Shown: in pieces, positions 1-32,000 of the stretch
Layout of the letters: the number at the start of each line of letters is the position of its first letter
Numbering within the stretch: the first letter of the stretch is position 1
From: Pseudomonas aeruginosa
GTDB taxonomy: Bacteria > Pseudomonadota > Gammaproteobacteria > Pseudomonadales > Pseudomonadaceae
Length of the DNA: 32,000 bases
NCBI RefSeq assembly: GCF_001457615.1
Contig: NZ_LN831024.1
Coordinates: 2,910,001 to 2,942,000, forward strand
Reading direction: 5' to 3'
Made by a program: the position numbers and the translations under genes
Notes under the pieces: generated by a model
Seen by the model: the letters and a program-made list of their open reading frames with translations, nothing else
The model's database searches: none
Told to the model about the DNA's origin: nothing

Positions 1-2055
1 AGTTGGCGATGTACTTCGAGGCACCGACCACCTGGTGCCCGCTGAGGTCGCAGGACGCCGGGGCGCCGGCCTGGAAGGCCACCTCGGGGGCGCACGGGGC
101 GTTCTTGTAGGACAGGTAGCGAACGTCGTTGTAGGACGCATTGAAATTCAGGGTCAGGCCGCGGATCGGCAGGGCCGTCGCTTCGAACTCCAGGCCGCGC
201 GAGCGCACATCGCCGGCATTGGTCAGGTACTGGGTGCGGTTGGCCTCGTCGTAGGCATTGGCCTGGTAGCCGTGGACCACGGTCCAGAACAGGTTGCCGT
301 TGAGGATCAGGCGGTTGTCGAGGAGGGTGGTCTTCAACCCCAGCTCGGCATCGTTGGCGCGCTCGGTGCCAATCAGCAGCGAGTCGGCACCGGCGCTGGG
401 AGCGCTGGCCACGGTCAGGTTGACGCCGCCGGATTTCTCGCCGTGGGACAGCGAGGCGTAGCCCAGAACCTGGTCGCTGAAGCGGTAGCTGAGGCTGAGC
501 AGAGCGGACGGACTGACGCTGTGCAGGCCGATGTCGCCGCTGTCGTAGGCGCCGACCCTGCCGTTGCGCGCGGCCGCCGCCGCGCCGCTCACCGCGGCGC
601 CGCCGAGCGGGGCGTAGCGTTCGACCCAGGCGGACTTTTCCTCGTAGGTGCCGCGCACGCCGGCGGTGAGGTCCAGGCGCTCGGTTAGGTGCCAGGTGCC
701 CTGGGCGAACAGCGCGTAGCTGTCGGTGTCGATGTGCCCGCGACCGCGGGTGCTGACGTCGCTCAGGGCGCCGGCGGGGGTTCCGTTCCAGATGTCTGCC
801 CTGGGCCCGTAGTCGGTGAAGGACTTGTTGTCGAGGTCCTGGCCGAAGTAGTAGGCGCCGAGCACGTAGTCGAAGAAGCCGCCGCTGGGCGAAGCCAGGC
901 GGATTTCCTGCGACCACTGCTTGTCGCGCACCGAGACTCCGGCGTTATAGGCCGCCGGTACGTCCAGGCCGTCGTCGTTGCGCGGCGTGAAATCCCACCA
1001 GCGGTAGGCGCTGATGGAAGTGAGGGTGAAGTCGTTGGCCAGCTTCCAGTTGGCTTCCACCGAGGTTCCGCCCTGGAACACCGTGACCTGCTGGTCCGAG
1101 TCGAAGTTGACCTTGCGCCGATGGCCATCCACCAGCGTCGCGCCGGCCGCGGCGGCGCGCTGTTCGTAGCGGTTCACGCCGTTCACCGTGGGGCCGCTGC
1201 TGAACAGGGTAAGGACACCATTGTCGGAGTCTTCCTCGTTGTAGTCGCCGATCCAGCGCAGGCTGAAGTCGTCGTTCGGCTTGAACAGCAACTGCCCGCG
1301 GAAACCCTGGCGTGCGCCGCCGTTGAGGGTGTTGCCGTCGTGGAGGTTCTTCACGTAGCCGTCGTCGCGGGTGCGGTAGGCCGACAGGCGCCCGGCGAGG
1401 GTCTCGCCGAGCGGTCCGGAAATCGTGCCCCTGGCCTGGAAGTAGCCGTCCTCGCCGCCGGATATCTCAACGCTGCGCTCCGGAGTGAAGCTCGGCGCAC
1501 GGGTGCCGATGTTGATCACCCCGGCCGTGGTGTTCTTGCCGAACAGGGTGCCCTGCGGGCCGCGCAAGACCTCCAGCTGCTCGATGTCGAGAAGGTCGAA
1601 CGAGGCCATGCCGGGGCGGCCGAGGTAGACGTTGTCGAGGTACAGCCCGACGCTGCCTTCCAGGCCGTCGCTGGCCGGGTTGTTGCCGAGGCCGCGGATC
1701 GACACGCTGGACTGGCGCGCGTGGACGTAGGCGACGTTGGTGCTCGGCACCAGTTGCTGCAGGTCCTGCACCCGGTAGATGCGCTGGCTCTCCAGGGTTT
1801 CGCCGCCGAGCACGCTCATCGCGGTGGGCACATCCTGGGAGTTTTCCACCCGTCGCCGCGAGGTCACCGTGACGGTCTGCAGGGTGGTGGCCGGCTGCGC
1901 CTGGCGCGCCTCTTCGGTGCCCGCGGGGGTGTCGTCGGCGCCGGCCAGTTGCGCCCCTCCGGCGCAGGCCAGGCAGATCGACAGGGGCAGCAGGCGACGG
2001 CGGAACGGTGCGCTGCGGGACGACGGGATGGAGCGGTACGCGGGTCGGCGATTCA
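1..2055 (-). CDS. TonB-dependent outer-membrane receptor (C-terminal end runs off the window at position 1)
   Basis: This gene is absent from the ORF track because no stop codon lies inside the window. My reverse-complement translation from the ATG at 2055..2053 gives MNRRPAYRSIPSSRSAPFRRRLLPLSICLACAGGAQLAGADD (signal peptide). Plug-domain-type motifs follow: QTVTVTSRRRVENSQDVPTAMSVL and IEQLEVLRGPQGTLFGKNTTAGVINIG. The frame stays open for 685 codons down to position 1. The + strand ORFs 35..688 and 689..2398 are antisense shadows. Confidence 0.9.
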
Positions 2056-2086
2056 TGTGTGGGTCCTGGATGAAGGGGTGACTGCT

Positions 2087-2132
2087 AATTCCGTATGGTT
2101 ATTTATTTATGTTTTATATTGCTTTTACGGAA
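2087..2132. promoter_or_regulatory. 8-bp perfect inverted repeat (ATTCCGTA ... TACGGAAT) bracketing a 30-nt AT-rich core in the divergent receptor/LysR promoter region
   Basis: ATTCCGTA at 2087-2094 and TACGGAAT at 2125-2132 were read directly. The spacer is ggttatttatttatgttttatattgctttt. The element lies between two divergent start codons (2055 on the minus strand, 2206 on the plus strand). The binding factor is unknown. Confidence 0.3.
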
Positions 2133-2205
2133 TAAGAGATTGCCTTTATAAAAAGCCCACGCCGTCCCCGGCAATTGCATTCGCCCGATATTTTCCATGT
2201 AGAAA

Positions 2206-3117
2206 ATGCATATCGATCTCCGCCAGCTCCGCCACTTCATCGCCCTTCACGAGCACCGCAGCTTCGTCGCCGCGGCGCTGGCGGTTAACCTTTCGCAATC
2301 GGCCTTCAGCCGCAGCATCCAGGCGCTCGAACACAGCGCTGGCTGCCGCCTGGTGGACCGCGCGGCCAAGGACCTGCGTCCGACCAAGCAGGGCCTGATC
2401 GTCCTCGAACATGCGCGCCGGCTGGTCAGCGGCGCGCACAACCTGGCCAACGAGATCGCCCTGTTCAACGGCCTGGAGGCCGGCGAACTGCGCTTCGGCG
2501 CCGGACCGGCTCCCGCCACCTGGCTGGTGCCGCGTGCGGTGGGGCGCTTCAACGTGCGTTATCCGAAGGCGCGGGTGAGTTTCCAGGTCGAACACTGGCA
2601 GGCGCTGAACCGCCGCCTGCAGGCCGAGGAGTTCGAGTTCTTCGTCGCCGACACCCGGCATTTCGAGGCCGACCCGCAATACCGGACCTCGCGCCTGCGT
2701 CCCCGGCGCTGGCATTTCTGCTGCCGCGAGGGGCATCCGCTGGCCGCTCGCGAGAGCGTTTCCGCCGAGGAGCTGTTGAGCTTCCCGCTGGCGACCAACA
2801 TCAGCCCGCCGAACATCCGCAAGGTGCTGGTGGACCTCAGCGGGCGTCCCGACTTCCGCCCGGCCATCGAGTGCGAGAACGGCCATAGCCTGCTCGGCGT
2901 GGTTCTCGCCTCGGATGCCATCGGCATCAGCAGCGGCCTCGGCGACCTGGCGCCGCCGGGACAGGGAGGCCTGCGTCCGCTGCGGGTGCGCGAGCTGCCC
3001 GACGACCTCGACGAACTGCATACCCGCTACGGCATCGTCAGCCGCGCCGGCTACAGCCTGTCGCCGCTGGCGGAGGCGATGATCGACGAGCTGAAGCGGG
3101 TCGACGACGCCACCTGA
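2206..3117 (+). CDS. LysR-family transcriptional regulator
   Basis: 303-aa ORF. The N-terminus MHIDLRQLRHFIALHEHRSFVAAALAVNLSQSAFSRSIQALE is a typical LTTR winged-HTH. The gene is divergent from the receptor gene and sits upstream of the sulfatase. Confidence 0.9.
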   Translation: MHIDLRQLRHFIALHEHRSFVAAALAVNLSQSAFSRSIQALEHSAGCRLVDRAAKDLRPTKQGLIVLEHARRLVSGAHNLANEIALFNGLEAGELRFGAGPAPATWLVPRAVGRFNVRYPKARVSFQVEHWQALNRRLQAEEFEFFVADTRHFEADPQYRTSRLRPRRWHFCCREGHPLAARESVSAEELLSFPLATNISPPNIRKVLVDLSGRPDFRPAIECENGHSLLGVVLASDAIGISSGLGDLAPPGQGGLRPLRVRELPDDLDELHTRYGIVSRAGYSLSPLAEAMIDELKRVDDAT

Positions 3118-3213
3118 ATTGCGTCGCACGCATGCCAACTATGTTCCGAATGCGCTTGCCGCCGGACGCGGCGGACCGCGAAATGAAGCGTCGTTTCCTT
3201 TTCGCGAGCCGTC

Positions 3214-4830
3214 ATGAGCCAGCCCAAGCCGATCCGCAACGTCCTCTACATCATGTGCGACCAACTGCGTCGCGATTACCTGTCCTGCTACGGCCATCCC
3301 TATCTGCACACGCCGAACATCGACCGCCTGGCCGCGGAGGGCGTGCGCTTCGCCCGTGCCTATACCCAGGGCACCATCTGCGGGCCGTCGCGGATGTCCT
3401 CGTACACCGGGCGCTACGTCAGCAGCCACCAGGTGGCCTGGAACGCGGTGCCGCTGCCGCTGGAGGAGCTGACCCTGGGCGACTACCTGCGCGCCGCGGG
3501 AGTCCGCACCGCGCTGGTCGGCAAGACCCACGCCACGGCCAACCTGGAAGGCATGCGGCGGCTCGGCATCGATCCGGCCAGCGCGCGCGGCGCGGCCCTC
3601 GCCGAAGCCGGCTTCGAGCCCTACGACCGCAATGACGGGGTCTACCCGGATGACCCGGCCTTCGCCGACAAGCGCGAAAGCGCGCCCTACACCCACTACC
3701 TGCGGCGCCTCGGCTTCACCGGCGACAACCCCTGGCACGACTGGGCCAACGCCGCCGCCGGCGCCGACGGGGAAATCCTCAGCGGCTGGCGGATGCGCCA
3801 TGCCGGATTGCCGACACGCTTGCCGGAGGCGCACAGCGAGACCGCCTATACCACCCGTCGCGCCATGGATTTCATCGACGAGCAGGGCGAGCGTCCCTGG
3901 TGCCTGCACCTGTCCTACATCAAGCCGCACTGGCCCTACATCGCGCCGGCGCCGTACCACGCGCTGTACCGCGCCGACCAGGTGCTCCCGGCGCTACGCG
4001 CGGCGCCCGGCGAAGAAAGCGACCACCCGGTGTACCGCGCCTTCCGCGAACATCGCGAGAGCCTCAATTTCTCCCGCGAAGACGTGCGCCGGCAGGTGAT
4101 ACCTACCTACATGGGGCTGATCCGCCAGGTCGACGACCAGCTCGGCCGGCTCTTCCAGCACATGCGCGCCAGCGGGCGCTGGGACGATACCCTGATCGTC
4201 TTCACCAGTGACCATGGCGATTTCCTCGGCGACCACGGCCTGGGCGAGAAGGAGTTCCTCCTCGAGTCGGCGGTGGGCGTGCCGTTGCTGATCCGCGATC
4301 CGCGCCCCGAGGCGGACGCCACCCGCGGCCGGGTGGAGGAGGCGCTGGTGCAGTCCATCGACGTACTGCCGAGCATCCTCGAAGCCTTCGCCGTCGAGCC
4401 CGCCAGCCATCGCATCGAGGGCCGTTCGCTGCTGCCCTTCGTCCATGGCGCGCCGCCGGCGGACTGGCGCCGCTACGCCATCGCCGAGTACGACTACGCC
4501 TTCCAGGCGCCGGCGCGGGAGCGCCTGGGCCGACCCATCGATGCTTGCCGCATGTACATGGTGCGCAGCGAGCGCTGGAAGTACATCGCCTACGACGGCT
4601 TCCGCGCCCAACTGTTCGACCTTGCCAGCGACGCCGGCGAATTGCGCGACCTCGGCGCCGACCCGGCGCATGCGGCGGTGCGCGAGGCCCATGCCGGGAT
4701 GCTGTTCGACTGGCTGCGCGGGCTGAAGCGGCGGACTACCATCAGCAACGCGGAGATCGACCTGCGCGGCCAGGCGTTCCGCTACGGCGAGCCGGAAGGC
4801 GGGCGCCTGGTACCGATCGGTCTCTGGTGA
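3214..4830 (+). CDS. Sulfatase (formylglycine-type arylsulfatase/choline-sulfatase family)
   Basis: 538-aa ORF. The N-terminal region is NVLYIMCDQLRRDYLSCYGHP. The sulfatase signature C-x-P-S-R appears as TICGPSRMSSYTGR. A later FTSDHGD motif is typical of the family. Confidence 0.9.
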   Translation: MSQPKPIRNVLYIMCDQLRRDYLSCYGHPYLHTPNIDRLAAEGVRFARAYTQGTICGPSRMSSYTGRYVSSHQVAWNAVPLPLEELTLGDYLRAAGVRTALVGKTHATANLEGMRRLGIDPASARGAALAEAGFEPYDRNDGVYPDDPAFADKRESAPYTHYLRRLGFTGDNPWHDWANAAAGADGEILSGWRMRHAGLPTRLPEAHSETAYTTRRAMDFIDEQGERPWCLHLSYIKPHWPYIAPAPYHALYRADQVLPALRAAPGEESDHPVYRAFREHRESLNFSREDVRRQVIPTYMGLIRQVDDQLGRLFQHMRASGRWDDTLIVFTSDHGDFLGDHGLGEKEFLLESAVGVPLLIRDPRPEADATRGRVEEALVQSIDVLPSILEAFAVEPASHRIEGRSLLPFVHGAPPADWRRYAIAEYDYAFQAPARERLGRPIDACRMYMVRSERWKYIAYDGFRAQLFDLASDAGELRDLGADPAHAAVREAHAGMLFDWLRGLKRRTTISNAEIDLRGQAFRYGEPEGGRLVPIGLW

Positions 4831-5736
4831 TCAGCGGCTGGCCTTGCGATAGGCCCCCGGCTGCTGCCCGGTGGCCTTGTGGAAGGCACGGGTGAAGGCG
4901 GCGGTGGACTGGTAGCCGACCGCCGCCGCGACCTCGGCGACGCTGGCGTCGGCGCGCAGCAGGGCGCAGGCGCGGTGCATGCGCAGGGCCAGCAGGACCT
5001 GCCCCGGCGACTGACCGCTGAGTTCGTTGAAGCGCTTGAAGAAGGCCGAGCGCGAGAGTCCGGTGCGTTCGGCCATCTGTTCCAGGCTCCAGGGCTGTTC
5101 GGGTGCCTCGATCAGCGCTTCCAGCAGGCCGGCGAACTGCGGCTGGCGTGCCAGTGCCACCAGGCCGCCGAGGGTCGGGTTGTCGAGCACCTGCTGGCGC
5201 AACACGTAGAGGAACAGCAGGTGGCTGAGGCGCTCCAGCAGAACCGGCGACGGCGCCGGCTGGCGGCGGCACTCGTCGACGATCAGGGCGAACAGGCGTC
5301 GCGCCGCGTCCAGCGCCGGATCGCCGGCGCGCAGGATCAGCCAGTCGGGCAGGGCGTCGACGATCAGCCCGGACAATCCCGAATGGAAGTGGAAGAACCC
5401 GCAGACCAGGCCGGCACCGTCCGCCGCGTTCCACTCCAGCGCCTGCATTTCGCCACGCGGCTGGCAGCGCGCGGCCTCGGCGGTGGCCTCGCTGGACAGG
5501 CGGAACTCGACGTCGCGCAGGAAGAACAGCGCGTCGCCGCTGTCCAGTCGCCAGCCCCGGGCGCTTCCGGCGACGTGCGCCCAGCAGTGTCCCTGCACCA
5601 CCAGGTGGAAGCTGGCACGCGCCAGACCGTGGGTGGAGGCATGCCAGCCGCCGCAGTAGCGACCGACATGGAACAGGCTGGTGTCGACTTCGAGGCTGTC
5701 TAATAACCAATCGACAAGGGGGTTGGACGAATTCAT
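4831..5736 (-). CDS. AraC-family transcriptional regulator (cupin-like N-terminal domain plus C-terminal HTH)
   Basis: 301-aa ORF. The C-terminus WSLEQMAERTGLSRSAFFKRFNELSGQSPGQVLLALRMHRACALLR...VAAAVGYQSTAAFTRAFHKATGQQPGAYRK is a classic AraC double HTH. Its stop codon directly abuts the sulfatase stop (4830/4831). Confidence 0.85.
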   Translation of the reverse strand: MNSSNPLVDWLLDSLEVDTSLFHVGRYCGGWHASTHGLARASFHLVVQGHCWAHVAGSARGWRLDSGDALFFLRDVEFRLSSEATAEAARCQPRGEMQALEWNAADGAGLVCGFFHFHSGLSGLIVDALPDWLILRAGDPALDAARRLFALIVDECRRQPAPSPVLLERLSHLLFLYVLRQQVLDNPTLGGLVALARQPQFAGLLEALIEAPEQPWSLEQMAERTGLSRSAFFKRFNELSGQSPGQVLLALRMHRACALLRADASVAEVAAAVGYQSTAAFTRAFHKATGQQPGAYRKASR

Positions 5737-5840
5737 CTAAGGGAAAGACTCAAGAGCAAGTGATAGCGACTTTAGAATATTGAATGGATTTCTTATTACC
5801 AAGAGACTTCTTCGACACCTCAACCACCGGAGTCGAAAGC

Positions 5841-6401
5841 ATGTCACGCGTTCCCGTGCTCACCCTGGAAAACGCCCCCGAGGCGGCGCGTCCATTCCTC
5901 CAGACCGCGCTGAACAACTCGGGTTATATCCCGAATCTGCTCGGCGTGCTGGCCAATGCGCCGGCCGCCCTGGAAACCTACCTCACCGTGTCCGGGCTGA
6001 ACGCCAAGGCCAGCCTCGGCCTGCCCGAGCGGGAAGTGGTGCAACTGGTGGCGGCCACCACCCATGGCTGCGACTTCTGCGTTGCCGGGCACACCGCGGT
6101 GGCGCGCAACAAGGCGCGCCTGCCGGAGCCGGTGATCGAGGCCCTGCGCGCCCGCGGCGAACTGCCCGATGCCCGCTACGAAGCCCTGGCCGACTTCACC
6201 CGCGCGGTGATCGCCAGCCGCGGTGCGGTCACCGACGAGCAGTTCGAAGCCTTCCGCGCCGCCGGTTTCGACCAGGCCCAGGCCCTGGAAGTGATCCTCG
6301 GGGTGAGCCTGGCGACGCTCTGCAACTTCGCCAACGTGTTCGCCCGCACGCCGCTCAATGCCGAGCTGGAGCAATATCGCTGGACCAACCCGCAGGCCTG
6401 A
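5841..6401 (+). CDS. AhpD-like / carboxymuconolactone-decarboxylase-family protein with a CxxC motif
   Basis: The motif THGCDFCVAGH fits the CxxCxxxH pattern of AhpD-like alkylhydroperoxidases. I prefer the ATG at 5841 (MSRVPVLTLENAPE...) because GGAG at 5829-5832 sits 8 nt upstream of it. The ORF track starts the same frame at 5784. Confidence 0.8.
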   Translation: MSRVPVLTLENAPEAARPFLQTALNNSGYIPNLLGVLANAPAALETYLTVSGLNAKASLGLPEREVVQLVAATTHGCDFCVAGHTAVARNKARLPEPVIEALRARGELPDARYEALADFTRAVIASRGAVTDEQFEAFRAAGFDQAQALEVILGVSLATLCNFANVFARTPLNAELEQYRWTNPQA

Positions 6402-6450
6402 GCCTGCGCTTGCCGGGCGGCATGCCGCGCCGGCGCAAGGAGTGACGACC

Positions 6451-7518
6451 ATGCTTGACCCGACCCTGAGCGACTGGCTCGACCGCCAGGCCGACGCCCT
6501 CGACCGCGGCGACGCCGATCCCGCCGCGCTGCTGCCGCGCCTGGCCGCCGCCGGCGTGCTCGGCGTGGCGGTGGAGGAACGCCTCGGCGGCGCCGGCGGC
6601 ACGCTCGCCGACGCGGTGGAGCGGGTGGCCGCAGTGGCGGCGCGCTCGCTGACCGCGGCGTTCGTCTTCTGGGGCCAGCGCGCCTTCATCGAGTACCTGT
6701 TGCAGAGTCCCAACCAGGAACTGCGCCAACGCCTGCTCGGCGACCTGCTGGCCGGCCGCCTGGCCGGCGCCACCGGGTTGTCCAACGCGATGAAGTTCCT
6801 TTCCGGGATCGAGGCGCTGCAGGTGGTGGCGCACGCGGAGGAGGCCGGCTGGCGCCTGGACGGTCGCCTGCCGTGGGTGACCAACCTGCGCAGCGGCGAT
6901 TTCGTGGTGGCGGCGGCGATCGAACACGGGGAGGGCGGCAAGCCCTTCGTCCTGGCGATTCCCGAAGGCCTCGCCGGCTTGCAGCGCTCGGCGGACCTGC
7001 GCCTGCTCGGCCTGCAATGCAGCAACACCGCCGCCCTCGATCTGCGCGCGGTGGCGGTCGGGCGCGACTGGCTGTTGCACGACGACGCCCGGCAGTTCCT
7101 GCCACGGGTGCGCCCGGCCTTCCTCGGCCTGCAATGCGGCATGGCCATCGGCCTGGCGCGCCGCGCACTGGACGAAGTGCAGCGGCACCTGGGCGGCAGC
7201 CGTTCGCTCCTGGATGGCGAGCTGGCGGCACAGCGCGAAACCCTCGACGGACACGTGGCGGCGCTGCACGCCGGACTGGCCAGCGGCGAGTTCGCCAGCC
7301 AGCCGGCACGCCTGTTCCGCATCCGCATCGGGCTCGCCGAAGCCGCCGCCAATGCCGTGCAACTGGAGTTGCAGGCCAGCGGCGGCAAGGCCTACCTGAG
7401 CGAGCACGGCGCCGGTTTCGCCCGCCGCTGGCGCGAGTCGGCGTTCGTCCCGATCGTTACGCCGAGCCTGGTGCAACTGCGCGCCGAACTGCAACGCCAG
7501 GCCGAGGCCAAGGCATGA
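6451..7518 (+). CDS. Acyl-CoA-dehydrogenase-like flavoprotein (short, about 355 aa)
   Basis: The frame of ORF 6358..7518 is used. I prefer the ATG at 6451 (MLDPTLSDWLDRQADALD...), which follows AAGGAG at about 6438-6443. The overall sequence looks ACAD-like (GVLGVAVEERLGGAGG..., WVTNL...). The stop overlaps the next start as ATGA at 7515-7518. Confidence 0.7.
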   Translation: MLDPTLSDWLDRQADALDRGDADPAALLPRLAAAGVLGVAVEERLGGAGGTLADAVERVAAVAARSLTAAFVFWGQRAFIEYLLQSPNQELRQRLLGDLLAGRLAGATGLSNAMKFLSGIEALQVVAHAEEAGWRLDGRLPWVTNLRSGDFVVAAAIEHGEGGKPFVLAIPEGLAGLQRSADLRLLGLQCSNTAALDLRAVAVGRDWLLHDDARQFLPRVRPAFLGLQCGMAIGLARRALDEVQRHLGGSRSLLDGELAAQRETLDGHVAALHAGLASGEFASQPARLFRIRIGLAEAAANAVQLELQASGGKAYLSEHGAGFARRWRESAFVPIVTPSLVQLRAELQRQAEAKA

Positions 7519-8351
7519 GCGAGGCGCTCCTCGACGCTCGCGGGATCGCCCTCGGCTATCCGCGCGGTGCCGGCTGGCAGGCGGTGCTCGGCGATTTCGA
7601 ATTGCGCCTGGGCGCCGGCGAGGTGGTCTCGATCCTCGGTCCCAGCGGCGTCGGCAAGTCCAGCCTGCTGCGCGTGCTGGCCGGCCTGCAGGAGCCGGCC
7701 GCCGGCAGCGTGCGGGTACTCGGCGAGCCCCTGCGCGGACCGCATCCGGGCGTCGCGGTGGCGTTCCAGGACCCCAGCCTGCTGCCCTGGCTGAACCTGG
7801 AGAAGAACGTCGCCTTCGGCCTCGATTTCGCCCGCCAGCCGCACCTCGACGCGGCCACCCGCCAGGCCCGCGTCGACCAGGCGATCGCCGCGGTCGGCCT
7901 GGAGCACGCCCGTGCCCGCTACCCGGCGCAACTCTCCGGCGGCATGGCCCAGCGCACCGCGCTGGCCCGCTGCCTGGCGCGGCAGCCGAAGGTGCTGCTG
8001 CTCGACGAACCTTTCGGCGCGCTGGACGAAGTGACCCGCGCCGACATGCAGCAGCTGCTGCTGCGGGCGATCCACGAGCGCGGCACCGCCGTGGTCCTGA
8101 TCACCCACGATATCGACGAGGCCCTGCTGCTCTCCGAACGCATCCTGCTACTGGGTGACAGCCCGGCGCGGACCCTCGGCGAGTGGCGCATCGACCTGCC
8201 GCAGCCACGCGCGGAGCTGGTCGAGGAACTGGGCGCGTTGCGCATCGAGATCCTGAAAACCCTACGGCGGGCGAGCCGCACCCATGCCCATCCCATCGCT
8301 CAGCCGGAGGCCTCCCATGTGCCTGGACGACCCGACCCATTCCCGACGTGA
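7515..8351 (+). CDS. ABC transporter ATP-binding protein (NitT/TauT, SsuB-like family)
   Basis: The sequence starts MSEALLDARGIALGY. It carries Walker A GPSGVGKSS, the ABC signature LSGGMAQR and Walker B VLLLDEPFGALD. The start overlaps the upstream stop (ATGA). The ORF-track version from 6873 is an upstream extension inside the previous gene. Confidence 0.9.
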   Translation: MSEALLDARGIALGYPRGAGWQAVLGDFELRLGAGEVVSILGPSGVGKSSLLRVLAGLQEPAAGSVRVLGEPLRGPHPGVAVAFQDPSLLPWLNLEKNVAFGLDFARQPHLDAATRQARVDQAIAAVGLEHARARYPAQLSGGMAQRTALARCLARQPKVLLLDEPFGALDEVTRADMQQLLLRAIHERGTAVVLITHDIDEALLLSERILLLGDSPARTLGEWRIDLPQPRAELVEELGALRIEILKTLRRASRTHAHPIAQPEASHVPGRPDPFPT

Positions 8352-9516
8352 CATCCTCAAGCTCGCCGCGCTGCTCAGCGCTGCCGGCGCGTTGCCGCTG
8401 CTGAGCAGCCTGCAGGCGCGTGCCGCCGCCGAACCCGACGCGCCGGTGCGCATCGGCTACCTGCCGATCACCGACGCCACGCCCTTGCTGGTGGCCCATG
8501 CCAACGGCCTGTTCGAGGCCGAGGGCATCCAGGCCGAACGGCCGGTGCTGTTGCGTAGCTGGGCGCAGGTGATCGAGGCGTTCATCTCCGGCCAGGTCAA
8601 CGTCATCCACCTGCTGTCGCCGATGACCGTCTGGGCCCGCTACGGCAGCAAGGTGCCGGCCAAGGTGGTGGCCTGGAACCACGTCGGCGGCTCGGGGCTC
8701 ACGGTGGCTCCGGAGATCGCCGACGTGCGCCAGCTCGGCGGCAAGAGCGTGGCGATCCCGTTCTGGTACTCGATCCACAACGTGGTGTTGCAGCAATTGC
8801 TGCGCGACAACGGCCTGCGCGCGGTGAGCCGTGCGGTGGGCGCGGCGCTGGCCGCCGACGAGGTCAACCTGGTGGTGCTGCCGCCTTCGGACATGCCACC
8901 GGCGCTGGCCAGCAAGCGCATCCACGGCTACATCGTCGCCGAGCCGTTCAACGCCCTGGCGGAGAACCTCAAGGTCGGCCGGGTACAGCGCTTCACCGGC
9001 GATGTCTGGCGCAACCACGCCTGCTGCGTGGTGTTCATGCACGAACACGACCTGGAGCGGCGGCCGCAGTGGTCGCAAAAGGTGGTCAACGCCATCGTCA
9101 AGGCCCAGCTATGGACTCGCGAGCACCGCGCCGAGGCCGCACAGTTGCTGTCCAAGGCCGGAGCCAACCGCTATACGCCGCACGCACCGGAGGTCCTCGG
9201 CCGGGTGCTGGCGCCGGGCGCCGAGGAGCAGCAGGCCTATCTCGCCAGCGGCGCGATCCGCCACGCCGACTGGCAGGAGCGGCGCATCGACTTCCAGCCC
9301 TATCCCTATCCGAGCTATACCGAGGAACTGGTGCGGCGGCTGAAGGACACCCTGATCGAAGGCAATAATGCCTTCCTCGCCAGCCTCGATCCGCGCCAGG
9401 TGGCCAGTGACCTGGTGGACGACCGCTTCGTCCGCCAGGCCCTGGCAGAGGTCGGCGGGTTGCAGGCGTTCGGCCTCGCCGAGGGCTTCCAGCGCAGCGA
9501 GGAGATCAGCCCGTGA
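8317..9516 (+). CDS. Periplasmic substrate-binding protein, NrtA/SsuA/CpmA (NMT1-like) family, with a twin-arginine signal
   Basis: The ATG at 8317 follows GGAGG at 8306-8310. The N-terminus MCLDDPTHSRRDILKLAALLSAAGALPLLSSLQARAAAE contains a Tat-type SRRxxLK motif, a hydrophobic core and an AxA cleavage site. It is followed by RIGYLPITDATPLLVAHANGLFEAEGI, which is typical of NrtA-like binding proteins. The gene overlaps the ATPase gene by 35 nt. Confidence 0.85.
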   Translation: MCLDDPTHSRRDILKLAALLSAAGALPLLSSLQARAAAEPDAPVRIGYLPITDATPLLVAHANGLFEAEGIQAERPVLLRSWAQVIEAFISGQVNVIHLLSPMTVWARYGSKVPAKVVAWNHVGGSGLTVAPEIADVRQLGGKSVAIPFWYSIHNVVLQQLLRDNGLRAVSRAVGAALAADEVNLVVLPPSDMPPALASKRIHGYIVAEPFNALAENLKVGRVQRFTGDVWRNHACCVVFMHEHDLERRPQWSQKVVNAIVKAQLWTREHRAEAAQLLSKAGANRYTPHAPEVLGRVLAPGAEEQQAYLASGAIRHADWQERRIDFQPYPYPSYTEELVRRLKDTLIEGNNAFLASLDPRQVASDLVDDRFVRQALAEVGGLQAFGLAEGFQRSEEISP

Positions 9517-10277
9517 GGCAGACGCTGCGCCAGGGCGCGCTAGGCGTCGCCGGGCTGTTGACGCTGTTCGCCCTGTGGTGGCTCGGCGTGGCCCTGTTCG
9601 GCGCCGCCGACGGCCTTTCGGCACGCTTCTCGCCGCAGGCGACGTTGCTCAGCCTGGGTGAACTGCTGGAACGCCGCGAACTCTACGAGCACGTGCTGGT
9701 GAGCCTGAAACGGGTCCTGCTGGGCTTGTTCCTGGCGCTGCTGGTGGGAGTGCCGCTGGGGCTGCTGGTGGGCGCCTCGCGCAACCTGGAAGCGGCGACC
9801 ACTCCGGCGTTCCAGTTCCTGCGGATGATCTCGCCGCTGTCGTGGATGCCCATCGCGGTGATGCTGATGGGCGTGGGCGACCAGCCGATCTATTTCCTGC
9901 TGGCCTTCGCCGCGCTCTGGCCGATCCTGCTGAATACCGCCGCCGGCGTGCGCCAGCTCGACCCGCGCTGGCTGCAACTGAGCCGCAGCCTCGCCGCCAC
10001 GCCCTGGGAAACCCTGCGCCGGGTGATCCTGCCGGGCATCCTCGGCCATGTGCTGACCGGCGTGCGCCTGGCCATCGGCATCCTCTGGATCGTCCTGGTG
10101 CCCTGCGAGATGCTTGGCGTCAGCGCCGGGCTCGGCTACTACATCCTCGACACCCGCGACCGCCTGGCGTACTCCGAGCTGATGGCGATGGTGCTGCTGA
10201 TCGGCCTGCTCGGCTACCTGCTCGACGCGGCGGCGCGCGGACTCTACCGGCGCTGGGCGCACGGGGCGCTCGGGTAG
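9513..10277 (+). CDS. ABC transporter permease (SsuC/TauC-like)
   Basis: 254-aa multi-pass hydrophobic ORF. The GTG start overlaps the upstream stop (GTGA at 9513-9516). Typical binding-protein-dependent transporter features are present (...LSRSLAATPWETLRRVILPGILG...). Confidence 0.9.
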   Translation: MRQTLRQGALGVAGLLTLFALWWLGVALFGAADGLSARFSPQATLLSLGELLERRELYEHVLVSLKRVLLGLFLALLVGVPLGLLVGASRNLEAATTPAFQFLRMISPLSWMPIAVMLMGVGDQPIYFLLAFAALWPILLNTAAGVRQLDPRWLQLSRSLAATPWETLRRVILPGILGHVLTGVRLAIGILWIVLVPCEMLGVSAGLGYYILDTRDRLAYSELMAMVLLIGLLGYLLDAAARGLYRRWAHGALG

Positions 10278-10328
10278 GGCGAGGTACCGGTGCGCTGGCG
10301 GATAGCGCCGGGGCGCTATTCGCCCTAC
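10274..10328. repeat. REP-type palindromic element
   Basis: Outer inverted repeat GTAGGGCGA (10274-10282) / TCGCCCTAC (10320-10328). Inner inverted repeat ATAGCGCC / GGCGCTAT. The motif family is the same as in the cluster at 19904-20086 (GGCGCTATCCGCC and its complement). Confidence 0.6.
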
Positions 10329-10449
10329 GGGGTTCGGGGCTCGGGTGGGGCGGGCGAATGTGTTGATCCACCAACACTTGCCCAGCAGTTGCGCCCGCAC
10401 AGCGACAGGGGCTTGCCACCCAGGCCTTGTCCGGCGCGGCCCCGCGGCC

Positions 10450-10465
10450 CGGCACGGGCTGTGCA
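10450..10465 (+). promoter_or_regulatory. Candidate sigma54 (-24/-12) promoter for the monooxygenase gene
   Basis: CGGCACGGGCTGTGCA has GG at 10451-52 and GC at 10463-64, exactly 10 nt apart. It carries a GGCAC -24 box and a TGCA -12 box, about 38 nt upstream of the ATG at 10503. It is 15/16 identical to the element at 14558-14574 on the other strand. Confidence 0.5.
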
Positions 10466-10502
10466 CGGGGTGCCGGATGCACAGGCAAGCCAAGGAGTCC
10501 CC

Positions 10503-11912
10503 ATGCCGCGCGAAATCCGTCTCAACGCCTTCGAAATGAACTGTGTCGGCCACCAGTCGCCCGGCCTCTGGGCGCATCCGCGCGACCGCTCCTCGCAGTA
10601 CAAGGACCTGGAGTACTGGACCGACCTGGCGCGGTTGCTCGAACGCGGCCGTTTCGACGGACTGTTCATCGCCGACGTGCTGGGCATCTACGATGTGCTC
10701 GACGGCAATGGCGACGCGGCGATCCGCCAGGCCGCCCAGGTACCGGTGAACGACCCGCTGGCGCTGATCACGCCGATGGCCGCGGTGACTCGCCACCTGG
10801 GCTTCGGCCTGACCGCCTCGCTGTCCTTCGAGCATCCCTATCCCTTCGCCCGCCGACTCTCGACCCTGGACCACCTGACCAAGGGCCGGATCGGCTGGAA
10901 CGTAGTGACCTCCTACCTGGAAAGCGGCGCGCGCAACCTCGGCCAGCAGGCCCAGCTCGACCACGACCGCCGCTACGACTATGCCGACGAATACCTCCAG
11001 GTGCTCTACAAGCTCTTCGAAGGCAGTTGGGAGGACGGCGCGGTGCTCCGCGACCGTCGCCGAAGGATCTTCAGCGACCCGGGCAAGATTCACGAGATCC
11101 GCCATGTCGGCGAGCACTTCCAGGTACCCGGCATCCATCTCTGCGAACCGTCGCCGCAGCGCACGCCGGTGCTCTACCAGGCCGGCGCGTCGAGTCGTGG
11201 CAAGCGCTTCGCCGCCGAGCACGCCGAGTGCGTGTTCGTCGCCGCGCCATCGAAGACCGTGCTCAAGCAGGCGGTCGCCGACATCCGCCAGCGCGTCGCC
11301 GAGGCCGGCCGCGATCCGCGCAAGGTACTGGTGTTCAACCTGCAGACGGTGGTGCTGGGCGAAACCGACGCCAAGGCCAGGGCCAAGTTCGACGAATACC
11401 GCGCCTTCGTCAGCTACGAAGGGGCCCTGGCGCTGATCTCCGGCTGGACCGGGATCGACTTCGGCCAGTATCGGCCGGATCAGGTGCTGCGGCACATCCA
11501 CACCAATGCGATCCAATCGGCGGTGGAAGCGTTTTCCAGCGCCGATCCGACGCGCACCTGGACGGTCCGCGAGCTGGCCGACTGGGTCGGTATCGGCGGC
11601 TTCGGCCCGCTGTTCGTCGGCAGCCCGGCGACCGTCGCCGACCTGTTGCAGGAGTGGGTGGAGGACACCGACGTGGATGGCTTCAACCTGGCCTATGCGC
11701 TGGCCCACGAAACCTTCAGCGACGTGGTCGAATTGCTGGTGCCGGAGTTGCAGAAGCGCGGGGTGTACAAGACCGAATATGCGCCGGGGACTCTGCGCGA
11801 GAAGTTGTTCGGCGACGGCCCGCGGCTGCCGGATTCCCATCCGGCGGCCGGCTATCGCGACCTGCGGGCGCTCTGGGAGAAGGAGGCCGGGCGCAACGCG
11901 CTGCCGGCCTGA
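10503..11912 (+). CDS. FMNH2-dependent monooxygenase, NtaA/SnaA/DszA(SoxA) family
   Basis: The ATG at 10503 follows AAGGAG at 10492-10497. The N-terminus MPREIRLNAFEMNCVGHQSPGLWAHPRDRSSQYKDLEYWTDLARLLERGRFDGLFIADVLG is characteristic of the DszA/NtaA luciferase-like family. The product is 469 aa. The ORF-track version from 10290 is an upstream extension. Confidence 0.9.
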   Translation: MPREIRLNAFEMNCVGHQSPGLWAHPRDRSSQYKDLEYWTDLARLLERGRFDGLFIADVLGIYDVLDGNGDAAIRQAAQVPVNDPLALITPMAAVTRHLGFGLTASLSFEHPYPFARRLSTLDHLTKGRIGWNVVTSYLESGARNLGQQAQLDHDRRYDYADEYLQVLYKLFEGSWEDGAVLRDRRRRIFSDPGKIHEIRHVGEHFQVPGIHLCEPSPQRTPVLYQAGASSRGKRFAAEHAECVFVAAPSKTVLKQAVADIRQRVAEAGRDPRKVLVFNLQTVVLGETDAKARAKFDEYRAFVSYEGALALISGWTGIDFGQYRPDQVLRHIHTNAIQSAVEAFSSADPTRTWTVRELADWVGIGGFGPLFVGSPATVADLLQEWVEDTDVDGFNLAYALAHETFSDVVELLVPELQKRGVYKTEYAPGTLREKLFGDGPRLPDSHPAAGYRDLRALWEKEAGRNALPA

Positions 11913-11958
11913 CCTGGGCGGACGGCGGGATGACGCCGGTGGCGATATCCGCCCCAGG
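11913..11958. other. Imperfect nested hairpin between convergent genes (possible bidirectional transcription stop, no U-tract)
   Basis: CCTGGGCGGA (11913-11922) pairs with TCCGCCCCAGG (11948-11958) with one bulge. An inner CGGCG/CGCCG stem is also present. The element lies between the stop at 11912 (plus strand) and the stop at 11973 (minus strand). Confidence 0.3.
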
Positions 11959-11972
11959 GCCCGGGACGGCTC

Positions 11973-13208
11973 CTAGAGCCAGGCGTGCCGCGGTGGCTTC
12001 ACCCCATTCAACTGGTAGTTGCCGATGGCATGGTATTTCCAGCGCACCGGGTCATGCAGGGTGTGGGTGCGGGCGTTGCGCCAGTGGCGGTCGAGATTGA
12101 GTTCCTCCAGGGTCGAGCGCGTGCCGGCCAGTTCGAACAGCCGGTTGGCGGCGAGCAGGGCGGCTTCGGTGGTGAGCACCTTGGCCTCGGCCACGGCGAT
12201 CGAGGCGGCGGCCACGCTCTCCTCGTCGGGGGCGGCGAGCGCCGCTTCGATGGCGTCGCCCGCCAGGTCGAGCACGGCTTCCGCGGCGCGCACGCGGATG
12301 CGCAGGTCGCCGACCTGCTGGATGGTGTAGGGGTCTTCCCAGGCATGCTGCTGGTTGGCGTCTATCCATGGCCGCGCGTGGCGGCGCACCTGCTGCACGG
12401 TCTCGGCGAGGATGCCACGGGCGATGCCGGCGTCGATGGCGGCCTGGATGAACTGCGATACGGCGCCGGCGGCGGTGGGGCGGTCGAAGGCGCGGTGCAC
12501 CGGGATGACGTGCTCGGCCGGCACCCGCACGTTGTCCAGGATGACGGTGCCGCTGGCGGTGGTGCGCTGGCCGAAGCCGGACCAGTCGTCGATCACCGTC
12601 AGCCCCGGCGCGTCGCGCGGGATGAACGCCAGGTGCGCGCGCTGCTCGGCGTCGAGGCCGACGGCCGGTACCCAGTGGGCGAGCAGGGCGCCGCTCGAAT
12701 AGAACTTGCGGCCGTCGATGCGGAACCCGTCGCCATCCGCCAGGACTCGTGTCTGGAATTCGGCGACGGTACGGCTGTGGCGTTCGGAGAAGGCGTTGCC
12801 GAAGCGCACGCCGTCTAGCACCAGGCCGTAGAAGAAGCGTTTCTGCTCCTCGCTGCCGTCCAGGCGCAAATGGTCGAGCACCGCCAGGTGGTTCTGCGGC
12901 AACTGCGCCAGGGACGGGTCTACCGCGGCGATGGTCTTCAGTACTTCGGCCAGGGTCCGGTAGCCGACCTCGGCGCCGCCGTAGGCGCGCGGTACGCTGA
13001 TGCCCCATAGGCCGCTCTGCGAGAAGGCTTCCAGTTCGGCCACCGGCAGCCGGCGCTGGCGGTCGCGCAGCGAGGCTTCCTCGGCGAACAGCCCGGCCAG
13101 TTCGCGGGCGACGCGGATCGCCTCGGCGTCGTCGGCGATGCGCCGGGCCGGGGTCCGTGGCAGCGGTTGCCGATAGGGATCGGCGGCGTTCTTTTCCAGT
13201 GCGCTCAT
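11973..13208 (-). CDS. SfnB-family sulfur-acquisition oxidoreductase (acyl-CoA-dehydrogenase fold, DszC-like)
   Basis: 411-aa ORF. It contains ...IDDWSGFGQRTTASGTVILDNVRVP... and a C-terminal ...LNLDRHWRNARTHTLHDPVRWKYHAIGNYQLNG, typical of the SfnB/DszC-type group. It contains only Met1 and no Cys. Confidence 0.9.
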   Translation of the reverse strand: MSALEKNAADPYRQPLPRTPARRIADDAEAIRVARELAGLFAEEASLRDRQRRLPVAELEAFSQSGLWGISVPRAYGGAEVGYRTLAEVLKTIAAVDPSLAQLPQNHLAVLDHLRLDGSEEQKRFFYGLVLDGVRFGNAFSERHSRTVAEFQTRVLADGDGFRIDGRKFYSSGALLAHWVPAVGLDAEQRAHLAFIPRDAPGLTVIDDWSGFGQRTTASGTVILDNVRVPAEHVIPVHRAFDRPTAAGAVSQFIQAAIDAGIARGILAETVQQVRRHARPWIDANQQHAWEDPYTIQQVGDLRIRVRAAEAVLDLAGDAIEAALAAPDEESVAAASIAVAEAKVLTTEAALLAANRLFELAGTRSTLEELNLDRHWRNARTHTLHDPVRWKYHAIGNYQLNGVKPPRHAWL

Positions 13209-13238
13209 GGCAACTCCTTGCGATGGGATGGGCGAGGT

Positions 13239-14498
13239 TCAGCGGGACGCCGTGGCCGGACCGCTGCCGATCTGCCAGACGTAGGGCGGCTCGCTGCCGT
13301 TGATCTCCCAGTCGCCGACGATCCGTTGCTTGTAGATCAGGGGATTGTGCGAGGCGGCGGTGCGCGCATTGCGCCAGTGGCGGTCGAGCTGCTTGCCGCG
13401 GCCGACGGCGGAAGCGCCGCTGGCGTCGAACAGCTCGCTGGTGGCCTGCAACACCAGTTCGGCGACGATCGCCTGGGCCTTGGCCGATTCGATCTCGGCG
13501 GCGATATTGGCCTCCTTCTCCGCCTGCGGGTCGCCTACGAAGCGCGCCAGGTAGGCGCGCTGGGCCGCTTCGGCGGCGCGCAGGGTGGCCGCCTCGGCGG
13601 CGTAGACGCGCGCGGCGATGCGCCCGACCACCTGCTGCACCTGGGGATCCTGGCTGACTCGCGGGGCATTGCCGTGGCTGTAGATACGGGTCCGCCCGCG
13701 CACCTCGGCGGCGACGTCGCGCAAGGCGGCGCGGCCGGTGCCGGCCAGCACCGCGAGCAGGACCAACTGGTAGAACGCGGTCTGGTACTTGAAGCGGCTG
13801 GCGAAGTCGATGAGGTTCTCTTCCTCCACCTCGGCGTCCTCGAACAGCGACGTGCCGCTGCCGGTGGTGCGCTGGCCGAAGCCGTCCCAGTCGTCGCTCT
13901 GGCGCACGCCGGGCTGGTCGGTGCGGATCGCCGCGATCACGTCGGCGCCGGTGTCGTCGCGCTGGGCATACAGATCGATCCAGTCGGAGAAGAGGCTGCC
14001 GGTGCTGTAGTACTTGCTGCCGTTCACCACCCAGCGACCGTCGTCCTTGCGCGAGACGCGGGTGAGCACTTCGCCCAGCCGTACCGAACCGACCTCGGTC
14101 CAGGCGCAGCCGACCAGGTCGCCCTCGACGAAGCGCCGCAGCCAACGGTCGCGGCCAGGGCCGGGCTCGGCATTGAGACGGTCCTCGACGAAGGCGAAGT
14201 GGCCGCGCAGGGCCTGGGTGATGTTGGAGTCGGCCTCGGCCAGTTCGATCAGCAACTGAACCAACTGCGGCAGCGAGGCGCCGGCGCCGCCGTGCTCGCG
14301 CGGCACGCGCACGGCGCCGAAGCCGGCCTGCTTGAGCCAGGCGATCGCCTCGTGGGGCAGTTCGCGTTGCCGTTCGCGCTCGACGGCGCCTTCGGCGATG
14401 CGCGCGAAGATCGGTCGGAAACGCTGGGCGAGCAGTTCGTAGTCGGCGCCTTCGGAGAGACTGGCGGCGGTGGCTTCGGGATGGACGCGGGCGTTCAT
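13239..14498 (-). CDS. SfnB-family sulfur-acquisition oxidoreductase (paralog of the downstream gene)
   Basis: 419-aa ORF. It carries motifs parallel to its neighbour (SDDWDGFGQRTTGSGTSLFEDAEV; QLDRHWRNARTAASHNPLIYKQRIVGDWEING). GGAG lies 6 nt upstream of the ATG. It contains only Met1 and a single Cys. Confidence 0.9.
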   Translation of the reverse strand: MNARVHPEATAASLSEGADYELLAQRFRPIFARIAEGAVERERQRELPHEAIAWLKQAGFGAVRVPREHGGAGASLPQLVQLLIELAEADSNITQALRGHFAFVEDRLNAEPGPGRDRWLRRFVEGDLVGCAWTEVGSVRLGEVLTRVSRKDDGRWVVNGSKYYSTGSLFSDWIDLYAQRDDTGADVIAAIRTDQPGVRQSDDWDGFGQRTTGSGTSLFEDAEVEEENLIDFASRFKYQTAFYQLVLLAVLAGTGRAALRDVAAEVRGRTRIYSHGNAPRVSQDPQVQQVVGRIAARVYAAEAATLRAAEAAQRAYLARFVGDPQAEKEANIAAEIESAKAQAIVAELVLQATSELFDASGASAVGRGKQLDRHWRNARTAASHNPLIYKQRIVGDWEINGSEPPYVWQIGSGPATASR

Positions 14499-14557
14499 GC
14501 GGACTCCTGGTAGGCAGCGGGGCCGTCCGGTCGACGGCTACCCTGGAGTCCGGGCCG

Positions 14558-14574
14558 TTGCACAGCCTGTGCCG
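14558..14574 (-). promoter_or_regulatory. Candidate sigma54 (-24/-12) promoter for the SfnB gene pair
   Basis: The minus strand reads CGGCACAGGCTGTGCAA. GG and GC are separated by exactly 10 nt. The element lies about 60 nt upstream of the ATG at 14498. Confidence 0.5.
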
Positions 14575-14602
14575 ACCCGCGCAGGCCACTGGTTGCGCGG
14601 GT
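14575..14602. promoter_or_regulatory. 9-bp perfect dyad immediately upstream of the sigma54 element (candidate activator site)
   Basis: ACCCGCGCA (14575-14583), a 10-nt spacer, then TGCGCGGGT (14594-14602). A further GGCAGC/GCTGCC dyad lies at about 14631-14652. Confidence 0.3.
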
Positions 14603-14683
14603 TCGCGCGAGCAGGAGGTGTTGCCGGGGCGGCAGCCTGTTGCGCGGCTGCTGCCTGGCGGACAGTGGGGGAGGTGGCGGCAG

Positions 14684-14708
14684 GTCCCTCTCCCGGCGGG
14701 AGAGGGAC
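14684..14708 (-). terminator. 11-bp perfect stem-loop directly after the aldehyde dehydrogenase stop (no U-tract)
   Basis: GTCCCTCTCCC (14684-14694), a 3-nt loop, then GGGAGAGGGAC (14698-14708). It begins 8 nt downstream of the stop at 14716 on the minus strand. The absence of a T-run makes intrinsic termination uncertain. Confidence 0.35.
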
Positions 14709-14715
14709 AGGCGCT

Positions 14716-16341
14716 TCAGAAGATGTAGTCGGTGGTGAGGAAGTTCGACGCGCGGTTGCGGATGATCTCGCTGACCAGGGTCTTGTTCGCCTCGGTGTCG
14801 CGGGTCGCCACCAGGGTGCGGATGGAGAACACCCGCAGCGCGTCATGGACCGACAGGGTGCCTTCCGCCGAATTCTTCCGGCCGTTGAACGGGTAGCTGT
14901 CCGGGCCGCGCTGGCACTGGGCGTTGACGTTGATCCTGCCGACCTGGTTGGCGAAGGCGTCGACCAGCCGGCCGATCTGCGCCGGGTCGTTGCCGAACAG
15001 GCTCAACTGCTGGCCGTAGTCGGAGCGCAGGACGTAGTCGATCACCTCGTCCAGCTCGCGATAGGGCACCACCGGCACCAGCGGACCGAACTGCTCCTCG
15101 TGGTAGAGGCGCATGTCCGGGCTCACCGGACTCAGCAGAGCGGGGTAGAAGAAACTTTGCCGATGCTCGCCGCCGCCCGCATTGACCACTCGTGCGCCCT
15201 TGGCCAGGGCGTCGTTCAGCAGGCCTTCGAGATAGTCGACCTTGCCCGGCTCCGGCAGCGGCGTCAGCGCCACTCCCGGTTCCCACGGCATGCCCGGCTT
15301 GAGGCTGGCCAGGCGCGCGCTGAACTTGTCGAGGAACGGTCGCAGCACGCTTTCGTGGACGAACAGGATCTTCAGCGCGGTGCAGCGCTGGCCGTTGAAG
15401 GACAGCGCGCCGGTGACCGCCTCGTTCACCGCGTTGTCCAGGTCGACCTGCGGCAGGACGATGCCCGGGTTCTTCGCGTCCAGGCCGAGGGCGGCGCGCA
15501 GGCGGTGCGGGCGGGGGTGCAGCTTCTTCAGGTCGCTGGCGCCGGAATGGGTGCCGATGAAGGCGAACACGTCGACCTTGCCGCTGGCCATCAGCGCCGA
15601 CACGGTTTCCCGGCCGCGCCCGTAGATGACGTTGATCACTCCTGGCGGGAAGCTGTCGCGGAAGGCTTCCAGCAACGGGCGGATCAGCAGCACGCCGAAC
15701 TTGGCCGGCTTGAACACCACCGTATTGCCCATGATCAGCGCCGGGATCAGGGTGGTGAAGGTTTCGTTCAGCGGGTAGTTGTACGGCCCCATGCACAGCG
15801 CCACGCCCAGCGGAACCCGGCGGATCTGGCCGAGGGTGCCCTGTTCCAGTTCGAAACGGCTGGAGCGGCGGTCGAGTTCCTTCAGCGCTTCGATGGTATC
15901 GACGATGTAGTCGCAGGTGCGGTCGAACTCTTTCTCGGAGTCCTTGAGGTTCTTGCCGATTTCCCACATCAGCAGCTTGACCACCGCCTCGCGTTGCTCG
16001 CGCATCCGCGCCAGGAAGCGTTCGACGTGCTGGATGCGCTCGGCCACCCGCAGGTTCGGCCACAGGCCCTGGCCGTGGTCGTAGGCCCGCACCGCGGCGT
16101 CGAGCGCGGCGAGCGCGGCGTCGGCGTCGAGCAGCGGGGTGCTGCCGAGGATCACCTGGCGCTCGCCGTCGGCCTCGGCGAGGAATACCGGGCTGCGTAC
16201 CGGCGCCAGCGGGCCGTCCCAATATCGCAGTTGGCCGTCGACCAGGTAGTCGCGCTGCTCGATGGGGGCGTCGGGGCGGTACTGCTCGGGAATGGCGTCG
16301 AGGCTGGGAAACAGCGAATCGAGGTGGAGCGGGGCGGTCAT
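14716..16341 (-). CDS. Aldehyde dehydrogenase family protein, GapN-like (non-phosphorylating glyceraldehyde-3-phosphate dehydrogenase type)
   Basis: 541-aa ORF. ALDH motifs are present: ...IMGNTVVFKPAKFG..., the catalytic-Cys region SFNGQRCTALKILFVHE, and EEQFGPLVPVV. Its position next to the gnt genes matches my recollection of the P. aeruginosa locus annotated as a probable glyceraldehyde-3-phosphate dehydrogenase. Confidence 0.85.
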   Translation of the reverse strand: MTAPLHLDSLFPSLDAIPEQYRPDAPIEQRDYLVDGQLRYWDGPLAPVRSPVFLAEADGERQVILGSTPLLDADAALAALDAAVRAYDHGQGLWPNLRVAERIQHVERFLARMREQREAVVKLLMWEIGKNLKDSEKEFDRTCDYIVDTIEALKELDRRSSRFELEQGTLGQIRRVPLGVALCMGPYNYPLNETFTTLIPALIMGNTVVFKPAKFGVLLIRPLLEAFRDSFPPGVINVIYGRGRETVSALMASGKVDVFAFIGTHSGASDLKKLHPRPHRLRAALGLDAKNPGIVLPQVDLDNAVNEAVTGALSFNGQRCTALKILFVHESVLRPFLDKFSARLASLKPGMPWEPGVALTPLPEPGKVDYLEGLLNDALAKGARVVNAGGGEHRQSFFYPALLSPVSPDMRLYHEEQFGPLVPVVPYRELDEVIDYVLRSDYGQQLSLFGNDPAQIGRLVDAFANQVGRINVNAQCQRGPDSYPFNGRKNSAEGTLSVHDALRVFSIRTLVATRDTEANKTLVSEIIRNRASNFLTTDYIF

Positions 16342-16450
16342 GGCGGGTCCTCGAATGACGTGGATGAAAGGCGTGGGACTGTTGTAGCGCGGTCCGGATC
16401 GAAGGTAAATCGTTTCAGCAGGAAAACCGTCGCGCCCTTGCCGGAAATCA

Positions 16451-16487
16451 GCCTTTGCTCCCGCTTCGTGGGGGCGGGAGCAAAGGC
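16451..16487 (-). terminator. Rho-independent-type terminator after gntP and the small ORF
   Basis: 14-bp perfect stem GCCTTTGCTCCCGC (16451-16464) / GCGGGAGCAAAGGC (16474-16487) with a 9-nt loop. On the minus strand it is followed by TGATTTCC. Confidence 0.6.
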
Positions 16488-16503
16488 ATGGCGCCGGCTG
16501 GCT

Positions 16504-16647
16504 TCAGGCGTCGGCGGTAGGCTCTTCGCGGGGCCGCGCCGGCGGTGGCTCAAGCAGTTCCTGCTGCTCGGCATAGCGCTGGCGGATATCGAAGTCGCGC
16601 GGCCAGCGCGAGGCTTCGTGGTCGGGGCGTTGCATTGGTTCGGTCAT
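16504..16647 (-). CDS. Candidate unannotated 47-aa small protein, co-oriented with and 25 nt downstream of gntP
   Basis: My translation is MTEPMQRPDHEASRWPRDFDIRQRYAEQQELLEPPPARPREEPTADA. GGAG lies 7 nt upstream of the ATG (16647..16645). About 77% of codons end in G/C. The ORF is followed by the strong hairpin at 16451-16487. It is below the size cut-off of the ORF track. Confidence 0.35.
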   Translation of the reverse strand: MTEPMQRPDHEASRWPRDFDIRQRYAEQQELLEPPPARPREEPTADA

Positions 16648-16672
16648 GGCTGAGCTCCGGTCGGGCTGGTGC

Positions 16673-18025
16673 TCAGAGCACCAGCGACAGCAACAGGATG
16701 AAGACCAGGCCGACCACGGAGAGGATGGTCTCCATCGCGGTCCAGGTCTTGAAGGTCTCGCTGACGCTCATGTTGAAGTACTGCTTGACCAGCCAGAACC
16801 CGGCGTCGTTGACATGGGAGAGGATCAGCGAGCCGGCGCCGGTGGCGAGCACCAGCAACTCGCGGTTGACGCCGGGAATCAGGTCGATCACCGGCACCAC
16901 GATGCCGGCCCCGGTGATGGTGGCGACGGTGGCCGAGCCGGTGGCGATGCGGATCACCGCGGCCACCAGCCAGGCCAGCAGGATCGGCGAGATCTGCGCG
17001 TTCACCGCGAGATGGCCGATGACGTCGCCGACCCCGCTGGCCACCAGCATCTGCTTGAAGCCGCCGCCGGCGCCGATGATCATCACGATGGCGGCGGTCG
17101 GTGCCAGGCTCTGGTCGAGCAGCCTGAGGATCTTCTTCGAGTCGAAGCCACGGGCGTAGCCGAAGGTATAGAGCGCCACCAGCAGGGCCAGGAGCAGGGC
17201 GCTGATCGGATGGCCGATCATGTCCATCCAGGCGCGGAACGCGTGGCCATCGGGGAAGGCGACGTCGGCGAAGGTCTTCAGCAGCATCAGGAACACCGGC
17301 AGCAGCACGGTCGCCAGGGTCACGCCGAAGCTGGGCAGGTCCTGGGTCTCGGGCTCGTGGGCGATCTGCTCGACCAGTTCCGCCGATGGCGTGCCGGGTA
17401 TGTAGCGCGAGACCAGCGCGCCGAACAGCGGGCCGGCGATGGCGGCGGTGGGCAGGGCGACGATCAGGCCGTAGAGGATGGTCTTGCCGATGTCGGCGCC
17501 GAACACGCCGATCGCCAGCAGCGGGCCGGGATGCGGCGGCACCAGACCGTGCACCGCGGAAAGGCCGGCGAGCAACGGGATGCCGATCTTGATCAGGGAC
17601 ACGCCGCTGCGCCGGGCGACGATGAACACCAGCGGGATCAGCAGGATGAAGCCGATCTCGAAGAACAGCGGGATGCCCACCAGGAACGCGGCGAGCATCA
17701 TCGACCAGTGCACCCGCTCCTTGCCGAAGGCGCGGATCAGGGTGCGGGCGATCTGGTCGGCGCCGCCGGAATCGGCCATCAGCTTGCCGAGCATGGTGCC
17801 CAGGGCGAGGATCACGCCGACGAAGCCGAGCACGCCGCCGAAGCCGTCCTGGAAGGATTTGACGATCTTCTCCACCGGCATCCCCGAGGTCAGGCCGAGG
17901 AAGCCGGCGGCGATGATCAGGGCGATGAAGGGATGCACCTTGAAGCGGGTGATCAGCACGATCAGGCCGATGATGGTCACCAGGGCGTCGAGGAGCAGGT
18001 AGGCATCGTGTGACATGCCGAACAT
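16673..18025 (-). CDS. gntP: Gluconate:H+ symporter (GntP family permease)
   Basis: 450-aa polytopic ORF. The N-terminus MFGMSHDAYLLLDALVTIIGLIVLITRFKVHPFIALIIAAGFLGLTSGMPVEKIVKSFQDGFG is typical of GntP. GGAGA lies 7 nt upstream of the ATG at 18025. Confidence 0.9.
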   Translation of the reverse strand: MFGMSHDAYLLLDALVTIIGLIVLITRFKVHPFIALIIAAGFLGLTSGMPVEKIVKSFQDGFGGVLGFVGVILALGTMLGKLMADSGGADQIARTLIRAFGKERVHWSMMLAAFLVGIPLFFEIGFILLIPLVFIVARRSGVSLIKIGIPLLAGLSAVHGLVPPHPGPLLAIGVFGADIGKTILYGLIVALPTAAIAGPLFGALVSRYIPGTPSAELVEQIAHEPETQDLPSFGVTLATVLLPVFLMLLKTFADVAFPDGHAFRAWMDMIGHPISALLLALLVALYTFGYARGFDSKKILRLLDQSLAPTAAIVMIIGAGGGFKQMLVASGVGDVIGHLAVNAQISPILLAWLVAAVIRIATGSATVATITGAGIVVPVIDLIPGVNRELLVLATGAGSLILSHVNDAGFWLVKQYFNMSVSETFKTWTAMETILSVVGLVFILLLSLVL

Positions 18026-18089
18026 GGAGGGCTCTCCTTTTGTCGTTGTTCTACCGGAGTTGCTGTTTCATTGAAGCGCTTTTTCGGGG

Positions 18090-18104
18090 TAGCGCTATCT
18101 TTGT
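18090..18104 (-). promoter_or_regulatory. Candidate GntR operator upstream of gntP
   Basis: The minus strand reads ACAAAGATAGCGCTA. This fits the P. aeruginosa GntR operator consensus as I recall it (AC-N-AAG-N-TAGCGCT). It is one of three copies of an AGCGCT-N2-CTT-N-G motif in this module. Confidence 0.5.
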
Positions 18105-18121
18105 CGGACAAGCGAAAGACT

Positions 18122-18643
18122 TCAGGCGGCGGCGTGCTCCAGCCACCAGGCGTGGGCGGCCTGCGCCAGGCATTCCACCGGCAGGGTGGCGTCCAGGCGC
18201 AGGGTCAGGGGTTCGTCGAGCGGCGGCTCGAGGGCGGCGAACTGGCTGTCGATCAGGGTCGCCGGCATGAAGTGGCCGGGGCGCTGGGCGACGCGCTCGG
18301 CGGCGACCGCCGGGGTCAGTTCCAGGTAGACGATGCCGAGGCCGGGCACCGCGCGGCGCAACCGGTCGCGGTAGGCGCGCTTGAGGGCGGAACAGGTCAG
18401 TACCGGCAGCTTGCCGGCGGCCACCGCCTGGCGCAGCTGCTCGGCGAGGGTGTCCAGCCAGCCGGCGCGGTCGTCGTCGGTGAGGGGGATGCCGGCGCTC
18501 ATCTTGCGGATGTTGGCGGCGGGATGGAAGCTGTCGCCTTCGATGCCGTGGGCGCCGCTGCGCTGGCAGAGGGCCTGGCTGACGCTGGACTTGCCGCAAC
18601 CGGCGACACCCATGATGACCAGGGCTTGGAGGGGTGGATGCAT
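18122..18643 (-). CDS. gntK: Gluconokinase
   Basis: P-loop VIMGVAGCGKSSV. The motifs GDSFHPAANIRKMSAGIPLTDDDRAGWL are typical of thermoresistant-type gluconate kinases. I prefer the ATG at 18643 (MHPPLQALV...) with GAGG 6 nt upstream. The ORF-track start at 18655 is a TTG codon. Confidence 0.9.
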   Translation of the reverse strand: MHPPLQALVIMGVAGCGKSSVSQALCQRSGAHGIEGDSFHPAANIRKMSAGIPLTDDDRAGWLDTLAEQLRQAVAAGKLPVLTCSALKRAYRDRLRRAVPGLGIVYLELTPAVAAERVAQRPGHFMPATLIDSQFAALEPPLDEPLTLRLDATLPVECLAQAAHAWWLEHAAA

Positions 18644-18660
18644 GGAACACCTCAAGCGTG

Positions 18661-18678
18661 AGACAGCGCTGTCTTTGC
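18661..18678. promoter_or_regulatory. Candidate GntR operator (14-bp perfect palindrome AGACAGCGCTGTCT) just upstream of gntK
   Basis: AGACAGCGCTGTCT occupies 18661-18674. The minus strand reads GCAAAGACAGCGCTG, a near match to the recalled consensus. It lies 18 nt upstream of the gntK ATG. Confidence 0.5.
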
Positions 18679-18792
18679 GACATGGAAAAAATCGCGCGAG
18701 CCTGGCTCCGCCTTCTTGTCGTTGTGGTCTGTCGAATCCCGCGCGGGCAGTGGCGGACAGGCCGCCTCAGGCGATTGCCCAGGTCGCGAGAC

Positions 18793-18806
18793 AGCGCTAC
18801 CTTAGT
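18793..18806 (-). promoter_or_regulatory. Candidate GntR operator upstream of gntR (autoregulation site)
   Basis: The minus strand reads ACTAAGGTAGCGCT, an exact fit to AC-N-AAG-N-TAGCGCT as I recall it. It lies 32 nt upstream of the gntR ATG at 18838. Confidence 0.5.
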
Positions 18807-18837
18807 GCCTGGAATTTTGTTTGGCAAGCAGGCCACG

Positions 18838-19869
18838 ATGAGCATCACCAAGAACGACAAGAACACGCGAACCACCGGACGTCCCACCCTCAACGAAGTC
18901 GCGCGCCGCGCCGGGGTCAGCCCGATCACCGCGTCGCGCGCGTTGCGCGGCGTCGCCAGCGTCGCCGAAGAACTGGCGCAGAAGGTCCGCGACGCCGCCC
19001 GCGAACTCGGCTACGTGGCCAACCCCGCGGCGCGCGCGCTGGCCTCGGCGCAAAGCCACAGCGTGGCGGTGCTGGTGCCGTCGCTGGCCAACCTGCTGTT
19101 CATCGAGACCCTCGAGGCGATCCACGCGGTACTGCGGCCGCAGGGCCTGGAAGTGCTGATCGGCAACTTCCACTACTCGCGCAACGAGGAAGAGGACCTG
19201 ATCCGCAACTACCTGGCCTACCAGCCACGCGGCCTGCTGCTGACCGGCTTCGAGCGCACCGAGAGCGCCCGGCGGATGATCGAGGCCAGCGGCATTCCCT
19301 GCGTGTACATGATGGACCTGGACTCCGGCTCCGGGCTCAATTGCGTCGGCTTCTCCCAGTTGCGCGCCGGCGAGGCCGCCGCCGAGCACCTGCTGGCACG
19401 CGGCCGCAGGCGCCTGGCCTACATCGGCGCCCAGCTCGACCAGCGCACCCTGCTGCGCGGCGAGGGGTTCCGCCGCGCCTTGCAAAAGGCCGGCTGCTAC
19501 GACCCGGGGCTGGAAATCCTTACGCCGCGGCCGTCCTCGGTGGCCCTCGGCGGCGAACTCTTCGTGCAGTTGCTGGCCAGCCAGCCGCAGGTCGACGGGG
19601 TGTTCTTCTGCAACGACGACCTGGCCCAGGGCGCGCTGCTGGAGGCCCTGCGCCGTGGGGTCAAGGTGCCGGAACAGATCGCCGTGCTCGGTTTCAACGA
19701 CCTGCCGGGTTCGGACTGCACGGTCCCGCGCCTGAGCAGCATCCGCACCCCGCGCGAAGCCATCGGCCGGCGCGCGGCGGAGCAGTTGCTGGCGCTGATC
19801 GCCGGCAAGGAGGTGCGCGATAGCGCGCTGGACATGGGGTTCGAGCTGATGGCGCGGGAGAGCACCTGA
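18838..19869 (+). CDS. gntR: LacI-family gluconate repressor
   Basis: The N-terminus is MSITKNDKNTRTTGRPTLNEVARRAGVSPITASRALRGVASVAEELAQKVRDAARELGYVANPAARALAS, a LacI-type HTH. A periplasmic-binding-protein-like core follows. The gene is divergent from gntK. The ORF-track start at 18634 overlaps the gntK promoter and is unlikely. Confidence 0.9.
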   Translation: MSITKNDKNTRTTGRPTLNEVARRAGVSPITASRALRGVASVAEELAQKVRDAARELGYVANPAARALASAQSHSVAVLVPSLANLLFIETLEAIHAVLRPQGLEVLIGNFHYSRNEEEDLIRNYLAYQPRGLLLTGFERTESARRMIEASGIPCVYMMDLDSGSGLNCVGFSQLRAGEAAAEHLLARGRRRLAYIGAQLDQRTLLRGEGFRRALQKAGCYDPGLEILTPRPSSVALGGELFVQLLASQPQVDGVFFCNDDLAQGALLEALRRGVKVPEQIAVLGFNDLPGSDCTVPRLSSIRTPREAIGRRAAEQLLALIAGKEVRDSALDMGFELMAREST

Positions 19870-19903
19870 ACCCGCGGCCCGACGGTGCGGCCGTTCAGGG
19901 GCA

Positions 19904-20086
19904 TGTCGAGCGCTGGGCAGCGCCGCCGGGCGTAACGGCTTGCCGGGTAGGGCGAATAGCGCCGCAGGCGCTATCCGCCGTTACGCCGGGTTTCACGGCG
20001 GATAACCGCGAGCGGTTATTCGCCCTACGGGGGCGTGTCGAGGGTTGGGCAGCGCCGCAGGCGCACGCCTTGCGTAACGGCTCGCC
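19904..20086. repeat. Composite REP cluster (convergent REP pair plus flanking direct repeats)
   Basis: GTAGGGCGAATAGCGCCGCAGGCGCTATCCGCC (19947-19979) faces GGCGGATAACCGCGAGCGGTTATTCGCCCTAC (19997-20028). Flanking direct repeats TGTCGAG-N-TGGGCAGCGCCGC...CGTAACGGC lie at about 19904-19944 and 20036-20086. A nested pairing GGCGTAACGGC/GCCGTTACGCC is also present. The cluster fills the gap between two convergent genes. Confidence 0.6.
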
Positions 20087-20100
20087 GTCTCTTCGGTGTC

Positions 20101-20466
20101 TCAAGCCACCGCGTAGTAATGCTTGACGAAGCCGCCGTCGGCAACCTCCCAGAGCACCGGGGTGCCCTTGCTGACGAACCAGCTGTCGCCGGCCTTGTAG
20201 AGCGTGCTCTGGCCGGTGGACTCGTCGGTGAGGCGGACCTCGCCGCTGACCACCGTGGCCTGTTCGCTGAACGGATAGGTCATGCGGAACTTGCCGGCGG
20301 TGGTGCCGAAGTAGGCGGCGCTGACCGGGTCGGTGGGGGCTCCTGCGGTCATCTTGCCGAAGGCTTTCACCTCGCCTTCGAGGATCTCCGAGCCGAGGTC
20401 GGCGACGCTGCCCCAGGCGTCCAGTTCGTCGAGGGTGATGCCGTGGCGGATAACGGTAATGGCCAT
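20101..20466 (-). CDS. Small cupin-fold protein (DUF861-like)
   Basis: 121 aa: MAITVIRHGITLDELDAWGSVADLGSEILEGEVKAFGKM...GEVRLTDESTGQSTLYKAGDSWFVSKGTPVLWEV. AAGGAG lies upstream of the ATG at 20466. The ORF-track version (to 20769) extends into the upstream gene. Confidence 0.75.
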   Translation of the reverse strand: MAITVIRHGITLDELDAWGSVADLGSEILEGEVKAFGKMTAGAPTDPVSAAYFGTTAGKFRMTYPFSEQATVVSGEVRLTDESTGQSTLYKAGDSWFVSKGTPVLWEVADGGFVKHYYAVA

Positions 20467-20498
20467 GGGAATGCTCCTTGTAGAGTGATCGGTAGGTT

Positions 20499-21797
20499 TC
20501 AGCGCCGGCCGTTCCAGTAGCCGGAGAGCTGGTGCCAGGTCTTGCCTGCGCTGAGCAGCAGCGGGCGGAAGTGGTCCTTGCCGTGGATCGGGATGCGGCG
20601 CACCGAGCTGAGCAGGTCGTAGCGCGCCGAGCCTTCGCTCATGCCTTCGGCGAGGACCTTGCAGACGATGTGGCTGGGGGTCACGCCGAACCCGGAATAA
20701 CCCTGGACGAAGAACGCGTTGGGCCGCCCCGAGAGGCTGCCGATCTGCGGGAACAGGTTGGCGCTGCAAGCCATCGGCCCACCCCAGGCGAGGTCGATGC
20801 GGACGTGCTCCAGGTAGGGGAAGATCTTCAGCATCAGCTTGCGGTTCCAGGCCTTGAGGTCGCCGGGGATGCGTTCGACGAAGGGTGTGGCGGCGCCGAA
20901 CAGCAGGCGGTTCTCGTTGGTCACCCGGTAGTAGTCGATGACCGGGCGGATGTCGCTGTAGGCGCCGCGGATCGGGCTGATCCGCTGGATCAGTTCGTCC
21001 GGCAGCGGTTCGGTCATCATCTGGAACGCGTAGGTATTGATGGTGGTGCGGTGCAGCTCGGGTTCGAGCCGGTTGAGGAAGCTGTCGCAGGCCCAGAGCA
21101 GCTTGTTCGCGGTGACCGAGCCCTTGGCCGTGCGCACGCGGATGCGCTCGCCGTATTGCACCTCCAGCGCCGGGCTGTATTCGAATATCCGTGCGCCGAG
21201 GCCGGCCAGCGCCTTGGCTTCGCCGAGCAGCAGGTTGAGCGAGTGCACATGGCCGCCGCCCATGTGCAGCAGGGCGCTGCCGTAGGCGTCCGAGCCGATG
21301 ATCTGGCGCACCTCGGCACCGTGCAGGTAACGGATCTCATGGGGCGAGCCGAGCGACCGGAATTCCTTTTCCCAGGCCTGCAGGGTCTTCGCCTGGCGTG
21401 CGTTGAAGCCCATGTAGCCGTAGCCATGGCAGAAGTCGGCGTCGATGGCGTACTTCTCGATACGGCCCTTGATGATGTCGGCGCCGAGGTCGCTGATCTC
21501 GAAGATCGCCCGCAGGCCGTCCTCGCCGACGTCCTTGCGGATCTTCTCCAGGTCGTGGCCGATGCCGGCCATGATCTGCCCGCCGTTGCGCCCGGTACCG
21601 CCGAAGCCGAGGTGGCGGGCCTCCAGCACGACGATGTCGGTGATGCCGTGCTCGGCCAGCTCAAGCGCGGTGTTGATCCCGGAGAAGCCGCCGCCGATCA
21701 CCACCACGTCGGCGTCCAGGTCGGTTTCCAGGGAGGGGAAGGACAATTCGTACTTCTTGGTCGCCGTGTAGTAGGTCGGCGTCTCGATGTTGATCAT
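20499..21797 (-). CDS. FAD-dependent oxidoreductase (DadA / gamma-glutamylputrescine-oxidase-like)
   Basis: 432-aa ORF with an N-terminal dinucleotide-binding fold DADVVVIGGGFSGINTALELAEHG, followed by ...GGTGRNGGQ... Confidence 0.85.
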   Translation of the reverse strand: MINIETPTYYTATKKYELSFPSLETDLDADVVVIGGGFSGINTALELAEHGITDIVVLEARHLGFGGTGRNGGQIMAGIGHDLEKIRKDVGEDGLRAIFEISDLGADIIKGRIEKYAIDADFCHGYGYMGFNARQAKTLQAWEKEFRSLGSPHEIRYLHGAEVRQIIGSDAYGSALLHMGGGHVHSLNLLLGEAKALAGLGARIFEYSPALEVQYGERIRVRTAKGSVTANKLLWACDSFLNRLEPELHRTTINTYAFQMMTEPLPDELIQRISPIRGAYSDIRPVIDYYRVTNENRLLFGAATPFVERIPGDLKAWNRKLMLKIFPYLEHVRIDLAWGGPMACSANLFPQIGSLSGRPNAFFVQGYSGFGVTPSHIVCKVLAEGMSEGSARYDLLSSVRRIPIHGKDHFRPLLLSAGKTWHQLSGYWNGRR

Positions 21798-21900
21798 GGA
21801 TGCGGCCTGGCAAGGGGTGGATGTACCTATTAGACGCTCCGTGGCCGCCGCGGTCTTGTTCCTGTCTGCCGCCGGCTTGACCGGCCCTGCCAGGCGCGCT

Positions 21901-22794
21901 TCAGCCCAGCGTGGCGATCACCCGTGGCGCGACGAAGTCGATGAAGGCGCGCAGCTTGGGCGAGACCTGGCGGCCGGACGGCCAGAGCAGGAAGAATCGC
22001 GCGCGGCGCTCGCAGAAGGCGTCGAGGACGCTGACCAGGCGTCCTTCGCGCAGCGCCTCGCGGATCGAGAAGTCCGGCAGGCAGGCGATGCCCTGGTCGC
22101 GCAGGGCGAAGCAGACGCGGGTCTCGATGTTGTTGCAGACCATCGACACCGGAATCTGCGGCGGGGCTTCGCCGTCCGCGCGGCGCAGCGGCCATTCCTC
22201 GAGGCGGCCGGTATTGGGGAAGCGGTAGTGCAGGCAGGTGTGTCGCAGCAGGTCTTCCGGGCAGCGCGGCGTGCCGTGGCGGGCGAAGTAGGCCGGCGAG
22301 CCGACCAGCTTCAGCTGGAACTCACCCAGTTCGCGCATGGACAGCCGCGAATCCACCGGCCGGCCGGTGCGCAGGACCACGTCGAAGCCTTCGTCGACGA
22401 CATCCACCACGCGATCGCTGAAGTCGAGGTCTAGCTCGATGTCCGGATAGGCCTGCATGAAGTCGGCGAGCGTCGGCAGGACCAGCCCGCTGACCAGAGG
22501 CAGGCTGACCCGCAGGCGCCCGCGCGGGGTCTCGCGGCTTTGCGACAGCTCCAGCTCGGTGGCTTCGATCTCGGCCAGGATGCGCCGGCTGCGCTCGAGG
22601 AACAGGCTGCCTTCGGCGGTCAGGGTGATGCTGCGGGTGCTGCGGTGGAACAGGCGCACGCCGAGTTTCTCTTCCAGGCGGGCGACCCGCTTGCCCACCG
22701 CCGAGGCGCTGACGCCGAGGGTCCGGGCGGCGCCGACGATGCTGCGGGTCTCGGCGACGCGGACGAAGACGGTGAAACCGCTGAGGCTGTCCAT
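21901..22794 (-). CDS. LysR-family transcriptional regulator
   Basis: 297-aa ORF. The N-terminus is MDSLSGFTVFVRVAETRSIVGAARTLGVSASAVGKRVARLEEKLGVRLFHRSTRSITLTAEG. The gene is divergent from the hydrolase/MFS pair. Confidence 0.9.
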   Translation of the reverse strand: MDSLSGFTVFVRVAETRSIVGAARTLGVSASAVGKRVARLEEKLGVRLFHRSTRSITLTAEGSLFLERSRRILAEIEATELELSQSRETPRGRLRVSLPLVSGLVLPTLADFMQAYPDIELDLDFSDRVVDVVDEGFDVVLRTGRPVDSRLSMRELGEFQLKLVGSPAYFARHGTPRCPEDLLRHTCLHYRFPNTGRLEEWPLRRADGEAPPQIPVSMVCNNIETRVCFALRDQGIACLPDFSIREALREGRLVSVLDAFCERRARFFLLWPSGRQVSPKLRAFIDFVAPRVIATLG

Positions 22795-22823
22795 GCAAGG
22801 CTCCGATTACGGACATGATGGTC

Positions 22824-22846
22824 CGGATAGAACGGAACTCTATCCG
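22824..22846. promoter_or_regulatory. LTTR-type dyad in the divergent promoter region
   Basis: CGGATAG (22824-22830), a 9-nt spacer, then CTATCCG (22840-22846). This is a perfect 7-bp inverted repeat between the LysR start (22794) and the hydrolase start (22909). Confidence 0.4.
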
Positions 22847-22908
22847 TCTTTTTCCGCTTTTGCAGCGCTCTTAGCCTGTCCGCATCCTTCATCTGCGGAG
22901 AGTCCCGC

Positions 22909-24084
22909 ATGTCCAGTTTCGAACGAGAGCCAGGCTGCGGCCTGGCGGAAAATGTCGATCAGGTGATCGAGGCGGCATTCGCCGACCAGCGCCTGGTGGG
23001 GGCGGTGGTGCTGGTGGCACACCGGGGGCAGTGGCTCTATCGACGGGCTGCCGGCCTGGCCGACCGCGAAGCCGGCCGGATAATGGGCGAGGACAGCCTG
23101 TTCCGCCTGGCCTCGGTGAGCAAGCCGATCGTCAGCGTCGCGGCCCTGAGCCTGGTGGATGAGGGCCGGCTGGCCCTCGATGAGCCGATCGCCGACTGGT
23201 TGCCGGCGTTCCGTCCGCGCCTGGCCGACGGCCGCGAGGCGCGCATCACGCCGCGGCAGTTGCTGAGCCACAGCGCCGGCCTCGGCTATCGCTTCCTCGA
23301 AGCCGACGCAGACGGCCCCTATGCCCGCGCCGGGATTTCCGATGGCATGGACCTGCCGGGTTTCGACCTGGCCGAGAATCTCCGTCGCCTGGCCTCCGTG
23401 CCCTTGCTCTACGAACCCGGCCGCGCCTGGGGCTATTCGCTGGCCACCGACGTGCTCGGCGCGCTGGTGGAGCGGGTCGACGGGCGGCCGCTGGCGGAAG
23501 CGCTGCGGCAGCGGGTCGGGATTCCAGCCGGCATGCGCGACAGCGGCTTCCTCTGCGCCGACGCGTGCCGACTGGCGGCGGTCTACGTCAGCGACCGGCC
23601 ACGCCCGCGCCGAATGGCCGGGCGGGAGACCGTGGCGCCGTTCGAGGACAGCGTCGGCATTCGCTTCGAGCCGAATCGGGCCTTCGAACCGTCTGCCTAT
23701 GCGTCCGGCGGGGCGGGGATGATCGGCAGCGCCGGCGACGTGCTGCGCCTTTTGGAAATCCTTCGCCAGGGCGGCGCGCCGTTGCTGACGCCTGGCCTGG
23801 TGGAGGAGATGGGTCGCGACCAGGTACCCGGCCTGGAACTGCCGGCCAATCCCGGTTTCGGCTTCGGCCTGGGTTTCTCCGTGCTGCGCGACTCGGCCAT
23901 CGCGCAATCGCCGGAGGCTCCCGGCACCTGGCGCTGGGGTGGCGCCTACGGGCATTCCTGGTTCGTCGACCGGGCCCGCGAACTGTCGGTGGTGGCGCTT
24001 ACCAACACCCTGTTCGAGGGCATGTCGGGACGCTTCGTCAACGACCTGCGCGACGCCGTCTACCGTTCCGCGGAGCTGCGCTGA
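22909..24084 (+). CDS. Serine hydrolase of the class-C beta-lactamase / esterase family
   Basis: 391-aa ORF. The S-x-x-K active-site motif appears in FRLASVSKPIVSVAAL. GGAGAG lies 6 nt upstream of the ATG. Confidence 0.8.
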   Translation: MSSFEREPGCGLAENVDQVIEAAFADQRLVGAVVLVAHRGQWLYRRAAGLADREAGRIMGEDSLFRLASVSKPIVSVAALSLVDEGRLALDEPIADWLPAFRPRLADGREARITPRQLLSHSAGLGYRFLEADADGPYARAGISDGMDLPGFDLAENLRRLASVPLLYEPGRAWGYSLATDVLGALVERVDGRPLAEALRQRVGIPAGMRDSGFLCADACRLAAVYVSDRPRPRRMAGRETVAPFEDSVGIRFEPNRAFEPSAYASGGAGMIGSAGDVLRLLEILRQGGAPLLTPGLVEEMGRDQVPGLELPANPGFGFGLGFSVLRDSAIAQSPEAPGTWRWGGAYGHSWFVDRARELSVVALTNTLFEGMSGRFVNDLRDAVYRSAELR

Positions 24085-25337
24085 TGGGACGCCGCGAAGC
24101 ATTTCCGGAGAACGCCGGGGCCGCTGCGTCGGCCGTGGCGCCGCGGCTGCCGCTGAGTGCGCTGCTGGCGATGGCGATGTCCGGCTTCGTCGCCATTCTC
24201 AGCGAAACCCTGCCGGCCGGCCTGCTGCCGCAAATCGGCGCGGGGCTGGCGGTCAGCGAGGCGCTGGCCGGGCAACTGGTCAGCGTCTACGCCTTGGGTT
24301 CGCTACTGGCCGCGCTGCCGGCGGCGAGCCTGACCCAGGGCTGGCGGCGGCGCCGGGTGCTGCTGCTGGCGCTGCTGATCTTCTTCGTCTGCAACAGCCT
24401 AACCGCCGTTTCCTCGGATTACCGCCTGACCCTGCTGGCGCGCTTCGGCAGCGGCGTCGCCGCCGGCCTCGCCTGGGGCCTGCTGGCCGGCTACGCGCGG
24501 CGCCTGGTGCCGCCGGAGCAGCAGGGGCGGGCGTTGGCGGTGGCCATGCTCGGTGCGCCGCTGGCGCTGTCGCTCGGCGTTCCGCTGGGCACCTGGCTGG
24601 GCGGCCTGCTCGGCTGGCGCTGGGCCTTCGGCCTGTTGTCGCTGACCGCGCTGCTGCTGGTCGGCTGGGTGCTGCGCAGCGTGCCGGACTTCCCTGGCCA
24701 GCCGGCCGGGCGGCGCCTGCGTCTGCTCGGGGTGCTGCGCACGCCGGGCGTGCGTCCGGTATTGCTGGTGATCGTCGCCTGGGTGCTGGCGCACAACATC
24801 CTCTACACCTATATCGCGCCGTTCCTCGCCAAGGTCGGCCTGGGCGCCTCGGTGGACCTGGCCCTGCTGGTATTCGGCAGCGCCGCGGTGGCGGGAATCT
24901 GGCTGGTCGGCGTGCTGGTCGACCGGCATTTGCGGCGGATGGTCCTGGCCAGCCTGGCGCTGTTCGCCGTAGCGGCGCTGGCGCTGTGCCTGGGCGCTCG
25001 CTGGAGCTGGCTGGCGTTCGCCGGCCTGGCCCTCTGGGGGCTGACGTTCGGTGGCGCGGCGACGCTGCTGCAGACCGCCTCGGCGGACGCCGCCGGGGAG
25101 GGCGCCGACCTGGCCCAGTCGATGATCGTGGTGGCCTGGAACCTGGCCATCGCCGGCGGCGGAGCGTTGGGCGGCATGGTGTTGCAGCGTTGGGGCAGCG
25201 AGATGCTGCCCTGGACCCTGCTGCCGTTGATCGGCCTGGCCGCGGCGCTGGCCTGGGGCAATGCCGCGCACGCTTTCCGCGTCGGCCCGCGCGACTTCCG
25301 CAGGGCATCGCCCGAGCACCGGAAAGCGGCGCAATAG
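24084..25337 (+). CDS. MFS transporter
   Basis: The ATG at 24084 overlaps the upstream stop (TGATG). The product is about 417 aa and has multiple hydrophobic helices (LSALLAMAMSGFVAILSETLPAGLLPQIG..., an MFS-type loop GWRRRRVLLLALL). The ORF-track version from 23565 is an upstream extension. Confidence 0.8.
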   Translation: MGRREAFPENAGAAASAVAPRLPLSALLAMAMSGFVAILSETLPAGLLPQIGAGLAVSEALAGQLVSVYALGSLLAALPAASLTQGWRRRRVLLLALLIFFVCNSLTAVSSDYRLTLLARFGSGVAAGLAWGLLAGYARRLVPPEQQGRALAVAMLGAPLALSLGVPLGTWLGGLLGWRWAFGLLSLTALLLVGWVLRSVPDFPGQPAGRRLRLLGVLRTPGVRPVLLVIVAWVLAHNILYTYIAPFLAKVGLGASVDLALLVFGSAAVAGIWLVGVLVDRHLRRMVLASLALFAVAALALCLGARWSWLAFAGLALWGLTFGGAATLLQTASADAAGEGADLAQSMIVVAWNLAIAGGGALGGMVLQRWGSEMLPWTLLPLIGLAAALAWGNAAHAFRVGPRDFRRASPEHRKAAQ

Positions 25338-25538
25338 ACGGGGCTGCGCCCGGCAAGGGGAAAAAGGCTGCGGGTCTTAGAACGTTTATTCACCAGGGTT
25401 ATTTGGATAGGTCCGTTTCGAATATCCATCGCGTCGAAATACCGGCTGTGACGATGCGTTCCTCCGCCATACAGCGGAATCCGCTGTCATTGCGCCGAAC
25501 ATCTTCGCTGTCTCGCCGCTAGCCACCATGCAGCGCCC

Positions 25539-25554
25539 GGCTCGGCTGTTGCAC
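25539..25554 (+). promoter_or_regulatory. Weak sigma54-like -24/-12 candidate upstream of the Met-rich gene
   Basis: GGCTCGGCTGTTGCA has GG (25539-40) and GC (25551-52) 10 nt apart. The -12 box TTGCA is perfect and the -24 box is GGCTC, one mismatch from GGCAC. Chance matches are common in GC-rich DNA. Confidence 0.25.
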
Positions 25555-25561
25555 CGGCATC

Positions 25562-25589
25562 TTGCCGGTGCGTCGGCGCTGCCTAGAAT
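25562..25589 (+). promoter_or_regulatory. Sigma70-like promoter candidate upstream of the Met-rich gene
   Basis: TTGCCG (25562-67), a 16-nt spacer, then TAGAAT (25584-89), about 48 nt upstream of the ATG at 25637. Confidence 0.3.
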
Positions 25590-25636
25590 CGGCCCCATTC
25601 GCACCTACCCCCGCTTCGCCTACAGGAGTTACCGCC

Positions 25637-26140
25637 ATGATGAATGCCATGCAGATGCCGATGAACATGAATGCCGCCATACCGATGATGCCCATGATGG
25701 GCATGCCGATGATGATGGCGACCATGCAGTGCGAAACGATGGACGACGGCATGCTGTGCAAGATGATGCCGGCGATGGGTATGGACATGGGCCAGTTCCG
25801 CAACAGCGCCGAGATGATGGCGATGATGATGAACTGCGGCATGCCCATGATGATGCAGTGCGGCAACCTGGCGATGATGGGCATGTCCCAGGCCTGCATG
25901 GCGATGATGCCGACGATGGGCATGGGGATGGGCATGCCGATGATGGGCATGGCTCCGATGAAGTGCATGATGGAGTGCTCCATGCAGGGCGACGCCATGC
26001 ACTGCAGGATGATGCCGATGCAGGGCATGGACATGGAGATGTTCAAGAACTGCTGCATGCTGATGGCGAAGATGATGGAGTGCGGCATGCCGATGATGAT
26101 GAGTTGCAACGGCATGCCGATGATGTGCTGCACCTGCTGA
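25637..26140 (+). CDS. Hyper-methionine/cysteine-rich protein of unknown function (167 aa; by hand count about 66 Met and 15 Cys)
   Basis: AGGAG at 25624-25628 lies 8 nt upstream of the ATG at 25637. The product is MMNAMQMPMNMNAAIPMMPMMGMPMMMATMQCETMDDGMLCKMMPAMGMDMGQFRNSAEMMAMMMNCGMPMMMQCGNLAMMGMSQACMAMMPTMGMGMGMPMMGMAPMKCMMECSMQGDAMHCRMMPMQGMDMEMFKNCCMLMAKMMECGMPMMMSCNGMPMMCCTC. Only 7 of about 100 non-ATG codons end in A/T, so the host-typical GC3 bias holds in this frame. The alternative frames would need the disfavoured GAT and CAT codons. A perfect terminator starts 20 nt after the stop. Confidence 0.75.
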   Translation: MMNAMQMPMNMNAAIPMMPMMGMPMMMATMQCETMDDGMLCKMMPAMGMDMGQFRNSAEMMAMMMNCGMPMMMQCGNLAMMGMSQACMAMMPTMGMGMGMPMMGMAPMKCMMECSMQGDAMHCRMMPMQGMDMEMFKNCCMLMAKMMECGMPMMMSCNGMPMMCCTC

Positions 26141-26159
26141 TCCGTCGCCGGATGGAAAA

Positions 26160-26186
26160 GGCCCGCCCGGGATGACCGGGCGGGCC
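26160..26186. terminator. Bidirectional rho-independent terminator between convergent genes
   Basis: GGCCCGCCCGG (26160-26170), loop GATGA, then CCGGGCGGGCC (26176-26186). This is an 11-bp perfect GC stem. It is flanked by AAAA on the left and TTTCTT on the right, so each strand sees a stem followed by a U-rich tail. Confidence 0.8.
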
Positions 26187-26215
26187 TTTCTTCGTCCATG
26201 GCAGCAGGGCCGGGG

Positions 26216-26848
26216 TCAGTCCAGGCGCTCCGGGTAGGTCATCACCAGGTACGCCAGGGCTTCGCTATCGGCGGGGTTGCGGTAGCTGTGCGGCTGGTCG
26301 GCGTAGAACAGGATCGAGTCGCCGGTGGCGAGCAGGAAACGCTCTTCGTTGACCCGCACTTCCAGTACCCCCTGCGCCACCACCAGGTTCTCCTGGGTGC
26401 CGGGGGCGTGGGCCTCGGCGTCTTCCTGGCCGAGGCCGCGCAGGCGCAGTTCGTAGAACTCCACCTGGCGCGCCACATCGAAGGGGAACAGCGCGCGGCT
26501 GGTGAAGGCGCCGTCGGCGCTGACCAGGCGCTTGCTCTGTTGCGCCGGCAGCACGGCGACGCCGGCGAAGGCGCGATCGTCGAGGAAGGCTGCCACCGAC
26601 ACCTTGAGACCCTGGGCGATCTTGCACAGCACCTTGATCGACGGCACGCTGCGCCCGGACTCGATCTGCGCCAGCATCGCCCGGCTGACACCGGAAATCC
26701 GCGCCAGGGCGTCCAGCGAGAGATTGCGCTTGCCGCGCAGGCGCAGCAGGTTGTGGGCGACGCGCTGGCCAATCAGATCATCGGGTTCGGTATGCACGCC
26801 GGCGGCCAGTTCCAGGTGGGCAACGCCATCGCTGGCGGGCAGGTTCAT
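26216..26848 (-). CDS. XRE-family HTH plus cupin-domain transcriptional regulator
   Basis: 210-aa ORF. The HTH_3 region is IGQRVAHNLLRLRGKRNLSLDALARISGVSRAMLAQIESGRSVPSIKVLCKIAQGLKVSVAAFL. The C-terminal cupin contains ...HAPGTQENLVVAQGVLEVRVNEERFLLATGDSILFYADQPHSYRN. Confidence 0.9.
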   Translation of the reverse strand: MNLPASDGVAHLELAAGVHTEPDDLIGQRVAHNLLRLRGKRNLSLDALARISGVSRAMLAQIESGRSVPSIKVLCKIAQGLKVSVAAFLDDRAFAGVAVLPAQQSKRLVSADGAFTSRALFPFDVARQVEFYELRLRGLGQEDAEAHAPGTQENLVVAQGVLEVRVNEERFLLATGDSILFYADQPHSYRNPADSEALAYLVMTYPERLD

Positions 26849-26851
26849 CGG

Positions 26852-27010
26852 TCAGGCCCGGCGGCTGCGCTCGTCGTGCCTGGCTGGCGGTTGCGGCACG
26901 GCGTAGCCGGCCCGCCAGGCGTACACCGCCCACATCATTTCGCCCAGGCGGCGTGCCTGGCGGCGCGAGCGGTAGCGGGCGAAATCGATGACGTTGTCGG
27001 TGCGGTCCAT
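26852..27010 (-). CDS. 52-aa basic small protein, translationally coupled to the XRE-cupin regulator
   Basis: The product is MDRTDNVIDFARYRSRRQARRLGEMMWAVYAWRAGYAVPQPPARHDERSRRA. GAGGA lies 7 nt upstream of the ATG at 27010. About 90% of codons end in G/C. Its stop TGA lies 3 nt before the regulator ATG (TGAccgATG). The ORF-track start at 27073 has no SD and lies in the AT-rich island. Confidence 0.5.
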   Translation of the reverse strand: MDRTDNVIDFARYRSRRQARRLGEMMWAVYAWRAGYAVPQPPARHDERSRRA

Positions 27011-27070
27011 GAGGCATTCCTCGGGCGGCGGGTTCGATGGCAGCCAGACTATCCCTTCGCCGCTTAGAGC

Positions 27071-27198
27071 CATAAATACTAAGTTTTTATTTATTAATTC
27101 ACTTTTGTGCTTACAAGGAACGCCGAACCGTACGGAGCAGCATATTTATATTCTTTAAAGATATTTAAATTAATTTTCTTATTCCAATAAATTAAAGA
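27071..27198. promoter_or_regulatory. Strongly AT-rich divergent promoter island
   Basis: About 130 bp of AT-dominated sequence in a GC-rich genome (cataaatactaagtttttatttattaattcacttttgtgc ... catatttatattctttaaagatatttaaattaattttcttattccaataaattaaag). It contains the near-palindrome TTTAAAGATATTTAAA (27154-27169, 14/16 symmetric). It separates the small-ORF/regulator operon from the tauD-like operon. Confidence 0.5.
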
Positions 27199-27299
27199 CT
27201 CTCGCGTACCTGCCGACCAATCGGCGCGCCGCACCGAATCCATGCCGCCTTGCGCGGTATCTCGTGCCTGGCGTGTCCGGGCTTGCGTGGGAGTCAGCG

Positions 27300-28187
27300 A
27301 TGTCCGTTTCCCTTCCGGCGCCAGCGCGCGCCGACGTTCCTTTGCAGATCCGTGCCCTCGATGCCGCATTCGGCGCCGAGGTGCTCGGCCTCGACCTCGG
27401 GTTGCCCCTGGCCGCCGAGGACTTCCGCCGTATCCACCGGGCGCACCTGGACCACCATGTGCTGGTGTTCCGCGAGCAGCGCATCACCCCGGCGCAGCAG
27501 ATCGCCTTCAGCCGGCGCTTCGGTGAGTTGCAGATCCATGTGCTGAAGCAGTTCCTGCTCCCAGGGCATCCGGAGATCCTCATCGTTTCCAACATCGTCG
27601 AGAACGGCCAGCCCATCGGTCTCGGCGATGCCGGCAAGTTCTGGCACTCCGACCTTTCCTATAAGGAGCTGCCGAGCCTCGGCTCGATGCTGCATGCCCA
27701 GGAGCTGCCGGAGGAGGGCGGCGATACTCTGTTCGCCGACATGCACAAGGCCTGGGACAGCCTGCCGGAAGCCCTGCGCAAGGCCATCGAGGGACGCACG
27801 GCGGCGCATTCCTATACCGCCCGCTACAGCGAACCGCGCTTCGAGGGCAACTGGCGGCCGACCCTGAGCGCCGCCCAGCTCGCCGAGGTGCGCGAAGTGG
27901 TCCATCCGATCGTGCGCACCCACCCGGAAAGTGGGCGCAAGGGGCTGTTCGTCAGCGAAGGTTTCACCACCCGCATCGTCGGCCTGCCGGCCGACGAGAG
28001 CGCCCAACTGCTCGCCGAGCTGTATGCGCACAGCGTGCGCCCCGAGCACATCTACCGGCATCGCTGGCAGGCGCATGACCTGGTGTTCTGGGACAACCGC
28101 TCGCTGATCCATCTCGCCGGCGGTTGCCCGGCCCACCTGCGGCGCAAGCTCTACCGCACCACCATCCAGGGCGACGCGCCGTTCTGA
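27300..28187 (+). CDS. TauD/TfdA-family Fe(II)/2-oxoglutarate-dependent dioxygenase
   Basis: The ATG at 27300 follows GGGAG (27289-93). The sequence begins MSVSLPAPARADVPLQIRALDAAFGAEVLGLDL. The iron-binding H-x-D appears in KFWHSDLSY, followed by ...GGDTLFADM... and a C-terminal ...WDNRSLIHLA..., all typical of TauD-like enzymes. The ORF-track GTG at 27264 is less likely. Confidence 0.9.
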   Translation: MSVSLPAPARADVPLQIRALDAAFGAEVLGLDLGLPLAAEDFRRIHRAHLDHHVLVFREQRITPAQQIAFSRRFGELQIHVLKQFLLPGHPEILIVSNIVENGQPIGLGDAGKFWHSDLSYKELPSLGSMLHAQELPEEGGDTLFADMHKAWDSLPEALRKAIEGRTAAHSYTARYSEPRFEGNWRPTLSAAQLAEVREVVHPIVRTHPESGRKGLFVSEGFTTRIVGLPADESAQLLAELYAHSVRPEHIYRHRWQAHDLVFWDNRSLIHLAGGCPAHLRRKLYRTTIQGDAPF

Positions 28188-28227
28188 CGACGGCACGCGC
28201 TTCCCCCTTTTCGCCAGGAGCGTTTCC

Positions 28228-29250
28228 ATGAACCGCATTCCCCGTTTCACCCGCCTGGTCGCCGCGCTCGGCCTGGGCCTGAGCCTCGCCACCACGCTGC
28301 TGGCCAGCCGGCCGGCGCAGGCCGAGGGCGAGATCCGCATCGCCGAGCAGTTCGGCATCGTCTACCTGCTGCTCAACGTGGTCCGCGACCAGCGCCTGAT
28401 CGAAAAGCACGGCCAGGCCGAGGGCCTGCAAATCAAGGTCGACTGGACCCAACTGTCCGGCGGCGCGGCGGTCAACGATGCGCTGCTGTCCGGGGCGATC
28501 GATATCGCCGGTGCCGGCGTCGGTCCGCTGCTGACCATCTGGGACCGTACCCGCGGGCGCCAGAACGTCAAGGCGGTGGCTTCGCTGGGCAACTTCCCCT
28601 ACTACCTGCTGAGCAACGACCCGCGGGTCAGGAGCATCGCCGACTTCGGCGCCGGGGATCGCATCGCCGTGCCGGCGGTGGGGGTTTCGGTGCAGTCGCG
28701 CTTCCTCCAGTACGCCGCGGCGAAGCAGTGGGGCGACAAGCAGTTCGACCGCCTCGACAAGTACACCGTGGCGCTGCCGCATCCGGACGCCACCGCCGCG
28801 CTGGTGGCCGGCGGCACCGAGCTGACCGGGCATTTCTCCAACCCGCCGTTCCAGGACCAGGCGCTGGCCAACCCGAAGGTCCACGTGGTGCTCGACAGCT
28901 ACGAGCTGCTGGGGCCGAATTCGCCGACCGTGCTGTTCGCCACGGAGAAGTTCCGCCAGGACAACCCGAAGACCTACCGGGCCTTCGTCGAGGCGCTGAA
29001 GGAAGCGGCGGCCTTCGCCCAGAACGACAAGGCGGCCGCCGCCGATACCTATATCCGGGTGACCGGGGCGAAGATCGACCGAGCCGCGCTGCTGAAGATC
29101 ATCGCCAATCCGCAGGTGGAGTTCAGCGTCACGCCGAAGAACACCTATCCGCTGGCGGAGTTTCTCTACCGGGTCGGTGCGATCCGCAACAAGCCGGCCT
29201 CCTGGCAGGACTATTTCTTCCAGGACGGCGCGCCGTTGCAGGGGAGTTGA
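28228..29250 (+). CDS. Periplasmic substrate-binding protein (NitT/TauT, SsuA/TauA-like) with a Sec signal peptide
   Basis: 340-aa ORF. The signal peptide is MNRIPRFTRLVAALGLGLSLATTLLASRPAQAEG. The protein contains no Cys and no Met other than Met1. Confidence 0.9.
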   Translation: MNRIPRFTRLVAALGLGLSLATTLLASRPAQAEGEIRIAEQFGIVYLLLNVVRDQRLIEKHGQAEGLQIKVDWTQLSGGAAVNDALLSGAIDIAGAGVGPLLTIWDRTRGRQNVKAVASLGNFPYYLLSNDPRVRSIADFGAGDRIAVPAVGVSVQSRFLQYAAAKQWGDKQFDRLDKYTVALPHPDATAALVAGGTELTGHFSNPPFQDQALANPKVHVVLDSYELLGPNSPTVLFATEKFRQDNPKTYRAFVEALKEAAAFAQNDKAAAADTYIRVTGAKIDRAALLKIIANPQVEFSVTPKNTYPLAEFLYRVGAIRNKPASWQDYFFQDGAPLQGS

Positions 29251-29257
29251 GACGCCG

Positions 29258-30106
29258 ATGAACGCCGCCTCCCGCCAACCTTCCACGCTCCCCGCCGACG
29301 CCCTGCTGGCGGTGGACGGAGTCAGCCTCGAATACCGCACCCGCTCGCGCGTGGTGCGGGCCACCCAGCGGGTCAGCTTCGAAGTCGACCCGGCCGATCG
29401 CTTCGTCCTGCTCGGCCCGTCCGGTTGCGGCAAGTCGACCCTGCTCAAGGCGGTGGCCGGCTTCATCACGCCCAGCGAGGGCGAGATCCGCCTTCAGGGA
29501 CAGGCGGTCAGGGCGCCCGGCCCCGACCGTATCGTGGTGTTCCAGGAGTTCGACCAGTTGCCGCCATGGAAGACCGTACGGCAGAACGTGCTGTTCCCCT
29601 TGCGGGTGTCCGGCCAGGTGACGCGCGACGAGGCCGAGCGACGCGCCGACGAATGCCTCGAGAAGGTCGGCCTGGCGGGCTTCGCCGAGGCCTACCCGCA
29701 CACGCTGTCCGGGGGCATGAAGGCGCGGGTGGCGATCGCCCGGGCGCTGGCGATGCAGCCGAAGATCCTGCTGATGGACGAGCCGTTCGCCGCGCTGGAC
29801 GCGCTGACCCGGCGAAAGATGCAGGAAGAACTGCTGCGCCTGTGGGAAGAGGTGCGTTTCACCCTGCTGTTCGTCACCCACTCCATCGAGGAGGCGTTGG
29901 TGGTGGGCAACCGCATCCTGCTGCTCTCGCCGCACCCGGGGCGGGTCCGGGCCGAAGTGCACGGCCACCCGTTCGGGCTGCACAGCCTTGGCGGCGAGCC
30001 GCTGCAAGCCGCGGCGCGACGCATCCACCGCTTGCTGTTCGACGAGGGCGGCGAACCGACGGCGGCCGCGACCCTCGACTTCGCCGATATCCGGCTGGCC
30101 CATTGA
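29258..30106 (+). CDS. ABC transporter ATP-binding protein (SsuB/TauB-like)
   Basis: The sequence starts MNAASRQPSTLPADALLAVDGVSLEY. It carries Walker A GPSGCGKST, signature LSGGMKARV and Walker B ILLMDEPFAALD. The start lies 8 nt after the upstream stop. Confidence 0.9.
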   Translation: MNAASRQPSTLPADALLAVDGVSLEYRTRSRVVRATQRVSFEVDPADRFVLLGPSGCGKSTLLKAVAGFITPSEGEIRLQGQAVRAPGPDRIVVFQEFDQLPPWKTVRQNVLFPLRVSGQVTRDEAERRADECLEKVGLAGFAEAYPHTLSGGMKARVAIARALAMQPKILLMDEPFAALDALTRRKMQEELLRLWEEVRFTLLFVTHSIEEALVVGNRILLLSPHPGRVRAEVHGHPFGLHSLGGEPLQAAARRIHRLLFDEGGEPTAAATLDFADIRLAH

Positions 30107-30122
30107 GCAGAGGAATCGATCG

Positions 30123-30989
30123 ATGAGTCGAGTCACGCGCGTTCGCGAAGAATACGAAGTCCAGCTCGAACCCCTGCTGGAGGTCTCCCTGGAGCGGCGC
30201 CTGCCCCTGAGCCAGCGTCTCTGGCAACAGGGCTGGCTGCGCAAGGGGCTGATCCTGGCGCTGCTGGCGCTGGCCTGGGAGCTGGCGGCGCGGGTCCAGG
30301 GCAACGACCTGCTGCTGCCAGGCTTCCTGCAGACGGCCAGGGCCCTCGGCGAGGGCCTGGCCAGCGGCGAACTGCCGGCCAAGGCGGGGATCTCCCTGCT
30401 GGTGCTGTTCAAGGGCTACCTGCTGGGGATCGTCCTGGCCTTCGTTCTGACCAGCCTGGCGGTCTCCACGCAGTTGGGCCGCGACCTGCTCGGGACCCTC
30501 ACGGCGATGTTCAACCCGCTGCCGGCGATCGCGCTGCTGCCGCTGGCGCTGCTCTGGTTCGGCCTGGGCCAGAACAGCCTGATCTTCGTGCTGGTGCATT
30601 CGGTGCTCTGGGCGCTGGCGCTGAACACCTATGCCGGTTTCCTCGGTGTCTCGGAGACCCTGCGTATGGCAGGGCGCAACTACGGCCTGCGTGGCCTGCG
30701 CTTCGTCCTCCTGATCCTGGTGCCGGCGGCGCTGCCGTCGATTCTCGCCGGGCTGAAGATCGGCTGGGCCTTCGCCTGGCGCACGCTGATCGCCGCGGAA
30801 CTGGTGTTCGGCGCGAGCAGCGGCAAGGGCGGGCTCGGCTGGTACATTTTCCAGAACCGCAACGAGCTGTACACCGACAAGGTATTCGCCGGCCTGGCCG
30901 TGGTGGTGCTGATCGGCCTGCTGGTGGAGAACCTGGTGTTCGGCAGCATCGAGCGCCTCACGGTGAAGCGCTGGGGAGTGCAACGCTAG
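30123..30989 (+). CDS. ABC transporter permease (SsuC/TauC-like)
   Basis: The ATG at 30123 follows AGAGGAA. The product is 288 aa and multi-pass hydrophobic (…AIALLPLALLWFGLGQNSLIFVLVHSVLWALALNT…). The ORF-track version from 29988 overlaps the ATPase gene. Confidence 0.9.
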   Translation: MSRVTRVREEYEVQLEPLLEVSLERRLPLSQRLWQQGWLRKGLILALLALAWELAARVQGNDLLLPGFLQTARALGEGLASGELPAKAGISLLVLFKGYLLGIVLAFVLTSLAVSTQLGRDLLGTLTAMFNPLPAIALLPLALLWFGLGQNSLIFVLVHSVLWALALNTYAGFLGVSETLRMAGRNYGLRGLRFVLLILVPAALPSILAGLKIGWAFAWRTLIAAELVFGASSGKGGLGWYIFQNRNELYTDKVFAGLAVVVLIGLLVENLVFGSIERLTVKRWGVQR

Positions 30990-31089
30990 GGCGGCGGACG
31001 GGTGGAGTGTTACGGCAACTTTCTCGGCAACTGTTGCGCTGGCGCGGCGGCAAAGCGGAGTAACGTCTTGCCCGCACCCACTTCAAAGG

Positions 31090-31716
31090 ATGGAACGAAT
31101 GTCGCTCTCCGTGGATCTGCTGCTGGCGTTCTCCCTGTTCGCCTTCGTCACCTCCGTCACGCCCGGTCCGAACAACACCATGTTGCTGGCCTCGGGGGTC
31201 AACTTCGGTTTCGTCCGCTCCATCCCGCACATCCTCGGGATCAGTTGCGGCTTCTTCATCATGGTGATGGCGGTGGGCTTCGGCCTGGGCACGGTGTTCG
31301 AGGCCTATCCGGTGCTGTACACCATCCTGCGCTACGTCGGCGCGGCCTACCTGCTGTACCTGGCCTGGAAGATCGCCACGTCCGGCCCGGCCGGCAACGA
31401 CCCGGAGGGACGTGGCAAGCCGTTGAGCTACTGGGGCGCGGCGGCGTTCCAGTGGGTCAACCCGAAGGCCTGGGTGATGGCGGTCGGCGCCATAAGCACC
31501 TATACGCCGTTGCAGGGCTACTTCACCAACGTGGTGGTGATCTCGACGGTATTTGCCCTGATCAACGCGCCGACCATCGGAATCTGGGCCGGTTTCGGCA
31601 GCATGCTGCGCAACGTGCTGCGCGATCCGCGCTGGCTGAGGGTGTTCAACGTAGGGATGGCGCTGCTGTTGGTCGCGTCGCTGTACCCGATCCTCGCGGA
31701 AAGCCATTCGGCCTGA
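31090..31716 (+). CDS. ambA: LysE/RhtB-family amino-acid exporter
   Basis: 208-aa ORF. The N-terminus MERMSLSVDLLLAFSLFAFVTSVTPGPNNTMLLASGVNFG is the LysE-family signature region. The symbol comes from recalled synteny only: in P. aeruginosa the LysE-type ambA precedes ambBCDE and lies next to this tauD-ABC operon. Confidence 0.8.
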   Translation: MERMSLSVDLLLAFSLFAFVTSVTPGPNNTMLLASGVNFGFVRSIPHILGISCGFFIMVMAVGFGLGTVFEAYPVLYTILRYVGAAYLLYLAWKIATSGPAGNDPEGRGKPLSYWGAAAFQWVNPKAWVMAVGAISTYTPLQGYFTNVVVISTVFALINAPTIGIWAGFGSMLRNVLRDPRWLRVFNVGMALLLVASLYPILAESHSA

Positions 31717-31811
31717 CCTGTCACCACCCTATCAATTGTATTAGCTCGTAACTCGTCGCCATTTCGTGAAGAGTTTTTCGCTCGGTGCCCAGCCTCGGAA
31801 GGGGGAGAGCG

Positions 31812-32000
31812 ATGCAGGAGCGACATGGCTTACCGTTACGCAGCTTTTCGTCGGGCAAGGCGCTGACCGCGGGACGCGCAGTGCGCCCGGAGGTTGCGCA
31901 GGAGCGGCGCTACCTGCAAGGCGCCCCGCTGGGGCTGGAGTTGCCGGGACGAATCGCCTTGCGCGACCCGCATTGCGCCTGGCAATGGTTCGAGCCGGAG
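31812..32000 (+). CDS. 5' end of a gene running off the window (possibly the first AMB-cluster NRPS gene, ambB, by synteny)
   Basis: The ATG at 31812 follows GGGGGAG (31801-07). The frame MQERHGLPLRSFSSGKALTAGRAVRPEVAQERRYLQGAPLGLELPGRIALRDPHCAWQWFEPE stays open for 63 codons to the window end. There is too little sequence to recognise domains. Confidence 0.4.
   Translation, partial: MQERHGLPLRSFSSGKALTAGRAVRPEVAQERRYLQGAPLGLELPGRIALRDPHCAWQWFEPE

Follow-up and report, generated by a model that had tools for sequence, protein, structure and literature searches.

We analysed a stretch of 32,000 nt from Pseudomonas aeruginosa (NZ_LN831024.1, positions 2,910,001 to 2,942,000; hereafter the window) and observed a gene encoding a protein of extreme methionine and cysteine content, followed by a convergent regulatory gene, a small ORF and a divergent group of sulfur-scavenging genes. 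In window coordinates, these genes are as follows:

25637–26140, + strand: gene for a Met/Cys-rich protein, PA2312a in PAO1, 167 codons plus TGA, called from its homologues and from purifying selection on a single frame
26216–26848, − strand: transcription regulator with an XRE-family HTH and a cupin domain (Pfam), PA2312 in PAO1, convergent with the Met-rich gene
26852–27010, − strand: small conserved ORF of ~52 aa, probably PA2311 in PAO1, first gene of the regulator operon
27264–29250, + strand: divergent genes for a TauD-like dioxygenase and an SsuA-like binding protein (NCBIfam taurine dioxygenase and SsuA family), then ABC transporter genes

The 18.7-kDa PA2312a product has 66 Met (39.5%), 15 Cys (9.0%), 15 Gly, 13 Ala and 12 Pro among its 167 residues, with a single His and no Val, Trp or Tyr. 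This exact count agrees with a preliminary description of the DNA, made from the letters alone, which had put Met at about 66 and Cys at 15 and noted the same three missing residues. Each chain carries 81 sulfur atoms, or 14% sulfur by mass. The base composition of the window predicts 1.5 ATG per 167 codons, so the Met count lies far beyond chance. Since Tandem Repeats Finder reported only short, imperfect periodicities of 6–27 nt, the gene is not a simple repeat array; it consists of an internal duplication of a ~60-aa domain, the halves being 54% identical.

The PAO1 annotation gives PA2312a as function unknown, and its length and position match Tables S3 and S4 of Trouillon et al., where it spans 2550619–2551122 (504 bp), convergent with PA2312. 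Gene counting had suggested PA2313, an assignment that we rejected on these coordinates. A biofilm and tobramycin phenotype described for a PA2313::IS mutant (PMC9262955) consequently cannot be attributed to the Met-rich ORF. In the literature searched we found nothing on PA2312a, or on the combination of methionine-rich, cupin and XRE. The convergent regulator, the small ORF and the existing PAO1 annotation all lie beyond the preliminary description.

We then asked whether the Met-rich frame is the one translated. The preliminary description had read the GC3 bias of the non-ATG codons, with seven exceptions, as the mark of a real gene. The count is exact, with G or C as the third base in 94 of 102 non-ATG codons (the exceptions being 7 sense codons and the TGA stop), but GC3 does not discriminate, because an antisense Ile-rich frame shares the third codon positions and has a GC3 of 0.87. 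An open frame is equally uninformative, as ATG-rich DNA is automatically stop-free in four of the five other frames. Both arguments were dropped as proof, and the choice was settled by a six-frame comparison of 41 orthologues. This gave a pN/pS of 0.31 in the Met-rich frame against 0.75–1.3 in the other five, and judged by this measure purifying selection acts on the Met-rich frame only. Met is replaced across orthologues mainly by Ala (71 cells), Leu (52) and Val (40), which arise through first- or second-position changes, and by Ile in just 18; antisense coding would make Ile the synonymous-type replacement, and its low count speaks for the Met frame. Length variants among P. aeruginosa isolates are all in frame, and natural in-frame deletions are tolerated in the linker and inside the domains.

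These data bear on the alternative that PA2312a is not a gene and is a by-product of ATG-rich DNA in which the antisense Ile-rich frame or an Asp/His-rich frame is translated. The alternative frames are indeed open, the antisense frame has its high GC3, and RefSeq annotates the antisense frame in two rhizobial plasmids. However, openness follows automatically from the ATG-rich sequence, the pN/pS of 0.31 is confined to the Met frame, and conservation extends to the promoter, the Shine-Dalgarno site and the terminator on the + strand. Down to 40% identity, orthologues keep the pattern of amino acids, the placing of Cys and the internally duplicated domain, and the terminator hairpin would lie in the path of an antisense ORF, which would have to read through it. 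The comparative analysis has in our judgment already refuted this alternative, to which we give almost no weight, and the same comparison shows 25637–26140 to be a genuine protein-coding gene. The preliminary description had named a broken frame in orthologues, with another frame preserved, among the findings that would speak against it; the ORF is intact in 50 of 50 genome loci and 5 of 5 plasmid loci. Its view that this is a real gene and no repeat artefact is supported.

The non-coding signals around PA2312a were located as follows:

25377–25429, + strand: distal conserved non-coding element, TTAGAnCGtTTATT...GGTTATTT...GAATATCCAT, in 25 Pseudomonas loci
25464–25496, + strand: upstream palindromic element, candidate operator or activator site, with the core ACAGCGGA-A-TCCGCTGT at 25471–25487
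25562–25589, + strand: predicted proximal sigma-70-type promoter, TTGCCG-N16-TAGAAT, with conserved blocks
25624–25628, + strand: Shine-Dalgarno AGGAG, 8 nt before the ATG, read from the sequence
26150–26197, no strand assigned: GC-rich hairpin between the convergent genes, −42 kcal/mol, z = −6.0
27069–27100, − strand: AT-rich palindrome ATAAATAa-N7-GTATTTAT, candidate autoregulatory operator in the divergent region between the regulator operon and the TauD-like operon

The AGGAG lies at the ideal spacing, as had been claimed, and GGAG or GGGAG at this position is conserved in 22 Pseudomonas loci together with the start context. The predicted promoter is the sole promoter-like site found in 25300–27300; its CTTG and CTAGAAT blocks line up without shifts in 22 Pseudomonas loci, although no other part of the flanks can be aligned. 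The half-sites CGYnAT...ATnRCG of the upstream palindrome are conserved in the aligned Pseudomonas loci, and in Rhizobium and Shinella the Met-rich gene is preceded, at a distance of ~160 nt, by a related palindrome, ATARCGGA-N6-TCCGTTAT. The distal element is kept in its 25 loci despite differing upstream genes and could be a second promoter or a regulator-binding site. These conserved upstream sites sit ~75–220 nt upstream of the PA2312a −35, a layout that looks more like activation than simple repression. No Rfam family reached its gathering score in 25200–27300, which gives no riboswitch or other leader RNA element. Two paralogues, PA0535 (fold 15.7, compared with 333 at its top site) and PA1359 (fold 1.75), have DAP-seq peaks covering the start of PA2312a; we judged both peaks weak or non-specific.

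The preliminary description had also noted an 11-bp GC-stem terminator after the stop, and the hairpin bears this out. Its core pairs GGCCCGCCCGG (26160–26170) with CCGGGCGGGCC (26176–26186) across a 5-nt loop, it separates the stop codons of the Met-rich gene (26140) and the regulator (26216), and none of 200 shuffled sequences was as stable. The hairpin is likely a bidirectional terminator. It was missed by a simple scan for terminators, probably as its stem reaches into the T tract.

Next, we characterized the protein and its relatives. Orthologues occur in ~50 species of Pseudomonas and other proteobacteria, as well as in Sorangium and on megaplasmids of rhizobia, with a Met content of 35–47% (median 40.6%) and a Cys content of 4–13%. 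As ATG has no synonymous codon, the maintenance of so high a median indicates selection on the composition as such. When 1.84 billion cluster representatives were searched exhaustively with a profile, only 38 clusters related to PA2312a emerged. No Pfam family matched at E ≤ 10 and no NCBIfam family at E ≤ 1, in keeping with the earlier statement that the protein could not be assigned to a known family. A tblastn search of plasmids with the Met-rich protein gave no match; this is probably an artefact of low-complexity filtering, since Met-rich ORFs adjoin the regulator on those plasmids. By its composition PA2312a falls within the MRPs of Le, Liang, Gladyshev et al. (>20% Met, >50 aa; PMC3514235), which are a compositional list and not a family of known role, so that the label describes composition only. 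The MRPs characterised there span 21–33% Met, all below PA2312a, with calmodulin (7%) included for comparison only; Nostoc 'FeNos'/MRP1 (33% Met, 12% Cys) has a very similar Met/Cys ratio, compared by composition alone.

An AF2 model (pLDDT 78, domain cores >90) predicts a disordered Met/Pro/Gly N-terminus followed by two ~60-aa beta-beta-alpha-beta-beta domains with a Met/Gly/Pro linker between them. In the model, Met fills nearly every hydrophobic position of the ~60-aa domain as well as the disordered tails. Foldseek found no fold match for the model in the PDB (best E-value 0.16, TM-scores ≤ 0.29). At the N-terminus, MMNAMQMPMNMNAAIPMMPMMGMP, a basic n-region is lacking, Pro, Gly and Asn break up the sequence, and disorder is predicted. 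By inspection it contains no signal peptide, from which we infer a cytoplasmic location for PA2312a and its unannotated family. Amid otherwise low-complexity sequence, the N-terminal motif MMNAMQMPM is kept from Pseudomonas to Sorangium, which suggests an interaction or degradation motif. Cysteines are strongly conserved, 2–4 per domain, with C41, C157 and C165 invariant or nearly so; they persist in Met-poor relatives (P0078, P0079) and, in the model, come from different secondary-structure elements. This pattern would fit a specific metal or redox site better than bulk composition alone. A folded domain with a nearly all-Met core, if the model is right, would be of interest for Met oxidation, selenomethionine labelling and soft-metal binding.

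The convergent regulator PA2312 has the XRE-cupin architecture, an N-terminal HTH_3 (3.6e-13) and a C-terminal Cupin_2 (5.2e-11) in Pfam, and keeps His/Glu/His at the cupin motif positions as read from alignments. Its best PDB relative is 1Y9Q (phmmer, E = 1e-25, 93.5 bits), and against E. coli SutR it shows 32% identity over 174 aa (BLASTP, pairwise E-value 2e-28, 92 bits), compared with ~31 bits against PuuR. It aligns with SutR and 1Y9Q over its full length, and SutR (YdcN) and VC1968 (1Y9Q) share its HTH_3 and cupin architecture and each have a sulfur or methionine connection: SutR is listed as a regulator of sulfur metabolism (PMC5210515), and the Vibrio cholerae structure is reported to hold D-methionine in its cupin pocket (PMC7901475). 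XRE-cupin regulators are shown in that work to be local regulators that answer to metabolites of the pathway they control. Orthology with SutR is not established at 32% identity, and sutR lies beside ydcO and rlhA, without a Met-rich neighbour. PA2312 itself was insoluble in DAP-seq; PA2312a and sulfur compounds offer a concrete candidate target and a candidate ligand class for this orphan regulator.

The small ORF carries the motif N-V-I-D-F-x-x-Y-R-x-R-R-Q-A and has no Pfam or NCBIfam match. By tblastn it lies directly upstream of the regulator in ~40 Pseudomonas loci, and the motif is also found in Magnetospirillum, Pseudoxanthomonas, Steroidobacter, Rhizobium and Mesorhizobium. Each locus has a single copy of the AT-rich palindrome, in every case upstream of the small ORF (24 loci, strict pattern), scoring 30–50 bits with a position-weight matrix against <25 bits elsewhere in each locus. 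The same matrix found no such site upstream of the Met-rich gene, so direct control of PA2312a by PA2312 is suggested by synteny only.

To what extent do these genes travel together? The regulator adjoins the Met-rich gene in 47 of 58 loci from Gamma-, Beta- and Alphaproteobacteria and Myxococcota (Sorangium, Magnetospirillum, Phyllobacterium, Pseudoxanthomonas and Steroidobacter among them) and in all 5 rhizobial plasmid loci. Neighbour clustering of 55 loci identified the regulator as the only neighbour recurring across taxa. The MFS transporter, beta-lactamase-like protein, LysR regulator and FAD oxidoreductase of the window are not conserved beside it, and regulator paralogues at ≤38% identity have no Met-rich partner. 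Gene order across these loci shows the Met-rich gene, the convergent XRE-cupin regulator and the small upstream ORF to be a conserved module.

The preliminary description had placed the gene in a sulfur-scavenging, sulfur-poor neighbourhood. This is true in the window: upstream lie a sulfatase, an NMT1-type binding protein, a luciferase-like monooxygenase and two SfnB/DszC-like proteins, and Met plus Cys amount to 0.2% and 0.5% of the two SfnB/DszC-like products (acyl-CoA-dehydrogenase fold), 1.3% of the TauD-like product and 0.3% of the SsuA-like product. The P. aeruginosa neighbours are, however, not universally conserved, and the sulfur-scavenging context at 27264–29250 is species-specific. 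Of 61 loci, 18 have organosulfur-scavenging genes beside the module, in at least six arrangements across Gamma- and Alphaproteobacteria, and the other 43 have none. The genes comprise ssuD, cysE, msuE, tauA, sulfonate ABC transporters, TauD-like and LLM monooxygenase genes, in Shinella, Rhizobium, P. aeruginosa, P. delhiensis and several fluorescens-group species. The divergent region with the regulator's candidate operator is shared with the TauD/SsuA operon in P. aeruginosa and with a sulfonate ABC operon in Shinella. The kinship of PA2312 with SutR and Met-bound 1Y9Q and the recurrence of organosulfur genes in distant taxa link the module to sulfur.

Our preferred reading, held tentatively and at somewhat less than even confidence, is that PA2312a is a cytoplasmic Met/Cys reserve or sulfur-status device under a sulfur-amino-acid-sensing regulator. 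PA2312 would sense a sulfur amino acid or a related metabolite and set transcription of PA2312a from its strong, conserved promoter. With sulfur amino acids in good supply, the cell would make the protein, which would buffer or store Met and Cys and could be degraded once sulfur runs short, the same condition that would induce the neighbouring sulfonate and taurine scavenging genes; in this view the module would be an arm of the cellular sulfur economy. Among the functions first proposed for the protein, that of a sulfur reserve or buffer gains contextual support from the regulator's relatives and the organosulfur neighbours. Plant sulfur-rich seed storage proteins (delta-zeins with ~24% Met, 2S albumins) likewise concentrate Met and Cys, with composition apparently the selected trait. 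In contrast to these, PA2312a is bacterial and probably cytoplasmic, has nearly twice the Met content and a dedicated metabolite-type regulator, and shows no sequence relationship to them (Pfam scan, E ≤ 10). DZS18 is among the listed Met-rich proteins (PMC3514235).

Several observations count against storage. In LB, which contains methionine, PA2312a is nevertheless weakly expressed (base mean ~75), and PA2312 barely or not at all. Most loci have no scavenging genes nearby, the upstream sites have an activation-like layout with no copy of the candidate PA2312 operator, and the domain cysteines are conserved even in Met-poor members.

A related alternative is that the protein gauges sulfur status, or acts as a regulatory partner, and is not a store. 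With 81 sulfur residues per chain, its synthesis would collapse first when charging of Met-tRNA or Cys-tRNA falls; the protein would report this, possibly by binding the XRE-cupin regulator or the small ORF product, and the regulator would then control itself and, where present, the divergent sulfonate-scavenging operon. The strict conservation of the three-gene module, a regulator 54–87% identical across phyla, the candidate operator region shared with scavenging operons and the conserved MMNAMQMPM are all in line with this. It is nonetheless pure inference, with no precedent for a folded 18-kDa protein in such a role, and the sulfonate operon is missing from most loci; we regard it as quite improbable.

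Metal binding, proposed earlier as Cu(I)/Ag(I) coordination, provides a further alternative. PA2312a would be a cytoplasmic soft-metal binder (Cu(I), Ag(I), Cd or Hg), metallothionein- or copper-storage-like, with Cys thiolates and Met thioethers as sites and the Met/Pro/Gly tails as MxM/MxxM capture motifs. The near-invariant cysteines that persist in Met-poor relatives, the MxM, MMxM and MPMMGM repeats that dominate the disordered regions, and the confident two-domain model, consistent with a defined site, all argue for it, as does the regulator's His/Glu/His set, cupin domains often binding metals. However, the proposal gained nothing from the loci: copper, silver, mercury or cadmium resistance, efflux or chaperone genes recur in none of the 61, and the regulator is not of the MerR, ArsR or CsoR type, an ArsR-like gene appearing at one metagenomic locus. 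The protein is also missing from a review of P. aeruginosa copper homeostasis proteins. PA2312a, being small, Cys-rich and probably cytoplasmic, resembles bacterial metallothioneins and Csp, with conserved cysteines that could ligate soft metals, but those proteins are Cys-dominated with little Met. PA2312a has 9% Cys against 39.5% Met and lacks Cys-dominated CxC/CxxC clusters or a Cys-lined four-helix bundle, the fold of Csp; its two predicted beta-beta-alpha-beta-beta copies match nothing in the PDB. Met thioether ligation is typical of periplasmic copper proteins, not cytoplasmic ones. CusF, CopC/PcoC and PcoE/SilE are exported, use Met and His ligands and sit in cop/pco/cus/sil clusters; PA2312a has one His, no signal peptide by inspection, and no cop, cus or sil genes in any locus. 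Metal-homeostasis genes and metal-sensing regulators are not adjacent, and we consider metal binding unlikely.

The last alternative is an oxidant sink, sacrificial or catalytic, in which HOCl, chloramines or H2O2 would oxidise surface Met to the sulfoxide, which cytoplasmic MsrA/MsrB would reduce again. The precedent is MrpX of Azospira suillum, a Met-rich periplasmic peptide that works with MsrP/YedY; it is exported and encoded beside the periplasmic methionine sulfoxide reductase, under a sigma/anti-sigma pair. PA2312a, which would be its cytoplasmic analogue, shares the extreme Met content, the small size and a proposed role through Met sulfur chemistry rather than catalysis, but differs in having 9% Cys, a predicted folded two-domain core, an XRE-cupin regulator and no signal peptide by inspection, and so would not be where HOCl first strikes. 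A Met content of ~40% is the property exploited in MrpX and in Met-rich oxidation substrates (PMC3514235), and the model places Met in disordered, solvent-exposed tails as well as in domain cores. Against this, msr, yedYZ/msrPQ and oxidative-stress genes do not recur beside the module: the 61 loci yielded no recurring methionine-sulfoxide-reductase gene, the 55 clustered loci no Msr linkage, and the Pfam listings of four contexts no Msr domain. The 15 Cys would make the protein prone to irreversible cross-linking. PA2311, PA2312 and PA2312a are missing from supplementary tables of the P. aeruginosa HOCl/HOSCN transcriptome, a weak point as the tables may not cover all genes. The MrpX-like role proposed in the preliminary description thus gains nothing, and we consider it very doubtful.

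Bacterial sulfur-starvation responses are known for the opposite strategy, the use of sulfur-poor scavenging proteins. We think the chances are close to, but just short of, even that a three-gene sulfur-economy module exists in at least four lineages (Alpha-, Beta- and Gammaproteobacteria and Myxococcota), with the Met-rich protein as the first known bacterial sulfur amino-acid store or as a translational Met/Cys gauge feeding back on scavenging genes. If true, a sulfur-rich protein with its own regulator would add to sulfur homeostasis the storage or buffer arm that has been missing, or would represent a novel type of nutrient gauge. With neither a Pfam nor an NCBIfam model, the family is invisible to current resources; its genes are often unannotated or annotated on the wrong strand, and they break short-read assemblies. 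Besides P. aeruginosa, the family is present in many plant-associated Pseudomonas and rhizobia.

We observed that the ORF at window 25637-26140 (forward strand) runs from ATG to TGA over 167 codons and encodes a protein with 66 Met (39.5%), 15 Cys (9.0%), 15 Gly, 13 Ala and 12 Pro; Val, Trp and Tyr do not occur in the translation. From the base composition of the window, 1.5 ATG would be expected per 167 codons, versus the 66 seen. The mature chain has a mass of 18.7 kDa, a pI of 4.6 and 81 sulfur atoms, or 14% sulfur by mass. G or C ends 94 of the 102 non-ATG codons, the exceptions being seven sense codons and the stop. A Shine-Dalgarno AGGAG, read from the sequence, lies 8 nt before the ATG, and a hairpin with an 11-bp G+C core (core 26160-26186, whole 26150-26197) follows the stop and folds at -42 kcal/mol (z = -6.0). 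The preliminary description was thus accurate on composition, length, AGGAG, the seven GC3 exceptions and the 11-bp stem terminator. It had also held that the ORF is no repeat artefact, and Tandem Repeats Finder returned just short, imperfect periodicities; a ~60-aa unit has instead been duplicated within the protein, giving halves that are 54% identical.

Codon bias and ORF length do not decide which frame is coding, because the antisense Ile-rich frame has its third positions in common with the Met-rich frame (GC3 0.87) and ATG-rich DNA is automatically stop-free in four of the five other frames, both in the window and at every homologous locus. The counts behind the GC3 argument of the preliminary description were exact, but the argument does not discriminate. 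We assembled relatives by a protein search (36) and by a scan with one genome per species (50 loci), and the Met-rich frame was unbroken in all 50 loci. Pooled over 41 distinct orthologues, pN/pS was 0.31 in this frame, versus 0.75-1.31 in the five others. Most replacements of Met, via first- or second-position changes, were to Ala (71 cells), Leu (52) or Val (40). Just 18 of 2640 cells have Ile, which would be the replacement counted as 'synonymous' were the antisense frame coding. The intact frame, pN/pS and replacement pattern rule out that the ORF is not a gene or that another frame is translated. Together with the conserved start and promoter context, they uphold the initial call of a real gene, and the ORF is a genuine gene. 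Among P. aeruginosa isolates the protein varies in length (157, 159, 163 and 169 aa), every variant being in frame. Variants from clinical and environmental isolates (P0037, P0039, P0040 and P0044, in the cluster of P0001) were found, and variation in this species includes expansion or contraction of linker Gly-Met repeats, a 10-aa deletion in domain 2 and a Cys-to-Tyr change. Since Met is kept in 86% of its cells across Pseudomonas, though ATG has no synonymous codon, the Met-rich composition itself is under selection.

The protein matched no Pfam or NCBIfam model, in line with the earlier remark that no family could be assigned, and when 1.84 billion cluster representatives were searched exhaustively with a profile, only 38 related clusters emerged. 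By its coordinates in the supplement to Trouillon et al. 2021 (PMC7901475), the gene is PAO1 PA2312a and not PA2313. It lies there at 2550619-2551122 (504 bp) and is annotated as a hypothetical protein of 'function unknown'; we found no paper mentioning PA2312a. This unannotated family systematically misleads gene callers. In at least two rhizobial megaplasmids, RefSeq calls an antisense Ile-rich shadow ORF a 'hypothetical protein' and passes over the Met-rich ORF on the opposite strand, the ORF pairs being:
L061 (rhizobial megaplasmid): 4673-5023, plus strand, versus 4678-5115, minus strand
L062 (Shinella megaplasmid): 7683-8162, plus strand, versus 7655-8056, minus strand
At another locus (L060), the RefSeq annotation covers no more of the Met-rich ORF than a 52-aa fragment. 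In databases, many entries are likewise incomplete and stop at contig ends, which is why we think that the ATG-rich stretch probably breaks short-read assemblies.

Across the family, Met makes up 35-47% (median 40.6%) and Cys 4-13% of residues. The family has two forms. The Pseudomonas type has two domains, and its ends, MMNAMQMPM... and ...CNGMPMMCCTC, are conserved; a single-domain form, with 30-60 residues of MPMMGGM-like repeats before the domain, occurs in Sorangium, rhizobia, Magnetospirillum and metagenomes. An AlphaFold2 model built on a 13-sequence alignment gave a mean pLDDT of 78 (>90 in both domain cores), with a predicted beta-beta-alpha-beta-beta fold in each copy and disorder at residues 1-21 and in the linker (94-104). 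The second domain modelled alone reached a pLDDT of 67, poorer than in the full protein, which suggests that the two domains pack together and that single-domain forms may dimerise. Foldseek found no PDB relative of the predicted fold (best E-value 0.16). Hydrophobic positions of the strands and helix face are nearly all Met, versus Leu, Val or Ile in a few peripheral Met-poor relatives (P0078, P0079), and 2-4 Cys per domain are kept even in these. The N-terminus has neither a basic n-region nor an uninterrupted hydrophobic stretch, so we infer a cytoplasmic location. The nonapeptide MMNAMQMPM (residues 1-9, window 25637-25665) or close variants of it are common to Pseudomonas, Sorangium, Magnetospirillum and Phyllobacterium. 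It is conserved despite disordered, low-complexity surroundings, and may mediate degradation or an interaction, or reflect a translation-initiation constraint.

Next to the Met-rich gene lie two further genes and several conserved non-coding elements:
25377-25429: distal conserved non-coding block upstream of the Met-rich gene
25464-25496: palindromic region in a conserved non-coding block upstream of the Met-rich gene
25562-25589, plus strand: sigma-70-type promoter of the Met-rich gene, TTGCCG-N16-TAGAAT
26216-26848, minus strand: XRE-HTH and cupin regulator (PAO1 PA2312), immediately downstream of and convergent with the Met-rich gene
26852-27010, minus strand: small ORF of ~52 aa directly upstream of the regulator, with the motif NVIDFxxYRxRRQA
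27069-27100: AT-rich palindrome ATAAATAa-N7-GTATTTAT in front of the small ORF

A tblastn comparison placed a regulator orthologue (54-87% identity) beside the Met-rich gene in 47 of 58 loci, including those of Sorangium, Magnetospirillum, Phyllobacterium, Steroidobacter and Pseudoxanthomonas; no other window neighbour was conserved there. In all-against-all clustering of neighbouring ORFs, solely the Met-rich gene and the regulator, with antisense shadows, recurred across taxa. Searching plasmids with the regulator returned orthologues at 46-55% identity on Rhizobium, Shinella, Mesorhizobium and Microvirga megaplasmids, with a convergent Met-rich ORF in all five loci examined; more distant regulator paralogues (Ralstonia, Alteromonas), with identities up to 38%, had no Met-rich partner beside them. 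These comparisons show that the Met-rich gene is tied to the regulator. The small ORF, which has no Pfam or NCBIfam match, is kept in ~40 Pseudomonas loci and recognisable in Magnetospirillum, Pseudoxanthomonas, Steroidobacter, Rhizobium and Mesorhizobium. Because it is conserved directly upstream of the regulator, the three genes form a module. Rhizobial versions of the small ORF, and not those of Pseudomonas, have a hydrophobic, possibly membrane-spanning tail.

Promoter, Shine-Dalgarno and start context of the Met-rich gene stay in register across Pseudomonas species with otherwise unalignable flanks. The two conserved non-coding blocks are situated far upstream of this promoter. The distal block could hold a second promoter (TTAGAA-N17-TATTTG), and a palindrome related to the 25464-25496 element is found upstream of rhizobial Met-rich genes. 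The palindrome at 27069-27100 occurs exactly once per Pseudomonas locus and is a plausible autoregulatory operator; a longer, 73-aa reading of the small ORF from 27073 is probably spurious, as its start falls inside this conserved element. The palindrome sits in the 190-bp region between the regulator operon and a divergent TauD-like/SsuA-like/ABC operon and, from this position, could control both in P. aeruginosa. No copy lies upstream of the Met-rich gene. Published DAP-seq tables list weak peaks of the XRE-cupin paralogues PA0535 (fold 15.7) and PA1359 (fold 1.75) at PAO1 2550651-2551318 (window ~25441-26108), with summits at the 5' end of PA2312a and inside the coding region, respectively; the two could be cross-recognising an XRE-cupin operator or binding non-specifically.

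Several observations link the module to sulfur, the selection on Met-rich composition noted above being one of them. The best solved relative of the regulator is V. cholerae 1Y9Q (E = 1e-25), whose cupin pocket is described with D-methionine bound, and P. aeruginosa XRE-cupin regulators are local, specialised and responsive to metabolites of their own pathway; in the same study, the PA2312 protein proved insoluble in DAP-seq and its gene showed no expression in LB (Trouillon et al., PMC7901475). E. coli SutR, curated as a sulfur-metabolism regulator (PMC5210515), is 32% identical over the full length. The Shinella module is surrounded by ssuD, cysE, a 2-oxoglutarate (TauD-like) oxygenase, a sulfonate ABC transporter, msuE and a sulfurtransferase, the regulator operon being divergent from the transporter operon as in P. 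aeruginosa. R. leguminosarum and Rhizobium sp. NXC14 have tauABC, msuE and LLM monooxygenases, P. delhiensis an SsuD homologue, and a dozen fluorescens-group species NMT1/SsuA-type ABC transporters in several arrangements. At least one organosulfur-scavenging gene lies within 6-7 kb in 18 of 61 loci, a raw count without a genome-wide background rate. The neighbours specific to P. aeruginosa are not universally conserved among these loci. Organosulfur-scavenging genes recur in six or more arrangements and in two classes, which is more than common descent of a single locus would explain.

Our best reading, which we hold tentatively, is that the regulator would respond to a sulfur amino acid, or to a metabolite related to one, by setting how strongly the Met-rich gene is expressed. 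The product would then serve as a Met/Cys reserve or buffer in the cytoplasm, built up when sulfur is plentiful and broken down when it is short, and would complement the neighbouring scavenging genes, which are expressed under shortage. Against this reading, most loci have no sulfur context, the Met-rich gene lacks the operator seen at the promoter of the regulator, the upstream architecture of the Met-rich gene resembles activation, and PA2312a is weakly expressed in LB (base mean ~75). The conserved Cys positions also hint at a specific metal or redox site. Together with the MxM motifs they favour soft-metal binding, which we consider unlikely, as metal genes appear in no context, no metal-type regulator is present and the gene is missing from a P. 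aeruginosa copper review. Alternatively, synthesis of so demanding a protein might report Met/Cys supply to the regulator; the tight module and an operator in the region common to the divergent sulfonate operons are compatible with such a gauge of sulfur status, which we judge improbable. That the protein is an oxidant sink, as its composition alone would suggest, seems about as improbable: no msr gene is linked to the module, and the gene's absence from the supplementary tables of an HOCl/HOSCN transcriptome is weak evidence to the same effect. Likeness to MrpX, plant sulfur-rich storage proteins, metallothioneins and Csp proteins is in composition only, their testable defining features not being found here, and the same compositional likeness holds for catalogued Met-rich proteins. 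We rate the protein as outside the known kinds of system, its function being one that we infer.

A metagenomic contig (L006) carries the Met-rich gene without an XRE-cupin partner and in an alternative regulatory pairing:
3087-3767, minus strand: ArsR-type (HTH_20) regulator, divergent from the Met-rich gene
1921-3090, minus strand: M50-family peptidase gene (weak match), following the regulator

Within the window, the sulfur-poor, sulfur-scavenging surroundings described initially were confirmed. Two adjacent genes encode SfnB/DszC-like proteins of the acyl-CoA-dehydrogenase fold:
11973-13208, minus strand: 1 Met and 0 Cys in 411 residues
13239-14498, minus strand: 1 Met and 1 Cys in 419 residues
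This is extreme sulfur economy, as expected of sulfate-starvation-induced proteins. The pair adjoins genes for a luciferase-like monooxygenase, an NMT1-type binding protein and a sulfatase.

Follow-up and report, generated by a model that had tools for sequence, protein, structure and literature searches.

PA2312a is a genuine gene of Pseudomonas aeruginosa that encodes a small, exceptionally Met-rich protein containing an internal tandem duplication of a module, and it converges on a two-gene operon, PA2311-PA2312, that is induced by sulfur starvation. Our tentative proposal, to which we give somewhat less than an even chance, is that PA2312a is a sulfur-reserve protein shut off on sulfur limitation by the PA2311-PA2312 regulator unit. 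The window analyzed is a 32,000-nt stretch of P. aeruginosa DNA (RefSeq assembly GCF_001457615.1, contig NZ_LN831024.1, positions 2,910,001 to 2,942,000 of the forward strand), and all feature positions below are those of the window:

25377..25429, no strand assigned: AT-rich 53-nt block, candidate regulator-binding region; conserved, with sharp edges
25562..25589, plus strand: sigma-70-type promoter, TTGCCG-16 nt-TAGAAT; CTTG...TAGAAT nearly invariant at ~35 Pseudomonas loci
25624..25628, plus strand: ribosome-binding site (RBS) AGGAG, 8 nt 5' of the ATG; GGAG/GGGA kept in orthologs
25637..26140, plus strand: coding sequence of the Met-rich protein PA2312a, 167 aa, named as in the Pseudomonas Genome DB
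25637..25708, plus strand: N-terminal low-complexity segment rich in Met, Pro and Asn, residues 1-24; disorder predicted, length variable in the family
25709..25885, plus strand: module 1, residues 25-83, predicted β-hairpin/helix/β-hairpin, holding repeat copy 1 (alignment, AF2)
25886..25954, plus strand: inter-module linker, residues 84-106, which includes MGMGMGMPMMGM (AF2)
25955..26137, plus strand: module 2, residues 107-167, predicted topology as in module 1, with the CCTC end (AF2, alignment)
26150..26197 (core 26160-26186), no strand assigned: hairpin of an intrinsic, bidirectional terminator that separates the convergent genes, followed by a T-run on both strands
26216..26848, minus strand: XRE-HTH + cupin transcription factor PA2312, SutR-like (HTH_3 + Cupin_2)
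26852..27010, minus strand: conserved 52-aa ORF PA2311 (Q9I1G4), first gene of the operon; no Pfam match
27046..27080, minus strand: PA2311-PA2312 promoter region, TATTTATGG..., with the -10 element TAnnnT; conserved
27300..29250, plus strand: sulfur-starvation-induced TauD-like dioxygenase PA2310, and SsuA-like binding protein PA2309 (context)

In PAO1, PA2312a corresponds to positions 2550619-2551122 on the minus strand (504 nt; PMC7901475, Table S4). The gene is absent from most public P. aeruginosa annotations, where an antisense ORF is called instead; NCBI annotates this ORF on >1000 P. aeruginosa contigs, and also in P. syringae. Omics studies therefore misreport the locus. Several lines of evidence identify the Met frame as the coding frame. 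The RBS and the MMNAMQMP start are kept among orthologs, the ...MPMMCCTC-stop is kept across 37 Pseudomonas-type orthologs, and such conservation of RBS, start and stop is seen for the Met frame only. Diversity among orthologs in this frame is 0.19 at third codon positions, compared to 0.11 and 0.12 at first and second positions, and synonymous variation is present in 24 of the 29 invariant non-Met columns of the alignment. Three further frames are also open over the region. The antisense Ile frame is interrupted by stops in ~10 orthologs, and the His frame, in which variation is lowest at third positions, remains open solely through the rarity of TTA, CTA and TCA codons.

The terminator hairpin is strong (-42 kcal/mol; z = -5.5 relative to shuffles), and an Rfam scan of the whole window gave no match. 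The 53-nt block follows the pattern TTAGAnCGnTTATTy-n5-GGTTATTT-nn-ATAG-n9-G(A/C)ATATCCAT and ends (25429) ~130 nt upstream of the start of the -35 element (25562). This is not a classic repressor position and counts against the repressor step of our proposal. Dyad scans and cross-promoter matching revealed only a recurrent TTATTT(C)-type AT-rich element, which in many species is common to the block and to the promoter of PA2311, and a P. aeruginosa-specific dyad covering the -35 element. We regard these as suggestive and take neither for an operator. An upstream sigma-54 promoter was rejected after inspection of the alignment, in which GG and GC lie one base too far apart and the motif is unconserved. 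We likewise give no weight to a peak in the PA0535 DAP-seq data that covers the 5' end of PA2312a, since it is one among >100 peaks.

PA2312a has a mass of 18.7 kDa and a pI of 4.6. Of its 167 residues, 66 are Met (40%) and 15 are Cys (9%), such that 81 (48.5%) carry sulfur, which amounts to 13.9% of the mass. The protein has one His, and the only clustered Cys motifs in it are CC pairs. By inspection only, the N-terminus has neither a basic n-region nor a hydrophobic h-region, and a signal peptide was rejected on this basis.

The sequence-only reading had described an internal duplication, which is borne out. Residues 29-81 (25721-25879) align without gaps to residues 111-163 (25967-26125) with 28 identities in 53 positions, 13 of them non-Met. 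Within PA2312a itself, four Cys occupy equivalent offsets in the two copies (32/41/67/75 and 114/123/149/157), and both the linker with MGMGMGMPMMGM and the C-terminal CCTC are present as described. The shuffled-sequence control that had been called for was run as 2000 composition-preserving shuffles of PA2312a, scored by best-diagonal identity. The observed identity of 29 lies above all of them (18.4 ± 1.4, maximum 24), and the same holds for the 14 non-Met identities along that diagonal (6.5 ± 0.9, maximum 11). A module of the protein has thus been duplicated in tandem within PA2312a.

The AF2 model of PA2312a has a mean pLDDT of 78.5 and a pTM of 0.69, with each module at ~90 and residues 1-19 below 50. 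The repeat unit is predicted to be a module of ~59 residues with a hairpin-helix-hairpin topology. In the linker, the length of which differs among strains and species, a short helix (residues 85-93) and a disordered stretch (residues 94-104) are predicted. Met fills most of the module's hydrophobic positions, with Cys at several conserved sites. A single-module relative modeled as a monomer retains the topology, and its pLDDT falls to 53, which would fit a dependence of the single module on dimerization; the two modules of PA2312a probably pack together as a covalent pseudo-dimer. Foldseek found no significant match to the model in the PDB (best E 0.18), and a sequence profile search of the PDB returned 0 matches. 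It is unusual for a confidently predicted domain to have a mostly-Met core and to lack a counterpart in the PDB.

The family is small (62 clusters), and no Pfam or NCBIfam model matches the protein. The module occurs singly or doubled among relatives in Gamma- and Alphaproteobacteria and Myxococcota. Single-module relatives, from Sorangium, Phyllobacterium, Magnetospirillum, Kofleriaceae and metagenomes, carry the module behind a Met/Pro/Gly-rich tail with long N-terminal expansions, and module 2 is nearer to them than module 1. The occurrence of the module on its own in other phyla, together with the shuffling result and the topology that AlphaFold2 predicts for both copies, upholds the claim of a structured module of about 50 residues rather than random low complexity.

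Residue conservation was derived from 52 non-redundant modules. The supposed conserved Cys quartet stands in part: C157 (0.90), C123 (0.77) and C114 (0.69) are moderately to well retained, but C149 (0.19) is not, and the C149/C67 position is Met in most relatives. C140 and C165 are conserved at 75-76% and are both missing from module 1. No Cys is invariant. The F-(R/K)-N motif, put forward for a check of its invariance, proved variable, its first position being Met (0.38), Leu (0.31) or Phe (0.29). The non-Met positions P127, G150, P152 and C157 are conserved at ≥0.87. Core positions are occupied by Met at 0.65-0.90 compared to 0.06-0.35 for Leu/Ile/Val/Phe, and, judging by these alignments, it is Met itself that selection appears to keep there across phyla. 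The conserved non-Met residues and the confident fold suggest a specific function beyond ballast, an observation that counts against storage.

The stop codons of PA2312a (26140) and PA2312 (26216) are 75 nt apart in convergent orientation. PA2312 consists of an N-terminal XRE-type HTH (HTH_3, 3.6e-13) and a C-terminal cupin (Cupin_2, 5.3e-11), and is similar over its full length to SutR (YdcN), a sulfur-utilization regulator of E. coli, with 32% identity across 174 residues (E = 2e-28). The stop of PA2311 lies 3 nt ahead of the PA2312 start, and Pfam and NCBIfam searches of this 52-aa ORF gave no matches. Of 42 loci, 37 have an XRE-cupin gene within 6 kb of the Met-rich gene, and the pair is directly convergent in nearly all 37, including those of Steroidobacter and Phyllobacterium; the regulator gene is divergent in Pseudoxanthomonas and ~2 kb away in a Kofleriaceae MAG. 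The pairing recurs in Gamma- and Alphaproteobacteria and Myxococcota, with the 52-aa ORF kept in distant loci too, and look-ups that start from the regulator lead back to the Met-rich gene in both P. syringae and P. flavescens. One P. putida strain retains the operon without the Met-rich gene, which implies other roles for the regulator, and 3 loci have the Met-rich gene without the regulator. Both kinds of exception count against our proposal.

Besides the 52-aa ORF and the XRE-cupin regulator, no conserved neighbors were found among the loci examined. The variable neighbors are often sulfur-acquisition genes (SsuA/SsuC, MetQ/MetI, a cystine-type permease, a sulfate-type binding protein and TauD). 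In the window, PA2310 and PA2309 are followed by an ABC ATPase and a permease. PA2310 and PA2309 are themselves depleted in sulfur (1.4% and 0.3% Met+Cys), and starvation-induced neighbors as a group contain 0.3-1.9% Met+Cys, compared to 48.5% in PA2312a.

In sulfur-starved PAO1, RNA-seq showed PA2311 to be up 96-fold (log2FC +6.59), PA2312 up 44-fold (log2FC +5.47; protein +3.22) and PA2310 up with a log2FC of +6.13, while 'PA2313' was 5-fold down (log2FC -2.31) (PMC12581299). The library in that study was non-directional, and the PA2313 tag probably denotes the antisense ORF called across the 5' end of PA2312a. From gene order and the overlapping ORF calls, the 'PA2313' signal would belong to PA2312a, and the same considerations would place on this locus the PA14_34740 and PA14_34720 tags of a second dataset (+4.5 and -6.9, respectively). 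With this mapping, the PA2312a locus would move in the opposite direction to PA2311-PA2312 under sulfur starvation. The fall in mRNA could also reflect ribosome stalling on the 66 Met codons in place of repression. In LB, PA2312a expression is modest (base mean ~75; PMC7901475); such a level is low for a bulk store and counts against storage. A transposon insertion annotated as PA2313 renders biofilms more susceptible to tobramycin, with H2O2 susceptibility as in the wild type (PMC9262955).

We infer from these data a storage role for PA2312a, its repression by PA2312 and its proteolytic draw-down. In sulfur-replete cells, PA2312a would be made from its strong sigma-70 promoter and would hold a reserve of reduced sulfur as Met and Cys. 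On exhaustion of sulfur, the 44- to 96-fold induction of the PA2311-PA2312 operon would allow PA2312 to repress the adjoining PA2312a, by analogy with its characterized paralogs, and existing PA2312a would be proteolysed to feed the Met and Cys pools. The extreme sulfur enrichment, apparently kept by selection through a preference for Met at core positions, is what would be expected of such a reserve. Its conserved partner, an XRE-cupin operon that sulfur starvation induces, points to sulfur economy over metal handling.

Eight XRE-cupin family members are present in P. aeruginosa, and those that have been characterized are local repressors; PA2312, which is silent in LB and for which DAP-seq failed, is the sole member without a regulon (PMC7901475). 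It shares HTH_3 and Cupin_2 domains with ErfA, PsdR, PauR, PA0535, PA1359, PA1884 and PA4987. In contrast to the other units, where a catabolic enzyme or transporter is the target, its candidate target is a storage-like protein, and a conserved co-transcribed 52-aa ORF precedes the regulator. PA2312a and sulfur starvation are now offered as a candidate target and an inducing condition for PA2312; if the proposal is true, this orphan regulator gains its target. Bacteria store carbon, phosphorus, nitrogen and iron. In the searchable literature, we found no description of a dedicated bacterial protein store for reduced sulfur, matches to 'sulfur storage protein' being to plants or archaeal reviews. 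PA2312a, half Met/Cys and accompanied by a regulator of its own, offers a candidate for one that is concrete and easy to test. A bolder proposition, which we regard as possible but doubtful, is that the PA2312a family represents the first dedicated bacterial sulfur-reserve proteins, with a hydrophobic core of Met, production in sulfur sufficiency, shut-off by a co-evolving, starvation-induced repressor module (PA2312 with PA2311) and subsequent proteolytic mobilization.

The synthesis of sulfur-rich seed storage proteins tracks sulfur supply, and these proteins serve as a reduced-sulfur reserve. Plant δ-zeins (10- and 18-kDa) and the 2S albumins of Brazil nut and sunflower resemble PA2312a in being small with an extreme content of Met (plus Cys), with 24% Met in the δ-zein DZS18 (PMC3514235). 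However, the seed proteins are eukaryotic, ER-targeted and located in protein bodies, contain 16-27% Met, and have no sequence or fold relation to PA2312a, which is bacterial and probably cytoplasmic, with 40% Met, 9% Cys, a predicted hairpin-helix-hairpin fold and a storage role as yet a candidate. Two hypothetical proteins, MRP1 FeNos of Nostoc (33% Met, 12% Cys) and MRP4 from P. putida W619, both Msr substrates, belong to the same compositional class as PA2312a; they were chosen as assay tools, with genomic context and regulation not described (PMC3514235).

An alternative that we consider unlikely is a binder or buffer of soft metals (Cu(I), Ag(I), Cd or Hg), in which Met thioethers and conserved Cys would line the core or an interface and hold ions or a cluster. 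Sulfur ligands dominate PA2312a, as they do the similarly small Csp1/Csp3 and metallothioneins (such as SmtA/BmtA), and could likewise line its interior. Some of its Cys are fairly conserved (C157 0.90, C123 0.77, C165 0.76, C140 0.75), and C114 would lie opposite C123 if the hairpin register of the AF2 secondary structure is correct. However, no Cys is invariant, C149 of the quartet is usually Met, and neither sequence nor fold searches linked PA2312a to metallothioneins, Csp or CusF. Metallothioneins contain 15-30% Cys in CxC/CxxC motifs and few hydrophobic residues, whereas PA2312a has 9% Cys and 40% Met, a regular β/α fold in prediction and no Pfam or NCBIfam match. Csp proteins are Cys-lined four-helix bundles, unlike the twice-repeated hairpin-helix-hairpin predicted here, and neither a Pfam or PDB sequence match nor a significant Foldseek hit in the PDB links PA2312a to them.

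The MxM/MxxM-type repeats of CusF, PcoE/SilE, CopK and the Met-rich inserts of CueO/PcoA have counterparts in PA2312a, whose N-terminal MxM/MPM repeats resemble Mets motifs, which occur in Ctr1, CusF and PcoE. Met-based Cu(I) sites are typical of the periplasm, however, and these Cu(I)/Ag(I) binders are exported, contain ~10-15% Met and often His, and are encoded in cus, pco, sil or cop operons. PA2312a, with its single His, has no recognizable signal peptide by inspection, no match to these families and no conserved metal genes nearby. TonB-dependent receptors and ECF sigma factors adjoin it in 5-8 loci, but the conserved neighbors in the loci examined include no MerR/CueR, CopRS or ArsR regulator, P-type ATPase, RND pump or chaperone, and the conserved partner answers to sulfur starvation. 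The loci examined also lack a conserved modifying enzyme, protease or transporter of the kind that accompanies a RiPP precursor.

It is also improbable, in our view, that PA2312a is a folded protein with another specific function, such as binding of a hydrophobic or sulfur ligand or of a partner, whose sulfur cost makes it a sulfur-sparing target with no storage purpose. The sulfate-starvation response generally spares sulfur-rich proteins, in keeping with this alternative, as are the confident predicted fold, the conserved non-Met positions and the modest expression. The tobramycin phenotype of the PA2313-annotated insertion (PMC9262955) also fits. This explanation leaves unaccounted for both the cross-phylum preference for Met in place of Leu/Ile/Val at almost all hydrophobic positions and the free expansion of Met-rich low-complexity tails, and the regulator operon is the sole conserved candidate partner.

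A sacrificial antioxidant, in which surface and core Met would scavenge HOCl or H2O2 and be regenerated by MsrA/MsrB, is very unlikely. Met-rich proteins are efficiently oxidized by HOCl/H2O2 and re-reduced by Msrs (PMC3514235), and RclR-like AraC regulators are nearby in 3 loci. However, biofilms of the PA2313::IS strain show wild-type H2O2 susceptibility (PMC9262955), sulfur starvation raises the antioxidant defences Ohr, LsfA and SodB while the PA2312a locus falls, and no msr gene is conserved near the loci examined.

We give even less credence to a translational gauge, by which decoding of the 66 Met and 15 Cys codons would report the supply of Met- and Cys-tRNA and act on the convergent operon via transcriptional interference or mRNA fate. 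The strictly conserved convergent arrangement, with 75 nt between stops and a shared terminator, and the drop in 5'-end mRNA in sulfur starvation (PMC12581299) are compatible with it. Against it are the strength of the terminator and the fact that non-Met residues, a confident fold and the precise C-terminus have all been conserved, which places the protein product under selection.

Finally, the notion that the locus is an ATG-rich low-complexity stretch and no gene, or that the antisense ORF is the real one, which could appeal to the three other open frames and to the NCBI annotation, is practically untenable: it is refuted by ortholog conservation of RBS, start and stop solely for the Met frame and by third-position variation that fits this frame, and the broken antisense Ile frame, the rare-codon origin of the open His frame with its least variable third positions, and the homologs in other phyla likewise speak for PA2312a.

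The coding elements and candidate control sites around the Met-rich gene, its convergent regulator gene and their sulfur-related neighbours are as follows.

Features of the Met-rich gene locus (window positions)
25377-25429: sharply bounded AT-rich 53-nt block, conserved next to the Met-rich gene at every Pseudomonas locus
25562-25589: sigma-70-type promoter of the Met-rich gene, TTGCCG-16 nt-TAGAAT, near-invariant between species
25624-25628, plus strand: AGGAG ribosome-binding site (RBS) preceding the ORF
25637-26140, plus strand: Met-rich coding sequence (PA2312a), 167 aa
26150-26197: terminator hairpin serving both convergent genes, -42 kcal/mol
26216-26848, minus strand: XRE-HTH and cupin regulator gene (PA2312), at 37 of 42 loci
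26852-27010, minus strand: 52-aa ORF PA2311 (Q9I1G4, Q9I1G4_PSEAE), found by aligning regulator upstream regions
27046-27080: PA2311 promoter region
27300-29250, plus strand: TauD-like dioxygenase and SsuA-like binding protein genes, with ABC transporter components

The ATG-rich DNA of the Met-rich gene is also open in Ile-rich and His-rich antisense frames and an Asp-rich sense frame (25519-26199 and 25583-26002, minus strand; 25528-26175, plus strand). The coding frame is the Met frame. Of 42 loci detected among 185,579 species genomes, the majority are from Pseudomonas, and all 37 Pseudomonas-type loci keep this frame with a GGAG/GGGA RBS, an MMNAMQMP start and an MPMMCCTC-stop end. Nucleotide diversity at its codon positions 1, 2 and 3 is 0.11, 0.12 and 0.19, respectively, and 24 of the 29 invariant non-Met columns vary synonymously. 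Stops interrupt the Ile frame in ∼10 orthologs. The His frame was rejected as a gene: it is open because its stops correspond to rare Leu/Ser sense codons, and its third positions fall on the least variable sense positions. Trouillon et al. (PMC7901475, Table S4) place PA2312a, with a length of 504 nt, on the minus strand of PAO1 at 2550619-2551122; this matches the Met-rich coding sequence exactly and rules out its identification as PA2313. The latter is most probably the antisense ORF covering the promoter and first third of the Met-rich gene. More than 1000 P. aeruginosa contigs carry this Ile-rich antisense ORF as a hypothetical protein of 108, 89 or 117 aa, one P. syringae record annotates it too, and the exact Met-rich protein sequences had no entry in a 15-billion-protein collection.

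The protein contains 66 Met (40%) and 15 Cys among its 167 residues. The internal duplication described in the sequence-only reading was reproduced in full: residues 29–81 (25721-25879) align without gaps to residues 111–163 (25967-26125) with 28/53 identities, 13 of them non-Met, with Cys at 32/41/67/75 and 114/123/149/157 and a CCTC terminus. At the DNA level, 114/159 positions are identical. The best 53-residue diagonal has 29 identities, compared to 18.4 ± 1.4 (maximum 24) in 2000 composition-preserving shuffles, and 14 non-Met identities, compared to 6.5 ± 0.9 (maximum 11) in the same shuffles. As the observed values exceed those of every shuffle, the repeat is real and not an artefact of composition. 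P. aeruginosa polymorphisms (A13T, I15M, T29S and M121L) and the loss of four linker residues from one variant (loci L043-L046; protein P0001) indicate that the low-complexity parts are evolving fast.

An AlphaFold2 model built with 23 sequences (mean pLDDT 78.5, pTM 0.69, modules ∼90 each) predicts an identical hairpin-helix-hairpin topology for both modules. Module 1 consists of strands 26–34 and 39–45, helix 51–66, and strands 71–75 and 78–83; module 2 consists of strands 108–117 and 120–127, helix 133–148, and strands 153–157 and 160–166. Residues 1–19 and 94–104 are predicted to be disordered. A single-module relative modeled as a monomer retains the topology with pLDDT down to 53, which would fit modules that need a partner, the duplication yielding a covalent pseudo-dimer.

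The Met-rich protein is an unnamed hypothetical protein without a family model or structural counterpart, and searches against Pfam, NCBIfam and PDB sequences gave no match. A word-indexed search gave 36 relatives, and only 62 clusters, mostly of 50–130 aa, emerged when 1.84 billion representatives were searched exhaustively with a profile. A typical relative has one module behind a Met/Pro/Gly-rich tail; proteins with two modules come from Pseudomonas, from a related metagenomic group, and from a Steroidobacter/Pseudoxanthomonas group. Module 2 is 56–62% identical to single-module proteins, compared to 49% to module 1. Each module pairs with its own counterpart in the group of relatives represented by protein P0012, and the Steroidobacter-type protein is module 2-like in both modules, so the fusion is ancient and possibly of more than one origin.

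Residue frequencies in 52 non-redundant modules (Met-rich protein numbering)
Cys: C157 0.90; C123 0.77; C165 0.76; C140 0.75; C114 0.69; C110 0.58; C139 0.42; C149 0.19 (mostly Met instead)
Other: P127 0.90; G150 0.90; M146 0.90; P152 0.87

The conserved Cys quartet proposed earlier thus holds for C157, C123 and C114, but C149 is lineage-specific. The F-(R/K)-N motif, also singled out then, is not invariant, its first position being occupied by M, L or F. Pseudomonas module 1 lacks C110, C140 and C165. At the hydrophobic positions of the 52 modules, Met has a frequency of 0.65–0.90, compared to 0.06–0.35 for L/I/V/F. A single base change, GC-ward in P. aeruginosa, would convert Met to Leu, Val or Ile; its retention across phyla argues that selection acts on Met itself.

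Clustering of all flanking ORFs identified only one conserved neighbour family, the XRE-cupin regulator, which is directly 3′ of and convergent to the Met-rich gene in nearly all 37 loci. Of the other five, two end at a contig edge and three lack the regulator. The pairing is present in Steroidobacter, Pseudoxanthomonas (where the genes are divergent), a Kofleriaceae MAG, Magnetospirillum and Phyllobacterium. PA2311, co-transcribed with PA2312 and with its stop 3 nt ahead of the PA2312 start, carries the motif xxVIDFxxYRKRKQAxxxAxxMWxMYA and has no match in Pfam. It completes the three-gene synteny, and recognisable versions of it exist in Alpha- and Gammaproteobacteria, at the loci of Steroidobacter, Pseudoxanthomonas, Magnetospirillum and Phyllobacterium. 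Co-repressor, anti-repressor and coupling leader are its candidate functions. When regulator orthologs served as the starting point instead, the Met-rich gene was recovered in P. syringae and in P. flavescens, but not in one P. putida strain (locus L050) that retains the two-gene operon, so the operon can exist alone. At L050, the PA2311-like ORF and regulator (2833-3642) adjoin a sulfonate-type ABC transporter. In the Kofleriaceae locus (L038), three tandem paralogous ∼100-aa ORFs (6873-7909, plus strand) separate the Met-rich and regulator genes; each has a double-glycine leader-like LSxVxGGK and they resemble bacteriocin-type precursors. In one Pseudomonas subgroup (P. fluorescens-group loci L015, L021, L023, L025 and L034), TonB-dependent receptor, ECF sigma factor and anti-sigma-like genes border the operon at ∼7300-11500.

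Along its entire length, PA2312 shares 32% identity with the sulfur-utilisation regulator SutR (YdcN) of E. coli. XRE-cupin regulators repress adjacent genes; PA2312 was silent in LB and insoluble, and therefore has no known regulon (Trouillon et al., PMC7901475). The variable neighbours differ by genome, yet are repeatedly sulfur-acquisition genes of several kinds: besides the TauD-like and SsuA-like genes in the window, other loci contain SsuA/SsuC, MetQ/MetI, a cystine-type permease, a sigma-54 regulator, and a sulfate-type binding protein accompanied by two permeases. The 143 immediate neighbours include 7 NMT1_2 (SsuA-like) proteins, 9 ABC ATPases and 8 TonB-dependent receptors. Sulfur residues account for 1/340 of the SsuA-like protein (the initiator Met), 1.4% of the TauD-like protein, 1.9% of the regulator and 48.5% of the Met-rich protein; a textbook sulfur-sparing composition of starvation-induced proteins thus adjoins the most sulfur-rich protein of the window.

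In PAO1 deprived of sulfur (Ugochukwu et al. 2025, PMC12581299; positive log2FC denotes starvation induction), PA2311 (+6.59, 96-fold), PA2312 (+5.47; protein +3.22), PA2310 (+6.13), PA2308 (+5.98) and PA2314 (+2.75) were induced, and PA2313 fell (-2.31, adjusted P 1.8e-4, AveExpr 7.5); PA2312a was absent from the annotation used. Transcripts running on from the convergent operon, itself induced, would raise, not lower, PA2313 reads. According to its methods, that study used the non-directional version of the library kit; with PA2312a unannotated, 5′-end reads of the Met-rich mRNA would be assigned to PA2313, whose signal would then reflect the Met-rich gene. In published PA3973 overproducer data, PA2311 is among the top induced genes, alongside cysT and PA3445-3446, and PA2312 is up 3.3-fold. 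In published PA14 data, treatment with a lacritin fragment raised PA14_34740 (presumably PA2311) 4.5-fold and lowered PA14_34720 (presumably the PA2313/PA2312a locus) 6.9-fold.

The best-supported reading is that the Met-rich protein is a sulfur-expensive product made under sulfur supply and switched off when limitation induces PA2311-PA2312. With sulfur available, the strong promoter would drive its synthesis; under limitation, the induced operon would shut the gene off, putatively through direct repression by PA2312, and the stored protein may be drawn down by proteolysis. Its purpose is most likely a Met/Cys reserve, although modest LB expression of PA2312a (base mean ∼75; PMC7901475) and the strongly conserved, specific fold point against a pure store. 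A metal site, suggested in the sequence-only reading from the Cys quartets, is possible but finds no support in the genomic context, as genes for metal regulation or transport are absent from the neighbourhood; the protein also lacks a recognisable signal peptide, and no Cys is invariant among the 52 modules. An antioxidant role is weakened by the wild-type H2O2 susceptibility of an annotated PA2313 insertion mutant and by the fall of the locus while antioxidant genes rise in sulfur starvation. The XRE-cupin class and the concept of sulfur-rich reserve proteins have precedents; what is new is their combination, together with the Met-core module and the putatively inverse regulation relative to the sulfur-starvation regulon. 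The searchable literature mentions the PA2312a locus in lists only, and no bacterial sulfur-storage protein surfaced in it.

A TTATTT(C)-like element, frequently of the form GGTTAT-N4-ATA(A/G)C, occurs both in the AT-rich block and in the PA2311 -35 region. The block stops at 25429, leaving ∼130 nt before the -35 hexamer of the downstream Met-rich gene promoter begins at 25562, so an operator, a second promoter and an activator site are all candidate roles. An inverted repeat, GCACCGGCA-N3-TGCCGGTGC (25551-25571), overlaps this hexamer; it is clear in P. aeruginosa and only weakly conserved elsewhere. Published tables also place a DAP-seq peak of the paralogue PA0535 at PAO1 2550666-2551318 (∼window 25441-26093), with its summit ∼27 bp inside the PA2312a 5′ end; as one of >100 peaks, it may be non-specific. 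Elsewhere in the window, a class C beta-lactamase-like gene (22909-24084, plus strand) lies upstream of an MFS transporter gene, and a LysE-type exporter gene at the window end (31090-31716, plus strand) would fit ambA of the AMB toxin cluster.
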